A DNA stretch of 64,000 bases from a virus (IMGVR_UViG_3300044615_000494); one strand, 5' to 3'; shown: positions 1 through 64,000, numbered from the stretch's first letter. Translations and numbers: made by a program. Notes: generated by a model not told the origin, from the sequence alone.

Positions 1-1
1 T

Positions 2-145
2 AAATTAGAATATGGACATGCACATTTCATCAATGTGACATATAAACATCGTGTAGTAGGTTCAAACTCTAACGCAAGAAAGAACAGTTTTTTCTGTTTT
101 AAAGAGTTCTCAGATAGAAAAATCGCAGAGAAGTTTTTAAAATAA
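2..145 (+). CDS. Partial CDS (3' end), possibly cupin/2OG-oxygenase C-terminus
   Basis: Open frame from window edge: KLEYGHAHFINVTYKHRVVGSNSNARKNSFF...*; the F-x-NV..H.V....R pattern resembles the end of a double-stranded beta-helix. Confidence 0.35.
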   Translation, partial: KLEYGHAHFINVTYKHRVVGSNSNARKNSFFCFKEFSDRKIAEKFLK

Positions 146-159
146 TATATAGTATAGAA

Positions 160-235
160 GCCCACTTAGCACAGCTGGTAGTGCAACTGATTTGTAATCA
201 GTAGGTCGGCGGTTCGAATCCGTCAGTGGGCACCA
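160..235 (+). tRNA. tRNA-Thr(UGU)
   Basis: GCCCACT acceptor stem, ACTGA-TT-TGT-AA-TCAGT anticodon arm, GGTTCGAATCC T-arm, encoded CCA. Confidence 0.95.
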
Positions 236-240
236 TTTTT

Positions 241-870
241 ATGATCATAAATACAGAAAATTTTCGCAGGATAGTAGGGGCAAAGATAGTAGGCTTTGAC
301 CCCTATTGTCGTTATGCTAGGGAAAGACATATAGCATACGTGCATATTCCTAAAAACGCTAGCAAGATAATCATGGCTGCATTGAATGATTATACGGATA
401 TAGTACTTGAAGATAGAAATCCAGTTGATGTACAATTAGAAGACCCTGATGCTAGGTTTATAGTAGTGTTGCGCAACCCATTAGAAAGATGGTATAGTGG
501 TATACTACAGTACCTAGAAAATATCAATTATCGTGAAGGACTTAAGAATCCTAAAGTGTTGCGCATGATATGTGACGGCTTAGATTTTGATGTACATACA
601 CAATTGCAGATAGACAAGTTAGATGGGTTAGATACAGACCGTTGTGTATTTTTCAATGCTGATGATTCATCCTTCAATCAAAAACTGATAGACTTTTTCA
701 GCAAAGAGTTAGACTACGAGATAAAACTTCCGGAAAAAACGGTTAGTTATGATATAGATAATCTAAACTATATCAGAGATTTTATTAGAGAGAATCCTGA
801 GACATTAGAAAAGATCAAAAAGTATTATAAACCCGATTTTATGCTGTTTGATAAAGTAGCATTTGTATAA
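241..870 (+). CDS. Sulfotransferase family (Sulfotransfer_2-like) protein
   Basis: YVHIPKNAS (5'-PSB-like) and VLRNPLERWYSG (3'-PB-like) motifs; start moved to ATG 241, outside the tRNA. Confidence 0.6.
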   Translation: MIINTENFRRIVGAKIVGFDPYCRYARERHIAYVHIPKNASKIIMAALNDYTDIVLEDRNPVDVQLEDPDARFIVVLRNPLERWYSGILQYLENINYREGLKNPKVLRMICDGLDFDVHTQLQIDKLDGLDTDRCVFFNADDSSFNQKLIDFFSKELDYEIKLPEKTVSYDIDNLNYIRDFIRENPETLEKIKKYYKPDFMLFDKVAFV

Positions 871-961
871 GTTTTGTACTATACAAAAACTATACTTTTT
901 GGCCTGGCTGTATAAATAGACTTGACACGGGGACGTGTCCATGCAGTACAGGAGTAGTACA

Positions 962-1207
962 ATGAAGAAGATAGCAGTAGCAACATTGGCTTTGTTTTCG
1001 ACTCTAGCATTCGCTCAGGATCGTGTAGCAAAGTTTGATAGAGATGAAGACGGCAAAGTAGATATAGTAGAGTTAAGAAAGTCGTGCGATGTATCACACA
1101 ATCTGTTCGAAAAAGCAGACAAGAACGGTGATGGTGCATTGAGCAATTCTGAGATGAGAACAGCCAAGGCTTATCTCTTCACCAAATGCGATGAGAAAGT
1201 TGCTTAA
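962..1207 (+). CDS. Secreted EF-hand protein
   Basis: Signal peptide MKKIAVATLALFSTLAFA; two EF-hand loops DRDEDGKVDIVE and DKNGDGALSNSE; RBS GGAG upstream; TATAAATA at 911-918. Confidence 0.7.
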   Translation: MKKIAVATLALFSTLAFAQDRVAKFDRDEDGKVDIVELRKSCDVSHNLFEKADKNGDGALSNSEMRTAKAYLFTKCDEKVA

Positions 1208-1234
1208 TTTAACAACCATCCTCCAGAGGGTTGT

Positions 1235-1261
1235 AGGGCGGTAGCGATATCGCCCTTTTTT
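1235..1261 (+). terminator. Rho-independent terminator
   Basis: AGGGCG...CGCCCT stem followed by T-run. Confidence 0.6.
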
Positions 1262-1300
1262 ATTGCATTAGTTTTAAATTAATATATAATGAATATAGTT

Positions 1301-1377
1301 CGGAGTGTAGCACAGCCTGGTAGTGCGTCTGCTTTGGGAGCAGAAGGTCCAAGGTTCGAATCCTTGTACTCCGACCA
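1301..1377 (+). tRNA. tRNA-Pro(UGG)
   Basis: CGGAGTG acceptor, TCTGC-TT-TGG-GA-GCAGA anticodon arm, GGTTCGAATCC, CCA. Confidence 0.95.
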
Positions 1378-1389
1378 GTTTTACAATTT

Positions 1390-1464
1390 GCGGGATTAAC
1401 TCAGTGGTAGAGTAGCGCCTTTACACGGCGAATGTCGGGAGTTCGACCCTCTCATCCCGCACCA
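1390..1464 (+). tRNA. tRNA-Val(UAC)
   Basis: GCGGGAT acceptor, CGCC-TT-TAC-AC-GGCG anticodon arm, GTTCGA T-loop, CCA. Confidence 0.93.
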
Positions 1465-1465
1465 A

Positions 1466-2512
1466 TCAACTAAAGTCCTCATATGTGTCATCTCTCACAG
1501 TATCAAGGGTGGCGCAATGAGGACCACCGCTTAATGTGCGGCAATGACGCATACGAACCGGCATTATATCAAAACCGTTCGCTTCTAGTTGTTTTATGAG
1601 ATTAGTCTGACGCTCTTCTACAGCGATGAGTTTATCACTGAGGCTGAGGATGTTCATGCCTAACCAAGGACTTGCAGCCGCCCAATGCTCTTCATATGGA
1701 GTCTCAATCGGATCCGCCGCATAGATTTTCTTCCATGATTTAAAGAAAGAGGGAAGGTTATTCTCATTGACACGCTTAGGATTTAATAATACCGTTCCTG
1801 CCGCTAGCGGCATTATAGTAGTATCTAAATGCACATAAGCATAAACGTTAGTTAGCATATGAACACGATACTTATCGCCCAATGTAGACTGTAACCACTC
1901 AGCACCAAACTTGTTACCTGAGTTGCTTACTAGATAGAATAGATCCTTACCGCATTTAATGACGTTTGCCGCATCAAATGCAGGCTCAAACTCAGTTAGT
2001 GTATTGCGACTTAGATCCGTGCGATCATATAGTTGATCCAATAATTCTGGTTTAGGAGCACTGATCCAACGGCTGCCGTTCTTAAGATATTTTTTGAATA
2101 TGTCTCTATATGCTAACGTTTCAAAGTAACGTGCGCGTAAAGGCATAGGAGTCTCAATCAATGTGTCGCCCACTACTAACACGCTGTCTCTAGGACAGTA
2201 TAGATAATAGCCGTCACTTTTCCAATCTGGACTACCGAACTCTCTAGCACAATTCCTGATATCAGGACGTAATACATTGACACCTATATTTTCAAGTTGT
2301 TGCTTGAATACTTCTAGGTCTTCAATCGTTTCTTCACGAATTTTTTGTGAGTAGAATCCTCCCGGAAGATTATCTATAGCATCGTAGTTAGCATAATCTA
2401 CGCAATGTATATCATGGTTCTTGATAGTAGGTATCTGCGCAAACTCGGCTCTACCTAGTATGACTTCTTTTAGTCTGCCCCATTCTGTGTTGCTATTAAC
2501 TTTGTTTTCCAT
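1466..2512 (-). CDS. Amidinotransferase (AGAT/StrB1-like, pentein fold)
   Basis: NSNTEWGRLKEVILG N-terminus, CPRD, RYFE, FDAAN, HLDTT and RTLSGGPHC motifs, with the catalytic Asp/His/Cys retained; start set at MENKV. Confidence 0.9.
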   Translation of the reverse strand: MENKVNSNTEWGRLKEVILGRAEFAQIPTIKNHDIHCVDYANYDAIDNLPGGFYSQKIREETIEDLEVFKQQLENIGVNVLRPDIRNCAREFGSPDWKSDGYYLYCPRDSVLVVGDTLIETPMPLRARYFETLAYRDIFKKYLKNGSRWISAPKPELLDQLYDRTDLSRNTLTEFEPAFDAANVIKCGKDLFYLVSNSGNKFGAEWLQSTLGDKYRVHMLTNVYAYVHLDTTIMPLAAGTVLLNPKRVNENNLPSFFKSWKKIYAADPIETPYEEHWAAASPWLGMNILSLSDKLIAVEERQTNLIKQLEANGFDIMPVRMRHCRTLSGGPHCATLDTVRDDTYEDFS

Positions 2513-4305
2513 TTTTTTGTCCTTCTCCCTCGGTGGTATATGGCCTTGCAAAAATCTTGAAACCCTTCAATCTTTTCTGCTGACACAGTAAATTCATCAG
2601 TAGTATATGGATAGTCACGATCATGGCGTATCAGTGCATGATCATTTAGTTCGACATATTTTAAATACTCGCTACCGTATATATCTTCTATAAATTGTTT
2701 TAACGTTTTCAAATATTCATCACGATGTTTTTCAAATACTATAGCACTGGCACTCTCATATTCCCAATAAAAATCATTATCTCCAAATATCTGTCTGCCC
2801 CAGAATCCATTATTATCGAGCGTGTCTCGCAATGATTTTTTCGTGATATCATATTCTTTATTGACTATATTATCAGATCCTTTTATGTATTCATAGAATG
2901 CTTTGTATACCTTGCTTCTTCCTATATGTAAGTCTTTGCTTAACTTCTCTGCTACGATATTAGCCCATCCTAGGCTATGCATAGTGATCATGAAATACTT
3001 GAATAAGAATCCTTCTATATAATCATCATAACTCATAGTGCTATGAGAGATGACATATTTTCCTATCTCTAATGGTAAATCTTTATTTCTGTGCGCAAAG
3101 AAACTGACTTGTGGAGTGTATGCAAATTTCAAATCGTGTTTCTTGATATAAACAGGATCGCTGAATTCAGTATTCTCATATGCTTCTAACGGGTGTCCAA
3201 ATATCCATCCTTCTGGATTAATATCGATCACATAACTGATACCTTCTATCCAACTGTCTAATGTTTCACCCGGCAGCCCTAGTATGAAATCATGATATGT
3301 GGGTATGCCTAGATCGATATACTTTTTAGCGATCTCTTCTAGTCTGTCATTTGCTATATTGATGCGTTTGATATTACCCAATGCAGTTTTATTTTGTGAT
3401 TGTAGTGCTAACGTCACTCCGCCACGATTCATGCTATCTAATATCTTGCTCATCTCAAGCAAACGCTCAGGGCTATTCTTAGCCCATGTAGCATTGATCT
3501 TTTCGGGAAAACCGTTCTCGCCGTGTTTTTGTTTAATGTATTTTACTAAATCTAAGTCTCTAGGAAATATTCCAAAATTTGCATCTGCCACTTCAACATA
3601 TTCTATCTTACGCTCACTGAACCAGTCGATCTCTTTGATCAATCTTTCAGTCTCAAAGATATAGACTTTGTTGTAGTAATCAGCACCTAGATCACAGAAT
3701 GTACAGTGATATGGACAACCTCTATGCGTTTCCCATACAGGCATGAAATTATAATGTGGGTATCGCACAAAGAACTGATCGAATATACCTTCTAGATATG
3801 GGCTAGGAATCTGTGCTAGATCAGTTTTTCTTATGCGGGTTGCAGTCTTGTAATACTGATCATCTTTGATGTATGCTAGACCATTGACATTACTTAAATC
3901 TGTTTTATTTGCTATAGCAGATAACAGTTCATGTATCGTCTCTTCACCTTCGCCCCACATGCTGACATCAATGTAATCATGTTCTCTTAGATATGATTCA
4001 TGTTGTTGCGCGTTAGGTCCGCCTATACCTATGAATACGTTAGGATATAGTTTTTTCAGTTCTTTAGCAATAGATAGATGGTATGTCGTGTTCCAGCCAT
4101 AGTTACTAAACAATATTATATCGGGATCCTTGACCTTTTCAATGTAGTCTTTTACAGGAAGTTTTTCAAAAAAGATATCAGACAATATGTAATTGTCTTT
4201 TATCTCATTAAATTGACTAGCGTATGTCCATAGTATACCTGAACTATAAGGCAAGTATATACTATTGCCGTAACTTTCCTGGCATTGAAAAAAATATAAA
4301 TTCAT
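2470..4305 (-). CDS. B12-binding domain radical SAM protein
   Basis: WETHRGCPYHCTFCD (CxxxCxxC); N-terminal PYSSG...GGPN...GEGE cobalamin-binding-like domain; ADANFG, ALQS and FILGLPGET motifs. Confidence 0.85.
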   Translation of the reverse strand: MNLYFFQCQESYGNSIYLPYSSGILWTYASQFNEIKDNYILSDIFFEKLPVKDYIEKVKDPDIILFSNYGWNTTYHLSIAKELKKLYPNVFIGIGGPNAQQHESYLREHDYIDVSMWGEGEETIHELLSAIANKTDLSNVNGLAYIKDDQYYKTATRIRKTDLAQIPSPYLEGIFDQFFVRYPHYNFMPVWETHRGCPYHCTFCDLGADYYNKVYIFETERLIKEIDWFSERKIEYVEVADANFGIFPRDLDLVKYIKQKHGENGFPEKINATWAKNSPERLLEMSKILDSMNRGGVTLALQSQNKTALGNIKRINIANDRLEEIAKKYIDLGIPTYHDFILGLPGETLDSWIEGISYVIDINPEGWIFGHPLEAYENTEFSDPVYIKKHDLKFAYTPQVSFFAHRNKDLPLEIGKYVISHSTMSYDDYIEGFLFKYFMITMHSLGWANIVAEKLSKDLHIGRSKVYKAFYEYIKGSDNIVNKEYDITKKSLRDTLDNNGFWGRQIFGDNDFYWEYESASAIVFEKHRDEYLKTLKQFIEDIYGSEYLKYVELNDHALIRHDRDYPYTTDEFTVSAEKIEGFQDFCKAIYHRGRRTKKWKTKLIATQNGAD

Positions 4306-4949
4306 CCTAGATAACTGTTGAATATTGTTTGTTGGCTCAAGTCTGTATATGCTTCGTTAGACCCGGTGTCAGGATTATAATCTGGCAGTTCGTCTAATTT
4401 TAATATGCCTATCGCGGCATCTTCAGGAGTCATATACATATGATACCCTATACAGGCTAATTGATCATTTTTGTATAATACTTCTTTGTGTCTACCATCA
4501 TAGATCATGGGTCTGCACCAGTCTACGAATTGCTTATCATTAGTTAATATCACACCACCGCGACCTATCTTTAATGTTTTACGATGATGAAAACTCACGC
4601 AATAATATGAATCAGGTATGTACATATCCTTACAGAATCTTGTAGCACCATCTACTACGGGCGTGTTACCTAAGCAGTATTCGCCTGACCATTTCTTATC
4701 TATGAATCTGATCTTGTTGCCTGAATGTATGATCTGCATTGGTACAGATGCATAAGTATTTTTTGGTATCTCAATTACTGTATCTTTTATATCAAGATAC
4801 TTTAAACACAAGTATAATGCATTACTGCAACTATCAAGGCACACAGCATATTTTGACCCAGCATACTGCGCTAACTTGTCTTCAAATAAAGTAACGATGT
4901 CCCAAGGATCTTTGAATGTGTAACCTTTATTTGTGAGTTGGGATATCAT
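4302..4949 (-). CDS. Short DegT/DnrJ/EryC1/StrS-type PLP-dependent aminotransferase-like protein
   Basis: FEDKLAQYAGSKYAVCLDSCSNAL, VVDGA, SFHHRKTLKIGRGG (Schiff-base Lys position), GYHMYM; only 215 aa. Confidence 0.75.
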   Translation of the reverse strand: MISQLTNKGYTFKDPWDIVTLFEDKLAQYAGSKYAVCLDSCSNALYLCLKYLDIKDTVIEIPKNTYASVPMQIIHSGNKIRFIDKKWSGEYCLGNTPVVDGATRFCKDMYIPDSYYCVSFHHRKTLKIGRGGVILTNDKQFVDWCRPMIYDGRHKEVLYKNDQLACIGYHMYMTPEDAAIGILKLDELPDYNPDTGSNEAYTDLSQQTIFNSYLG

Positions 4950-5667
4950 AAGGCTCTCCTAAATCATTATCAAACCAATATAGACTGCGGTGCGGTCTGT
5001 CATCTTCTCTGTACTTTGCATCACTCACATAGAAAAACAATCTAAATGTATTTCTTGTACGATCTTCTGGGCATGTTATTGGATCTGGATATCCATGAAA
5101 ACCCCTTTTATGATAACGCCAAATAACTACTCTGTTAAACAATGTAGGAACTTGTTGTATTACTCGTTCGTTGTTGAAGTCTTTGAATTGCAATGCCCCG
5201 CCCCACTCTTCTTTCCATTCAGGATCGAGGTAAACTATTAGGCTCAACATTCGATGCAGTTTCAAACTATCATTCCAATTAAAATCAGTGTGGATTTTTA
5301 AACTATATCCTTTATATGTCCTAGAATATCCCGCACCAGTCAGATAGGGATCAGGTATTAGATCAGTTATTCCTGTGACCTTAGTTAACCAGTTCATACC
5401 TAACGCGCTGTGCATTACATTAGTGAACTCATAAGCCGCAGGGCAGGCTTCTAGATTATTACACTCTTTCATTAAACTTCCGCGTCTAGTAAAGTCGCGC
5501 CAGTGCTTGTCCGGAACTGTGACACACTCTTCATACATCTTTTGGGCATGATTTTTGGGTAAAAAATCGTCAAGGACTATCATAGGATATGGGGGAGTTC
5601 CCACGAAAGTGTTGTTAAGTTCTTGATAATTATTAAATTTATTACGGATGTAGTTGATGATTTCCAT
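4927..5667 (-). CDS. 2OG-Fe(II) oxygenase (prolyl-4-hydroxylase-like)
   Basis: IHTD, LSLIVYL..EWKEEWGGAL, FHGY and R.T motifs. Confidence 0.8.
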   Translation of the reverse strand: MEIINYIRNKFNNYQELNNTFVGTPPYPMIVLDDFLPKNHAQKMYEECVTVPDKHWRDFTRRGSLMKECNNLEACPAAYEFTNVMHSALGMNWLTKVTGITDLIPDPYLTGAGYSRTYKGYSLKIHTDFNWNDSLKLHRMLSLIVYLDPEWKEEWGGALQFKDFNNERVIQQVPTLFNRVVIWRYHKRGFHGYPDPITCPEDRTRNTFRLFFYVSDAKYREDDRPHRSLYWFDNDLGEPYDIPTHK

Positions 5668-5708
5668 TTATATGTTCTCCATAATATACTTATTCTTTAA
5701 GAAAAGGC

Positions 5709-5737
5709 TTGACAAGAAAGAGCAATGCATATATAAT
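5709..5737 (+). promoter_or_regulatory. sigma70 promoter for tRNA-Leu/tRNA-Ile2
   Basis: TTGACA-17-TATAAT consensus. Confidence 0.75.
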
Positions 5738-5756
5738 TGATCTCATGTTGAACAAA

Positions 5757-5841
5757 GCCTCGGTGGTGAAATTGGTAGACACAAGGGACTTAAAATCCCT
5801 CGCCGAAAGGTGTGCCGGTTCGAGTCCGGCCCGAGGCACCA
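5757..5841 (+). tRNA. tRNA-Leu(UAA)
   Basis: AGGGA-CT-TAA-AA-TCCCT anticodon arm, long variable arm, GGTTCGAGTCC, CCA. Confidence 0.95.
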
Positions 5842-5852
5842 ATCAGATTTCA

Positions 5853-5929
5853 GGGCCCTTAGCTCAATTGGTTAGAGCATCCGACTCATAATCGGCAGGT
5901 TCTGGGTTCAAGTCCCGGAGGGCCCACCA
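5853..5929 (+). tRNA. tRNA-Ile2(CAU) (or elongator Met)
   Basis: CGA-CT-CAT-AA-TCG anticodon arm; overall resemblance to bacterial lysidine-type tRNA-Ile2 (GGGCCCTTAGCTCA...GGTTAGAGCA...GGTTCAAGTCC...CACCA). Confidence 0.85.
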
Positions 5930-5944
5930 AATTTTTTAGGTTTT

Positions 5945-6200
5945 TGGCAGTTAAGCATGGCATGAGAACTTGTAAACTGCCCGGAGTTGAGAAGGAGATT
6001 AGGACTGACAAAACTTATTATAGGACTTTTTATCCTGTAATGACGCCTATAGCAATACGACTGGAAATCGTACCGTGCTTATGTGAACTAGTCCAAACGG
6101 TTTTTATCTAACCTTCTTGTATTTTGCTGACTAGGAATATATAGGCCTCTGTGCATTGTCAGTTGTCTTTTGCAAATTGCAACTTGTCTAGTTGGTTACT
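5945..6200 (+). ncRNA. Candidate structured non-coding RNA
   Basis: About 330-nt ORF-free gap with several complementary segment pairs (see findings). Confidence 0.35.
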
Positions 6201-6258
6201 TACTTTCTTGACTCTGTTTTTATTTTGTTGTATAATATAATTTTTAAAGGAACATAAT

Positions 6259-6435
6259 ATGTCATGTACAGGCTACGATAGTAGAACAGTTAAAATACCT
6301 AAATCAGTTAAGCGCAGTGCTTCAACTATCATGAATGTACATAAGCGAGGGTCATTCATCCGCAGTTATGTACAGATTTTAATCTCTGATATTAATCAGA
6401 GCAAATATCGAAACTTTAAGGAGAGATACAAATGA
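6259..6435 (+). CDS. Small basic hypothetical protein (58 aa; below the ORF-track cut-off)
   Basis: RBS AAAGGA, MSCTGYDSRTVKIPKSVKRSAS...; ATGA overlap with the next gene. Confidence 0.65.
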   Translation: MSCTGYDSRTVKIPKSVKRSASTIMNVHKRGSFIRSYVQILISDINQSKYRNFKERYK

Positions 6436-7004
6436 ATATCAGTCTACGCAAAGCAAACGCAATCCAAAACATTATCAACGAATTGTTGAAGTCAATCAAT
6501 GTCGTTGAGAATGTTAGCCTAAACGAGTTCGAAGTAGCCGAACAGGTCATCGCAATCAAAGCCGACGAATCTTTCAAAGCATTCCAGCGCCAATTGGCAT
6601 TGGTAGATGCATTATATGATATTCGTAGCAATGTGGCTAGCGCCAACAACGCTACTGGCATCACAGAGATGTTGACTAAGATCGCACGATTGGACAAGTT
6701 GATCGCAATCAATCAAAAGATGGCTGATCGCCCTGTGCGACAGAGCGCAGAAGTCATCGAAGGTAAGTTGAATAAACTGCGCAATTCCAAGGACGAAGGT
6801 CGTAGTTTGATCTATGATCGTTACAACGAGATCAGTACCGGTGTAGCGACTGAAGCAAGCAATCAGAGTTATAAGGAAGCATTGGCAGCGCACAAGCGTG
6901 AGAAGCAACGCTTGCAGGATGCAGTCCTCGAGGCCAATGTGCGCAATGAGATCATCATCGATGCTATGACCGTTGCCACCCTTCGTACAGAGGGTTTGAT
7001 CTAA
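6432..7004 (+). CDS. Hypothetical coiled-coil protein
   Basis: 190-aa helical ORF, RBS AAGGAG, translational coupling. Confidence 0.7.
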   Translation: MNISLRKANAIQNIINELLKSINVVENVSLNEFEVAEQVIAIKADESFKAFQRQLALVDALYDIRSNVASANNATGITEMLTKIARLDKLIAINQKMADRPVRQSAEVIEGKLNKLRNSKDEGRSLIYDRYNEISTGVATEASNQSYKEALAAHKREKQRLQDAVLEANVRNEIIIDAMTVATLRTEGLI

Positions 7005-7106
7005 AAACGGTGTTTTGGTAGGTGCATTAATATGCATCTACTAAGCACTACTCACAACCTGTAAATACTAGTGAGGAAGTTTTCCAATCCTCTGGAGGTA
7101 TTTATA

Positions 7107-7346
7107 ATGGATAAACTAAAAAAAGCATTTGACATGGCTGGCGACTTTTTGCACATGATCATGGATCTAGGTATTAAGTTGTTAGCAGTAGGTGTCATAC
7201 TACAGATATTGTTTGGACCAGCAGTTCCGTTCATGCATTTAGATGTAGTAGGTAATATAACTGCGTTCGCAGGTGCTTTGGGTGAGAAAGGTCTTGTAGG
7301 CCTAGTCGCACTAGCAGTACTATTTTGGGCTTGGAATAAGAAGTAA
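7107..7346 (+). CDS. Small membrane protein (2 predicted TM helices)
   Basis: RBS GGAGG; hydrophobic LGIKLLAVGVILQILFG and LVGLVALAVLFWAW segments; basic C-terminus. Confidence 0.65.
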   Translation: MDKLKKAFDMAGDFLHMIMDLGIKLLAVGVILQILFGPAVPFMHLDVVGNITAFAGALGEKGLVGLVALAVLFWAWNKK

Positions 7347-7371
7347 TCTATACCCAACTTAAGTAGCATAG

Positions 7372-7399
7372 CCCGCTTGAGAGATCAAGCGGGTTTTTT
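7372..7399 (+). terminator. Rho-independent terminator
   Basis: CCCGCTTGA-GAGA-TCAAGCGGG perfect 9-bp stem plus T6. Confidence 0.85.
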
Positions 7400-7419
7400 G
7401 TAATAGAAATGCAATAAAA
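7398..7419 (+). promoter_or_regulatory. Possible Pho box upstream of pstS
   Basis: TTGTAATAGAA-ATGCAATAAAA: 11-bp-period direct repeat resembling (CTGTCATAWAW)2. Confidence 0.35.
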
Positions 7420-7467
7420 AAATTTGTTGATTTCCGTAAATAGTGTCGTAATCAAGGAGATTATGAC

Positions 7468-8454
7468 ATGAAAAAATTAGTAGCATTTAGTTTAGTAATA
7501 TTAGCAAGCGCGGGTGCGCAAGCAAGAGATCAAATCAATATTGTAGGTAGTTCAACAGTATATCCTTTCACTACAACTGTTGCAGAACAGTTCGGTAGAA
7601 TTGGTAAATTTAAAACCCCGAAAGTTGAAAGCACTGGTACCGGTGGTGGTATCAAGTTGTTCTGTAATGGTGTTGGTCCACAACACGCAGATGCGGTCAA
7701 CGCATCCAGACAGATGAAAAAGTCTGAGTTCGACACATGTGCGAAAAATGGTGTAAGTGAAATACTTGAGATCAAGATTGGTTATGACGGTCTTACTATC
7801 GCTGAAAACAAAGCAGGTAAACTATCAGGTCTAAGTCGTAAAGATGTTTATCTAGCATTAGCAAAGACTGTACCAGGACCAAATGGTGCTATGATACCTA
7901 ATCCATATAAGACATGGCGTGATGTAAATCCAACTCTTCCTGCTGTGAAGATTGAAGTTTACGGACCACCTCCAACAAGTGGTACTAGAGATAGTTTCCA
8001 TGAGTTGTATATGGAAGCAGGTTGTGAGTTAGAGAACAAGAAAGCCTGTCATGCTATTCGTGAAGATGGCGCATATGTTGAAGCAGGCGAGAATGATAAT
8101 CTAATCGCACAGAAGTTGATAAGCAACGTGAATGCTTTGGGTGTTTTTGGTTATAGTTTCCTTGAGGAAAATCTAAACAAACTAAAAGGTCTAAAGATTG
8201 AGGGCGTAGAACCAAAATTTGAGACTATTAGCGATAGTAGTTTCCCGGCAAGTCGTCCATTATTCGTTTACGTAAAGAAAGCACATATCGGTGCAATTCC
8301 AGGATTGCGTGAATTTGCTGACGAATATGTAAGTGTCAGGGCTTTAGGCGAAGATGGGTATCTAGCAGAGCGCGGCCTAGTGTCATTAGACAAGGCTGAA
8401 CTTGCTAAAAGCCGTCAAGAAGTTAAGGTTTTAAAGAACTTTAGCCCAAAATAA
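7468..8454 (+). CDS. pstS: Phosphate ABC transporter substrate-binding protein
   Basis: Signal peptide; RDQINIVGSSTVYPF, VESTGTGGG, NASR, GYDG, GPPPTSGTRD and SRPLFVYVK motifs. Confidence 0.93.
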   Translation: MKKLVAFSLVILASAGAQARDQINIVGSSTVYPFTTTVAEQFGRIGKFKTPKVESTGTGGGIKLFCNGVGPQHADAVNASRQMKKSEFDTCAKNGVSEILEIKIGYDGLTIAENKAGKLSGLSRKDVYLALAKTVPGPNGAMIPNPYKTWRDVNPTLPAVKIEVYGPPPTSGTRDSFHELYMEAGCELENKKACHAIREDGAYVEAGENDNLIAQKLISNVNALGVFGYSFLEENLNKLKGLKIEGVEPKFETISDSSFPASRPLFVYVKKAHIGAIPGLREFADEYVSVRALGEDGYLAERGLVSLDKAELAKSRQEVKVLKNFSPK

Positions 8455-8556
8455 AGTAGTATATTTTAATGACCCCTCAGGCCTGTTAAATACTATATGT
8501 CTTTGAAATAGGACATGATGCCACTCACGTGGCATAACAACAAGGAGATATAAAAT

Positions 8557-9531
8557 ATGCGTAAAGCACTTATAACATTAGTTATGTTGGGATCACTATC
8601 TACTGCGGCTCTCGCACAAGATGTGAAAATTAATGGTAACTTCGGTTATCGTTTTGATTCAGTCGAAGCAGGAACTGCACCTAAGTCTGAAAAAGATCGT
8701 ATCAGAGCAGAGTTACTATTGAATGCTAAAGTTAACGATAAGACAACTTTGGTATTTGGTACTAGAACTGGTACATTCAATTCATCTTGGGATGACATGG
8801 GCGGTAACGCCAATTCTAAAGATATGGGTCTACACTTAGCATATGTTGAGTACGCCGCTATGGATCAAGTCAAGGTTCGCCTTGGTAAGATGCATCAACC
8901 TTGGGCAAGTTCACCAAGTCTATTTTTTGACCGTGATATCAAGCCAGAAGGTCTAGCAGTAGCGTTTGCTCATAAATCAGGATTGTTCGCTAATGCGTCT
9001 TCATTGAAGATCGTAGAAGGCGGTGCAGCCGATGATTCTAGAGTACAGAGCCTACAAGTTGGCTTAAAGAAGGATGTTGGAGCATTGTCATTGACAGGTG
9101 CTGCCGCATTACACAATCACAGCATCAAGCATGTTGCTGCCGGTGGTGTAGGCTCAGATGTGACTCTTCAGCAAGCATTCGGTGAAGTTGGTGTTAAGGT
9201 TGCTGGTCTTCCAGTAGCCGGTTTCGTAGACTTCATGCGCAACGACAAGGCAAATGCTGATAACCAAGCACTAGCATACGGTGTGAAGGTTGCCAAAGGC
9301 AAGTGGGATGCTTCAGTATTCCATCAAAAAGTCGAGGCAAATGCACAGTATGGTTTGTGGCATGATTCTGACTTTGCAGGCGCACAAGGTAATCACAAGG
9401 GCTATGGCCTAACTGCTGGTTACAGAGTCGCTAAGGGTTGGAAGGTCAACGCTAAGTATTTCGATGTTGAGCGAGGAGCCAACAAAGAAGATTACAAGCG
9501 TCTACAATTAGACTTGAACTACATGTTCTAA
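8557..9531 (+). CDS. Outer-membrane beta-barrel porin (putative porin family)
   Basis: Signal peptide ending ALA-Q, amphipathic beta-strand periodicity, R-I-R and GKM...FD.DI.PEG motifs, C-terminal aromatic LNYMF (BAM signal). Confidence 0.75.
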   Translation: MRKALITLVMLGSLSTAALAQDVKINGNFGYRFDSVEAGTAPKSEKDRIRAELLLNAKVNDKTTLVFGTRTGTFNSSWDDMGGNANSKDMGLHLAYVEYAAMDQVKVRLGKMHQPWASSPSLFFDRDIKPEGLAVAFAHKSGLFANASSLKIVEGGAADDSRVQSLQVGLKKDVGALSLTGAAALHNHSIKHVAAGGVGSDVTLQQAFGEVGVKVAGLPVAGFVDFMRNDKANADNQALAYGVKVAKGKWDASVFHQKVEANAQYGLWHDSDFAGAQGNHKGYGLTAGYRVAKGWKVNAKYFDVERGANKEDYKRLQLDLNYMF

Positions 9532-9558
9532 TCGAACATCTAAATTCAGTCAAGATCA

Positions 9559-9589
9559 GGGGAGATAGAAATATCTCCTCTTTTCTTTT
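9559..9589 (+). terminator. Rho-independent terminator
   Basis: GGAGATA-GAAA-TATCTCC stem-loop plus T-rich tail. Confidence 0.75.
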
Positions 9590-9622
9590 ATATGATAAGT
9601 AAATCTGTTAAAATAATGAAAT

Positions 9623-9712
9623 GGAAGTGTGGCAGAGTGGTTGAATGCTCTAGTCTTGAAAACTAGCGATTCCGCAAGGGGTCCGTGAGTTCGAATCTCA
9701 CCGCTTCCACCA
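9623..9712 (+). tRNA. tRNA-Ser(UGA)
   Basis: CTAGT-CT-TGA-AA-ACTAG anticodon arm, long variable arm, GTTCGAATC, CCA. Confidence 0.95.
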
Positions 9713-9721
9713 ATCAAACTT

Positions 9722-10018
9722 ATGACAATCAAATACGAAGATTTACAACCACATGTTGATATGCTCATAGACGCCCTTGAGAACAGAGGGGCAAGTAGTA
9801 GCGGATTACCTAATGAACAAGTATATCCATTTGCTACGAAGTATAGGAGTTTCTTGCAAGAAGTGAGAGATAGACAAGTATCTAGATATAATCTAGAACA
9901 TTTTTTGGCTGAAAATCACGAAGCGATAATGAAAGTCACTAATCAGCCTTTTAGGTCTGAACAAATCCTAGGAGCATTGAGAACATATTTTTTCAAAGAA
10001 TTCATGAGACCTAAATGA
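9722..10018 (+). CDS. Hypothetical protein
   Basis: 98-aa ORF with ATGA coupling to fpr. Confidence 0.6.
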   Translation: MTIKYEDLQPHVDMLIDALENRGASSSGLPNEQVYPFATKYRSFLQEVRDRQVSRYNLEHFLAENHEAIMKVTNQPFRSEQILGALRTYFFKEFMRPK

Positions 10019-10752
10019 TCACAGAAACAGTTACATGGGTGCATCACTGGAGCGATAGAACTTTTAGTTTTAAAACGACTAGAGATCAAGGATTTAGATT
10101 TTATGCAGGTGAATTTGCCATGATAGGTCTGCGTGTAGATAACAGAAATATACTACGTGCGTACAGCGTAGTCAGTCCACCATGGAAAGATGAATTGGAA
10201 TTTCTCAGTATCAAGATACAAGACGGTGACCTTACTAGCAGACTACAACATATCAAAGTAGGCGATGAAGTCATACTAGCAGAAAAGACTACAGGAACAT
10301 TACGCAACGATGCATTGATTAAAGGCGGCGAACTATATATGCTAGCCACCGGAACTGGACTAGCGCCCTTCATGAGCCTAATACGTGATATCGAAACTCT
10401 TGAGACTTGGGATAAAATAAATATAATACATAGTGTGAGAGATAAAAAGGATCTAGCATATTATGATGATTTGATCAGTAGTTTCAAAGACGGAGAGCCC
10501 GAATTATTTGAGTTGATAGAACCCAAATTGACATATAAGCCTATCATAACGGGCGCCGGCGAGAAAAGAATCACGGCTCAACTATATGATAATGACTTGA
10601 CGATTGATTACAGCCGTGATAAAATCATGCTATGCGGTAATCTAGAATTCAATCAGGAAGTTACTGATTGGTGTATATCAAAGGGCATGACTGAAGGTAG
10701 TTTACGAGAGCCCGGAACTTTTGTCATCGAAAAGGCATTTGTAGAGAAATGA
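10015..10752 (+). CDS. fpr: Ferredoxin-NADP+ reductase (bacterial type)
   Basis: VHHWSDRTFSF, RAYSVVS (FAD), LATGTGLAPF (NADP), MLCGN, C-terminal EKAFVEK. Confidence 0.92.
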   Translation: MITETVTWVHHWSDRTFSFKTTRDQGFRFYAGEFAMIGLRVDNRNILRAYSVVSPPWKDELEFLSIKIQDGDLTSRLQHIKVGDEVILAEKTTGTLRNDALIKGGELYMLATGTGLAPFMSLIRDIETLETWDKINIIHSVRDKKDLAYYDDLISSFKDGEPELFELIEPKLTYKPIITGAGEKRITAQLYDNDLTIDYSRDKIMLCGNLEFNQEVTDWCISKGMTEGSLREPGTFVIEKAFVEK

Positions 10753-11114
10753 ACAATTTTGAGATTGATGAACAATATATTACTGATGTAACAGTTAGGA
10801 CTGAACACGATTTCATCGTAGATCGTAATAATCCTACACCCGAAGAAATCTTTAAAGTACTCAAAGGTTGGGACAAAGTTGTCAGCATCGGTAGCAAAGA
10901 CCACGATGAGTTTACTAAGTTGCGTAATCAACTTGAAGAACAAGGTTACATCAAAACCGAACGCGGTTGGTGGAATGGCGATACTGTATTGAAGCCATTC
11001 TATTTGAACGGTTGGCGATTCAAAAAAAATCATAGATTTCCTTGTGCGGCGGCACTTAGCAATAGTATTAAGTGTGCTAAGAAATATAAATGGAAGAGCA
11101 TCAGCAGTCTATGA
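10749..11114 (+). CDS. Hypothetical protein
   Basis: 121-aa ORF coupled on both sides. Confidence 0.6.
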   Translation: MNNFEIDEQYITDVTVRTEHDFIVDRNNPTPEEIFKVLKGWDKVVSIGSKDHDEFTKLRNQLEEQGYIKTERGWWNGDTVLKPFYLNGWRFKKNHRFPCAAALSNSIKCAKKYKWKSISSL

Positions 11115-11926
11115 AACAGATACTAATAATGGGAGACAGTTGGGGAGTACCTGAATATTCACTAACACCGGGCGAACTATTATCTGATCCTACTAATGTC
11201 GTTCGTCCAAAATTTTGGTTAGATGCTGAACCAAATTATACAGACGGTATATATCATACTGACCAATATTTACGTGGGCTAGGGTATGATGTTTATAATT
11301 CTGCGCAGGGCGGTATTTCAAATGTACAAGCGATTAGAAGAGCGATAAGTTGCATCAAAAACGAAAAATTAAATCCTGATTTAATCATTTGGTTTCATAC
11401 AGCATTGTTTAGAGACTATCAGCATTTTCAAACGAAAATTAGTTTATTAAAACCTTATGAACAGGCAGTAGATGATTTAGCAGAAGCGGTGTATGGTAAA
11501 ATGGCAAATTTCTTAAAAGAAAATAATGACATACCATTTATTGCTGTAGGCGGGCAAGCACCATTAGTTAAACACGTATTTGATAAGTATTTAAATCCTT
11601 TTTTCCGTGTAGATGATTGGAGAAGTGAAATACTGCAGGAAAAATTGCCCGAGTTTCAAGCATTCGGATCAGAACCTATGTTACATTCTTGGACTTGGCA
11701 TCCTGAGACTATCAAAAAACTGTTGTCAATATCAGACCTCTATCGCGATAAGATGACTGCTTTATCTAACTCTGCTCAAATAGAAGATCCTCTATTTCCT
11801 GATGGTTGTCATCCTGGAAGAACACCTCATTATGAACTCACTAAAAAAATTCATGATGCGATCAGTTGGTTTTATAAGAATAATCAAAAGCATGATTACA
11901 TAAAAACTCCGGGTAACGCACTATGA
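11111..11926 (+). CDS. SGNH/GDSL-like hydrolase
   Basis: ILIMGDSWG (block I) and DGCHP (block V); start moved to the ATGA overlap at 11111. Confidence 0.6.
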   Translation: MKQILIMGDSWGVPEYSLTPGELLSDPTNVVRPKFWLDAEPNYTDGIYHTDQYLRGLGYDVYNSAQGGISNVQAIRRAISCIKNEKLNPDLIIWFHTALFRDYQHFQTKISLLKPYEQAVDDLAEAVYGKMANFLKENNDIPFIAVGGQAPLVKHVFDKYLNPFFRVDDWRSEILQEKLPEFQAFGSEPMLHSWTWHPETIKKLLSISDLYRDKMTALSNSAQIEDPLFPDGCHPGRTPHYELTKKIHDAISWFYKNNQKHDYIKTPGNAL

Positions 11927-12672
11927 AAAATATATTAATCGTAGGAGACAGTTGGGGAGTACCTAACTACGTTAAAGGCTATAATACAGTACCTGAAGAT
12001 CACACAGAATTTCGACTAAGGGCTATGGGATATAATGTCTTCAATTACTCATTGAATGGCGGAAGCAATGTCGATACAATAAGTTATGCTATATCTGCTA
12101 TAGAAAACAAAGAACTAAGAGTGGATGAAGATGTAAGTTATAAAAAGAAAACATATGCTGATTCTGGTCCCGAATTCTTACCTGACCCAAATTATCGCGG
12201 TGAAAAGATAGACTGGATAATTTGGTTTCACACTGAGTCTATTCGCGCCTCAGTACAGCCTATAATGTTTCGTTGGATAAAGATTGAAGATATACATGAA
12301 TTAGGGTGCAAGACTGCATATAGAGCATTCAAGCATTTAGTAGAAATTTGCGGAAATCCAAAAACAGTAGTGATAGGTGGGCAGGCACCGGTAGAACCCA
12401 TGCTATATGATTATCATAATCCAACATATATCATAGAAGATTGGCGTAGTGAGATTGTGGGTAGAAAGTTACCAAGATGCATATCGCTTTCTAGATTGGA
12501 TATGATAGAACGATCATATCATTCAATAGATGAAAAACTTGAAATAATGAATCTACATGCTGAGATATATGATGCTATGAACAATAAAGAGCAATTTTTT
12601 GATGCTTGCCACCCTGCCGCGATACCACATAAACATTTAACGAATAGATTACATACTTGGTTTTCAGAGTGA
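11923..12672 (+). CDS. SGNH/GDSL-like hydrolase (paralog)
   Basis: ILIVGDSWG, GGSN and DACHP motifs. Confidence 0.6.
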   Translation: MKNILIVGDSWGVPNYVKGYNTVPEDHTEFRLRAMGYNVFNYSLNGGSNVDTISYAISAIENKELRVDEDVSYKKKTYADSGPEFLPDPNYRGEKIDWIIWFHTESIRASVQPIMFRWIKIEDIHELGCKTAYRAFKHLVEICGNPKTVVIGGQAPVEPMLYDYHNPTYIIEDWRSEIVGRKLPRCISLSRLDMIERSYHSIDEKLEIMNLHAEIYDAMNNKEQFFDACHPAAIPHKHLTNRLHTWFSE

Positions 12673-12726
12673 TTTCTTGATAAATACTTTAGTATGCCAA
12701 TGATGCATATATAAAGGAGAAATCTA

Positions 12727-12888
12727 ATGGATCTTGAAACAATTGTAACAGTATTAGTAGTAGCAGGTTTTGCAGCCTTCTTGTTTTTCAAGATGAAGAA
12801 AAAGTCTTCAGATGATGCAGGTCCAAGCACTGACGGATCAGGCGGACACCCTGGCAAAGAGAATGGCGGAAGACAGCAACTAAAATAA
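12727..12888 (+). CDS. Small single-pass membrane protein (53 aa)
   Basis: RBS AAAGGAG; MDLETIVTVLVVAGFAAFLFF-KMKKK; not in the ORF track. Confidence 0.7.
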   Translation: MDLETIVTVLVVAGFAAFLFFKMKKKSSDDAGPSTDGSGGHPGKENGGRQQLK

Positions 12889-12907
12889 GTCTCTGTCATG
12901 TTGGTTT

Positions 12908-12936
12908 TAGGGGGAATTAATTCCCCCTATTTTTTT
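12908..12936 (+). terminator. Rho-independent terminator
   Basis: AGGGGGAAT-TA-ATTCCCCCT-type inverted repeat plus T-run. Confidence 0.7.
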
Positions 12937-12974
12937 GGCTATAAATAATTGCACGACAAGGAGAACATAAATTT

Positions 12975-13112
12975 ATGGCTGGATCATCATCGCTAAACAA
13001 GAAGAATACAATATTCAAACGTACTAGCCAGGGTGGAAGCAGACCGAAAACTAGTGCTATGAATAAACAGCAAAAGAAAGCATTCAAACACTACAGAGGG
13101 CAGGGTAAATGA
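12975..13112 (+). CDS. Small very basic protein ending YRGQGK (45 aa)
   Basis: RBS AGGAG; KRTSQG...MNK...YRGQG pattern that I recognise from T4-like/large phage small proteins; ATGA coupling. Confidence 0.7.
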   Translation: MAGSSSLNKKNTIFKRTSQGGSRPKTSAMNKQQKKAFKHYRGQGK

Positions 13113-13321
13113 GTGGTAAGGGGTCAAGTCCTAGACCATATAGTGTAGATAAAAAAACATTTGATAATAATTGGGATCGCATTTTTAAAAAGAATTATTA
13201 TCAAGATATACTGTCTACCGAAGATGCGGTTATCAGCGCACTAGATAAATCAGACTATGATAACAGAAATAAAACCAACAAGCCCGACAATACTAAGTCT
13301 ACTAAAGACGATAGAAAATAA
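13109..13321 (+). CDS. Conserved phage hypothetical protein
   Basis: MSGKGSSPRP...F..NWDRIF motif. Confidence 0.6.
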   Translation: MSGKGSSPRPYSVDKKTFDNNWDRIFKKNYYQDILSTEDAVISALDKSDYDNRNKTNKPDNTKSTKDDRK

Positions 13322-13840
13322 AGATTTTGTCAACGGGGAACATAGTTTTGCAAAGAACTATGATGGCTTGAGTTACTATGACGCTCTAATGGCAGCCATA
13401 AGTGACGATACACTTTTCAATCACCTTGACTACGACATCCCTATACTTAAGTACAAGCATAATAAAATACTAGGGGACACAGAGGGCGGGAAGTTTTTTT
13501 TAGAATCCTTTCAACAACTGGTTGAATTCGACGGCTTTTACACTAGCGGATACATACCCAAAGGATTTGATCGTTGGCATAGTGATAGTGATGTGACCGG
13601 ATATGCTATCCTATTTTCTTATTCTAAAGATGGAAACGGGTATTTCAAATATAAAATTCCTGGATCAAGAGAAATCGTGACATTGGTAGACGAACCCGGA
13701 TGGATGATTCGTGGTATGTATTATGGTAATGTCGAAGACAGTAAGTTGTGGCATTGTGTCGCTAGTGAAGGATTTAGGGTAACATTTATCTTGACTTTTG
13801 CGGCTGAAGATAAGTATAATACAGCAGTTGAGATATTAAC

Positions 13841-13850
<10 letters not shown>
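13257..13850 (+). CDS. Cupin/2OG-oxygenase-like protein
   Basis: GF.RWHSD and LWHCV....R motifs; start uncertain; stop lies inside tRNA-Gly. Confidence 0.5.
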
Positions 13851-13916
<66 letters not shown>

Positions 13917-13934
13917 TTCTTTGCTAAATACTAC

Positions 13935-14423
13935 ATGCTATACATTTCTTATCGTGGTATTTACGACGGCCAAAACTTTGAAGACGCTAACACACCTAAT
14001 CAATTAGGAAAGGCTCTAGGTATGGGCTTTTCATGTATGATAGACGTATGGAAGGTCGGAGATCAGTTTTATCTAGGAAATGATCAACCTATCACAGAGG
14101 TAACTACAAAGTACTTGCAGGGAAATCGTTGGTGGATTAATGCTAGAAATACTGCGATGCAAGCATGGTTGCCCACACAGAACGTAAAATTATATCCTAA
14201 TTGGTTTTATTTCCCTACGATGCCCCCTCCACAATATGTTACTGCTAGTAACGGTAAGTTGATAACACCGGGTACAGTACCTATTAATAATTCAAGTGTT
14301 ATATTTTTACCTGAGATAGATGACCGAGGTATGTTTAGTACTGTTAAGTTACGCTGTTATGGAATATGCAGTACATACCTAACGTTCATAAGAAGAATGC
14401 GTCAAGAAGGCGCATATTATTAA
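13935..14423 (+). CDS. Degenerate GDPD/PLC-like phosphodiesterase paralog
   Basis: Colinear with 41240-41680 (ISYRG/IAHRG, IDVW/VDVW, YLGND/YLGHD, WINARN/WIHAKN); start moved out of the tRNA. Confidence 0.6.
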   Translation: MLYISYRGIYDGQNFEDANTPNQLGKALGMGFSCMIDVWKVGDQFYLGNDQPITEVTTKYLQGNRWWINARNTAMQAWLPTQNVKLYPNWFYFPTMPPPQYVTASNGKLITPGTVPINNSSVIFLPEIDDRGMFSTVKLRCYGICSTYLTFIRRMRQEGAYY

Positions 14424-14860
14424 AATACTAACTTACAGTAAGCGTTAGTACCTGTCTCGCCCTCACGCCACTCTGAAATCAATTCAAAACCAGCAGACTT
14501 ATAAGTTGACCAACTCTCATATCTAGGATAACTCCATACTGCATCAGAGTTTTCTTTTCTGCCCTGATTGATAGTGGCTAATAGTAATTCTTTACCATAG
14601 CCCTTCTTTCTATAATCAGGAAACACATATAAACCCCTCGATCTATATGTATTATCACAACATTTGTGACCGCTATTACAACCTACTATTGTGCCGTTGT
14701 CTTTGACGATAAAGAATGTAGGTTCGTATTCATAATTTTTAAGATCATATTGATCGCCCATCAACATAGCACTATGTTTTTCTATAGGGCTTTTTCTATC
14801 AGGCCATAAATGATTGATCCAAATATTATACACTACATCATACTCAACTTGTTCTATCAT
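14420..14860 (-). CDS. GNAT acetyltransferase
   Basis: RGLYVFPDYRKKGYGKELL acetyl-CoA motif A; Y...GF motif. Confidence 0.8.
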   Translation of the reverse strand: MIEQVEYDVVYNIWINHLWPDRKSPIEKHSAMLMGDQYDLKNYEYEPTFFIVKDNGTIVGCNSGHKCCDNTYRSRGLYVFPDYRKKGYGKELLLATINQGRKENSDAVWSYPRYESWSTYKSAGFELISEWREGETGTNAYCKLVF

Positions 14861-15651
14861 ATTAGATTTTCTTCTACGTTATATAAAAATTTAGATGCAT
14901 GACCGGGTAAAAGCAAATCATCTTTGTGGGCTACTCTTATAGTGAAAGCCATGCGGGGTGATGAGTCCATGTTCTGAGTTACGCCGTGTACTGCTTGATG
15001 CCCGTTAATGATTATCAAACTATTAGATTTAGGTTTGAATGTAAAACCATATGGACTCCATATCTCGCCCCCTAATCCTTCTTTATGATCATAAAGATAA
15101 AAAGTGATACTGTACATTCTAGCATCTCTATGATCTGTAGTATACGGTGATGATTTTACGTTTGTTAAATGAGGTGCAGAATCTAAATGATATGCTAAGT
15201 ATTTACCCTGTTCAAGGTAATTTAAGTGCAATCTATAGAATATCCAATCATCTTTGTTGTCTGCGAAAGGTTTTAGATTTTTGACAACTGATGTTGCTTT
15301 GTAAAAAATAGAACTTATGTTATTTCTAATAGTGTCATCTGCCCATTTAGAAATAGTGTCGTTGGTTTGATTGTAATAATCTCTTAAGAATGTGATATCA
15401 TAGACGACTATCTGTTCCCGAGCATTTTGAGCATGACTTAATATTCTTTTACTTTCTGTACCTATTTTAAAAGTTGTTGAATGGGTTAAGTAAGTTTTTG
15501 TATCACCATTCAATAGTATAGAAGATATGCAATTTTTTAGTGTGTTAAAAAAATGTGGTTCAAAAACATCATGGTAGATGTAGCCTTCTAACGCCACTCT
15601 ACCATAATGTTCTGTTTTAATATCTTCTTTGAATTCAGTACAAAGAGTCAC
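14857..15651 (-). CDS. 2OG-Fe(II) oxygenase
   Basis: YHLD, SITFYL...GLGGE, VHGV and PRMAFT motifs. Confidence 0.7.
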   Translation of the reverse strand: MTLCTEFKEDIKTEHYGRVALEGYIYHDVFEPHFFNTLKNCISSILLNGDTKTYLTHSTTFKIGTESKRILSHAQNAREQIVVYDITFLRDYYNQTNDTISKWADDTIRNNISSIFYKATSVVKNLKPFADNKDDWIFYRLHLNYLEQGKYLAYHLDSAPHLTNVKSSPYTTDHRDARMYSITFYLYDHKEGLGGEIWSPYGFTFKPKSNSLIIINGHQAVHGVTQNMDSSPRMAFTIRVAHKDDLLLPGHASKFLYNVEENLI

Positions 15652-15653
15652 GA

Positions 15654-17423
15654 TTACTTAATTGACGCGCTCCAAGCAGCATAGAAACTTATGCTATTAG
15701 TTTCAGTCAATGCCAATGTGATATCGCTTTCTTTAGTCTCAGCGTACAATGGATTAGTCTGGAAGTAGAACATAGTTGTTCCGGTCATTCTTGCTCTTGA
15801 TGTTGTTGCTACTGCAACGAACTCAATCATTTTGAGTTTAGTCTCTTCAGGAAGAGTTACAGTAGGATTAGCGATAGTGAGAGTACCTGTTTCTGGCTCT
15901 AGATTCATGAACTGCGCATAATCGGCTTCCATTGCAGAATCTAACCATTCGATAGACCATACTACAGGATCATCCGGGAATACTACATTCAAGTCAGATA
16001 CATTGATGGCACTGTTTAAGTTAGCAACAATAGGCTCACCTGACTCAGGATGCACACCTAAATACATAGTCATGTTATTATTTTTATAACTAGCGTTTGG
16101 ATCTGAAGTGATTAAGTAGACGATCTTATTTTGATTTTCGCTGAAAGTGCTATCTTCAAACAACAATGCGTTTTCAGTAGCAGTAGTGATGATAGTGTTT
16201 TTCATCTGTGCAAACGGAACCATGTCCGCAAACAATGCTCCTATCTCCGCTGCAACACCTGCTACTAAAGGTGCGCTGAAAGATGTACCGGAGATCATTA
16301 GATATCCGCCTGTATAGTTTGCTACAACAACTGCCTCACCGGGTGCAAACAAGTCTAGTTCTTGACCATGACCAGTAGTTACCCCTGCGTCACTTGGACT
16401 GATGTTGTTGAATCCGCAAGGGATATCATATTTGTCCATCGCCGCAACTGTCAATACATCTACCATACCTGCAGGGCTTATGTCTGCAATATCGATACCA
16501 TCGTTACCTGCTGCGCAGATAACAGTAATACCTAAGTCTAGTAGGCCCTGTACTTTAGCATCCAAGTATGCTGAACGTGCAGTACCCCAAGACATGTTAC
16601 AAATTCTTGTCTTTAATGGGTCTGCGCTAGCAACAGCAACAAGTGCGTCTATCGCTTGACCTATTTGAAGTATACTTGCTGTGCCAGTAGCATCACCGAT
16701 CTTAACATTGAATACTTTGCAATTATTAGCGATACCTAAATTCTTACCTACAGCCATGCTAGTTACGGCTGTACCGTGACCGATGTTATCATCATAGTAG
16801 TCATAAGGACCGCCCGGAGGACCAAAGCATGTCCAAAAATTTACACCTTCAAAGCCTGGGTAATCAAATTCAGGATGTGAGAAGTTGATACCTGTATCAA
16901 ATACGTAAAGTTCTGGCTTTGATAGATAAGTCATATCATGTGTACTGAATGATTCAGCCAATGGACGATAACGACTTACAATTCTGATTCTAGGCCATTG
17001 TGCATCTGAACCTGTAGGATCTAACGATGTTGATTCACCGTTCATAGATTCGATGCTACCGACGTTAGCCATCAATTTCATTGGAGCACTGGTATGTTCG
17101 ATAGAGTCTACGTTATCTGCAAGGTTAGTAGCATCAACAGATGATACATGATAGAATCCGTTCCCTAAATCAGCGATGATTGTAGCCCATTGTCCGAAAT
17201 GAATCGGGTCACCCTTAATAACGAATTCTTGAATAGTTGCCGCGCCCATGCCTGCTTCAAGTACTGCTACCTGATGGTAATCGGTCGCGGTGGGATCCAG
17301 TTTAGCAAACTGAAGTAAATGCCAACCGATATCCAAATCAAGTGCATCTACTTTTGTAGTTAATTTAAAACGGTCTGCAAATGCGTCTCTTGACGCTGTA
17401 TCTGCGAATGTAACTCTAATCAT
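15654..17423 (-). CDS. Subtilisin-like S8 serine protease with N- and C-terminal extensions
   Basis: VFDTGI (Asp), GHGTAV (His), NMSWG, AAGN (oxyanion), SGTSFSAPLVAG (Ser). Confidence 0.92.
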   Translation of the reverse strand: MIRVTFADTASRDAFADRFKLTTKVDALDLDIGWHLLQFAKLDPTATDYHQVAVLEAGMGAATIQEFVIKGDPIHFGQWATIIADLGNGFYHVSSVDATNLADNVDSIEHTSAPMKLMANVGSIESMNGESTSLDPTGSDAQWPRIRIVSRYRPLAESFSTHDMTYLSKPELYVFDTGINFSHPEFDYPGFEGVNFWTCFGPPGGPYDYYDDNIGHGTAVTSMAVGKNLGIANNCKVFNVKIGDATGTASILQIGQAIDALVAVASADPLKTRICNMSWGTARSAYLDAKVQGLLDLGITVICAAGNDGIDIADISPAGMVDVLTVAAMDKYDIPCGFNNISPSDAGVTTGHGQELDLFAPGEAVVVANYTGGYLMISGTSFSAPLVAGVAAEIGALFADMVPFAQMKNTIITTATENALLFEDSTFSENQNKIVYLITSDPNASYKNNNMTMYLGVHPESGEPIVANLNSAINVSDLNVVFPDDPVVWSIEWLDSAMEADYAQFMNLEPETGTLTIANPTVTLPEETKLKMIEFVAVATTSRARMTGTTMFYFQTNPLYAETKESDITLALTETNSISFYAAWSASIK

Positions 17424-17486
17424 CGTTATAGGCTCCTGCTATATATGTATTATTTATCATTCTTCCTCAAACATTCTAAATAGTTA

Positions 17487-18281
17487 ATGATAAAAATACA
17501 TGTTATCAGCGATCTTTACTTGGGTTTTAACGAATTTAGCACCGAAGAAGAACAATTACCGGACGTAGACCTTGTAATTTTGAACGGTAATATAGGGCAG
17601 TTAAAACGATGCATGTTATATGCTGAAACCCTGTGTAAGAAGTATCCCGACATTCAATTCGTAGTCAATTTAGGAGAAGTAGAATATCATAGTTCTTGTC
17701 CTAAACACATGGGCGAACTTGAAGAATCTTTGAATATTCGAAGGTCTGCAAATTTAGATTGGCCTAAAAATCTTCACTGGAGCACGGATTCCCAAATGGT
17801 CACACTGCGTAACGGAATTAAAGTAGACATCTTGTGTCTCTATGGATACCCACAGATATATAGTCATTCTATACCATGGGAAGAAACCATATGGCACAAA
17901 ACTTATACTATGGATATTTTGTATGAATTTCCTGAGTCAGGGCCATGGCACAAACCTAATGAAACATCTAATGTCAGACATGGATATTGTCCGGTGTTTG
18001 CTACTAAAGACTGGATAAACAAGCAACATGCGAAAGAATGGATTATTGCCAGAAACTGGGAAGTAAAAGTTACGTGTCTAAAGATATTAGTGACGCATAT
18101 CAATCCCTATAAAGATACACGCTGTGCCGGGCAAAAAGTAGCACCCTATCTTATACATCTACATAACGGTATATGGATAGGTTCAAATACTGAATGCAAT
18201 GATGTAAGTTTCTTAGGAGGAAGATTGTATTCAAATCCCGGAAGAGGATCCCAGGCCAGGCATAAAGTTATCACGGTATAA
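17487..18281 (+). CDS. Degenerate calcineurin-like metallophosphoesterase
   Basis: IHVISDLYL, VILNGNI, NLGEVEY, LVTH and YSNPG mirror the MPP fold, but the metal ligands are altered. Confidence 0.6.
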   Translation: MIKIHVISDLYLGFNEFSTEEEQLPDVDLVILNGNIGQLKRCMLYAETLCKKYPDIQFVVNLGEVEYHSSCPKHMGELEESLNIRRSANLDWPKNLHWSTDSQMVTLRNGIKVDILCLYGYPQIYSHSIPWEETIWHKTYTMDILYEFPESGPWHKPNETSNVRHGYCPVFATKDWINKQHAKEWIIARNWEVKVTCLKILVTHINPYKDTRCAGQKVAPYLIHLHNGIWIGSNTECNDVSFLGGRLYSNPGRGSQARHKVITV

Positions 18282-19259
18282 AGAACCTACTTTGTCTTCA
18301 ATTAGTTGATCTTTAAATTTAAGTCTTGGATCTCCCAAAGGCATTACACTTAACATTTTTTCTATAGGGAATCTATATAATTTTTCAAACGTCCAACCGT
18401 CTCCGGTTTTCTTTTCTAAGTGATTCTTTACTAATTCAAAACCTGTGAACTTTTGTTTTTGAGGAATTATATTAAATCCTGCTCTTCTATATCCCCTGTT
18501 TTTCTGTAAATATCTTAAATCTTCCCAATACTTTCGTTCTGTATAAGACACTACACTGCTCGGTACATAGCCAGTCACTGGTGGTGTAAGCAGAGAAATA
18601 GCCCAAGTGAGTTTAGGATTACAACTAAGAAAATTACCCTGACACTTAAATCCAGAAATGTTGCTGTAATTTATATAGTTTTGAGAATTTCTAGTATAGT
18701 TCATACCCCAACTGTTCAAGTATGTTGTATATAAAGGAGTGTTGCCTCCGGCTACTACTCCGTCGTATCCTTTCTGTCTTATCAAATCAAATAATTTATA
18801 ATGTACATTAAAATGCGGGCTCGGGCTTTTGTATTTTTTAGCATATTCATAGTTAGATATAGAAAGGAAATTTAATACATCTATCTCAATTATGTTATAT
18901 GGTATATTATTTTTACTGCAATACATCACTGCATGATCTACGTCTTGACTATTCAAATTATTTTTAAATTTTAGAATGAAAAGATCAAACTTGATATCAG
19001 CCTCGACAAAACATTGAACCATGCACTGACTATCGACTCCCCCGCTGAAACTTAAAGCAATTTTTGAGCCTATAGAATTAGCAGTATGTTCGGCTGCTTT
19101 TATCCTATAGCGTCTTATGTCTTCTTCTAAAAAAGACAACGTATTAAAAAAATCAATATCTAAATTAACCGGTAGGTGATTTACTTCTCTACTGACAATA
19201 TCAGAAAATATGCTAGAACAATCTAGCCAGTCATCATGAAAAAATTTAAATTGCGACAA
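18231..19259 (-). CDS. PP-loop (adenine nucleotide alpha-hydrolase) family protein
   Basis: IALSFSGGVDSQCM motif; C-terminal K.TGFE. Confidence 0.65.
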   Translation of the reverse strand: MSQFKFFHDDWLDCSSIFSDIVSREVNHLPVNLDIDFFNTLSFLEEDIRRYRIKAAEHTANSIGSKIALSFSGGVDSQCMVQCFVEADIKFDLFILKFKNNLNSQDVDHAVMYCSKNNIPYNIIEIDVLNFLSISNYEYAKKYKSPSPHFNVHYKLFDLIRQKGYDGVVAGGNTPLYTTYLNSWGMNYTRNSQNYINYSNISGFKCQGNFLSCNPKLTWAISLLTPPVTGYVPSSVVSYTERKYWEDLRYLQKNRGYRRAGFNIIPQKQKFTGFELVKNHLEKKTGDGWTFEKLYRFPIEKMLSVMPLGDPRLKFKDQLIEDKVGSLYRDNFMPGLGSSSGI

Positions 19260-19881
19260 CTCTACGTACCATTTTTGCTAATAACTCAGGAGTCCACATA
19301 ACATTAACGACTAACATAGTGCAACTGTCAATAAAACTGAATAGGCTATGTATTTTAGTAGTGTTGATGAAGTATACTTGTCCGGGTTTCAAATTTAATA
19401 CTCGCTCTTCTTGTATCCATTTCATATCATTAATACCGAAGTTGTTGATAGGAACAAGTATTCTAAAACTAGGAACACCTACTATGGCACCGTTGTCTCT
19501 GTGGGGAGGAAAGAAACCACCTTTGTCTAGGCGTAAGAAATGTGTTCTTCCCAGACAGGGTTCGAAGAAATCTAAGAGTTCTTTTAACTCAGGCATGAAT
19601 TCTACTATGCTAGTTCTTTTATTGAAGTCTTGCTCACCAAATTTAGTATTGTGTATTTTGTTATATTCACGTAAACTAGCAAGATCAGGCTCGCCGCTAA
19701 ATCCTCCATCTAGACTAGTAACGCTAAGACCAAATCTATTATAACCCGGCTTATGAGGTTGATAGACTTTCCATCCGGGGTGTCTCATGATGATATCATG
19801 AATTTTTCCAGCATGCCATACTGGAAAATCTAGTTCTACTACATCTCCGTAGTTAACAATGAAATCGGTTAGTGTGTGCAT
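19246..19881 (-). CDS. Asp/Asn beta-hydroxylase-like 2OG/cupin oxygenase
   Basis: RTHFLRLDKGGFFPPHRD, RILVP and INTTKIHS motifs; start at 19881 or 19887. Confidence 0.65.
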   Translation of the reverse strand: MHTLTDFIVNYGDVVELDFPVWHAGKIHDIIMRHPGWKVYQPHKPGYNRFGLSVTSLDGGFSGEPDLASLREYNKIHNTKFGEQDFNKRTSIVEFMPELKELLDFFEPCLGRTHFLRLDKGGFFPPHRDNGAIVGVPSFRILVPINNFGINDMKWIQEERVLNLKPGQVYFINTTKIHSLFSFIDSCTMLVVNVMWTPELLAKMVRRVVAI

Positions 19882-19909
19882 AGACATATTTATTTGGCTA
19901 AATATCACT

Positions 19910-20362
19910 ATGAAAGTAACCTTCATCTACAAAGGCTCAGTAAAGCCGCCTTCTATCTATGAAAAGTTTTCAGAAAAAGTAATCAATATAATGAAGGCTC
20001 TTTATGTATTACCTGATACGATAGAGATACAATTCGAACAGATGGGACCTAGCATGTATGGTATGACTATGCTTGACCCTAGATTTCCAAATCGTATACG
20101 TATAAACCAAGATTTGTCATTAGAAGAATATCTATTACCATTGACGCATGAATTAATTCACTTGCATCAAATGTTTACAAGTAGGTTGCAATCTAGACAG
20201 GGAGGGCGTATACTATGGGACAAGACTGTATATAAAGTCAACATGTTGGAGATGTCCTACGATGACTATCAGCAACTACCCTGGGAACTAGATGTTGCGG
20301 AAAAGCAACAAAAACTACTGAAGTTGTTGCAAGAAAACAACAGGAAACTGAAGGTTATGTAA
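19910..20362 (+). CDS. HExxH zinc metallopeptidase-like protein
   Basis: LTHELIHLHQ plus YQQLPWE motif. Confidence 0.7.
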   Translation: MKVTFIYKGSVKPPSIYEKFSEKVINIMKALYVLPDTIEIQFEQMGPSMYGMTMLDPRFPNRIRINQDLSLEEYLLPLTHELIHLHQMFTSRLQSRQGGRILWDKTVYKVNMLEMSYDDYQQLPWELDVAEKQQKLLKLLQENNRKLKVM

Positions 20363-20406
20363 GTGATTGATTCATATAGATTTCCTGTAGCAAAAAAACA
20401 ACAAAA

Positions 20407-20440
20407 AAGGCTTGACATTTGGGTCAATAGGGCGCATAAT
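20407..20440 (+). promoter_or_regulatory. Early sigma70 promoter
   Basis: AGGC-TTGACA-17-CATAAT. Confidence 0.75.
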
Positions 20441-20446
20441 ACATAT

Positions 20447-20782
20447 ATGCTGACAAAACAACGTAAACGCCGTAGTGATCGTAATCAAGCAATCTATATG
20501 CTTGAGAACACTATCACCGGTGAGCAATACATAGGATTGACTGTAGTATCATATCGCGGTAACGCCGAGCGTACTATACAACGCCGATTCTTGAAGCACG
20601 TACAACGTGCAATGACTGAAAACAAGAGTTGGGGTCTGAGTCGCAACATTCGCAAGTATGGTGCTGAGGCTTTTATCGTTATGTTGGTAGATGTAGTACG
20701 CGGTAAGGCTGAGGCTCACAAAGTTGAGACTGGTCTTATCAATGAATTGCAACCCGCACTTAACACTTTTGGAGTAAAGTAA
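20447..20782 (+). CDS. GIY-YIG nuclease-like protein
   Basis: AIYMLENTITGEQYIG, R...H, E..LI...QP.LN; start moved downstream of the promoter. Confidence 0.7.
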   Translation: MLTKQRKRRSDRNQAIYMLENTITGEQYIGLTVVSYRGNAERTIQRRFLKHVQRAMTENKSWGLSRNIRKYGAEAFIVMLVDVVRGKAEAHKVETGLINELQPALNTFGVK

Positions 20783-21012
20783 TGAATGAAAACATCGATA
20801 TCCTGATACAATCTACTGCAACAATTTTAGATCGTGATCCACTAGATCAAACGGAAGATACGTATAGTATCCTACTTAAGTTCACGCAAGCCCTCGCTAC
20901 AGAGTTAGGTGAGATCCTAGTGAAAAGTCCCTACAACGAAGGGGTTCTTATGTACTTTGACGAGAAAATTGCTCGCTACGAAGTTAAGAAGGCAGTTGGA
21001 TTAAATGGATAA
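20782..21012 (+). CDS. Hypothetical protein
   Basis: Coupled 76-aa ORF. Confidence 0.55.
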   Translation: MNENIDILIQSTATILDRDPLDQTEDTYSILLKFTQALATELGEILVKSPYNEGVLMYFDEKIARYEVKKAVGLNG

Positions 21013-21277
21013 CGTAATGAAAAATCGGTACGGAGATGAATATAGTTTTGTCAAGGTCGATGACAATACCTACACTATTGCCGGTGACTTGATGAATTGG
21101 CGATTTGGAGGATGTCAAGGCCAAGAACAAATGGACTTCAGTAACTTAGGTTTTGTTGACCCTAGCGGTGGTCCGTTTATTCAACTAGGTGCAAGTATCG
21201 ATGGTCGCAAGATCAAGCGCATCTCCGCATCCGGGGACTTCAACAAGATGCCCACTATAATGTTTGAAGTTGAATGA
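21005..21277 (+). CDS. Conserved phage hypothetical protein
   Basis: NRYGDEY.F and FVDPSGGPFI motifs. Confidence 0.6.
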   Translation: MDNVMKNRYGDEYSFVKVDDNTYTIAGDLMNWRFGGCQGQEQMDFSNLGFVDPSGGPFIQLGASIDGRKIKRISASGDFNKMPTIMFEVE

Positions 21278-21328
21278 CGAAACCTATATAGGACATTAAA
21301 CCCAACTAAATATTTAGTTGGGTTTTCC

Positions 21329-22291
21329 ATGATATACCATAATACCAAGCACAATATTTTTTATTATCCTATATTCAGATGCGGTAGCAGTATCCTTCGC
21401 GATATCTCATCACAATATGATGAACTAGTAGAGTATCACGATGACGAAGGATTCAAACTTATAGACCTTAATCGTGAATGTCCTATCTATGTAATTTATA
21501 GAGATCCCGAGACACGTTTTAAAAGTGGATTACAGATAACTATCACGAGGTTTTTACCCTGCGATATACCACCGCAGTCAAGATACGTTGATCAATTCTT
21601 GGATGAGGGACATGATGTTTCCTTTGAAAATGCTATGGGGTTTTTAGATAATGTTATCACTACAGATATCCCTAAAGTTTCTGGATCCTGGCAAGGTAAG
21701 ATTATGCGACCGTTCCATTTATATGACTCACACATCGATCATATGTTATGGAAGATACTGATACTCAAGGCATATGACTATAACGTTGTGCCCTTACCTA
21801 TCAACAAATATGACAGTCATCTGGCTCCGTTATATCCTAAAGCATATAACGATATATTAAAGTCGCATGACAGGCCTGAAACTTTCAAACACAACAATAA
21901 GAGAGCATTAAGACTCTGGGATATCTATAAAAAAGTTTTTATAGAAAATAAATATTTTCAGAACAAAACACAGAGACCGCATATCTCTTTTAAAGAGTGG
22001 ATGGATGAAGAAAGAAAAGTCTTTGCTACGATAGAAAAATTTAAGTCTGCTGCTACTTTTAAATTCGCCTGTGACAAGATGATAACGAAATTATTTGCGA
22101 ACAAAATTTATTTTGAAGATATGTACTCGCCGTCATTAGAAAGAATTCATGAATTGTTAGATATATTACATCGTCATAAAAAACCTTTAAAACAATTTGA
22201 ATTATTTCATAAAACATATAGGTCTATCTCTGTACAAACGGATGAATTTCAAAGTGGTCAATACATAGAAAACGATAAGAGGAGAAAATAA
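21329..22291 (+). CDS. Sulfotransferase-like protein
   Basis: YPIFRCGSS, IYRDPETRFKSG and DSH motifs. Confidence 0.5.
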   Translation: MIYHNTKHNIFYYPIFRCGSSILRDISSQYDELVEYHDDEGFKLIDLNRECPIYVIYRDPETRFKSGLQITITRFLPCDIPPQSRYVDQFLDEGHDVSFENAMGFLDNVITTDIPKVSGSWQGKIMRPFHLYDSHIDHMLWKILILKAYDYNVVPLPINKYDSHLAPLYPKAYNDILKSHDRPETFKHNNKRALRLWDIYKKVFIENKYFQNKTQRPHISFKEWMDEERKVFATIEKFKSAATFKFACDKMITKLFANKIYFEDMYSPSLERIHELLDILHRHKKPLKQFELFHKTYRSISVQTDEFQSGQYIENDKRRK

Positions 22292-22293
22292 AT

Positions 22294-23097
22294 ATGCCGG
22301 TGTTAGGTGTATGTGGTGATAGTTGGTATGCAGCCACGCAAAATATTGAAAATAATCCAGCATGCCATGATAGTGAAGGAAAGCATTTTAGTGAGATCCT
22401 TGCTAATAAATTAGACTATATGTTATTCACGCTGGCGCGCGGTGCCGCAAGCAATAGTTGTATACGATTGCAAATAACTGAAATGGTAAAGAGAAAAGTA
22501 GACTTCATATTGATAGGTACTACCTCTGTTAACAGGATAGAATATCCATTGTATCATGATAGAGAATATGATCCTAATTTAGGATTGTTCAACATCAATT
22601 ACACATTTCATCCTGATCAAAGTTCTCAATATTTTTCAAAAAATAAAGAAGTTTTAGCAAGCGATACGTTGACTAACATTTTTGGTAACAAGAATAATCA
22701 TGCCCCTGTGCGTAGCGAAGAACAACGTGAAGCAATAAAGAATTATTATCTAGAAGCATACGATGACAAATTCAGAGAACAACAAGATTCGTGGATCATA
22801 GCAAGCGGTATACAAATGATACGTGATGCGAAAATTCCCTATCTTTTGTTAGGACATCCTTGGCTAGAGCATGCGGGATACTTCAAGGATTCTATCAGAG
22901 ATGTATTATATGATGCTGAAAAGGGTATAATTCCCTGGACTTATGGAGTCACTAGCGCACCCCATGCGACACGTAGATGGCATACGGTCGATGAGACACA
23001 AGTGATTGTAGCAGAAAAATTGTATAAGTACATAACCAAAAATAAGTTATTGACACTTGCCCAAAATACTTTACCTCAGACCAGTTCCAGTTTATGA
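22294..23097 (+). CDS. SGNH-like protein
   Basis: VLGVCGDSW, LARGAASN..I..QI, late His (RWH). Confidence 0.5.
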   Translation: MPVLGVCGDSWYAATQNIENNPACHDSEGKHFSEILANKLDYMLFTLARGAASNSCIRLQITEMVKRKVDFILIGTTSVNRIEYPLYHDREYDPNLGLFNINYTFHPDQSSQYFSKNKEVLASDTLTNIFGNKNNHAPVRSEEQREAIKNYYLEAYDDKFREQQDSWIIASGIQMIRDAKIPYLLLGHPWLEHAGYFKDSIRDVLYDAEKGIIPWTYGVTSAPHATRRWHTVDETQVIVAEKLYKYITKNKLLTLAQNTLPQTSSSL

Positions 23098-23124
23098 TAC
23101 AAAGATTGATTAACTTTAAAGGAG

Positions 23125-23337
23125 ATGTCCTTGTCTACTCTAGAATCTACACAACGCCCGGTCGTTAAGTTTGATCCTAGCAACCCAGACCATCGTAAGT
23201 GGTTGGGCCAATTCACTACTAATCTGAGTTGGGGTAACTGCCCTGTCAGGTTCAGTAATGAGGGATATGGTAACACTGTTGCGCAAATGCAACAGCGATT
23301 GATACAGTATTACGTTAGCCAAGAATTTAATAAATAA
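23125..23337 (+). CDS. Conserved phage hypothetical protein
   Basis: RBS AAAGGAG; FDPSNPDHR...WGNCPVRF motif. Confidence 0.65.
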   Translation: MSLSTLESTQRPVVKFDPSNPDHRKWLGQFTTNLSWGNCPVRFSNEGYGNTVAQMQQRLIQYYVSQEFNK

Positions 23338-23376
23338 CTCTTGACAACAGGAACCAAATCCTGTAATATAATGGGT

Positions 23377-23541
23377 ATGAAAACTGAACGCATTTCTTTC
23401 GTTATCAAGGCCCCTAAGAAGCGTGTCCACAAGGCACTTTTCGACAGGGAGTGTAACTTTCGCGGCAAGCGCCAGGACGACAAGCACGCCTACAAGCGCA
23501 AGCCCAAAAACAACCGCTGGGACATTGAATATGAGTACTGA
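23377..23541 (+). CDS. Small basic early protein
   Basis: Follows the TTGACA promoter at 23341; K/R-rich. Confidence 0.55.
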   Translation: MKTERISFVIKAPKKRVHKALFDRECNFRGKRQDDKHAYKRKPKNNRWDIEYEY

Positions 23542-23701
23542 CCGTACACAGGAAATTCGTGACCTACGGGCTCTAGGATATGATACTTATACCATAGCCC
23601 GTAAACTTGAGTTGACGGTTCCCGAGGTCGAGAAAGTGATCTATGGGACTGATGAAGCGACCGATGATTCCTTGGTATTTTGGGCTAGTCAGCACTACTA
23701 A
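23531..23701 (+). CDS. Small HTH-like protein
   Basis: EIRDLRALGYDTYTIARKLELTVPEV resembles a helix-turn-helix. Confidence 0.5.
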   Translation: MSTDRTQEIRDLRALGYDTYTIARKLELTVPEVEKVIYGTDEATDDSLVFWASQHY

Positions 23702-23818
23702 GTTGTTGTTTTTAAACAACATTTTTCCGTAAAAAATCCGTAAATTTCCGTAAAAAAGGCTTGACTTTGGGTCAGCCCGGTACTATAATATACATATAGT
23801 CGAGATTAAGGAACAGAT
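23699..23818 (+). repeat. Early promoter cassette copy A (stem-loop + sigma70 promoter)
   Basis: TAAGTTGTTGTTTTTAAACAACA hairpin; AGGC-TTGACT(23761)-17-TATAAT(23784). Confidence 0.85.
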
Positions 23819-24286
23819 ATGAAAATCGTTATCACTACTCAAGTCCGCGAAAATTACGGTGACGCTAACAAGCCCTACTGGAAGTTCAAGGGCGGCGACA
23901 CTTATGTTGTACCCGATCTCTCGGTCGAGCAGACCCTCAAGGTCAAGGAGTATGGAATCCCTACTCTCAGGGCATTGATTGAAACCCGCACTCAGGGTTT
24001 CGAGGAGTATGTCGTTGATTGGAGTATCCTCGATGATGACGCTACTGTGTCCGAACCCTGGGAAACGCCCTATAATCTGTATTGGGAGCAGGGTCGTTGG
24101 GTCGCCCGTCGCATCGTTGAAAACGGTGAGTACGGATACATGCGAGCCGAGGTCGCTAGCAAGGCTGAAGAGTATGTTATGCTAATGGCTGGTGGTCGTG
24201 AGAATTATGTTGCTGTCTATACTATGCGCAACGGTGATGTTGTGAATAGTAAGGATGTGGAAGTTTATTTAACTAAGGCTGCTTAA
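23819..24286 (+). CDS. Early hypothetical protein
   Basis: RBS AAGGA; MKIVITTQVRENYG...WKFKGG phage motif. Confidence 0.7.
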   Translation: MKIVITTQVRENYGDANKPYWKFKGGDTYVVPDLSVEQTLKVKEYGIPTLRALIETRTQGFEEYVVDWSILDDDATVSEPWETPYNLYWEQGRWVARRIVENGEYGYMRAEVASKAEEYVMLMAGGRENYVAVYTMRNGDVVNSKDVEVYLTKAA

Positions 24287-24296
24287 GGAGAAAATC

Positions 24297-24569
24297 ATGG
24301 ATATCAAAGAAATCAATAGTGCTATCATGTTCGGTAATCTTACCAATGACGAATTGAATTCGATTGGTGATGCTATTCGCTATCGCCGTAGTCAATTGAC
24401 TACCCAATCGCGCCGTAGTCTTAGTCTCGGTTGTACTGTGAAGTTTACGAATAGCCGAACTGGACAGTTGGTTACTGGTAAGGTTGACAAGATCAACCGC
24501 AAGTTTATTATTGTTAATGCAGGATTTACTCGCTGGCGAGTGCCCGCAAATATGTTGGAGGCGGTATGA
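24297..24569 (+). CDS. Early hypothetical protein (SH3-like C-terminus)
   Basis: RBS AAGGAG; VKF...G.V.KIN.K.I.V....W.VP pattern. Confidence 0.7.
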   Translation: MDIKEINSAIMFGNLTNDELNSIGDAIRYRRSQLTTQSRRSLSLGCTVKFTNSRTGQLVTGKVDKINRKFIIVNAGFTRWRVPANMLEAV

Positions 24570-24642
24570 TCGCTAATTTGATTATCATAGCCAGCCCGAT
24601 CATATTGATGGGCTTGGCGATTATTGTAGCAGGTGAGTTTTA

Positions 24643-24987
24643 ATGGAAGCACATTCATTAGATGTTTTAGCAGAACGGGTTGTACGTGACGGAAAGGTCG
24701 CGGTACTGTATAGCCCTGGCTTCGGCGCAGGCTGGAGCACTTGGGGCGATTCGGAATTCCGTGATCGTCTGCTGTTCGACCCGGAAGTTGTAGCCTGGGT
24801 TGAAGGTGGCAAGGTTGGTTCGTTGCCGGATTTGGAAGCCAAGTACGGTGTGGATCATTTTTACGACGGTGGAGCCAGCGATCTAATGATCCGTTGGGTA
24901 CCGATTGGTTCTCGGTTCCGTGTGCATGAGTACGACGGATCGGAGAGTGTGGTTTTGTTTGAAGAGGAAGATTGGGTGTTAGCATGA
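24643..24987 (+). CDS. Conserved phage hypothetical protein
   Basis: VAVLYSPGFGAGWSTW and FRVHEYDGSE motifs. Confidence 0.7.
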   Translation: MEAHSLDVLAERVVRDGKVAVLYSPGFGAGWSTWGDSEFRDRLLFDPEVVAWVEGGKVGSLPDLEAKYGVDHFYDGGASDLMIRWVPIGSRFRVHEYDGSESVVLFEEEDWVLA

Positions 24988-25154
24988 GCAAGATGAGTGA
25001 TTTGAATATTGAAATTCAGGACCAATTGGTCTCGGGTACGGACCCTGTACAGGTGGCGGAACGTCTCAAGATTCCCCTAGAATGGGTCACGGCCACATTG
25101 GAATACATGAATGAGTCGGACGAACCGGACCTGTCCTACTCTGAGGAACTGTAA
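24984..25154 (+). CDS. Small acidic HTH-like protein
   Basis: MSKMSDL...VAERLKIPLEWV; ATGA coupling. Confidence 0.55.
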   Translation: MSKMSDLNIEIQDQLVSGTDPVQVAERLKIPLEWVTATLEYMNESDEPDLSYSEEL

Positions 25155-25266
25155 GTTGTTGTTTTTAAACAACAAAATATCCTAAAAATAGTGGATAAAA
25201 AGGCTTGACTTTGGGCGCCCAAGGTACTATAATAGTTACATAGAGTTGAGAAACGGAGATTACGAA
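25152..25266 (+). repeat. Early promoter cassette copy B
   Basis: Same hairpin as copy A; TTGACT(25205)-17-TATAAT(25228); leader CATAGAGTTGAGAAACGGAGA shared with copies C and D. Confidence 0.88.
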
Positions 25267-25698
25267 ATGGCTTACATGAATCAAGAACGCAAGGCAAAGA
25301 TCGCAACGGTGCTCAAGCCCATACTCGCAAAGTACGGTGTCAAGGGTTCGCTGAGTGTCCGAAATCATTCTAGCATTGTACTGACCCTCAAGTCAGGTAA
25401 GATTGATTTCATCGAAAACTACATTAAGACCGATGCCGAAAAGCCCTACGCTAAACACTTTTCGGAAGATCAGGTTGCGTACATTCGCAAGAATCAATCG
25501 ATTGACGTTAACCCCTACTGGTTTCAGGAGCACTTCAATGGTGTTGCTAAGGACTTCTTGACTGAGGCTTTCAAGGCACTTAAGGCGGCTGACTGGTATG
25601 ATGAGTCTGACGCTATGACCGATTATTTCAATACGGCTTACTACGTTGACCTCAATGTCGGCAAGTGGAACAAGCCCTACGTGGTTACTGCTAAGTAA
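25267..25698 (+). CDS. Conserved phage early protein
   Basis: MAYMNQERKAKIA...WYDESDAMTDYFNTAYY...GKWNKPY. Confidence 0.7.
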   Translation: MAYMNQERKAKIATVLKPILAKYGVKGSLSVRNHSSIVLTLKSGKIDFIENYIKTDAEKPYAKHFSEDQVAYIRKNQSIDVNPYWFQEHFNGVAKDFLTEAFKALKAADWYDESDAMTDYFNTAYYVDLNVGKWNKPYVVTAK

Positions 25699-25722
25699 TA
25701 TAGTAGGAACAGGAGAATTAAA

Positions 25723-25878
25723 ATGAAACAATATTGGATGCTTTGCAGACTTAAAGATGAACCGGGCGCAGGTACGACCCGTGTCTACATCATGGCTGAT
25801 AATCCTTACGCGGCGACTCAAATGTTGAAAGCCCAGTATGGCAAGTTGCTGATTAGCGACTATGCGATGCCGGTATAA
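25723..25878 (+). CDS. Small hypothetical protein (51 aa)
   Basis: RBS AGGAG; MKQYWMLCRLKDEPG...; not in the ORF track. Confidence 0.65.
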   Translation: MKQYWMLCRLKDEPGAGTTRVYIMADNPYAATQMLKAQYGKLLISDYAMPV

Positions 25879-25985
25879 AGAATTGGGTAACAAAGTGGTT
25901 GACATTGGCTCCCCACTTTGTTATACTAATCTTGTAGTATATAACTACATGTGTGTTTAACTTTAAACTTGATGAGGTAATTTAT

Positions 25986-26366
25986 ATGACGACTACTCTG
26001 TATACTGTTGTTGGTATCACTGTTCACAATGGCAACGCTAAGGTGCGTTTCACTGATGACATGGCTCGCCGTGTCAAGCAGTTCACGAAGGGTGGCGCGA
26101 CTCGCGTTGACTTCGTTACGCTCCCCAATGCTATGGGAAAGATCGAGGCTCTTAAGTACATGCTGACTCTTAATGAGTTCGCAAGTGCTGAGGATCAGGC
26201 TACGATCAATGATACCCTCAGTGATCGTGAGAAGGAGGCCCGCAAGGGTGAAGTGAAGGTCAAGGCATCTACGGCTAAGCCTTCTCTTGACGCTATTAAG
26301 GCCCGCGGCAACAAGTCTAAGACTACTGTTGCTGACGTTCTTGATGCGGTGAAGTCTGCTGAGTAA
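25986..26366 (+). CDS. Hypothetical protein
   Basis: Promoter TTGACA-17-TATACT upstream, RBS GAGG; followed by a terminator. Confidence 0.7.
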   Translation: MTTTLYTVVGITVHNGNAKVRFTDDMARRVKQFTKGGATRVDFVTLPNAMGKIEALKYMLTLNEFASAEDQATINDTLSDREKEARKGEVKVKASTAKPSLDAIKARGNKSKTTVADVLDAVKSAE

Positions 26367-26392
26367 TCAGTAATAACAAACTGATTTAGGTT

Positions 26393-26412
26393 AGGCCCCG
26401 CAAGGGGCCTTT
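26393..26412 (+). terminator. Terminator between convergent genes
   Basis: AGGCCCC-GCAA-GGGGCCT GNRA hairpin. Confidence 0.75.
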
Positions 26413-26416
26413 CCTA

Positions 26417-27541
26417 TTACAGACGAGGAAATTGTCTATGTAAGTAATTTAAATTTTGACGATCTGGCATACGTTCATACCAGCCCTTTCCTTCATACAC
26501 ATTGAGTATATTCTGGAAATATTCTTCATACATAGGGGCGACATGTTCTAGTGTAAAGTTCTCGGCCCATGTACGACAGTTTTGTGGTTTGATGTTAGTG
26601 ATGTTCTCTGTAGCCCAAACGAAATGATCGAATGTGCGACAACGATATCCGGTCACACCGTGTAGGTTGTTTTCAACAAACGAACCCCAATCTGTGGTAA
26701 TAGTCGGAGTGCCCGACATTAGCATCTCAATCTGTACGCCACCAAATGGTTCTATATACATGCTAGGCACATATGCACCTTTAGCATTAGCCATTAGTTT
26801 CTTTCTAGTAGGTACATCGGCATAGCCTACGAACTCAACGTGTTTTGGAAAATGCATGTCATCAGGCTTCTGTCCTGCGATAACTAATCGTTGACCTGCG
26901 GCTTCACTTGCTTGTATCGCTACATGAACACCTTTACCTGAGTACACACGGCCAAGATATAGCATGTAATCTTCTTTTTGATCATTGAATGTAAAATCAT
27001 CTGTATCGAAATAGTTCGGAATCACTACATCATACCAGTCAGATTTGCAAGTGCCCACTCCCTGCATTCCATAGTAGGCATGCATGATAGCATAACTTTC
27101 AAATACTTTCCAACGTGCCCAATGTCCGCCGGCATATCCTATGCCAGGTTCAACTACTATCATATCATGTTGATGTGCATCACAGATAGCACGAACGCCA
27201 CTACCCCAGAAGGGTAATATGAAATCGTTCTTTTGCTTGCGCTTACCTATCTCACGTATAGCGTTAGCATAGAAAGTTTGATAAGCATGGTCTGAAGTAT
27301 TGTAGGTAAAGAAGTTTTTACGCCAATCATAATTGCCGTATGCTTTTTCTAAATCTTTATTAGTTAGTACTGTGACATGTTCATCACAGACGAGGTCTGA
27401 TTCCTCATGACCATAATGGATGATCTCATGGCCACGGGCCTTCATCATCTTACCGAACTTAAGAACTTTTTGAGTATATGCACAAGCATTATATTCTTTG
27501 CTTGTGACCGTATGTGGTAAACCTAGTATATGAAATCTCAT
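26417..27541 (-). CDS. GT-B glycosyltransferase (GT4-like)
   Basis: YLGRV...[27 protein letters not shown] (E-x7-E motif). Confidence 0.88.
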
Positions 27542-27577
27542 ACGATTACTTATACTAGGTTACCTGTCAGTCAAAAA

Positions 27578-30157
<2,580 letters not shown>

Positions 30158-30175
30158 TCATCTGACGATATAAAA

Positions 30176-30847
30176 TTATGCACTAATAGCATTGCCACCA
30201 TTTAGTGACGCTAGTAGTAAAACTGAACTCGTTGCGTTTCCGCCATCACCGCTTACGCTAGGATCAATCTGAACCCAAGTTAAGTTGCCTGAACCATTCG
30301 TAGCAAGAACATATCCGTTTGAACCACCACTGATATAAACATTAGATACGGGTCCTAGATTTGCTGTGACTGTATTTAATGCCGTTGCATTCAACGTATT
30401 AATATTGGCTGTGGTATCAACTGATAATACTTGTGCTGCCTGATCATATCTAAAATTCGCACTAGCACCGAATAAATTATTATTATTGAACTGTACGTAT
30501 GTATTAGATCCGGCAGGATTGGCGATCTCGCTTTGTATGTTAGCCCATGTAAGATTTCCACTACCATTAGTACGCAACACGTAATTGTTGCTACCACCTG
30601 TGATCGTGATATTTCCTACTGCGCCTAGATTACTCTTACCTTCTACTGTAAGATTTTCAACAACGACATTGCCGAGGTTAGCATTGATGCTACCTGTTAC
30701 TGTGACATTTCCGCCTACTGTAAGATTACCTGAGATACTACCTTCACCTGTGACGGCAAGGTTGTCTACCAACAGGGTATCCCCTGCGGGCAGTTCTTGA
30801 ATTGTCTTCGTAGCAGAATTAGAAACTAGTGGATACTTATTTGCCAT
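30176..30847 (-). CDS. Fibre-associated structural protein
   Basis: Internal repeats GGSNxYVL.TNGSGNLTW; GSNTYVQFN module shared with neighbouring genes. Confidence 0.7.
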   Translation of the reverse strand: MANKYPLVSNSATKTIQELPAGDTLLVDNLAVTGEGSISGNLTVGGNVTVTGSINANLGNVVVENLTVEGKSNLGAVGNITITGGSNNYVLRTNGSGNLTWANIQSEIANPAGSNTYVQFNNNNLFGASANFRYDQAAQVLSVDTTANINTLNATALNTVTANLGPVSNVYISGGSNGYVLATNGSGNLTWVQIDPSVSGDGGNATSSVLLLASLNGGNAISA

Positions 30848-30872
30848 TGCTTAATCCTAATACTTGTATTTA

Positions 30873-31856
30873 TCATATTTGCGTAACATTGAGGTCTAGG
30901 TAACTTCCATCACGTTGGCCTACTGGATAAACGCGCAAAACAGGATCTGGACTGCTTAGATAATTGCTTCCGTCACGCATATCTACTGTGATATAATACA
31001 CAGGAACTGTTTTCCAGCCCATTTCTTGTGTATTTTGATTGATGATTCCTAGAACTTGTTGACTTGTTCCAGCACTGCTTGGAGGTATGAATGATGCATT
31101 GCCGCCTACTTTTGCGAACTTCGTTATACCTACAACGTTAGTATCTTTATTAAATGTGAATGCTGACGAACCGCCAAAAGTACCATTATCATTGAACTGT
31201 ATCGCTGTATTAGGACCGTCTGCTACTGCTGCTTTTTCCCAAGAAAGATTCCCTGTACCGTCTGTAACTATGACAAAATGATTGCTACCGCCGTATATTT
31301 TGACGTTACTAATGTTGCCTAGATTACTGATACCATTGATAGTCATTCCCGTACCTGAGAATGTGGCTACGTTTGCGTTGCCCGCTACACTTATGTTAAC
31401 ATTACCGTTAGCGACTGGAATTCTTACATTACTAGTACCGTTAGCGAGAGAAGCAGTTACTATGTTTGCGGTTATGACATTAGCATTTATTAGATCCGCA
31501 GTTATATCATCAACGGTGATGTCATTTGCAGTTATATTATTGACGGATAAATTACCAGTGACTGATAGATTTGATCCTATAGATACATTTCCCGAAACAG
31601 TTAATGAAGTCAATGTACCAACACTAGTGATGTTAGGTTGTGCATTATTTCTAATAGTGTTTGCTACATTAGCAGTATGAAGAGAATTACCTGCTTCATC
31701 AAGTATGAAGTTGCCTAACTGGAAAAGATTCGCTTGTAATGTCTGCCCGTCAGGTGTGGCTAATGTGACTGTAGGATCTACTACCGGAATTATTAGATTA
31801 CCGGAAACGACCTCTACATCATTCAAACCTGTTATTTTAGTACCGCGAGTAGCCAT
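30873..31856 (-). CDS. Fibre-associated structural protein
   Basis: KIT.L N-terminus; [12 protein letters not shown] and GPNTAIQFND modules. Confidence 0.7.
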   Translation of the reverse strand: MATRGTKITGLNDVEVVSGNLIIPVVDPTVTLATPDGQTLQANLFQLGNFILDEAGNSLHTANVANTIRNNAQPNITSVGTLTSLTVSGNVSIGSNLSVTGNLSVNNITANDITVDDITADLINANVITANIVTASLANGTSNVRIPVANGNVNISVAGNANVATFSGTGMTINGISNLGNISNVKIYGGSNHFVIVTDGTGNLSWEKAAVADGPNTAIQFNDNGTFGGSSAFTFNKDTNVVGITKFAKVGGNASFIPPSSAGTSQQVLGIINQNTQEMGWKTVPVYYITVDMRDGSNYLSSPDPVLRVYPVGQRDGSYLDLNVTQI

Positions 31857-31918
31857 ATTTTTATCCTATATAATCTATTTATCCTTATACTAATCTCTCT
31901 ATACTGATGTTCCACATA

Positions 31919-34900
31919 TTACCAGCTAGTAGTGCCTGTAAACTTAGCCCAAGTGTTTGCTGATACACAAACATATAAGTTACCACCACTGTCATAAGCA
32001 GCTTCACCTGCAGTACCATTTGAGGTATTTGCAACAGGAGCAGTACTCCAAACTACAGTGTTTGCATTGATGACAGGTAATGCAACAAACGTTCCGTTAC
32101 CATTCAATACATTACTTACATTACCATCTAAGTTTGTTGCTACGATATTACCAAATGCACTTGAACCGTTAGCAAAGTTGATTGCTACTGTATTACCGGG
32201 TAGTGTTAAGTTACCACTTTGGTCAAATGTCCAATCAGAATAAGTTCCTGGTGTAACTGTAGGTACACTCAACGTCAAACCATTGCTGCCGTCGTCACCT
32301 ATAACAACATCATTTGGTAAGACTATATCGCCAGTATTTACAAACGACCAAGTCGCAGTAGTGTTACTACTATCGCTAACTATCGTCACATTACCATGAG
32401 CATATAGATTTGCGTTGGAATCGCCGATTAGACTTAATCCCGTGATATTTCCACTATCATTTGCTTCAAGTGTTATGCTTACGTTAGCAATAACGCTTGT
32501 GGTGTCTGGCAGAGTTAAGTTACCATCAATACCAAATTTCCATTGTGCTGTATTACCAGCATTGTCATCACTATTGATAACAATATTACCTGTATTTGCT
32601 AACTTAACAAAGAGGTTATCACTACCTAAAAACAACTCAGTTTGATACAAGTTGCCACTAGTCAAGTGAATATGATCGCCGTCACCCGCTGTAGGATAAA
32701 CTAACAATTTTTGATTAGTAATTGAACCACTACCGTGTGGGTTCAGTGTAATAGTATTACCGGGATTGCCACTTGGAGTAAATCCTTCACTGTAGATAGA
32801 ACCACCTGCCGGTAATGTTAAGTTGCCGTCTGTACCAAATACCCAACTACTTGTATTACCGGTGTTAGCAAGATTGGTAGTCAATGTCATATTAGCATCA
32901 GTTGCCATCTCGCCGGTATCAGCGTAAAAAACTATCTTGTCGCCACTGAACCCAGACAAGTTTAAGTAGTCTGCTTGTATAGCAAGATTAGCAGGACCTG
33001 CTAATGAAACATCTGTAGATTGTATAGTAGGAGTCGAGCCACCAAAGATATTTAAGTATGGATCAGTATTACCTGCTACGTCACGTGGGAAGTTCAAGTT
33101 ACCATTTTCGTCAAATGTCCAACGAAGGGCTATACCATCACTTTCTTTTGTGTTTTCAATGTAGACTTGAGGCTTATCTATTAGATTATCTTTGAACGAT
33201 ACGTTTAGACGAGAAATCGCAGTATTAGATCCTGTGATACTATCTTCTACATATAGATCCCATACACCTGCTGTTTGGTATTCTACTGTTTTGACATTGG
33301 CAAATGTTGTTGTAAATGTGAGTGTGTCAGAACTTATGTTGCCATCATTACCAAATGTCCAAGCCTTTCCGTTACTATGAATGACTGCTTGATTGTTTGC
33401 GCCTGATGTAATCTCAAACGCAGTATTTTCACCGCCTAAGAATATATTGGCTGCTGGATCATCAATGTTACTGAACGCATATGCACGTAAGTGAATATGA
33501 CCAGGAGCCGTTGGATCCAATACTAATACTTGACTGTTGTAGTTAGCATCTGGTGTCAATGTCATTGTGCTGACATTTGGAAGTGTTGGGTCTAAACTAC
33601 TGTTAGCAATACTGTAAATTACGCTATTACCGTTTGGTAATACTAAGTTACCGTTAGCAGTAAAGTTCCAAATATTAGCACTGGGTCCGACAGCACCGGT
33701 TAATACTACAACATCTCCTGCGCCACCGCTTGGACTGTTTATGTAGATTGCTGATAAAGCACTTGCGTTACTGATATCATCTATCCATTGTAGTACAGCA
33801 CTACCGTTACCTTGACTGACCACACCAAATGGTGTGTTACTTGCTAATATAGCATCAGCACCAAATATACTTCCTATTACTACGTTACCACTTGGCAATG
33901 TCAATAAGCCATCTGTTCCAAATGTCCAAGTACTTGTGCTATTCGCTGTGATAGTCACATTGCCATCAACAGTTGCGATATCAAAATTACTATTACCATT
34001 TGCTATCGGTAGTGATGCGATACCAGACGGACCTGTTGCACCTGTATCACCTTGTGGACCAGTAGCACCAGTCGCGCCATCACTTCCGTTAGTACCTGCT
34101 GGGCCAGTGGCACCTGTTGCTCCATCACTTCCGTTAGAGCCAGCTGGACCAGTAGCACCTACAGCGCCTACAGCACCTTCTTCTGCCATTACGCTCCAGC
34201 GAACTGGATCATCTGGTGGCGCACTACCTGAATTACCATCGCCTATCTTGATGTATGAACTACCGGCATATGATACAACATCTCGTCCGCCGACATATGT
34301 TGTTGGTATAGGTTGCCAAGCACCCTGCCATACGAAACCTGGACCTGATGCGCCTGTTGCTCCATCACTTCCATTAGTACCGGCTGAGCCTGTTGCGCCC
34401 GTAGCGCCATCAACACCTGCTGTGCCTGTAGCACCAGTGGCGCCATCACTTCCGTTACTACCTGCTGGACCTGTAGCACCTGTAGCGCCGAACCCACCTG
34501 CTGACACCCACGTGCCATCGCCGGCAAGAACACTACTCACATTACCATCAAGATTAATATTTGCTATATTACCAATAGTACCTATGTTACCATTTGTGAC
34601 TTCGATATTATCAACAACTAATGTATTTCCGTTCGCTGTGAGTACAGCATTGCCTAATGTAATTGTGTTACCTGTTAACTGATCAAACAGAGTGACAGGT
34701 GCTCTAGTCAACGTAAACAAGTATATAAAAACATTACTTCCCGGAGCACTATCTACTGGAATATTAAAGTCAACATAACCAGATACAGGAGTTGTTGTTG
34801 ATATTGTATTTGTAACTGTCAATACAGTATTTGCAGGTGCACCACCTGTCAATAATTTAAATGAATCGTTTATTTTTAAAGATTCAAATATAGGTATGAA

Positions 34901-35920
34901 CACAGAATTGTCATTTGTTCTTATATACAATTCACTTGCAGTTGTCCACTCTACGAATGATATCCCTCCGATTCCTTCGCCACCGTCAATTAGTTGAGAA
35001 GTAGATAATTGACCAGAGTCAGATACACTGAGTGCTATGTCACCTAAATGTATTGTACTGTTGGCTAACCAGATATCTTTCCAACGATTTGTAGTATTAC
35101 CTAGATCATATGTAACGTTACTGATTGGATTCAAATTCGATAACACGCTTGTACCAACGCTCAAATAATCCATGTCAACTCTAGTGACTGTCATTACTCC
35201 ATCAGCAGGATTGTATTGTAGATTATCGTCAGCATCATTATGTAATGTAGTGTCACCGGGATCAGTAGTTAATACAATGTGGTAACTATAATTGTTGTTG
35301 ACTGCTTCTACTTCAACATTAGTAGCAGTACCTATAAAGTAATTTGCTGTGATATTACCTGCATTGCTGATGTTGAATCCATTAGCATCTACATTGGCAG
35401 TAAATGTATTATTAAACGCACCGGTAGCACCAGTCTCACCGGTCGCTCCTGTAGCACCTATAGTTGATGCGGGACCAGGTGGTCCTATAGGACCTGTCGC
35501 GCCTTCAGGGCCTGTTGCACCAGTAGCACCGTCATTACCGATCACACCGGTAGCACCTACCTGATCTACCCATCCTAAACTGCCATTACCGAACGTAGCA
35601 AGAACTTGACCTGCTGTACCACCTAACATAACAAAGTTGTTGGGGTAACCTACGTTTGTAGTTCCTACAACCGTCAATCCTGTTAATGTACCTACAGTAG
35701 TGATATTTGGCTGTGATGCGTTGATTACATTATATGCAAGATTTGCTATATCTGCGCTAGCAAAAAGATTACCACTCTCTCCTAAAATAAAGTTAGCAAG
35801 AGTCGCCACTGTGACTTTATCTGTGATGAACGTTCCGTTAGTACTAACGATAGGCATCAAGGCTTGTGACGTTAAGTTGCCATTGATGTTTGGAAGTTGT
35901 GATATTTTTATATTTGCCAT
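31919..35920 (-). CDS. Long tail fibre with collagen-like tracts (1333 aa)
   Basis: MANIKISQLP N-terminus; GAT collagen tracts; repeated W.F...GNLTLP modules; C-terminal GEAAYD...LYVCV..NTW. Confidence 0.85.
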   Translation of the reverse strand: MANIKISQLPNINGNLTSQALMPIVSTNGTFITDKVTVATLANFILGESGNLFASADIANLAYNVINASQPNITTVGTLTGLTVVGTTNVGYPNNFVMLGGTAGQVLATFGNGSLGWVDQVGATGVIGNDGATGATGPEGATGPIGPPGPASTIGATGATGETGATGAFNNTFTANVDANGFNISNAGNITANYFIGTATNVEVEAVNNNYSYHIVLTTDPGDTTLHNDADDNLQYNPADGVMTVTRVDMDYLSVGTSVLSNLNPISNVTYDLGNTTNRWKDIWLANSTIHLGDIALSVSDSGQLSTSQLIDGGEGIGGISFVEWTTASELYIRTNDNSVFIPIFESLKINDSFKLLTGGAPANTVLTVTNTISTTTPVSGYVDFNIPVDSAPGSNVFIYLFTLTRAPVTLFDQLTGNTITLGNAVLTANGNTLVVDNIEVTNGNIGTIGNIANINLDGNVSSVLAGDGTWVSAGGFGATGATGPAGSNGSDGATGATGTAGVDGATGATGSAGTNGSDGATGASGPGFVWQGAWQPIPTTYVGGRDVVSYAGSSYIKIGDGNSGSAPPDDPVRWSVMAEEGAVGAVGATGPAGSNGSDGATGATGPAGTNGSDGATGATGPQGDTGATGPSGIASLPIANGNSNFDIATVDGNVTITANSTSTWTFGTDGLLTLPSGNVVIGSIFGADAILASNTPFGVVSQGNGSAVLQWIDDISNASALSAIYINSPSGGAGDVVVLTGAVGPSANIWNFTANGNLVLPNGNSVIYSIANSSLDPTLPNVSTMTLTPDANYNSQVLVLDPTAPGHIHLRAYAFSNIDDPAANIFLGGENTAFEITSGANNQAVIHSNGKAWTFGNDGNISSDTLTFTTTFANVKTVEYQTAGVWDLYVEDSITGSNTAISRLNVSFKDNLIDKPQVYIENTKESDGIALRWTFDENGNLNFPRDVAGNTDPYLNIFGGSTPTIQSTDVSLAGPANLAIQADYLNLSGFSGDKIVFYADTGEMATDANMTLTTNLANTGNTSSWVFGTDGNLTLPAGGSIYSEGFTPSGNPGNTITLNPHGSGSITNQKLLVYPTAGDGDHIHLTSGNLYQTELFLGSDNLFVKLANTGNIVINSDDNAGNTAQWKFGIDGNLTLPDTTSVIANVSITLEANDSGNITGLSLIGDSNANLYAHGNVTIVSDSSNTTATWSFVNTGDIVLPNDVVIGDDGSNGLTLSVPTVTPGTYSDWTFDQSGNLTLPGNTVAINFANGSSAFGNIVATNLDGNVSNVLNGNGTFVALPVINANTVVWSTAPVANTSNGTAGEAAYDSGGNLYVCVSANTWAKFTGTTSW

Positions 35921-35925
35921 CTAAG

Positions 35926-37539
35926 TTATCCTATACGCCAGTCAGTACCGTCACTATAAACCGGAACTCTGTTACTGCCGCCACCTTCTACTTGTGCGGC
36001 AAAATTAGTTGCTGCGGCTAAATTCGCATCTGTAATAAATGATCTAGCACCTGTACCTGCTGTTGCCGCCGCGGGCAAAGATGAAAATGTTATCGGCTTT
36101 GTTCTAATTATATTATTTGCTACTACATTATTTGATGTAATATCGCCGGTAACTGCTAATGCTGTTAGTGTACCGACTGAAGTGATATTTGGTTGTGCCG
36201 CAGTTGTTACTGTACCGGCAGTAGTTGCTGAACCTGATGTTGCTACACTTAAGTTTGCTACTTGGGTAGTTGATGTTACTACAAGAGGAGCAGTACCCGT
36301 TGCTACAGTTGAAATCAACTGACCAGTTACATTAGCATTGCCTGCTGTTATGTTACCGGTAACTGTTAATATATTTGTAGTTTTATTGAATGTTAAGTTA
36401 GCACTACCATTTGCGATTGATGAATCATTAAAGATAATCTGTGTATTAGTGCCTGCAACCGGACCAGTAGCACCAGTAGCACCTATGCCAGTAGCACCAG
36501 TAGCACCTATGCCAGTAGCACCAGTAGCACCTATGCCAGTAGCACCAGTAGCACCTATACCTGTAGCCCCTGTCGCACCTATACCTGTTGCACCAGTAGC
36601 ACCTATGCCAGTAGCACCTGTTGCACCAGTAGCACCTGGTACTGTTACTGCGCTTGCGAACACACCGTTGCCGAATAATACATTACTACCATTACCGTCT
36701 CTATTCAGTAACGCAACGTTACCTAATCCTGTGATGTTGGCTACAGGCAGATTAGTTAACCCGCTACCGTTACCTGAGAAAACACCACCGGCTGTAATAT
36801 TATTTGCTATAGATAAGTTTGCAGGAAGATTAACACCTATGACACCTGCCCCCACTACAGGACTTCCTGTTACTACTAATTGACTGCTTGATATACCTAC
36901 GCTAGTGACTCCGCCACCACCACCAGTTGAACTTATTGTTACTTGACCAGTGTTACCGGTTAACGTGATGCCCGATCCAGCATTTAATCTAGTCACGCCT
37001 GCGTTAGTGATAGTGATAGTGCCGGTGGTTGTGATAGGACCACCTGCAACGCTAATACCTTCACCCGGGCTTACAGCAACACTTGTTACAGTACCCACGC
37101 TATTAGCATTAGCAATATTAACTACTCTACCATAAGTATCAACAGTTACAGTGGGATATGTATAAACACCCGGGGTAACGTTCGCACTTGCTAATGATAA
37201 TGTAACGTTTCCGGCATAGCCGCCACCCGATAGTCCCGTACCAGCAATTACGCCTGTTATACCGCCGCCATTGCCGCCTCCGCCTGTATTGATAATCCTA
37301 ATAGCACCGTTAGCATTTTCTAGTGCTATACCCGTGCCTGCTAGTAGATTTGCTGAGACTACGGTATTGTTTACATTGTTTACGACTGTGATACCATCGC
37401 CTGCTACGACTTTGCTAGCATCAGCAAATATCCTGTCGAAATTAGTGTTTACTTTTGTAAATGCGGTGTATAGACTATCGCTACCTGTGCTTTCGTTAGG
37501 TAGGCCTATATTGATCTGTAAATTTCCTGAAATAGCCAT
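35926..37539 (-). CDS. Fibre protein with GATGATGI repeats
   Basis: INIG.PN..TG.DSL..AF.KVN.NF N-terminus (T4-like tail/baseplate motif); AG.GI repeats; C-terminal [12 protein letters not shown]. Confidence 0.8.
36463..36636 (-). repeat. 24-bp tandem repeat (six units) encoding GATGATGI
   Basis: ACCTATGCCAGTAGCACCAGTAGC perfect at 36481, 36505 and 36529; degenerate at 36553, 36577 and 36601. Confidence 0.9.
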
Positions 37540-37563
37540 AATTTAGTCCTGATACTGTATTTA

Positions 37564-37890
37564 TCAGTATGGACTAAATGAGCTTCCGCATCCGCAGGTT
37601 GTTTGTGCTTGTGGGTTACTAATACTAAATCTGCTGCCGTTTAAGTCTTCTTTATAGTCTACTACAGCATTTTCTAGATACTGCATCGAAATAACATCGA
37701 CCAGGACACTTGAGGATAATGCAGGAATTTCCCAATCGTCTTCTGCTTTTTCAGTAGTAATCTCAAAACCATATTGAAAACCCGAGCATCCGCCCCCTGT
37801 AACATACATTCTCACATGTGTGTTGGGGCTATTCTCTGCGGAGACTATCTCTGCTAGTTGTTTTTGAGCGGATTCTGTTATTGTGATCAT
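37564..37890 (-). CDS. erpA: A-type Fe-S carrier (ErpA/IscA/HesB)
   Basis: GGGCSGFQYGF and NPQAQTTCGCGSSF motifs; start MITITESA. Confidence 0.9.
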   Translation of the reverse strand: MITITESAQKQLAEIVSAENSPNTHVRMYVTGGGCSGFQYGFEITTEKAEDDWEIPALSSSVLVDVISMQYLENAVVDYKEDLNGSRFSISNPQAQTTCGCGSSFSPY

Positions 37891-38435
37891 TGTGTATTTA
37901 TTTGAACATCCCACAATTCTGTGAAAATACTCATAAAATAATCAAAACCTAGATTGGCCTCATCTGCTAGATCATTGCTTAGTTTATCATTAAACGCTTT
38001 AATCAATCCGGCTCTGTCAGTAAATTGATACATGTATCCGTTTCCAGGAACTACCCTAGCCATCAGTTTGCCACCGTATAAGTCACCCATATGTCTGACA
38101 TATACGTGAGCCATGAGTAATTTAGAGTTTTCCTTGCTTAGTTTATCTAGATGTGCTAGATATGCTATAGTGCTGGGCATCAAATCACGATCAACTATGA
38201 TACCTAATTCTTCCATATCTTTACAGATAGCATTATATCGGTCTAGATCAGGCATGCCCTCAGTAATACCATGCTCGTTGCTTAAATCTTCTATCTTTTT
38301 ATAAATGTGTTTGAGTTCATACAGATAATCTATATACATCACATCGTTAAACTTGCCCTCAAACATTGTTTGAATCAATGGTAGTTTTTCGATTTCCCTA
38401 TGTTTAGCCCAAGTAGCATCTTTTAAAATAGTCAT
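37887..38435 (-). CDS. Heme oxygenase
   Basis: LKDATWAKH (proximal His), AHVYVRHMGDLYGG distal-helix motif, EAN..F. Confidence 0.85.
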   Translation of the reverse strand: MTILKDATWAKHREIEKLPLIQTMFEGKFNDVMYIDYLYELKHIYKKIEDLSNEHGITEGMPDLDRYNAICKDMEELGIIVDRDLMPSTIAYLAHLDKLSKENSKLLMAHVYVRHMGDLYGGKLMARVVPGNGYMYQFTDRAGLIKAFNDKLSNDLADEANLGFDYFMSIFTELWDVQINTQ

Positions 38436-38461
38436 ATATTAACGCCTCATCAGTATTTAGT

Positions 38462-39409
38462 TCAAATTCCGGACTTAGGAATAGTTTTCGGGCGTGTTAA
38501 ACTATAATCTGCTATGTCTATATCTGCCCTATCACATAATTGTATTTTCATCTCAGTAGGCAAACTTAGCCACTCAGTGGTCCTCCTCTGCTTAGGTACT
38601 GATTTTGTATGCCCCGCATCCTCATCAGATATTTTAGGTATCTCAAATTCATTGGACCCTTCTTTGAAAATAATATCATTGGGTCTTATTATTTTTCCAG
38701 TGACAACATTACCAGTGTAACCATAGAACAATTGATTTCTAGATTGAATATATCCCATGTTCTGATGCGGATCCCAATTCATGAATTGAGGTATTATCGT
38801 GTCAGTATGATGAGGGTCAAAAAATCTTGTTCCATAAATGTCTGCTGCTAATTTCCCTGCGATCCAATTAAAATCGTTGACGAAATAATTTTCAGTTCTT
38901 GATGCTATATGTTGCCATTCACTTTTGTTGCCATAGTTCTGATTCAATATATCCATGTTACCCAATTCATCTAATTTTTTTGCAAAATCTTGCGGTTTGA
39001 TGTTTACGGTAGTGCGATATATTATGTCAGGTCTTATGAATGTGACCGTCTTGTACTCTATTTTATGGTCAATTTCATATCTTCTTTTTGCAGTAGACAT
39101 GATATGATCTAGATAGGCTAGTCTCCAATAATTTACAGCGTTTTGACTAAAAACAGTTGCGCCGTTGCGATCATTCATTACTGACATCGCATTGAATTTT
39201 TTATAAGTATCTTCATTCTCTATGTGTAACATTTTTACATTACACCCATTGAAATCTTCTTTTAATTGCTCAGGTGCTCTAGTATTAGACTTCCAGAAGC
39301 AGATATACCAATCTGGCATACCCCATGCTGAATTATGAAATTCAATGATATCTTTCTTTACAAAGTTCCAAGTTCTAAGAGAACCTCGTATGAATATTGC
39401 GTGTTTCAT
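38462..39409 (-). CDS. Hypothetical protein, possibly glycosyltransferase-like
   Basis: AIFIRGSLRT N-terminus and RPD motif, typical of proteins in glycan clusters. Confidence 0.4.
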   Translation of the reverse strand: MKHAIFIRGSLRTWNFVKKDIIEFHNSAWGMPDWYICFWKSNTRAPEQLKEDFNGCNVKMLHIENEDTYKKFNAMSVMNDRNGATVFSQNAVNYWRLAYLDHIMSTAKRRYEIDHKIEYKTVTFIRPDIIYRTTVNIKPQDFAKKLDELGNMDILNQNYGNKSEWQHIASRTENYFVNDFNWIAGKLAADIYGTRFFDPHHTDTIIPQFMNWDPHQNMGYIQSRNQLFYGYTGNVVTGKIIRPNDIIFKEGSNEFEIPKISDEDAGHTKSVPKQRRTTEWLSLPTEMKIQLCDRADIDIADYSLTRPKTIPKSGI

Positions 39410-39864
39410 TTTGGCAGTATGTAAAGTTTTAAATTAAGACGCATCGCCCACCATATGAATTTGCGTGTGTTATCCGTTCGAGGATAGATAGTTCGTTGCG
39501 GCAGAACATCTTTTAATTTAGATACAGATGCAGCCCACTTAATGATAGCTCGGGGGTTTCCGGCTATCCAGTTAACTGAATTCGAGTCTTTCACCAATAC
39601 TTCGTCACCGCGAAAGTCTTTGGTGTATCTGTATACATCAAGAAAATTTGAGTCTAATTTTTCCCATATGAGTACTACGCTATTGCAAGGAGTATCAGTC
39701 CATACTAACAATCTATCTATGAGTAGTCTTTCTAGTTCAAGTCCTAGTACCGTGATCCTGTCATATAGACTATCATATTGTTGCAGATCATGGTAAATGA
39801 TCTCTATATCATTTGCGTCACGTATGTGTTCTACTGTTTTTGGATCTGACGTTATACAAATCAT
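39406..39864 (-). CDS. Hypothetical protein
   Basis: Coupled ORF within the operon. Confidence 0.6.
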   Translation of the reverse strand: MICITSDPKTVEHIRDANDIEIIYHDLQQYDSLYDRITVLGLELERLLIDRLLVWTDTPCNSVVLIWEKLDSNFLDVYRYTKDFRGDEVLVKDSNSVNWIAGNPRAIIKWAASVSKLKDVLPQRTIYPRTDNTRKFIWWAMRLNLKLYILPK

Positions 39865-41243
39865 GAATTTTTCTCATAATTGTCTAAAAAATATTGAAGA
39901 TCACCGGGCGTTCCTAACCCCCACATCTTGTCTATGTGCTTGATCTTTATCTTTTTATTGTCTTGTATCGCTTCATTGAATACCGGACATACGTAAAATT
40001 CGTTGTTTGTTCTTATATTCTTTTCTATCATAGATGTAGCATATTTGACATAATCGCTTCCATGCTTCCAGTAATATACACCACATGTAGCATTTGAAGA
40101 TATTGGTTTCTTTTCTGCTACTTCGCACACTAGGCCGTCGTCACCTAATTTAGCAAAAGACCATTTAGGGTGAGTCGATTCAAATGTCAATATACCGCCG
40201 TCTATGCTGTCAGCAGAGAACGCATACATGCAATCATTAGCACTCCACTCTAAAAACTGATCTGCATTAGATATCAATAATGGATTAGAATTATTGATCA
40301 ACTCTTTAGCCATTAGTGTCGTACAAGCAGCACCTTCGGTGACACCGTCTATCTGTATGATATCGCATCCCGGACTTATTAGGCTTAACACTTGTTTCAG
40401 ATTGTATTTTTCATAGTGTTCTTTTTGAACGATGAAGATGTAGTGTGCTTCTATGTTTAAATTTTCGACAACTACTTGTATCATTGGTTTATTGTTGACT
40501 TCGATCAGTGGCTTGGGAAATATGTATCCTGCATCTGCAAATCTGCTACCTAATCCTGCCATAGGAACTAATACATTCAAGGTACTGTCGCGCCATGGCA
40601 CGCTATTGATAGATTGAGTCTTGTTGTCTATCTTTTGAACTTCATTTAATATCATATCTAGGTTTATTGATGTGCTATTTTCAACGGCTAACAGATTTGC
40701 CCCGCTGTTTAACGCAGCAGTCCTACCCACATGACTATCTTCTATTATCAATGTTTCAAGAGCCGTTGTATTTAACCTTTTCATACACTGCCAGAAGATT
40801 TCGGGATAAGGTTTAGGTCTGGATACGTCTTCGTTGCTTAAGAATACGTCAACATATTCAAGCACCCCTAATCTTAATAAAGATATCTTCACTGAATTTC
40901 TAATGCTATTGGAGCATACTCCTATCTGATATCCTTTAGACTTTAGAGTAGAGAATATGTTTATCAACCTATCATCTATAGTTAACATGTCAAGTACATC
41001 AATAGTCGCTTTTTGTTTTTCACGCCATATGAAGTCAAAATGCTTAGGATCTAGATTTTTTTCTTTGTTTAGTATCTGTAACTTCTTAGTAGTGCTTAGT
41101 CCATCATATTTTGCTAGATGTTCATTTTTAGATATAACTAAGGAGGGGTCTATCTTTTCGATAGCACTATTCAATGTATCGTAGTGCATCTCTCTGCTGT
41201 CTATCAATACACCATCTAAATCAAATATTATACATTTTATCAT
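39861..41243 (-). CDS. HAD phosphatase fused to nucleotidyltransferase
   Basis: IFDLDGVL, SN, KPYP and IEDS (HAD); VPMAGLGSRF...PKPLI, NADQ, WSF, AEK and LGTP (NTP transferase). Confidence 0.88.
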   Translation of the reverse strand: MIKCIIFDLDGVLIDSREMHYDTLNSAIEKIDPSLVISKNEHLAKYDGLSTTKKLQILNKEKNLDPKHFDFIWREKQKATIDVLDMLTIDDRLINIFSTLKSKGYQIGVCSNSIRNSVKISLLRLGVLEYVDVFLSNEDVSRPKPYPEIFWQCMKRLNTTALETLIIEDSHVGRTAALNSGANLLAVENSTSINLDMILNEVQKIDNKTQSINSVPWRDSTLNVLVPMAGLGSRFADAGYIFPKPLIEVNNKPMIQVVVENLNIEAHYIFIVQKEHYEKYNLKQVLSLISPGCDIIQIDGVTEGAACTTLMAKELINNSNPLLISNADQFLEWSANDCMYAFSADSIDGGILTFESTHPKWSFAKLGDDGLVCEVAEKKPISSNATCGVYYWKHGSDYVKYATSMIEKNIRTNNEFYVCPVFNEAIQDNKKIKIKHIDKMWGLGTPGDLQYFLDNYEKNS

Positions 41244-41680
41244 TTTATCAATGCCACATAGTCGCTGCATATTCCATAACAATTTGCATCTTTAGCATTT
41301 CGCAGTTCTCCGTCATGCCAATTTGGCATCACGCATATGCTATGATCAGTCAAACGATTGTTAGGGTATGTCCATATATATCCATGGCTGGTCAATGTGA
41401 AGTGATCTTCTTGATGCCAAAAATAGTTAAGTTCAGTTTTTGATAGTTGATATAATGCATCGATGTTCTTTGCATGTATCCAAAGACCGGGCTTTGAAAG
41501 AAATGATATATCTGTTTGATATAACGGCATGTCATGCCCTAGGTACCAGACATCGTTTATATACCATACGTCAACTTCAACATCAAAACCTTTGTGTAAT
41601 GCAATTGTTATTTGCATTTTAGAATTTTCTATATCAGGATTAGGGCCGTTAGTAAGACCTCTATGCGCTATTAATTTCAT
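41240..41680 (-). CDS. GDPD/PI-PLC-like phosphodiesterase
   Basis: IAHRG, EN, EVDVW, LGHD, WIHAKN and GICSD motifs. Confidence 0.75.
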   Translation of the reverse strand: MKLIAHRGLTNGPNPDIENSKMQITIALHKGFDVEVDVWYINDVWYLGHDMPLYQTDISFLSKPGLWIHAKNIDALYQLSKTELNYFWHQEDHFTLTSHGYIWTYPNNRLTDHSICVMPNWHDGELRNAKDANCYGICSDYVALIK

Positions 41681-41690
41681 GTTTCCTCAC

Positions 41691-42239
41691 TTATAAACTT
41701 TGACCCCAACGTGTGGATATTCTGTTCCAATCTATGATTTTCCATAATTGTTTTAGATATTCTTTCTTATCACTACCATAATCTAGTATCCACGCATGTT
41801 CCCACCAGTCCACCAATAGAAGTATGTCATTTTTAACTTCGTGATTAGTTATAGTTTTTATGGATCCGTCAGTAGAAAGATATGCCCATCCGGATCCTTG
41901 TATTTTCATAGCAGTTTCTTCGAACTTTTGCTGAAACTCACCGTAAGTTCCGTAATGTTTTTCTATAAAATTAGCGATAGGTCCATTGGGTTTATTGATG
42001 ACCCTTGCTTCACGGAATTGTTCGAACCAAATATTATGCAAGAACACTCCTGCATAGTTAAAATCCCTATCCCCTTCTTTGTTGTTATAACGTTTAGCAT
42101 AACCCTTTGCTAGTTTGTTATAATGAAGGTCAACGGTATCATCGCTCATCACAGGTTTAACATCTTTCCTTGTGAATTTGAGCGGGAATATTTCTATGTC
42201 TTTCGGTTTCCCTTCAAGCAGTGGTATTAATGATAGCAT
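41691..42239 (-). CDS. Fe/Mn superoxide dismutase
   Basis: DLH, FLH..WF, IQGSGWA and DWWEHA ligand motifs; start at 42239 supported by upstream TAAATA. Confidence 0.85.
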   Translation of the reverse strand: MLSLIPLLEGKPKDIEIFPLKFTRKDVKPVMSDDTVDLHYNKLAKGYAKRYNNKEGDRDFNYAGVFLHNIWFEQFREARVINKPNGPIANFIEKHYGTYGEFQQKFEETAMKIQGSGWAYLSTDGSIKTITNHEVKNDILLLVDWWEHAWILDYGSDKKEYLKQLWKIIDWNRISTRWGQSL

Positions 42240-42891
42240 TCTGATATTTATCGCGTATAATATCAGCACATAATCTATGCGTATCTACACCATAATGCTT
42301 GCCGTCAGCGGCATAATCAAGTCTGTCTATACGTATAGTCCTATGATCATAGGACTTGGTTGGGCCGAAAACTAATCGTATACAGGGAATGTCAATATAC
42401 ATAGACAACAACTTGTTTAACGTGAAGTTCCTGAACAAAAACATTCCCGATTCTTGTCCTTGGGTTATGAATTCTAAATCTTTGTCAGTCTTTCTCCATG
42501 GCCCGTATGGAACTACTAATGCAGATTCGCTCATCAATGTAGAGAATCTAGACTGATCCGGATATTGCAATACTAACAATTTGGGTTTAGGATAGGTGTG
42601 TAACCAGGTCATGACGTTGTAAAACAATACGTCAAACCCGCTAGCGGGAATACCTAGATTGTAATAATCGCACTGTAGTTCTTGCGCAGTAATATAAGGG
42701 TAAGTATCAGGAAAATCAAGTCCTTCACCCTCAGTATGACTACATCCTGCAAATAGTATATAGTTATTTAAATCTATCTGGTCTACATCTTTACATCTAT
42801 GACCAAAATTATTATATTTGAATATAATCCCGTCTTTGACAAGAGCATCATTGGGTCGATCATATCCTATGAAATTCTTGTTGAATTTCAT
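42214..42891 (-). CDS. SGNH-like protein
   Basis: FAGCSHTEG, YNLG and DGKHYG motifs. Confidence 0.5.
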   Translation of the reverse strand: MKFNKNFIGYDRPNDALVKDGIIFKYNNFGHRCKDVDQIDLNNYILFAGCSHTEGEGLDFPDTYPYITAQELQCDYYNLGIPASGFDVLFYNVMTWLHTYPKPKLLVLQYPDQSRFSTLMSESALVVPYGPWRKTDKDLEFITQGQESGMFLFRNFTLNKLLSMYIDIPCIRLVFGPTKSYDHRTIRIDRLDYAADGKHYGVDTHRLCADIIRDKYQNAIINTTA

Positions 42892-43106
42892 TATAACCTC
42901 CTTACTATTCTTCCCCTAGTAAGGTCATAGGGACTGAGTTCTAGTTCTACTTTGTCCCCGTCAAGAATTCTAATTTCATGTTGGCGCATCTTACCCGAAA
43001 TATAACCTAAGATTTTTTGTCCTCCGGTTATCTCTATTCTAAACGTGGCATTGGGTAATGCGTCTACAACGACTCCCTCTATCCTAATAGTACCTTCTTT
43101 AGCCAT
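42891..43106 (-). CDS. infA: Translation initiation factor IF-1
   Basis: MAKE...EG.V..ALPNA.F...ISGKMR...[19 protein letters not shown]. Confidence 0.95.
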
Positions 43107-43121
43107 AAGCGTGTTTTGATG

Positions 43122-43676
43122 TTACTCCTCTAGATTGAAATTGAGATCCTTTAGTACTTTGATGTAAAGGTTCTCTCCGGCAGCGACTTGTTCTTTCCAA
43201 GTCACATTAGCATTCTCATCTGCCTTGTCGCTAATGTATTTCCAAATTTCGCATTCTGTGCCTGTTAGTAGACAAGCCTTAGCAATGCTATACGCTTCCA
43301 TTTCTACAATATCACATTGTATTCGTAACTTATGTGGTTCAGTCACAAACAGATCACCGCTAGCGCAGGTCTTGCCCTCACCACCTAGATCAATAAAACT
43401 CTTATGATCATTAAGATGTTCGCCGGGCTTGAGACCTACCGGCTTTAGATTGACATCATGCTGAAGTAATTTGTTAATTCTGTATATACCGTGACCTGCA
43501 GTCAATCCGCCAGCAGTACCTAGATTGATCACGCGATCTGGATTAAAACGATTTATCAATATTGTTGTATTGATAGCAGCGTTTACCTTCCCCACACCCA
43601 CACAAAATACATTTCTGTATTTCGCGAACAAGGTAGGCGCCTCTTCTCGCATAGCAAACAAAATTATATCATTCAT
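43122..43676 (-). CDS. MTA/SAH nucleosidase-like (PNP_UDP_1 fold)
   Basis: AMREE, GVGKVNAA, NLGTAGG, SGDLFV, VEMEA and YISD motifs. Confidence 0.82.
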   Translation of the reverse strand: MNDIILFAMREEAPTLFAKYRNVFCVGVGKVNAAINTTILINRFNPDRVINLGTAGGLTAGHGIYRINKLLQHDVNLKPVGLKPGEHLNDHKSFIDLGGEGKTCASGDLFVTEPHKLRIQCDIVEMEAYSIAKACLLTGTECEIWKYISDKADENANVTWKEQVAAGENLYIKVLKDLNFNLEE

Positions 43677-44229
43677 TTATGTTAATTAGATTGACGACCT
43701 GGACGCCTAGTTGGTTGAGAAGTTTCTCACCAGGTAAAAATGTGATGTTGAGTAAAGTTACCACGACCATATCTTTATATTCGATATCTAATCCTTCGTG
43801 TAACAACTTGCATATTGCTTCTGCCGTCCCGCCTGTAGCCAATACATCATCAATTATCATTACTGTACCTGCAGGCTTTTTGATTTTAGCGATCTCTAAT
43901 GTGTCTGTGCCGTATTCAAGTTGATATTCGCGGCTGATTAGTTCCCCGGGCATCTTACCTTTTTTACGCACTACATGTAATGGAATTTGATATTTGAATG
44001 CTACAGGTGCAGCCCATAGAAAGCCTCTAGCGTCAGCGGCAAATATTGTTCTAGCACTGATACTGTCAGCCACTCTACTATACCATACAACACTATTCCA
44101 AAATAGATCAGGGTCACGACATATATCTACAGTATTAAGATAATTCACGCCTTCTTTAGGCCAATCTTTGTATACCTTCAAATTACTTTCAACGTAATTT
44201 GATAGAGTTGAGTCGCTAATCCACTTCAT
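43669..44229 (-). CDS. apt: Adenine phosphoribosyltransferase
   Basis: DARGF, RKKGKMPG, YQLEYGTD and IIDDVLATGGT motifs. Confidence 0.9.
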   Translation of the reverse strand: MKWISDSTLSNYVESNLKVYKDWPKEGVNYLNTVDICRDPDLFWNSVVWYSRVADSISARTIFAADARGFLWAAPVAFKYQIPLHVVRKKGKMPGELISREYQLEYGTDTLEIAKIKKPAGTVMIIDDVLATGGTAEAICKLLHEGLDIEYKDMVVVTLLNITFLPGEKLLNQLGVQVVNLININE

Positions 44230-44819
44230 CGCTTAAGTATATCCCACATCTTTTCTTTTTCGATGAGTTCTTTTTCTAGTTCTTTATAACGCTTGCTCAG
44301 TTCTTTGAGTTCTTCCCAACGATCTTCAAGTTCTGGATTAGGTTTTAGTATAGCAAGACGTTCTTCTAATTTCTCTAATGTATCAGCAATGCTTTTGCCG
44401 TTGATCTTAACATCACCTTCAAACTCAGCATCACCTTTGACTTGTAATGTGCCTTGACGAACGTTTGATAAGTTACCCCAATTAACACCATTAGTACCGG
44501 TAGTTAGTATCTGCCCGCTATTAAGAGTATTAGGTCCTATCGTAATATTGGGTAAAGAAGTCCCGGCGGATGTCACATTATTATAAGTGTAATTATATTG
44601 TCCTGATGCTGATGCACCAATAGCACCAATAGAGAAACTATAGTCATCAGACAATGATATAGTGTCTGTCCCTATAGCACTGATAGTAAGAGCAGGTTGC
44701 GCTCCATAGCCGGTAGTATTCATGTTGTCATCGGTAAAATTTAAACTAAGTTGTGATTCTTCTTTTGATAAATCATCTAACCAACTATTCAGATCTTGTA
44801 AACTATTCTTAATAGTCAT
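44226..44819 (-). CDS. Hypothetical protein with low-complexity middle and coiled-coil C-terminus
   Basis: V.GDAEFEGDVKING...LEERLAIL.PNPELE..WEEL phage-type motif. Confidence 0.6.
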   Translation of the reverse strand: MTIKNSLQDLNSWLDDLSKEESQLSLNFTDDNMNTTGYGAQPALTISAIGTDTISLSDDYSFSIGAIGASASGQYNYTYNNVTSAGTSLPNITIGPNTLNSGQILTTGTNGVNWGNLSNVRQGTLQVKGDAEFEGDVKINGKSIADTLEKLEERLAILKPNPELEDRWEELKELSKRYKELEKELIEKEKMWDILKR

Positions 44820-44820
44820 T

Positions 44821-45003
44821 TTAAGCCTTTGAAAGATATAGTTCGCCGTTGGGGCCAATCTCTAATTTAATATCATCACCTTCTTTGAGTCCCATCTGTG
44901 CGAGTATCGGGGGAGGGATAGGAATAATTAGATCACCTGATTCAGGATCTTCCTGTGTGATGACTTCGTACCTTACATTATTCTGTGGTGAATTTTTAGC
45001 CAT
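44821..45003 (-). CDS. AbrB/MazE-like DNA-binding protein
   Basis: GDLIIPIP..ILAQMGLKEGD.I motif. Confidence 0.7.
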   Translation of the reverse strand: MAKNSPQNNVRYEVITQEDPESGDLIIPIPPPILAQMGLKEGDDIKLEIGPNGELYLSKA

Positions 45004-45046
45004 GATTTATTTTACAATATAATATTTTAGTTGTCAACTACAAAGG

Positions 45047-45667
45047 TCAATCAGTAACCCAATGCGCTAAAAAAATATCTCTATCCCCTTCATACCCCAT
45101 GGTGATTTTTTTGACCCCGTGACCATAATAACCGTTATGCGCTATCAATGAATTCGATAGTGTGTCATATGTTTCTATAGGTTCTTTATCAGTTAGACCT
45201 ATATCCATGATCCCGCCGTAACTTACATCCCATTCAGGATGCATATAGAATATGCTAATCCAAAATTTGCTTGGTGCTATATTCTTAGGACGTATATGTT
45301 TATGCCATTCTACAGAAGGTTTGTTATGTGTATATGCGCGAACCATATATGGTCTAGGATTCACAAGTCCCTTTTCCTTAAATACACCTTGCGTCTTATA
45401 CATGATATTGGAGTAGCCCTCACCTATATAAGGAATATAGTCTTCGATGTTGTATCTGTAATTAAAAAATGTGCCCGGCGATACTTCATAATCTGTATTG
45501 AGACCGGTACCGCTGTTAACAGGTTCTAATTTGTCTAATATAGTAGTAGTACCGTCAGAGTTCAAAACTACAGCAGGTTTTTTATCTTTGATCAACGACT
45601 TTTTATATGTCTGAAGTTGATCAAATTCAGACTGTTCTAACAGATTGGTCTTTTGAAAGACAGTCAC
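45047..45667 (-). CDS. 2OG-Fe(II) oxygenase-like protein
   Basis: EWHKH, IFYMHPEWDVSYGG and GHGV...R motifs; GTG start overlapping the upstream stop. Confidence 0.6.
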   Translation of the reverse strand: MTVFQKTNLLEQSEFDQLQTYKKSLIKDKKPAVVLNSDGTTTILDKLEPVNSGTGLNTDYEVSPGTFFNYRYNIEDYIPYIGEGYSNIMYKTQGVFKEKGLVNPRPYMVRAYTHNKPSVEWHKHIRPKNIAPSKFWISIFYMHPEWDVSYGGIMDIGLTDKEPIETYDTLSNSLIAHNGYYGHGVKKITMGYEGDRDIFLAHWVTD

Positions 45668-45668
45668 C

Positions 45669-46256
45669 TTACCAAGCACGACAACTCCAATATCTTGCTT
45701 TCCAGCGCGGACCCGGATTGTCACAATTGTGTCGTGCGCGGAAGTTTTTACGGCGTCCTGGGTTGCTCTTTTTGATACGCATCTTCTTGTCACCAAAGTT
45801 AACTTTGACAACATTACCTTTAGGACCTTTAACATAGACTTTAGATTTCTTGACATCACCTGCCATTGGCTTGCCAAGTGGAACTTTGCGTCCCTGATAT
45901 TCGGCTTCGTCAATCTCGTCTTTCTTTTCTTCTTTTTCTTTCTTGCGTTGATAAGCAGGCTTATCATAATCTGTCTTATCTACAGGCTTGGTCTTACCGC
46001 TTTTGATACGGTTGATAGTAGGCTCATCATACTTTTTCCAATCAGTCTCTTCTAAGACCAATCCATGCTCTGCTAATAGTTCAAGGGTCTTATCATCACC
46101 CTCAATCAATATTCCATCTTCATTAATATCAACTACACCGGATTCTATCACTAGGTCTTCACCTAATTCAATGTCAAAACTATCATGTAATTCTATTGAG
46201 CCCTCTTCTTCGCTCATCTCGTTGATCAAATCAAGTATATCGCGCATGTTGTTCAT
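45669..46256 (-). CDS. Conserved phage protein
   Basis: Acidic N-terminus; KVNFGD...RRKNFRARHNC...KARYWSC C-terminal domain familiar from T4-like phages. Confidence 0.7.
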   Translation of the reverse strand: MNNMRDILDLINEMSEEEGSIELHDSFDIELGEDLVIESGVVDINEDGILIEGDDKTLELLAEHGLVLEETDWKKYDEPTINRIKSGKTKPVDKTDYDKPAYQRKKEKEEKKDEIDEAEYQGRKVPLGKPMAGDVKKSKVYVKGPKGNVVKVNFGDKKMRIKKSNPGRRKNFRARHNCDNPGPRWKARYWSCRAW

Positions 46257-46278
46257 GGTATAATCCCTATCTATACAT

Positions 46279-46857
46279 CTATTTATTCAGGTAGGGGGCG
46301 TAAATTTTTTCAAGTTTTGATATGGTGTGCGCACCTGTATCCGGATCCTCATACTGATCTTCATGCTTGACTGCGATACCGCCCGCTCCCCTCCAAGCAT
46401 TTAAGTACTTACCATAGTCATCGACAAGCACGTTTGGGACACCGCCCACAGTAGCATATTTCGCTTTATTCTGTGTGAATATAGCATGTCCGCTACTTCC
46501 GCCGTGAAACTCGTCCAACCAATCACGCTTTGCTTTTACGCTGGCTTGACTATAGGGACCGCGCAAAGGTGCGCTGAGTACTGTATAGGGTATCTTATTC
46601 TGCACTAACCATTGTATCACTTGCATACCCCCGCTTAATGGGTCTAAATTACGGAAAAACTCATAGACTTCTTGCGGGGTGCTATGTGCTAGTTCGTTGA
46701 TTTCTTTTTCTTTATCTGCTATGGCTTTCCAATGCTCTACACCGCTACGTTTAGACCATGCACCGAAAAAGTCTGCCTGCACACCGTCCATATCTAGGTA
46801 AAGGTGTGGCATTTTATCTTTCATTTCTTCTTCTTTCAAAATTTCACTTATACGCAT
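46279..46857 (-). CDS. 5'(3')-deoxyribonucleotidase (NT5C, HAD)
   Basis: YLDMDGVQADF, LSAP, K..W and LVDD motifs. Confidence 0.8.
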   Translation of the reverse strand: MRISEILKEEEMKDKMPHLYLDMDGVQADFFGAWSKRSGVEHWKAIADKEKEINELAHSTPQEVYEFFRNLDPLSGGMQVIQWLVQNKIPYTVLSAPLRGPYSQASVKAKRDWLDEFHGGSSGHAIFTQNKAKYATVGGVPNVLVDDYGKYLNAWRGAGGIAVKHEDQYEDPDTGAHTISKLEKIYAPYLNK

Positions 46858-46861
46858 ATGT

Positions 46862-47146
46862 CTATTTATAGACGTTTTTAAACTTTTCGGGCCGTTTCGG
46901 ATCAGGTAAATAGTCTTTGTAAGGTATAGGACTATTGTCTTTACGTATGTGATCCCAACTCTTCATATCATCTCCGTATTTGATCATGAGATAACTCTGC
47001 GCTTCTTCCGGAACAGTATGGCTGATCAATAATAGATAATATTTCCATCGAATACGTTGTCTAAAATACTTTTTGATAGTATTGTCATTCAATATATCTT
47101 CAAATTTGTTATCTTCTCTGTAAAATAGATAATTCATTTTTTCCAC
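46862..47146 (-). CDS. Hypothetical protein
   Basis: 94-aa ORF in the operon. Confidence 0.55.
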   Translation of the reverse strand: MEKMNYLFYREDNKFEDILNDNTIKKYFRQRIRWKYYLLLISHTVPEEAQSYLMIKYGDDMKSWDHIRKDNSPIPYKDYLPDPKRPEKFKNVYK

Positions 47147-47337
47147 ATTATAAATTTGACGAAATCTTTCTCGTCATCGAATTGAAATTCATATCTACCA
47201 GGACTAGTGCCCGGTATGTTGATCATATCATAATGCCAATCGCGCTCACAGTTATATTGACACCATTGAACTATCTCTTTAAGAGATCCGAATTCTACAT
47301 CGACTTCTGTTTTATACGGGATTATGTTGGTGGACAT
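47134..47337 (-). CDS. Conserved phage hypothetical protein
   Basis: WC..NC...W and F.F.DEKD...F..W motifs. Confidence 0.55.
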   Translation of the reverse strand: MSTNIIPYKTEVDVEFGSLKEIVQWCQYNCERDWHYDMINIPGTSPGRYEFQFDDEKDFVKFIMWKK

Positions 47338-47779
47338 GTACGCCGCTCAGTTCAAGGAACTTTAAACCTGCATCACTACGATACTGATCTCTGTAGTATA
47401 CAGTATTGATGCCTGATTGATAAATCAATTTGGCACATTCGATACATGGTGCATGTGTGCAAAACAATGTAGCATCTTTACTGCTTTCTGTGCTTTGTGC
47501 CACCTTAGCAATCGCATTCGTCTCGGCGTGTAGTACTTCTGCCTTAGTTTTGAGTTGACCAGTTTTTTCTAATCTATTACCTTTTTCAAGATCGCTGACA
47601 AGAACTTCTTCTTCGTACTCACAAACATTTTCCCAACCGCTTGGCATACCGTTATAGCCAGTAGCAAGTATCTGATTGTCTTTGACGATAACCGCACCAA
47701 CATTTAATCGTTTAGCATAACTGAGGCCACTTGTGACCTCAGCAATCTTCATGTAATAATCAATAAACTTTGGTTTCAT
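47312..47779 (-). CDS. dCMP deaminase
   Basis: GYNG, HAETNAI and PCIEC zinc motifs. Confidence 0.9.
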
Positions 47780-48108
47780 TTCTCTAATAGATCACGCTTG
47801 TTGGGCTTGTCTTTCCATTCTGCGTGATCAGGCAATGCTTCTTTCTTTTTAGTGATAACTGGCCAACCACTTTGTGAAAGTTCAGTGTTGAGTTGAACCC
47901 AAAAGGGTATGTCAGGATAGTTCTTGTCTGTATCAACTTTGATCGCATCGACCGGGCATTCTGGAATGCATACACCGCAATCGATACATTCATCGGGGTT
48001 GATAGCAAGAAAATTAGGTCCCTCATAAAAGCAGTCGACCGGGCATACGGCTACGCAATCAGTATGCTTACACTTGATACAATTTTCAACTACTACGTGT
48101 GTCATCAA
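47776..48108 (-). CDS. fdxA: 7Fe ferredoxin (FdxA/FdI type)
   Basis: [21 protein letters not shown]...[16 protein letters not shown]. Confidence 0.93.
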
Positions 48109-48114
48109 TAACTC

Positions 48115-48651
48115 CTAATCCCATAAATTTCTGTAATATTTACCAAATAAATCCAAACCTTCTTGTATGCGTTCTTCATGTTTACGCATACCTTCGTAAT
48201 CTGTCCAATGTTCTTTTGGATTTTTGTCTACCATTTGAAACGTTTTTTCTATCTTGCCGGTAACGGGATTGGGGAACTCTTTATCAGTCCTAACCCAATC
48301 AAATTCACTTCTACCGTGACGATACTTTTCTTCATACTCATCAAGTAGGATTTGCTCAAAACTCCATATCATTTTATCTAATACTTCGTTCCAACGTTCA
48401 ACACCTTTGTCGAAACACTCGTTATGTGTTTCTTTATAAAAGTCAAAACTTTCTTGTGCCTCATAATCGGCACCGCCTACTTCTGCAAATTCATGTGGGA
48501 TACCATGTTTACATTCTTTTAATTGAATCAACATGGGCAGTATGACATACGACAACGTATGATCCATGCTGAAAGAATCATGGCGCTCTATCTCTACCGA
48601 TATGCGCCTATCAATCGCTCTTTTGAAATACTTCCCGATGTTTACTTTCAT
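48115..48651 (-). CDS. Conserved phage hypothetical protein
   Basis: WNEVLDKMIWSF and RIQEGLDLFGKYY..LWD motifs. Confidence 0.7.
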   Translation of the reverse strand: MKVNIGKYFKRAIDRRISVEIERHDSFSMDHTLSYVILPMLIQLKECKHGIPHEFAEVGGADYEAQESFDFYKETHNECFDKGVERWNEVLDKMIWSFEQILLDEYEEKYRHGRSEFDWVRTDKEFPNPVTGKIEKTFQMVDKNPKEHWTDYEGMRKHEERIQEGLDLFGKYYRNLWD

Positions 48652-49043
48652 TGCAATTCTTTTAAATCATCACGTATCTTGCCCTCAACAAACCAAAATT
48701 GTTTAGATTCATGGTTGACTAGGGCAAACTTGACCTTTTCAAACTTATAGATATGTTCAGCGAGTTCTTCTATAGTCTTTGCTTGGCCCATGAATCTTCC
48801 TGTATCCTTGTTATATAATAGTATACTATTATCTGCGACCTCAGTAAAGAAATTAGGTACTTTGATAACTCTAGTCTCTAGTCCGTTTGCTTGATCAAAC
48901 ATCTCTACTATCTCTTCTAGCGTCATACCGTTTTCTTCAGCGATCTTTTTGATGGCTCGGCGAAGTTTGTAGGTCATGAAAAATTGACCGCATACCCAGC
49001 CGGACGCAAAGATAGATAGCACAAATAATAGTTCCATGCTCAT
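48648..49043 (-). CDS. Membrane-anchored hypothetical protein
   Basis: N-terminal hydrophobic helix. Confidence 0.6.
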   Translation of the reverse strand: MSMELLFVLSIFASGWVCGQFFMTYKLRRAIKKIAEENGMTLEEIVEMFDQANGLETRVIKVPNFFTEVADNSILLYNKDTGRFMGQAKTIEELAEHIYKFEKVKFALVNHESKQFWFVEGKIRDDLKELQ

Positions 49044-49045
49044 AT

Positions 49046-49534
49046 TTATTTTACTAATTGATCCCAATTATCCAAGCACTCGTCGTGCTTGATCCATTCA
49101 GTATTACCCTTAGGGGTATCCTTAGTTTTGATTACAAATCCCCAATCACGTACTTGAGGTCCCATGAAGAATAGTGTAGTAGCAGATCCTACATCTGGGT
49201 CCATTTCAAGCCAATGCAATGCTTTGCTACCGCGTATGATGATGCTACCCGGTCCACGCCAGCGAATCTTCTCGCCTCGTATATATTTTCCTATATACAA
49301 CGGGGTATGCTCATAGTAACCACCCTTAAGTATGATAGTCATATAAGGCCAGGGGTGGTCATGAAAAACAGGATCGTCACTACGAACAATCTTATGTAGT
49401 GTAAGATTGAACGGAAACCAGCAACGGTCCCTCAGAAATAAATAATACCGGTGCATATAATCTGCACCGGTCCGTCGATCATGTATTAAACGATATCGAC
49501 CAAGTTTGTTGAATAGTTTATGAAAAATATTCAT
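49046..49534 (-). CDS. Cupin-like protein
   Basis: HDHPW...ILKGGYYEH and H....TLF..GP...WGF motifs. Confidence 0.7.
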   Translation of the reverse strand: MNIFHKLFNKLGRYRLIHDRRTGADYMHRYYLFLRDRCWFPFNLTLHKIVRSDDPVFHDHPWPYMTIILKGGYYEHTPLYIGKYIRGEKIRWRGPGSIIIRGSKALHWLEMDPDVGSATTLFFMGPQVRDWGFVIKTKDTPKGNTEWIKHDECLDNWDQLVK

Positions 49535-49588
49535 TTATGATTTATAGTATGCGGGACTTAAGGCGCCCGCAGACCTTCTAATCAATGA

Positions 49589-49855
49589 TTAGACTAGACC
49601 AGCAGCCAACGCCTTGTAGCCGGCAGCAACAACAGCACGGCTCGGAGTTCCGAGACGATACTTAGTTGAAGTGCGACCCTTAGAGTCAGTGCTTGGGTTA
49701 GCGTAAACAGCGAAGCCCAAGAAGCGCAAGTCACTAACAGTGGCAGTCGGGTTAGCGATGCCAAAACGTGCCTTGATCTGGGCAGCAGTCAACTGCTCAC
49801 CAGTACGAAGAGCCTCAAGAAGACGACCCTGCTTAGTTACATTTACATTACTCAT
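49589..49855 (-). CDS. Winged-helix DNA-binding protein
   Basis: LLEAL..GE.LTA.QI..RFGI.NP.A.VSDLR..G motif; RBS GAGGA. Confidence 0.65.
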   Translation of the reverse strand: MSNVNVTKQGRLLEALRTGEQLTAAQIKARFGIANPTATVSDLRFLGFAVYANPSTDSKGRTSTKYRLGTPSRAVVAAGYKALAAGLV

Positions 49856-49944
49856 TTCAATTTCCTCTTAGTAAAAGCATTGTCTTTCAACAATGTAGAG
49901 ATATTATATGATATAGCACTTCAAGTATCAAGTACTTTGGTTGC

Positions 49945-50235
49945 CTAGATATACTGATCTATCAATGTGCCTACCCAATATGCATATTTGTAGTCACGAT
50001 ATGCTTGCACTTGACCCAAACGATTGTAGAGATTTAGATCCTTCATCTCATCTTGCATTTTTCTACGCTCAACGAGGCGCTGTTCTTCTTGATGTTTCTC
50101 AAGTTTCAATGCCTCACGCTCTACTTCTGCACGTTGATCTTCTAAACGACGGATGCGTAACTCATCCTGTTGTCGATTATAACGCTCAGTGTATTTTAAT
50201 AGAGGTGAGGGTACGAATGGAATTGGAGTAGTCAT
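49945..50235 (-). CDS. Hypothetical coiled-coil protein
   Basis: E/R-rich; ATGA coupling. Confidence 0.55.
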   Translation of the reverse strand: MTTPIPFVPSPLLKYTERYNRQQDELRIRRLEDQRAEVEREALKLEKHQEEQRLVERRKMQDEMKDLNLYNRLGQVQAYRDYKYAYWVGTLIDQYI

Positions 50236-51071
50236 AGTTCTATGATACTATTTACATCCCAACCACTGTCGGGTTCATAACCCTCGTATCCACGTGGATT
50301 ACAGGCCACTTTGGTAGATCCTATCATATATTCAAAAGCATGATGTGTATGCCCTTGAGTCCATAATTTGATCTGTGGATGATCAAGAATGAATTCGCTG
50401 AGGTCGCTACAGTATCCACCATTCAAGTGAAAATCATTTTTATATTGTTCGTGGATGCTAAGGTGACTTGGTCCCATATGGCCAACTACCACTACCTTAT
50501 TATAGTTTGGTAATGTTTCACGTAACCAATTCTTATGTTCTTGATGGCGCTCCATAGTATGCATGGCTCTAAGCCTACTAAATCCCAACTTATCATTGCG
50601 AATCAGTCTATGATCGTTCATCATAGACTCAACGCTATGCATAGTCAATGGGTCACCCTTGTTCAAGTCAGTCCAAAGAGTGCAACCAAGAAAGGCTATA
50701 TCATCGATGACTTTGACATCTTTCTCAAGGAAATAGATGTTTGGCCAATAACTACATTCCTCACGTAAGTAATCAAGTGTAGCATACCACTTACCATGAT
50801 AAAACTCATGGTTGCCTGCTACATAAATCACATGCGGAAAGTTCTTGCTACAGCGATCAAGAAAATTACGGAATCGATCTGCCTTTTGAGGTCGCATCTG
50901 ACCTCCCTTCCAAAGGTACTCCTGGGTTTGCAGCCAATCACCGCGAGGATGGTCGTGAAGGTCTTGTGCGATCATAATATCGCCGCTCAATATTAGTACA
51001 TCACAACCATTATTTGGAATGTCTACATCACTAAACTCAAGATGTAGATCACTCACTAATTTAATCTTCAT
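50232..51071 (-). CDS. Calcineurin-like metallophosphoesterase (intact)
   Basis: SDLH, GDI, GNHE, GH and GHTH all present; start MKIKLVSD. Confidence 0.9.
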   Translation of the reverse strand: MKIKLVSDLHLEFSDVDIPNNGCDVLILSGDIMIAQDLHDHPRGDWLQTQEYLWKGGQMRPQKADRFRNFLDRCSKNFPHVIYVAGNHEFYHGKWYATLDYLREECSYWPNIYFLEKDVKVIDDIAFLGCTLWTDLNKGDPLTMHSVESMMNDHRLIRNDKLGFSRLRAMHTMERHQEHKNWLRETLPNYNKVVVVGHMGPSHLSIHEQYKNDFHLNGGYCSDLSEFILDHPQIKLWTQGHTHHAFEYMIGSTKVACNPRGYEGYEPDSGWDVNSIIEL

Positions 51072-51669
51072 CTTCATCCTCTTCAAATTCCGGCACATTC
51101 CAATCGTAACCCTGCTCTTTAGCATGTGTTTCGCACAATGTACGGTGCCAACCTTGGGGCAGATATTTGCCCGGGTTACCACAGTCTTCACAAGTAACAG
51201 CACTCATGCTATCAGCCAACGATTCTACACCTTGACAGTATTCATCACCGCCATAGTAATAGAAACGCAACGTACCAAACTTTTCTTTGACTTGACTTGC
51301 TACAACTTGTGGGCACGCCTTAGGTACATCACGAAATTTAAGACCACGCTCAACATCTTCGTTAGTATACTTGATAGCGTATTCACGGGCTTGTAACCCC
51401 CTACCGTATGTGTGATACTTGATGAGAGGTTCAAGATCACCATTAATGGCCCTTTTGACAGCACGGTTATATCTAAGTGCGCGGGCGCGGCTTTTGCGTG
51501 ATTGGTCGATGTGCCATTGCATACTACGGCACATTTGATTGATGATGTTGAACCAACCATCACCGATATCAAATCCCCAGCACATGGCGGTAGTCCGCAT
51601 ATCGCCATGGCGATCACGGAAAATTTTTGGATATTGCTTGCACAGCAGTTCGTCAAGTTCTTTTTTCAT
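51061..51669 (-). CDS. Conserved phage protein with C-terminal Zn ribbon
   Basis: GDGW, VKEKFGTLRFY and CEDCG...LCETH motifs. Confidence 0.7.
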   Translation of the reverse strand: MKKELDELLCKQYPKIFRDRHGDMRTTAMCWGFDIGDGWFNIINQMCRSMQWHIDQSRKSRARALRYNRAVKRAINGDLEPLIKYHTYGRGLQAREYAIKYTNEDVERGLKFRDVPKACPQVVASQVKEKFGTLRFYYYGGDEYCQGVESLADSMSAVTCEDCGNPGKYLPQGWHRTLCETHAKEQGYDWNVPEFEEDEDED

Positions 51670-51872
51670 GTTGCGTCCCCTTGTTAGCGCACTATTATTA
51701 TACTATAGTGCTAGCAGGAAAACAACATGTTTGGGTCATTCTTCTGAATGCTTTTTACTTAATGATTTATTCTTTAATAATCTAAATTTTGGATGAATCA
51801 AAAACAATAGCAAAAATAGACTACCGAACATTATGATGAGCGGTAGCAATACTAGTTTGATCAAAAAATTCT

Positions 51873-52070
51873 TTAGATAGTTAACCACATAACACCGAAT
51901 AGTATAATAAAAATCATGGCATAAAATAACGCCGCGCGTAAAGTCAAATTAGGTTTAGGGTACATAGGACAACGACCTTGCTGAAAGTCGCAATATTCTA
52001 CAGGTATGTTATCGCTATCTAATTTCTTCCTACAACCACTAATAGGACACTTGACAATTTCTGTACTCAT
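51873..52070 (-). CDS. Small Cys-rich membrane protein
   Basis: CPISGC...CDFQQGRCP plus C-terminal TM segment. Confidence 0.55.
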   Translation of the reverse strand: MSTEIVKCPISGCRKKLDSDNIPVEYCDFQQGRCPMYPKPNLTLRAALFYAMIFIILFGVMWLTI

Positions 52071-52345
52071 AATAGATTTAATTGTTTGATGAGGCCCACG
52101 GTGCAAATGAACAGCATCACGCCATTAACTAATTGCATGGCTCTGTCGCCCCACTTGTAGCCAACCCAGTACCAACCTAACGCGCCTATCCAACTAGCGG
52201 CAGTATCGTATACTTGCCACTCAGGATTACCTGTACCACGACCTAAAGCCATGCCTACAAGCATGATGATGCTGACACTCCACTTGACATACCACGTAGC
52301 ATCTTGTTTCGGGGTGATGCTTTTGACCTCATTGAACCATTTCAT
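52067..52345 (-). CDS. Small membrane protein
   Basis: WYVKW...IG..GW..VG..W.DRA three-helix pattern. Confidence 0.6.
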   Translation of the reverse strand: MKWFNEVKSITPKQDATWYVKWSVSIIMLVGMALGRGTGNPEWQVYDTAASWIGALGWYWVGYKWGDRAMQLVNGVMLFICTVGLIKQLNLL

Positions 52346-52533
52346 AAACTGCCCTTATACCAATATTGGTCTACTTTTTCCAATACAGGTCCTAAATTGC
52401 TAGGATAGACTACAGCATGATCGTTGAGTACATCATGATTAACCGTTAGGCTACAAACCTCTTTATACATCTCTTTCAATTTTTGAAAGAGTGTCGCTTC
52501 TTCGTTACTGATAACTGTGAAATTCCCGCTCAC
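52342..52533 (-). CDS. Hypothetical protein
   Basis: 63-aa coupled ORF. Confidence 0.5.
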   Translation of the reverse strand: MSGNFTVISNEEATLFQKLKEMYKEVCSLTVNHDVLNDHAVVYPSNLGPVLEKVDQYWYKGSL

Positions 52534-52561
52534 TAGACACCTCGCATTTGCTATTAATATA

Positions 52562-53686
52562 TTATTTCTTATCTACTAAAAAATCAACCATTTCGGGAAA
52601 AGTATTCTTAAAGTTTAATTTACGAAAACCATCGTGCCTCACTAATCTATATCTAAACGTATCAAAGTGTTTGCTGTCGTCTTCAGTATTCAACAGCAAG
52701 ATGAACGGGCTTAGATCAAAACGGCAATTCTCTAATCGATTTATGATGAATTGTTTAGCGTCTTCTCTCCATACAGTAGGTCTTAAGTGAACTGGGTTAT
52801 GTACCCTGCCTAGATAAGGCAACCCTAATCCTATGTCATCACACCATTCTACTAACTCATTTAGATACGCAATATTATATGCGCTGACTGTAGTAGAAAC
52901 ACCTAGTTTGATACTGCTACTGTTTCTAAGTTCTATATATTTTTTTATGTTAGATAGCACTTCTTCCCATACTGCAGGATACCTGATATATTCAAATTTA
53001 TCAGCCACACCATCTATGCTCAACTGCAATTCTACTTCGTTGAAGTGGCTCCATATCTCTAACCATTCATCATCAGGAAACTTAGTGCAGTTTGTTGTAT
53101 AATGAAGGCTGATATCTTTAGCAGAGTTATCATTTATATACATGCGTAACAACTCTTTTTGTTGCTTGACACCACTCAGTAAAGGCTCACCGCCCGGTAT
53201 ATCAAGATGAATCAGATTGGGTGTCTTATCTTTAAAACTCTGTACGAAATCTTCTTTGTAAAAATGATTAGGTTTGACATCCTTACCTAAAAGTATCTTC
53301 CATTCTTGTTGCCATTTACTTGATGCTGATGGGTCGCAGGTTATACAACTCAGATTACATGTGTTTCCGAACGCTACACTAGCGGTGACGAAACCTTTAT
53401 CCTCTGATAATAATGAGCCCCAACGTTCATGGTCTTGAACACGCTTGCTACGTATATCGTTAGCCTCTTCGATCTTACAACGTTCACAACCCTTAGGCCA
53501 TTTTCCTTCTTTGAAATCTCGTTTTACTTCTTTTAGTGTGGGGCTATTGATATATTCATCTATAGATGATGAATTGATGTTGCTAGGTCTGTTGGGATAT
53601 AGAGAACTTTTAAACTTACAGCAAGGAGACATCTCTCCTTGCGGAGAGATGTCTATGTTAGTCCATGGTAATGAACAATAGGGCAT
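52562..53686 (-). CDS. Radical SAM protein with twitch/SPASM-like N-terminal domain
   Basis: CSLPW...PCC...C..C; GNTCNLSCITC; GGEPLL; TTN; SIDG; YIRYP. Confidence 0.88.
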   Translation of the reverse strand: MPYCSLPWTNIDISPQGEMSPCCKFKSSLYPNRPSNINSSSIDEYINSPTLKEVKRDFKEGKWPKGCERCKIEEANDIRSKRVQDHERWGSLLSEDKGFVTASVAFGNTCNLSCITCDPSASSKWQQEWKILLGKDVKPNHFYKEDFVQSFKDKTPNLIHLDIPGGEPLLSGVKQQKELLRMYINDNSAKDISLHYTTNCTKFPDDEWLEIWSHFNEVELQLSIDGVADKFEYIRYPAVWEEVLSNIKKYIELRNSSSIKLGVSTTVSAYNIAYLNELVEWCDDIGLGLPYLGRVHNPVHLRPTVWREDAKQFIINRLENCRFDLSPFILLLNTEDDSKHFDTFRYRLVRHDGFRKLNFKNTFPEMVDFLVDKK

Positions 53687-53693
53687 CAACTAC

Positions 53694-53942
53694 TTAGTCA
53701 GTAAAGGGCTTCCTGTCATGGAATGCATTTTGCCTGATTAGCATCTCAAATGTCTCAAATAGCCGTTCAAACTTGACCTGATAGATCGTCTCAAGGCCCA
53801 ATAGGTAATTGTTGACCTCATCTTCAGTCATATTGCGCCGATCCATCTTGCAACGGCTGAGTTCTTTGATATCTTCAACTACGCTCCAGCAGTTCATGAT
53901 ATCTTGCTCTAGGTCAAATCGTGTTCGATTAGTCTCACTCAT
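53694..53942 (-). CDS. Conserved phage hypothetical protein
   Basis: RFDLEQDIM.CW.VV.D and F..L...FE motifs. Confidence 0.65.
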   Translation of the reverse strand: MSETNRTRFDLEQDIMNCWSVVEDIKELSRCKMDRRNMTEDEVNNYLLGLETIYQVKFERLFETFEMLIRQNAFHDRKPFTD

Positions 53943-54165
53943 CTTTTACTCCATAGTATTTGAGGATCAATTTAAAGGCTTCGATATGCTCTTTGATTAG
54001 TGCTAAATCGGTAGTCTTATCTGTTTCAAAAATAGCCATGCCTGTGCCTTTCTTGCGCTTCTTTAGATCCTCTTGTAGATTAGCCTTGAGGCTAACAAGT
54101 TCCTGTTTGACGATACCATCGATGGTATTCCAATCTAGTTCAACTGTCACTTTACGTGCTTCCAT
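53935..54165 (-). CDS. Hypothetical protein
   Basis: RBS AAGGA; 76 aa. Confidence 0.6.
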   Translation of the reverse strand: MEARKVTVELDWNTIDGIVKQELVSLKANLQEDLKKRKKGTGMAIFETDKTTDLALIKEHIEAFKLILKYYGVKDE

Positions 54166-54252
54166 GATATTCCTTATTCAATAAAAACCCAATAGATCCC
54201 TAGTAGGATCACGTACACAAAAACGATGTTAGCAACGCTAATCCAGAAATCT

Positions 54253-54714
54253 TTACTCATTTGTTTCCTCTTTAGTTAATTCACATACCAATAAGAAATG
54301 TTCGTATGCTTTTTTGACACTAGGATTAGACAGTAGTTTTTCAGCCTCATCCTGCATAGCCTTGACAGCAGTTTCACACGCTTCTCTGGCACTAGGCCAT
54401 TCTAACCTACGTGCGTCTTCACCGAACTCTTTGACTAGATTTTCCCAAGCCTCTTTTTGTTTTTTTGTGATAGGTTTAGTACGTGGGCGCAAGTCAGTAG
54501 CCTTCCTGATCACTTCACTGATCTTATCTTCTGCTACACGACCAGCGGCAATCATAGGCGCATATGCGATATTGATACTATATCGTGTGCTACGACCGCC
54601 TGGATACACACATACCAAGTGCGCACCTTTAGGCATAGCATCCATCAATACTTGGTCGTACTCATATACAGGCTTATACCTGCGACCAACTTTCTCGTAA
54701 AAAATTTTCTTCAT
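54253..54714 (-). CDS. Conserved phage hypothetical protein
   Basis: FYEKVGRRY.PV.EY and YAPMIAA motifs. Confidence 0.65.
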   Translation of the reverse strand: MKKIFYEKVGRRYKPVYEYDQVLMDAMPKGAHLVCVYPGGRSTRYSINIAYAPMIAAGRVAEDKISEVIRKATDLRPRTKPITKKQKEAWENLVKEFGEDARRLEWPSAREACETAVKAMQDEAEKLLSNPSVKKAYEHFLLVCELTKEETNE

Positions 54715-54720
54715 GATAAC

Positions 54721-54966
54721 TTAATCAAAAATCTTAGACCAGACAGTTAGTTTCTCACGTTTGGATTGTTTAGCCACATCTAATTCTTCTTTAGTGATGA
54801 TGTTGTTTTCTAACATCAAGTCAATCATGCACCAAACATCACCTACCTCTTTAATTAGATGATCTCGGTTAGAGTCCATACCGAAACGTCTTACCTTGCT
54901 AATGACTTGAACCAACTCCCCGCATTCTTCCTGCGTGATAGTGAAAATCTCTTCTATCTTATCCAC
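54721..54966 (-). CDS. MazG-like nucleotide pyrophosphatase
   Basis: EECGELVQ..SK..RFG...E.GDV motif; GTG start. Confidence 0.7.
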   Translation of the reverse strand: MDKIEEIFTITQEECGELVQVISKVRRFGMDSNRDHLIKEVGDVWCMIDLMLENNIITKEELDVAKQSKREKLTVWSKIFD

Positions 54967-55384
54967 GGCGCATCCTTGAAATGTCTTGCATCTGTTCTTC
55001 GTTGATAACGGGAACAGCATTGCTCTTATGCATAGTAGCAATACCTTTGATCAACGTACCTGTATACTTAGGTGGTTCTTTCTTAGCGCAACTATCGGGA
55101 CTACCCATAGTTTGCAAACTAGGAATATGTTGTGTAGTCTCTCGCCTATAAGGAGTATCGTTAAAAATCTTTACCGAGGACACTTGCGCAATTTTGCCGC
55201 GAACGATACCGCGACGGTTGTCTACATACTCATCGAAATCAATCTTGGGCAGTCCTTGACGTTTCTGATCACGATTATGTTGCATCCAATCAACCTGCAA
55301 TTCGGCATACTTAGCCTTAGTCATTTTGAACTTTGGCTTGCGAGTGTTGAGTGTGCAAACACCACGGATAAGATGCATTGTCAT
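54959..55384 (-). CDS. Conserved phage hypothetical protein
   Basis: YTG...KGIATMHKSNAVPV motif. Confidence 0.7.
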   Translation of the reverse strand: MTMHLIRGVCTLNTRKPKFKMTKAKYAELQVDWMQHNRDQKRQGLPKIDFDEYVDNRRGIVRGKIAQVSSVKIFNDTPYRRETTQHIPSLQTMGSPDSCAKKEPPKYTGTLIKGIATMHKSNAVPVINEEQMQDISRMRRG

Positions 55385-55391
55385 AATATAA

Positions 55392-55721
55392 TTATAATAC
55401 AGAATTTAAATGTTTGCAAGTACCTCGGAACTGGAATCCAGCACAAGTGCAAGTCTTGTTGTCCGGATCTACAAAATAGGTATCGCCCTTGCTACCGGAT
55501 ACTTTGATTAGATTGGTCTCGACTTTGACCTTGAAGGGATTCTTTTTGAGTTCCACAAACTGGCGACCACGCTTGTCGATGCGCAAAGGCTTCTTAAAGT
55601 AGAATGCATCACCTTCGCCCCACTTGATGTATGCAACAGCCTTGTCACCATCTAGCAAATAGATATGATTGGGTTGCTTGTATTCAACATCCCATTTAGT
55701 AGTTTCACGCACAGCAATCAT
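55392..55721 (-). CDS. SWIM zinc-finger protein
   Basis: GSKG.TY.V...CTCAGF....CKH. Confidence 0.75.
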
Positions 55722-55740
55722 ATATCACCTGTAGAAAAAG

Positions 55741-55825
55741 ATGCGGGACTTGATCGCTTCAATTGAAGCAGGGGTGCCCGCACAACCCATATTAGAAGTA
55801 TACTGTACTAGTATGCTAATGTCAA
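55741..55825 (-). promoter_or_regulatory. sigma70 promoter followed immediately by a strong hairpin and U-run
   Basis: TTGACA(55825)-17-TATACT; TGCGGG...CCCGCA stem enclosing GCTTCAATTGAAGC; TCTTTTTC. Confidence 0.6.
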
Positions 55826-55827
55826 GC

Positions 55828-56118
55828 CTAAGCATGATATTTCATAAAGTGAGTTAGTATTTGACTGGCCCTGCTTAGATCAAAATTCTCTTGACGATAG
55901 TGCCACAATTTTTTTCTTTCTGCGACTTCAAGGGCTTTCATAAGCATAAACTTTTCATCTAGACTTTTTGTAGTCATCAATAGTTTATTCATATCATGTA
56001 TATCAACACTATACTCTACCCATTTTACTGTGCTATCAATGCGATCCCTAGGAATCATCATTGGGCCTTTGCTAGTACTAGCAGTATATTTTACAGCATA
56101 ACGTTTAGCATTAAACAT
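55828..56118 (-). CDS. Hypothetical protein
   Basis: RBS AAAGGTG; upstream promoter at 56149-56177. Confidence 0.65.
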   Translation of the reverse strand: MFNAKRYAVKYTASTSKGPMMIPRDRIDSTVKWVEYSVDIHDMNKLLMTTKSLDEKFMLMKALEVAERKKLWHYRQENFDLSRASQILTHFMKYHA

Positions 56119-56148
56119 ATAACACCTTTTCTAGTTGATAGAATTAGT

Positions 56149-56182
56149 ATTATATGCCCAAATTGACCCAATGTCAAGCCTT
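56149..56182 (-). promoter_or_regulatory. Early sigma70 promoter
   Basis: AGGC-TTGACA-17-TATAAT with TTGAC-ATTGG-GTCAA palindrome. Confidence 0.8.
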
Positions 56183-56462
56183 AATCACCGCTGTCGATTT
56201 CGTACCTATGACCACAATCCGTGCAAGTATATTCTGTCAAACACCGACCGGTCGTGCGACTAGTATATTTGTGCTTGCAGGGCTGTCCCTCTTTGTTCAA
56301 GGGCACTTGACCACTAGCACGACCATACATAGTTTGCCCACCACAATTGCTACAAGCCCTGTGTGTCTTGTCCTTATTCCAACTATACTTCAATTCACCG
56401 TCTGTAAGAGGGACTTCCTTAGTACCATTACAAACCGGGCAAACTCCATATTCAATCGCCAT
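56181..56462 (-). CDS. Cys-rich Zn-finger protein
   Basis: CPVCNG, CSNCGG, C.H and CTDCG motifs. Confidence 0.65.
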   Translation of the reverse strand: MAIEYGVCPVCNGTKEVPLTDGELKYSWNKDKTHRACSNCGGQTMYGRASGQVPLNKEGQPCKHKYTSRTTGRCLTEYTCTDCGHRYEIDSGD

Positions 56463-56474
56463 TTTAATTTCCTA

Positions 56475-56930
56475 TTAAGAACCAGTTGTCATGAAAAGAA
56501 TTTCGGGGTTGACCGAACTTTGCTTGAAATGTTCGATAAACACATGATGGTTGTCGCCGCTGTCACGGATGAGTGCATTACCTGCGACATACAATGCCGC
56601 CCAAGTACTACCATTGATAGCGACCTCTTGATCGCCTGAACCAAACGCACTATAGACTACCTTAGTAGCGCCCTCGAACGGATGACGTTCGCTAAGGTTG
56701 TCAACCTCGTAGACAGACCAAATCGCATCAAGACCAAGTTCCTTCTTGACCTCACTATAATGCTCATGCTTGTTATCGAATGAATCTTGATCTTGTGCAT
56801 AAGCACCAGCAAGAGCCTCACGAATCTTTTGAGCACCTGTCACAGCATCCATGCTATTAAACTCTAGATGCCAGAGGATGTTGTGAATCTCAGAAAATTC
56901 CTTAGCAGTCAATGTCACATCGCAATTCAT
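56475..56930 (-). CDS. Early hypothetical protein
   Basis: TWAALYVA...I..SGD.HHVFIE.F motif. Confidence 0.65.
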   Translation of the reverse strand: MNCDVTLTAKEFSEIHNILWHLEFNSMDAVTGAQKIREALAGAYAQDQDSFDNKHEHYSEVKKELGLDAIWSVYEVDNLSERHPFEGATKVVYSAFGSGDQEVAINGSTWAALYVAGNALIRDSGDNHHVFIEHFKQSSVNPEILFMTTGS

Positions 56931-56995
56931 ATCAGTCTCCGTTTCTCAACTCTATGTAACTATTATAGTACCAAATTGACCCAAAGTCAAGCCTT
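56931..56995 (-). repeat. Early promoter cassette copy C
   Basis: AGGC-TTGACTTTGGGTCAA...TATAATAGTTACATAGAGTTGAGAAACGGAGA, near-identical to copy B. Confidence 0.88.
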
Positions 56996-57254
56996 AATAG
57001 TCATACTCGTAAAACTTAACTGCCGGATCCAACTTGCGTAGTTCCTTAGCGGCAGCATCCAATTCCTTATAACGACGGTTAACTTCTGCACGGGGCAGTT
57101 CGCCATCGCATGTCAAGTTCTCGGGACTCAGTGCCGCATCGATCATATCCGCAACACGCTGGCGACCAGCGGCAGTCTTGATTTCATATTGCTCACCGTT
57201 GAAAAAACTGTTCCAACGATTCTTTTGATCTATGAATTTCTGTAGTGCTTTCAT
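56994..57254 (-). CDS. Early hypothetical protein
   Basis: LSPENLTCDGE motif. Confidence 0.65.
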   Translation of the reverse strand: MKALQKFIDQKNRWNSFFNGEQYEIKTAAGRQRVADMIDAALSPENLTCDGELPRAEVNRRYKELDAAAKELRKLDPAVKFYEYDY

Positions 57255-57366
57255 TTCTATCTCCGTTTCTCAACTCTATGTATTAATTATAGACCCATGA
57301 TACCCAAAAGTCAAGCCTTTTAGCCATTATTTTATGGATATTTTGTTGTTTAAAAACAACAACTTA
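57255..57366 (-). repeat. Early promoter cassette copy D
   Basis: TAAGTTGTTGTTTTTAAACAACAAAATATCC hairpin, TTGACT-17-TATAAT and shared leader. Confidence 0.88.
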
Positions 57367-57567
57367 CAGACGGATTTTGTCGAAAATCTGCTGTTGTAAA
57401 CGTGCAACATCATCACGGGGCACGTAAAAGTCGGTCTGCGGGTCCCAATAATCCCCTGCTTTGGGATCGTAATAAAGCACCGCACCTGACGGGTAGAAGA
57501 ACGGACCCTCGAGGCCCTTACGGGGTTGATACTTGCGCTCCAACTCAGATAGTACACGGAAACCCAT
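57364..57567 (-). CDS. Early hypothetical protein
   Basis: GLEGPF...LYYDPKAG.Y.DP.TD motif; RBS AAGGAG. Confidence 0.65.
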   Translation of the reverse strand: MGFRVLSELERKYQPRKGLEGPFFYPSGAVLYYDPKAGDYWDPQTDFYVPRDDVARLQQQIFDKIRL

Positions 57568-57577
57568 AACTCACTCC

Positions 57578-57847
57578 TTAAAGAAGATCAACTTGAACAT
57601 CGTACTCAACTTGCTCACCGGTCTCACCGAAGACCTTCTCGCGGCGTAGCAGACCAGTGGGACGCTTACCTTCAGGCAAATACTGATCGAAACCTAAGTT
57701 AGTCAACGCAGAACTGACCGCGATACGTTGGCTAGTGAAACACATATCGAAAACGCCTTTGACGGTCGTCACGAAACCGATCCCATTGATGATCACACGG
57801 ATCTTTTGGTTATTGTCAAGTCCCATGATATATCGCTTCGTCTTCAT
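57578..57847 (-). CDS. Early hypothetical protein
   Basis: RBS AGGAG; 89 aa. Confidence 0.6.
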   Translation of the reverse strand: MKTKRYIMGLDNNQKIRVIINGIGFVTTVKGVFDMCFTSQRIAVSSALTNLGFDQYLPEGKRPTGLLRREKVFGETGEQVEYDVQVDLL

Positions 57848-57966
57848 TAGTATCTCCTAAAATCTCAGTATGTAGTTATTATGCTCCCTAATGGGTCAAA
57901 AGTCAAGCCTTTTATGCCATTATTTCGCCATAAAAAAGGCGTTGTAAATCAACAACTTACAACGCC
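57848..57966 (-). repeat. Early promoter cassette copy E with 10-bp perfect hairpin
   Basis: GGCGTTGTAA-GTTGTTGAT-TTACAACGCC plus T6; AGGC-TTGACT-17-CATAAT. Confidence 0.8.
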
Positions 57967-57989
57967 AGGATGTTGTGTAAAAACAACGG

Positions 57990-59447
57990 TTATAGTCCCA
58001 AATATGCTTTCTTTTTTGCTATGTATATCTGTTTAAGTTGGGCACTCACGTTATACGCTTGGTTTCTCAATTGTTCGTATATGATTTTTTTGCCGGGTCT
58101 CAACAATCCTAGTGAACGGAATCCAGCATACTCAAAATGATTCATCAATAGAATTCTCTGCCCTATGCTTTCATATAATTCACTTACGAAAGTTTGTGCT
58201 TGTTTATAATCTATCCAATCACTATTCCAATCTAAAGTATTAGTTTCTTTATCTCCGTGCAAAGATGTTATGGGAATTCTTTTAGTTTTAAAACCGTATT
58301 TTTCTGGTTCTTTATCTAAGTCACTTAAAAAATAACTATCGGTTAAACTATTAGAACTAGTGATGACTAAAGGATATACTTGCAAGCCCCATAACAATTT
58401 TTCATCAATGACACGTTCGATGCTATCAACAATAGACTGTTTATTGTCTCCTTCTAATCCTACAATTAAACTACCGATAGTATACGTATCAGGACAGCGT
58501 TTCTTGATCTCACGTAGTGTTTCAAAGTTATCAATCAAGCCGGTACGTTTGCGCATAGTCTTACTAACATCAGGATTGAAACTCTCTATACCAAAAAACA
58601 ATGCGGAGAACTGTATCTTTTCAATAAGGTCTAATTGATGTTTGCGCTTACTAAACAAATCCAGTCTAGCAAAACTTGTTATCTTAGGACTATAATCAAG
58701 GCCCTCCATAGCCTCTACTATGATCTCTAGTTTCTGATCGCTCTCGTTGATAGTATCATCGCTAGTATAAAAATTAGTGATTCCGTATTTTTTATATGCG
58801 ACTTCAAAATAATGATGTAACTCTTTAGGGTCTAGAAACTTAGTGATCTTGGCGTTACGTAATTCATAGTTACAGAAAGTACAATTAAATTTGCAACCTA
58901 CACCGATCTCAAAACCTAATATATCCCTATTTAAAAAGCAATTGTCTTCATCGTCTATGTTAGGTAATACGGGCTCATCGATTACTTGATCAAAATCATG
59001 ATTCAGTAAAACTAGAGGTGAATTGTGAACGATATACTTAGACAAATCCTTATTAGTCACCCAAGCATCAAACATCTCCATGCTTCTTCCTAAGAAGAAG
59101 ACTTCGATAAGATCATCTAATGTCTTTTGAAAAGTTCTGCTGCCGCCGTGAATTATTTTAAGTTTGGGGTATCTTGCTTTAGCATCCCTCAAGAAAGATT
59201 CAATCTTATACAAGTCACGATTATCAAAAGGTGTTGATACTGCTATGACTGGTTCGTCCGTGTCTTTGAAGTATGCGCCTGCAGCCGCAATTAGATCATC
59301 TATCTTCCAATGAGTGAACCACTCAAGTATAGTAGCATCATGACCGTGCCTTTTTGCACGTTTCTTTAACTCAAAGGCACCCAGGCCCCTGTAATGCAGG
59401 TAGGGCCAAGCGCCATTGCTGTTCTCGCATAATATCAGGAATTTCAT
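57990..59447 (-). CDS. B12-binding-like radical SAM protein
   Basis: EIGVGCKFNCTFC, DDTIN, FGIESFN and LIVGL motifs; divergent N-terminal domain. Confidence 0.8.
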   Translation of the reverse strand: MKFLILCENSNGAWPYLHYRGLGAFELKKRAKRHGHDATILEWFTHWKIDDLIAAAGAYFKDTDEPVIAVSTPFDNRDLYKIESFLRDAKARYPKLKIIHGGSRTFQKTLDDLIEVFFLGRSMEMFDAWVTNKDLSKYIVHNSPLVLLNHDFDQVIDEPVLPNIDDEDNCFLNRDILGFEIGVGCKFNCTFCNYELRNAKITKFLDPKELHHYFEVAYKKYGITNFYTSDDTINESDQKLEIIVEAMEGLDYSPKITSFARLDLFSKRKHQLDLIEKIQFSALFFGIESFNPDVSKTMRKRTGLIDNFETLREIKKRCPDTYTIGSLIVGLEGDNKQSIVDSIERVIDEKLLWGLQVYPLVITSSNSLTDSYFLSDLDKEPEKYGFKTKRIPITSLHGDKETNTLDWNSDWIDYKQAQTFVSELYESIGQRILLMNHFEYAGFRSLGLLRPGKKIIYEQLRNQAYNVSAQLKQIYIAKKKAYLGL

Positions 59448-59456
59448 TAACTATAT

Positions 59457-60050
59457 TTACACGACCCTCTTGTCGAGAATCTTATCAGCAAGGCCGTATT
59501 CCAATGCCTGCTGTGCGCTCATGAAAAAGTCACGCTCCATGTCTTTAGCAAGTTCTTCATATGTCTTGCCTTTGCTATTATGCTTGACGTAGATGTTGGT
59601 TAGATTCTTTTTCATCTCAAGGATTTCCTTGACTTGAATCTCCATGTCAGTTGCTTGACCACGTGCGCCGCCACTTGGTTGATGAATCATGTGACGGGCA
59701 TTAGGTAGAATCATTCGCTTACTTGCGGCACCTGCTTGTGCAAGCAAACTACCCATGCTACAAGCCTGTCCCATGACGATAGTTGAAACGTCTGGTTGAA
59801 TGAATTGCATAGCATCATAGATAGCCATACCAGCAGTCACGCTACCACCTGGACTATTGATGTAAAGGCTGATATCTTTTTCAGGATTTTCTGATTCAAG
59901 ATAAAGTAATTGGGCAACGATAAGATTTGCCATCTGATCGTGGACCTCACCCTCAAGTAAGATCACACGATCACGTAATAGACGGCTATAGATATCGTAA
60001 CTACGCTCACCGCGGCTTGTCTGCTCAAGGACTATTGGAACTAAACTCAT
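59457..60050 (-). CDS. clpP: ATP-dependent Clp protease proteolytic subunit
   Basis: [22 protein letters not shown] (Ser), MIHQP (His), MERD (Asp). Confidence 0.97.
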
Positions 60051-60112
60051 ATATTCTCCTGTAATTGATAGTTATAATAAACTATCTAGCAGACAAAATC
60101 AAATGAAACGGA

Positions 60113-60343
60113 TTACTTTGCTAATTTAAAATTAGGAAACTGACCAATTTCTTTGCTGATTACTGTACTGATCTCAGCGCCGGTCTTTACTACTTGCTTG
60201 GCAAAGTTTGTCTGTGCATCGACAAAACCATTCATGGCTTCAGCAATCTTCTCGTCTTTAACGAATTGCTTTACCCATTCTTTCTTTGCACCTTGGACCA
60301 TACTAATACCTAAATTTGCGTTATCTGATAACATTGTAAACAT
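60113..60343 (-). CDS. Phasin-like amphipathic helical protein
   Basis: Q.AKK..V..FV..E.I...M..FVDAQT.FAK pattern; RBS AAAGGA; start MFTMLSD. Confidence 0.45.
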   Translation of the reverse strand: MFTMLSDNANLGISMVQGAKKEWVKQFVKDEKIAEAMNGFVDAQTNFAKQVVKTGAEISTVISKEIGQFPNFKLAK

Positions 60344-60344
60344 T

Positions 60345-60485
60345 TTATTTCCTTTTTTGAGTTTGATTATAAGCCACGAGTTCGCGGGCTTGTTCAGCAT
60401 AGCCACGATTATAAAGAATATGTGCGGCTCTTGCTGTAGCGAATACTTCATACCACTCCATAAAGGAGTTCCATAACTTTCTCAT
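60345..60485 (-). CDS. Small protein (46 aa) upstream of the phasin-like gene
   Basis: RBS GAAAGGA; MRKLWNSFMEWYEVFATARAAHILYNRGYAEQARELV; stop 1 nt before the next ATG. Confidence 0.65.
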   Translation of the reverse strand: MRKLWNSFMEWYEVFATARAAHILYNRGYAEQARELVAYNQTQKRK

Positions 60486-60565
60486 GATAATCCTTTCATA
60501 TGGAAGTTAGTGTGAGAAGAACATCTCACAGTGTATTTATGCTGCGGCGCAACAATTTGAAATTT

Positions 60566-61978
60566 TTAGTCTGTGACTTTGAAAGAAAGAGCCTGGCTCA
60601 TGTCAGCCGTGCTTAGTTTAGTATATAGTGACACATTACCGTCAACTTTACCTGGCCACAACACTTTGAATACAAGTTTGCCGCCAACAACTCTAGTGAA
60701 AATTTGCATGAAGTTTTCATCTAGTAGTTCAAGAACCGTTTCTCTGAAGCCCGGAATCAATCCATCGTTGATGATTTTTACTAATTCTTTGGTCATGAAA
60801 TATACGACACTGCCGCCCGCTGTGCCTTTGCCCGGCTTCATAAAAGGTTCTTGTGTGAATTTTTTGAACTTGGCAGGGATAGGAGTAGTACCCTTCATCT
60901 TTATATTGGCGAGTACTTTGTCTACGTCATCGTTGCTGAACGGCATTAGTTTTCTTAGATAGTCAGGTATAGCATCTGGATAATGTTGTGATACCCAGTT
61001 CAAGCCCACGAATCCTTGTTTCACAGTAGAAGTAGAATTCATAGTACTGATGAAATCAAGACCGTTGCCGGGCTTAATCTTTCCCTTACGTTTTTCAACA
61101 CTTGACTTTAATCCACTCATTGCTGGAGCGGCACCGGTCGCAGTCTTACCTACGCCACCTTTACTACTGATCATGATAGTATGACCAGTCTGTGCGTTCT
61201 GTACGCCGTAACTGTCTGCGAGACTTGCGTTCTGCTCACCGGGGAAGATCAATAATAAATTATCTAAATTCTGAGACTTCAAGAATTTTAAGAATGCTTC
61301 CTTCTTGGGGAACTCTGCAACGTCTTTGACCATTGCCAATATGCCTAGATACTCGCCAGCATCGATAGCCATAGTCTTTTGTGTTCGTTCATCATATTGC
61401 TTGACCGAAGGATTTTGACCCTCGTTGATTTCTTTAGCAGCCTGCTTGATAGCCGCACCCAAATCTCCTGCTTTATCTAATGTAGGGTTGGACATGATCA
61501 CATCATATAACTTACCTGCAGGGATTTCTTTATGTGCGTCTAATGCGTCTTGTATCGCTTGGTCTGTGGTTACAACTTCTTTTTTCTTACCCTTGATCGC
61601 AGCCTTAGGATTTGTAGCGATGCCGATACCTATAGGCTGTACGTTGACTGATTGTGTCGCTTGACCAGTAGCCTTTTGTAGATCGGCCTTTTCAAATTTT
61701 TTAGTAGACATCAAGCCATGATCTTTGATTTTTACTTGTATGTCAGGGGCAGCAAACATTGGATTCTTTAAAAGAGCCTGCACAGTTTTTGTGACGACAG
61801 GTTCAAGTCTTTCGCCTTCACCTTCTTCAGGATAATACTCGTTACCTGCTTTATCTACGAAAGGTGTACCTGAGTGCAACTTACTGATAAAGGCGCTGGG
61901 TCTCCAAGTCAAATGTCTGGGATCAAACAATGCACTGGAATCTAGTGACTTTTCTGTTAAAAATTCTTTTGCTCGCAT
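60566..61978 (-). CDS. Large hypothetical protein, possibly virion-associated
   Basis: MRAKEFLTE N-terminal motif typical of late proteins in large phages; TAAATA upstream. Confidence 0.6.
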   Translation of the reverse strand: MRAKEFLTEKSLDSSALFDPRHLTWRPSAFISKLHSGTPFVDKAGNEYYPEEGEGERLEPVVTKTVQALLKNPMFAAPDIQVKIKDHGLMSTKKFEKADLQKATGQATQSVNVQPIGIGIATNPKAAIKGKKKEVVTTDQAIQDALDAHKEIPAGKLYDVIMSNPTLDKAGDLGAAIKQAAKEINEGQNPSVKQYDERTQKTMAIDAGEYLGILAMVKDVAEFPKKEAFLKFLKSQNLDNLLLIFPGEQNASLADSYGVQNAQTGHTIMISSKGGVGKTATGAAPAMSGLKSSVEKRKGKIKPGNGLDFISTMNSTSTVKQGFVGLNWVSQHYPDAIPDYLRKLMPFSNDDVDKVLANIKMKGTTPIPAKFKKFTQEPFMKPGKGTAGGSVVYFMTKELVKIINDGLIPGFRETVLELLDENFMQIFTRVVGGKLVFKVLWPGKVDGNVSLYTKLSTADMSQALSFKVTD

Positions 61979-61997
61979 TATAGTATTTATTCAACTA

Positions 61998-62489
61998 CTA
62001 GCATTTGAAAAGTTGTTGTGTCTGGAACCATTTGTTATGATCATTAAATGTTTTTAATGGAATACTGTGCTTTTTGAATTTGTCTTTCCATTGATAAAAA
62101 CTAGGACCATGACTCATGATAGGATCCAGACCTTTCTTCATACGTCTCTTACTGTAAACATCCCATTGCCATTGATGAACCATCTCATGCGCTAGAGCCA
62201 TGATTAGCCATTGACGGCAATACCAACGCTCAGATAACAAAATGACGCATCTAGACCTGCCCCTATCATACATCGTGTCAGCACCATAGCATTGTCCCCA
62301 CATTTCCCTTAGTCTGGGTTTTACATGGATCTTGGGCATACTCAATCTGTCGTTAAATATGCTACTATTAATAAGACGATATAGAGCCTTAGTTTCCCTG
62401 ATATTGGTGACATAAGACATCTTTCTTTGATATGTCAGAGTAGGGAGTTCTTGGGACATTAAATCTTTCAGGGTAACATTATGATACAT
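61998..62489 (-). CDS. SprT-like zinc metalloprotease
   Basis: WGQC, LAHEMVHQWQ and HGPSF..W motifs. Confidence 0.8.
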   Translation of the reverse strand: MYHNVTLKDLMSQELPTLTYQRKMSYVTNIRETKALYRLINSSIFNDRLSMPKIHVKPRLREMWGQCYGADTMYDRGRSRCVILLSERWYCRQWLIMALAHEMVHQWQWDVYSKRRMKKGLDPIMSHGPSFYQWKDKFKKHSIPLKTFNDHNKWFQTQQLFKC

Positions 62490-62515
62490 GTCTCATCTCC
62501 TCTTTCATATGATAT

Positions 62516-62758
62516 TTATTTCTTCAAACTGTCTATATACTCTTGGTATTCCCGATTGGGGTGATTTGTCAGTCTTTTATGATACAGAAAAATTACGGTT
62601 TTAGCAGCCGTTCCGGGAAAAAGACCTGGAATAAACCCGTGCAACATACTTGCTATACCTGCCCAAATCAGTCTAAACCCGGCTAGAAACGCCCAAATTA
62701 AGTGGCTAAAGTAGGTTTCTTTGCTTTTTTCGAGGTGCTCTCGGCTTTTCTTAAACAT
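62516..62758 (-). CDS. Small membrane-associated hypothetical protein
   Basis: HL....ETYF.H...A...L..AG.AS.LH...P..F motif. Confidence 0.6.
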   Translation of the reverse strand: MFKKSREHLEKSKETYFSHLIWAFLAGFRLIWAGIASMLHGFIPGLFPGTAAKTVIFLYHKRLTNHPNREYQEYIDSLKK

Positions 62759-62825
62759 TGTTATTTTCCCTAAAATATTTATGTGTTATAAAAATAAGTT
62801 AAATAAGTTTTTAGGAGAAAAAACA

Positions 62826-63137
62826 ATGGACGCATTCGTATTAGTATTATTAGTCATCGCTGGTGGTTTAGCCGCACTTTGGTACTTCAATAGAGGTACT
62901 AAGGACTTCGATACCAACAAAGATGGCGCAGTCAATTTTGACGATGCTAAGAAGGCTGTTGAAAATACAGTTCAAGGTGTTAAGGCTGTAGCAGATGTAA
63001 ACAAAGACGGTACTGTTAATGTTGCTGATGCTAAGGAAGTAGTTGCTAAGGCCAGAAAGACGGTAGCCAAGAAGGCCGCCCCTAAGGCTAAGCCTGCTGC
63101 CAAGAAGACATCACCTAAACTTAAAGTAGCAAAATAA
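62826..63137 (+). CDS. Membrane-anchored protein with EF-hand-like loops and K/A/P-rich tail
   Basis: RBS AGGAG; N-terminal TM segment; DTNKDGAVNFDD and DVNKDGTVNVAD; AKKAAPKAKPAAKK. Confidence 0.7.
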   Translation: MDAFVLVLLVIAGGLAALWYFNRGTKDFDTNKDGAVNFDDAKKAVENTVQGVKAVADVNKDGTVNVADAKEVVAKARKTVAKKAAPKAKPAAKKTSPKLKVAK

Positions 63138-63144
63138 GACCGAG

Positions 63145-63834
63145 ATGGAGATAGGATTTGATTTAATCGGCGATTTGAATCTAGACCCAGAAGAAAGTTT
63201 CAACTGGGAGGGCAAAGCAACCAGCCTGTATTGCATAGTCGCTGGAAATGTTAGTGATGACTTAAGAACAGTTTTTCAAACTTTAAGTCACCTAAGCAGA
63301 TTCTATCAAGGTATTTTTTATGTTCCAGGATTAGAAGAGTACAAGAACAGTACTGACTTCGAAATCAGGACTAAAGAAATTCAAACTTTAGTTAGAAGAT
63401 TACCTAAGGTTGCGTTGCTATACCATCATGTAGTAATTATTGATGGTATAGCAATACTCGGCATCAATGGCTTCAGCGCAGATAATCCTGATGACATTGA
63501 TATACAATTGATCAAGGCTAGACTTGATGATATCGCATATTTGAATAAGAGTGTGGCTAAACTACAAACTCATTTAGATGTGAAGAGCATTCTTGTTGTC
63601 ACAGCATGTGTTCCTAGCAAGCAATTATATTTTGGTAAAGTACCGGAACACGTTGACGATCATATATACCCCGATCATTGCTTTAGTGTTGATACTGAAA
63701 TGAAAATCACTCATTGGGCCTATGGTGGCTCAGATACAGTAGCCGAGACTGTATATCAGAGTGTGACCTACATGAATAACCCATATAAAAAGAAAGGGCC
63801 ATATTGGCCCAAACGTGTTGGAATAGAGACTTAA
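63145..63834 (+). CDS. Degenerate calcineurin-like metallophosphoesterase
   Basis: LIGDLNL, IVAGNV, VPGLEEY, VVTACVP, YGGSD and YMNNP follow the MPP fold order. Confidence 0.6.
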   Translation: MEIGFDLIGDLNLDPEESFNWEGKATSLYCIVAGNVSDDLRTVFQTLSHLSRFYQGIFYVPGLEEYKNSTDFEIRTKEIQTLVRRLPKVALLYHHVVIIDGIAILGINGFSADNPDDIDIQLIKARLDDIAYLNKSVAKLQTHLDVKSILVVTACVPSKQLYFGKVPEHVDDHIYPDHCFSVDTEMKITHWAYGGSDTVAETVYQSVTYMNNPYKKKGPYWPKRVGIET

Positions 63835-63999
63835 TTATTTCTCTGCTTCAACTTTGACTTGCAATGGATAGCCCTGTGATCTGGCTTCCAGGGTTACTTC
63901 AATACCTTTTTGTTCTGCAATCTCATAAGGAAGCACAGCAACTACTGCGCTACCGTTATCATGAATATCTTTTGTGATAGTAGTGGCAGTATCTGGATT
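63835..63999 (-). CDS. clpS: ClpS adaptor (partial, C-terminal half)
   Basis: NPDTATTITKDIHDNGSAVVAVLPYEIAEQKGIEVTLEARSQGYPLQVKVEAEK*; runs off the window end; not in the ORF track. Confidence 0.8.
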   Translation of the reverse strand, partial: NPDTATTITKDIHDNGSAVVAVLPYEIAEQKGIEVTLEARSQGYPLQVKVEAEK

Positions 64000-64000
64000 A

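Follow-up and report, generated by a model that had tools for sequence, protein, structure and literature searches.

In streptidine biosynthesis in Streptomyces griseus, the amidinotransferase StrB1 is paired with StsC, a PLP enzyme of the DegT/StrS family, in an oxidize−aminate−amidinate logic. StrB1-type enzymes have an open pocket that takes bulky amines. Among phages, a module of radical SAM and "glycine amidinotransferase" genes has been listed for Campylobacter phages CP220 and CPt10, with its function not established (PMC2853527). Similar genes of the Synechococcus cyanophage S-SCSM2R were listed as "antibiotic synthesis genes", again with no established function, and a virion preparation of this phage contained an amidinotransferase as well as a prolyl-hydroxylase-like protein (PMC12801897). 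The original prediction for the locus described here, that no characterized phage pathway has its composition, is correct, although similar gene sets were already in print.

The window, a 64,000-nucleotide stretch of DNA from a large, uncultured lake phage that is kin of cyanophages, carries four intact minus-strand genes between tRNA-Val and tRNA-Leu (Table 1). With moderate confidence, we read them as a portable sugar- or glycan-tailoring cassette carried by a lineage of large phages, uncultured and of freshwater or marine origin; most likely, it turns a position on a sugar into a guanidino group that is methylated and carries a positive charge. The sequence analysis shows that the genes are intact, belong to the families named below, keep their catalytic residues, co-occur, and have sugar-pathway neighbors in relatives; the substrate, step order, and acceptor are inferred. 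The layout is as first described, with antisense genes overlapping by 23, 4, and 43 nt and a last stop codon (TGA, 1466−1468) separated by 1 nt from the CCA end of tRNA-Val. The last open reading frame was called as 1466−2551, and its true start is the ATG at 2512, where homologues start. The operon was also described as tRNA-bounded, which holds only for this phage and for its closest relative, L165, where the operon abuts a tRNA in the same way. It is not a feature of the system: of 11 other related loci, 10 lack a tRNA in the surrounding 8 kb, and the tRNA flanks look incidental.

Table 1. Features of the four-gene locus and its flanks, in window coordinates
Feature	Position	Strand	Basis or remark
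tRNA-Pro	1301-1377		next to tRNA-Val(TAC)
tRNA-Val(TAC)	1390..1464	+	convergent with operon end; CCA encoded at 1462-1464
StrB1-type L-arginine amidinotransferase, 348 aa, last gene	1466..2512	-	1bwd homology, triad, tree
Class B cobalamin-dependent radical SAM enzyme, 611 aa	2470..4305	-	PF02310 + PF04055
Mini-DegT, PLP-dependent sugar-aminotransferase-like protein, 215 aa	4302..4949	-	PF01041, AF2 model
2OG-Fe(II) oxygenase, prolyl-4-hydroxylase-like fold, 246 aa, first gene	4927..5667	-	PF13640
GGAG ribosome-binding site	5677-5680	-	upstream of oxygenase gene
ATAAGTAT	5686..5693	-	one-mismatch variant of ATAAATA; 25 nt upstream of first start codon
Perfect sigma-70 promoter TTGACA-17-TATAAT	5709-5737	+	upstream of tRNA-Leu
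tRNA-Leu(TAA)	5757-5841	+	divergent from operon

A PDB search with the amidinotransferase returned StrB1 (1bwd) at an E value of 4.3e-101 over residues 5−345, an end-to-end, nearly gapless alignment of two 348-aa proteins. SxtG, HsvA, and AGAT gave weaker matches (1e-65 to 1e-56), and the SxtG alignment requires gaps; the Pfam PF02274 score is on its own under the cutoff (19.4 vs 22.8). The Asp/His/Cys triad that the protein had been said to keep is indeed present, as D180, H228, and C333 align with D179, H227, and C332 of StrB1 and are invariant across 24 homologues. The predicted activity is amidino transfer from L-arginine onto an amine. In a tree, the protein falls inside a short StrB1-type group, apart from the 390-aa bacterial forms and the AGAT-type enzymes, and this grouping, taken with its StrB1 length, counts in favor of sugar tailoring. 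There are 369 amidinotransferase matches in IMG/VR; bacterial and other cellular homologues reach at most 47% identity, and the window protein sits in phage-dominated clades. The locus resembles the streptidine system in its amidinotransferase, in the pairing with a DegT/StrS-family enzyme, and in its apparent chemical logic. It differs in those phage-dominated clades, in the minimal 215-aa form of the partner, and in its neighbors, among which Pfam searches of the window and related loci found no inositol-phosphate synthase, cyclitol dehydrogenase, or kinase (many neighbors have no family match). Relatives have nucleotide-sugar enzymes as neighbors instead, which makes a sugar a likelier acceptor than a cyclitol phosphate.

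The partner had been called a DegT-type aminotransferase, which places the family rightly and misses that this is a minimal form, not one of the normal ∼370 aa. Its PF01041 match (79.1 bits vs a gathering score of 19.8) is split into two stretches. Compared with solved enzymes, which have a two-domain architecture of ∼360−400 aa, mini-DegT lacks the entire C-terminal domain and ∼47 residues of the large domain. K124, the predicted PLP Schiff-base lysine, aligns with ArnB Lys188, the residue mutated in the K188A structure; across 12 homologues it does not vary, and neither do D100 and Y66, the Asp and aromatic residue expected to bind the cofactor. At E ≤ 1e-30, we found 306 representative clusters, and 127 of the best 150 are no longer than 262 aa. 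Judged from its sequence, mini-DegT is a distinct mini family, DegT-like rather than a canonical member. The top structural matches of its AF2 model (pLDDT 86) are all NDP-sugar aminotransferases, WbpE and its kin among them, which favors a sugar substrate; against this, a whole domain is missing, and aminotransferase competence is only predicted.

The 611-aa enzyme is a probable TokK-like C-methyltransferase, as judged from its domains and nearest relatives. It exceeds the cutoffs for PF02310 (36.8 vs 32.1) and PF04055 (53.3 vs 29.5), and the PDB search aligned it with TokK (7kdx) over 466 residues (16−481, E 1.5e-69) and with CysS (1.3e-46). With TokK/ThnK, CysS, and KedN5 it shares an N-terminal B12-binding domain and a radical SAM core with the CxxxCxxC motif. 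Its score against the KedN5 NCBIfam model is 220 bits, below the 700-bit cutoff, making it a relative and not a subfamily member or equivalog. The cluster motif, CPYHCTFC at residue 197, is retained in 15 of 15 distinct full-length homologues (≥500 aa) from the related loci that were fetched. Depending on the phage, the cassette uses one of two divergent subfamilies of this enzyme, which share ∼30% identity.

The oxygenase (PF13640, 51 bits) has the double-stranded beta-helix of its family, with the HxD...H triad for iron and a basic residue for 2OG binding; H126, D128, and R205 are invariant and H191 nearly so in 12 homologues. The best Foldseek matches of its AF2 model (pLDDT 81) are the protein prolyl hydroxylases Tpa1, OGFOD1, and PHD2, and a weak NCBIfam match is to a peptide-maturing 2OG oxygenase. 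In its model, the enzyme resembles protein prolyl hydroxylases and not any known sugar oxidase, which counts against sugar tailoring. It also brings in a different reading, that the oxygenase, B12 enzyme, and amidinotransferase modify amino acids in a protein of the phage or its host, or in a ribosomal peptide, for example, by hydroxylation, C-methylation, or conversion of Lys to homoarginine. Peptide maturation typically involves B12 radical SAM enzymes and radical SAM paralogues of the SPASM type, of which L166/L168 and CP220 have runs of up to five, and the two proteins detected in the S-SCSM2R virion preparation would fit as well (PMC12801897). DegT-type enzymes and UDP-sugar dehydrogenases have no usual part in peptide maturation, however, and no action on proteins is known for enzymes of the StrB1 type, and we regard protein modification as rather improbable. 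For all four enzymes, the families assigned in the original prediction agree with the Pfam, NCBIfam, and PDB searches, and the catalytic residues kept across their homologues count toward sugar tailoring.

A synteny survey had been proposed as a check, and failure of the four genes to co-occur in related genomes had been named as a refuting outcome. The genes do co-occur: among 29 viral loci with an amidinotransferase at least 63% identical to that of the window, 21 have all four, arranged in six or more different orders. The order seen here recurs in L011, L030, L020, L021, and L165. Clusters of the amidinotransferase and of the B12 enzyme can be paired in at least 19 cases by longest contigs of equal length in the protein database, which suggests that the pairs are co-located. 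Both the co-occurrence and this apparent co-location support the cassette, as does a minimal triad in a Bdellovibrio-like Pseudobdellovibrionaceae MAG, where mini-DegT, a virus-type 437-aa protein, and the amidinotransferase lie amid ordinary bacterial genes. It is conceivable that four unrelated auxiliary metabolic genes are merely side by side, with the amidinotransferase serving, for instance, in guanidinoacetate synthesis or arginine recycling; each family has stand-alone cellular roles, and the cassette in the window is isolated from other sugar genes. This seems highly improbable to us, because the overlapping reading frames suggest translational coupling, linkage is conserved over several gene orders down to 63% protein identity and, for mini-DegT and the amidinotransferase, even in the bacterial MAG, and the amidinotransferase is of the StrB1 type and not the glycine-specific AGAT type.

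We favor sugar or glycan tailoring because of what surrounds the cassette elsewhere. Related islands hold a UDP-glucose-dehydrogenase-family gene (phrog_9148, E 1.6e-97), often directly adjacent, an RmlC-like cupin, a NodU/CmcH carbamoyltransferase, and many radical SAM genes, as well as a virus-only protein family that is in some cases fused to mini-DegT. Homologues in cultured phages also have a glycosyltransferase context, which points the same way. The amidinotransferases of CP220/CPt10 and S-SCSM2R (33% and 38% identity) sit amid radical SAM genes and glycosyltransferases, with a 195-aa mini-DegT and 2OG oxygenases next to the S-SCSM2R enzyme, and mini-DegT of Flavobacterium phage immuto lies within a block of glycosyltransferases and NDP-sugar epimerases. 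These phages differ from the window in gene content and order, and we found no homologue of the B12 radical SAM enzyme in cultured phages. The islands also recall the WbpA/WbpB/WbpE pathway to UDP-amino-uronic acids and O-antigen NDP-amino-sugar pathways, in that a UDP-sugar 6-dehydrogenase-family gene immediately adjoins the genes for the oxidase, the DegT-type enzyme, and the amidinotransferase; a parallel route would couple an oxidation to 2-oxoglutarate/glutamate and then transaminate. Unlike in those pathways, the amine would receive an amidino group instead of an acetyl group, oxidation would fall to an Fe/2OG oxygenase rather than an NAD-dependent dehydrogenase, and the UDP-sugar dehydrogenase gene is absent from the window. 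Against sugar tailoring, the cassette in the window has no glycosyltransferase, UDP-sugar dehydrogenase, or virus-specific partner-family member beside it, with all sugar genes more than 20 kb away, and a glycosyltransferase identity was sought for the partner family and could not be established.

The neighbors also bear on hypermodification of DNA or of the nucleotide pool, in which a modified base would bear a cationic side chain or sugar of the guanidino type and the DNA of the phage would be shielded against nucleases of the host. Known pathways of thymidine hypermodification reportedly use PLP and radical SAM enzymes (Lee et al. 2018), and in 27 loci of a more distant viral clade the amidinotransferase adjoins an SPPY-motif amino-methyltransferase-like gene. 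We nevertheless think this idea quite unlikely: no TGT/DpdA match (PF01702, which a divergent DpdA could escape) was found in five related cassette-bearing phage records, including one that is 93% complete; none of the examined loci has a base-modifying enzyme next to the cassette; and the UDP-sugar dehydrogenase, RmlC-like, and carbamoyltransferase neighbors suit glycan chemistry better.

Expression timing bears on sugar tailoring and on a further alternative. A late-type TAAGTA and a GGAG ribosome-binding site had been noted upstream of the first gene, and both are present. TAAGTA itself is not enriched in the window (9 matches vs 5.9 expected), but it is part of a one-mismatch variant of ATAAATA, which is 7.8-fold enriched upstream of genes and precedes tail-fiber genes at the same −25/−26 spacing. 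This spacing supports sugar tailoring; the operon is probably transcribed late, and the cationic sugar would then most likely end on a glycan made during virion assembly. The late-type promoter and the short lytic cycle speak against a secreted antibiotic. A free small molecule, aminocyclitol/aminoglycoside-like or another guanidino metabolite, could act in the infected cell as an antibiotic, signal, or metabolic aid. The closest solved relatives are indeed antibiotic enzymes (StrB1, streptomycin; TokK, carbapenem methylation; CysS, cystobactamid methylation), the carbamoyltransferases of related islands recall bluensidine and tobramycin tailoring, and such a reading was given for S-SCSM2R (PMC12801897). 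We consider it unlikely, as the actinomycete homologues are just 36−46% identical and form a separate clade, and in the neighbors scanned we detected no exporter or resistance gene and no gene for an inositol-phosphate synthase or a kinase.

For a glycan destined for virions, Mimivirus fibril sugars offer a parallel, with a DegT-type enzyme encoded by a large virus and the collagen-like O-glycans of Bacillus BclA as cellular analogue. The window phage has collagen-like GxT-repeat fibers with a GT1 gene beside them; no such fiber gene was found near the cassette in its relatives, which counts against sugar tailoring and leaves a cassette−fiber link hypothetical.

In the pathway that we propose, a sugar carbon, probably of a nucleotide-carried sugar or one already within a glycan, would be oxidized to a ketone by the 2OG oxygenase or an enzyme encoded elsewhere, and mini-DegT would convert the ketone to an amine. 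The amidinotransferase would transfer the amidino group of L-arginine to this amine via a Cys333 thiouronium intermediate, giving a guanidino sugar, and the cobalamin radical SAM enzyme would place at least one methyl on an unactivated carbon. The sugar-enzyme neighbors in related loci and the NDP-sugar-aminotransferase-like fold of mini-DegT make this oxidize−aminate−amidinate sequence more likely to act on a sugar. Virion proteins are our first guess for the acceptor, with the host surface and DNA as other candidates. More tentatively, large lake and ocean phages may make a guanidino, C-methylated sugar new to glycans, as a cationic decoration on virions or DNA. The enzymes would be an amidinotransferase of StrB1 type specific to phages, a PLP aminotransferase from a new, minimal family, and a radical SAM methylase that uses B12. 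If true, such a guanidino-sugar decoration would alter adsorption or defense evasion.

The cassette comprises four minus-strand genes, encoding a 2OG oxygenase, a minimal DegT-type PLP enzyme (mini-DegT), a cobalamin-dependent radical SAM protein (B12 enzyme) and a StrB1-type amidinotransferase. Since homologues of the amidinotransferase begin at an internal ATG, the reading frames overlap by 23, 4 and 43 nt, and the ORF calls taken with this start bear out the overlaps named in the original prediction. The TGA stop of the amidinotransferase (1466-1468) is separated by 1 base from the CCA with which the tRNA-Val gene ends, just as had been proposed. The operon had also been credited with a late-type TAAGTA and a GGAG. 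The GGAG is present, but TAAGTA as such is not enriched (9 matches in the window against 5.9 expected), and we dropped it as an enriched late motif and re-read it as a near-consensus ATAAATA. When k-mers were counted over the 70 nt 5' of 89 window ORFs, the commonest upstream word was TAAATA/ATAAAT (19 upstream regions, 7.8-fold enriched), which stands at -25/-26 of the tail-fibre genes at 30176, 30873 and 35926. The operon has AATAAGTA at -25, one mismatch from the ATAAATA-type motif and at the spacing seen in the tail-fibre genes, and this closeness to the enriched motif makes late expression of the operon plausible.

Features of the operon and its flanks in the window, with examples of the virus-only partner family from related loci
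Feature	Position	Strand	Remark
tRNA-Pro	1301-1377	+	ARAGORN
tRNA-Val	1390-1464	+	ARAGORN
Amidinotransferase gene	1466-2551	minus	ORF; homologues begin at internal ATG 2512
B12 radical SAM gene	2470-4305	minus	ORF
Mini-DegT gene	4302-4949	minus	ORF, 215 aa
2OG oxygenase gene	4927-5667	minus	ORF, 246 aa
GGAG	5677-5680		upstream of oxygenase gene
ATAAGTAT	5686-5693		upstream of oxygenase gene
TTGACA-17-TATAAT promoter	5709-5737		perfect; directed to tRNA-Leu, opposite to operon
tRNA-Leu(TAA)	5757-5841		ARAGORN
tRNA-Met	5853-5929		ARAGORN
Partner family, locus L006	5615-6820		one of many examples
Partner family, locus L017	2150-4213		one of many examples
Partner family, locus L064	5193-7992		one of many examples

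The amidinotransferase aligns almost without gaps to Streptomyces griseus StrB1 (1bwd; 348/348 aa, E 4e-101), while SxtG, HsvA and glycine amidinotransferase are weaker matches and the SxtG alignment requires insertions. The Asp/His/Cys triad is confirmed: D180, H228 and C333 coincide in the alignment with the triad residues of StrB1, and none of the three varies across 24 homologues. Database relatives number 1418 at E≤1e-20, the best 120 of which are 65-91% identical, and 369 stretches in IMG/VR match the protein. Among 185,579 prokaryotic species, each represented by one genome, the best match is 47% identical and comes from Pseudobdellovibrionaceae/Bdellovibrionales and Victivallales MAGs, with actinomycetes ranking next. 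In the tree, the window protein falls in a viral clade (support 0.999) within the short StrB1-type group; this clade adjoins other viral clades and these few MAG sequences and is separate from the 390-aa AGAT-like bacterial proteins. Five related loci (L013-L016, and L019 at 2443-3423 and 7983-9041) carry two amidinotransferase paralogues, one per strand, around the B12 enzyme, mini-DegT and oxygenase genes. In a viral clade of about 50% identity (L036-L056, L080 and others), the genes flanking the amidinotransferase encode an RmlC-like cupin and a 360-526 aa protein (for example L053:9036-10616) that contains the amino-methyltransferase motif DFIFTSPPYF and weakly matches N6_N4_Mtase; this motif family (cluster 3) lies ≤8 kb from the amidinotransferase in 27 loci, mostly directly adjoining it.

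The other three enzymes likewise belong, on their sequences, to known families. The B12 enzyme (611 aa) combines a B12-binding domain with a radical SAM core bearing the cluster motif CPYHCTFC; it aligns with the carbapenem methylase TokK over 466 residues (E 1.5e-69) and also with CysS, and it scores 220 bits against the KedN5 model, far under the 700-bit cut-off. The original assignment of a DegT-type aminotransferase stood as to family, with K124 (aligned with ArnB Lys188), D100 and Y66 invariant, but the protein skips about 47 large-domain residues and the whole C-terminal domain of the solved sugar aminotransferases. A profile search over 1.84 billion representative proteins returned 306 clusters, defined at 50% identity, at E≤1e-30. 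Short length prevails among them, with 127 of the best 150 cluster representatives at ≤262 aa; we therefore rejected a broken gene and regard the mini-DegT, from these sequences, as a true minimal family. Its AlphaFold model (pLDDT 86) matches NDP-sugar aminotransferases only. In the oxygenase, H126, D128, H191 and R205 are kept, and the nearest matches to its model (pLDDT 81) are Tpa1, OGFOD1 and PHD2, all protein prolyl hydroxylases.

Co-occurrence of the four genes in related genomes had been set beforehand as a test of the original prediction. We clustered 1406 ORFs from 80 viral loci and the window, and the four genes proved to be linked: all four families lie within ≤8 kb in 21 of the 29 loci whose amidinotransferase is ≥63% identical, in at least six different arrangements, with the window's own order recurring in L011, L030, L020 and L021. 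The closest relative, metagenome contig L165, encodes four cassette proteins 79-89% identical to those of the window, and the cassette is also found in metagenome contigs L164, L166, L168, L170 and L173. For many amidinotransferase and B12-enzyme clusters, the longest contigs are identical in size. That the cassette is merely a set of unrelated metabolic genes is thus unlikely, given the overlapping frames and the conserved linkage.

The tRNA boundary is less general. The claim of a tRNA-bounded operon holds for the window and for L165, where the cassette likewise stands between tRNA-Leu/Met and tRNA-Val/Pro with the same 1-nt gap, but 10 of 11 other related loci have no nearby tRNA and the remaining one has a tmRNA-like call only. 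We therefore rejected a functional role for the flanks; the boundary is a trait of one phage lineage. In L165 (JACCDP010396846.1, 3309-16385), the cassette occupies the window's tRNA site, and a radical SAM gene and a partner-family member are scattered through an array of 13 tRNA genes, which seems to serve as a landing pad for such genes in this lineage. On the viral contig L020, ARAGORN calls a tmRNA-like gene (9126-9465, tag ANAANDEVFALAA) directly downstream of the amidinotransferase.

The reading that best fits the enzymes and their neighbours, and to which we give roughly an even chance, is that the cassette tailors a sugar, the predicted substrate being a sugar carried either on a nucleotide or in a glycan. 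A keto group would be generated on the sugar and transaminated to an amine, the amine would be amidinated with arginine as donor, and C-methylation would be a further step. A sugar substrate is made likely by the fold matches of the mini-DegT and by the genes that accompany the cassette in the larger islands of relatives, which include a UDP-glucose/GDP-mannose-dehydrogenase-family gene (often its immediate neighbour), a NodU/CmcH carbamoyltransferase and an RmlC-like cupin. These islands also hold DUF6071 and several radical SAM/SPASM genes. One neighbour, of 857 aa, was assigned to no family. In cultured phages, homologues of cassette proteins lie among glycosyltransferases in S-SCSM2R, CP220 and Flavobacterium phage immuto.

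Many islands also encode the partner family, virus-only proteins of 400-720 aa present in two to four copies per island. Neither Pfam (all 16 members), a PDB profile search nor PHROGs gave a match, and a protein-atlas search gave a weak GT10 lead only (score 0.80); conserved at the C-terminus is SEKxxKP...HPF...G...IDESYD, a motif similar to a glycosyltransferase signature. A single protein joins the partner to the mini-DegT C-terminus in L060 and at least six representative clusters, a fusion that speaks for the two acting together. On a 171-kb contig of a Pseudobdellovibrionaceae MAG (L088:5952-9029), the set comprises only three genes, for an amidinotransferase, a mini-DegT and a partner protein of 437 aa. 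The genes around them are of ordinary bacterial kinds (DUF885, AIR-synthase-like, PilZ, cardiolipin-synthase-like), and the triad may represent the system in cellular form.

A less likely reading, modification of a protein or peptide rather than a sugar, is suggested by the prolyl-hydroxylase fold of the oxygenase and by the radical SAM arrays. In L166 (4483-10996) and L168 (8649-15168), five phrog_14086-like paralogues stand in a row directly after the cassette, resembling CP220, where five radical SAM genes lie beside the amidinotransferase. At 52562-53689 the window itself encodes a radical SAM protein whose N-terminal domain is SPASM-like and which belongs to the PHROG of the 508-aa island radical SAM genes; separately, the protein at 39861-41282 joins a HAD hydrolase to a phage domain of unknown function. 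Hypermodification of DNA is a rival to sugar tailoring; five related cassette-bearing records gave no TGT/DpdA match, and we dropped a link to deazaguanine DNA modification. In a further rival, the cassette would make an aminocyclitol-like metabolite that stays free, which is what PMC12801897 suggests for S-SCSM2R.

As an acceptor for a tailored sugar, the window offers one candidate. Two big tail-fibre-like proteins (854 and 1333 aa; 26417-37539) contain long collagen-like Gly-x-Thr repeats with Thr at 65 of 114 Y positions, and a GT1 glycosyltransferase gene lies directly downstream, which suggests that the fibres are O-glycosylated; such repeats would be natural targets. No collagen-like ORF lies ≤8 kb from the cassette in the 80 loci, and none was found in five related records by a search possibly blind to low-complexity sequence. 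A link between cassette and fibres was therefore not upheld, and the fibre acceptor is a local hint only. The GT1 is 72% identical to that of S-CAM7/ACG-2014f, which are without the cassette, and the source phage appears to be kin to large Synechococcus myoviruses.

By DNA search, the closest cultured phages share tRNA matches only. Protein searches of cultured phages found amidinotransferase homologues only in S-SCSM2R and Campylobacter phages, and none of the B12 enzyme. Timms et al. 2010 (PMC2853527) described interchangeable modules of CP220/CPt10 with five radical SAM genes and a putative glycine amidinotransferase, and the 2025 S-SCSM2R paper (PMC12801897) named the homologues 'antibiotic synthesis genes'; both are without function tests, and in the literature we found no phage amidinotransferase whose function had been studied. 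The enzyme combination, the phage-specific amidinotransferase clade, the mini-DegT family and its fusion partner are uncharacterised.

At 4.2 kb, the cassette is small enough to be tested directly by heterologous expression. Its enzymes are abundant in environmental viromes, the amidinotransferase in 369 IMG/VR loci and the mini-DegT in more than 300 clusters. If our reading is true, the cassette would encode the first viral guanidino-sugar pathway, and the first of any kind beyond aminoglycoside antibiotics, and would establish a minimal scaffold for PLP aminotransferases. Two sets of genes would thereby gain a function: the long-unexplained 'radical SAM plus amidinotransferase' modules in Campylobacter phages and the 'antibiotic genes' in cyanophage S-SCSM2R. 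The reading would further point to a new type of cationic surface or DNA decoration with bearing on phage adsorption and host defence.
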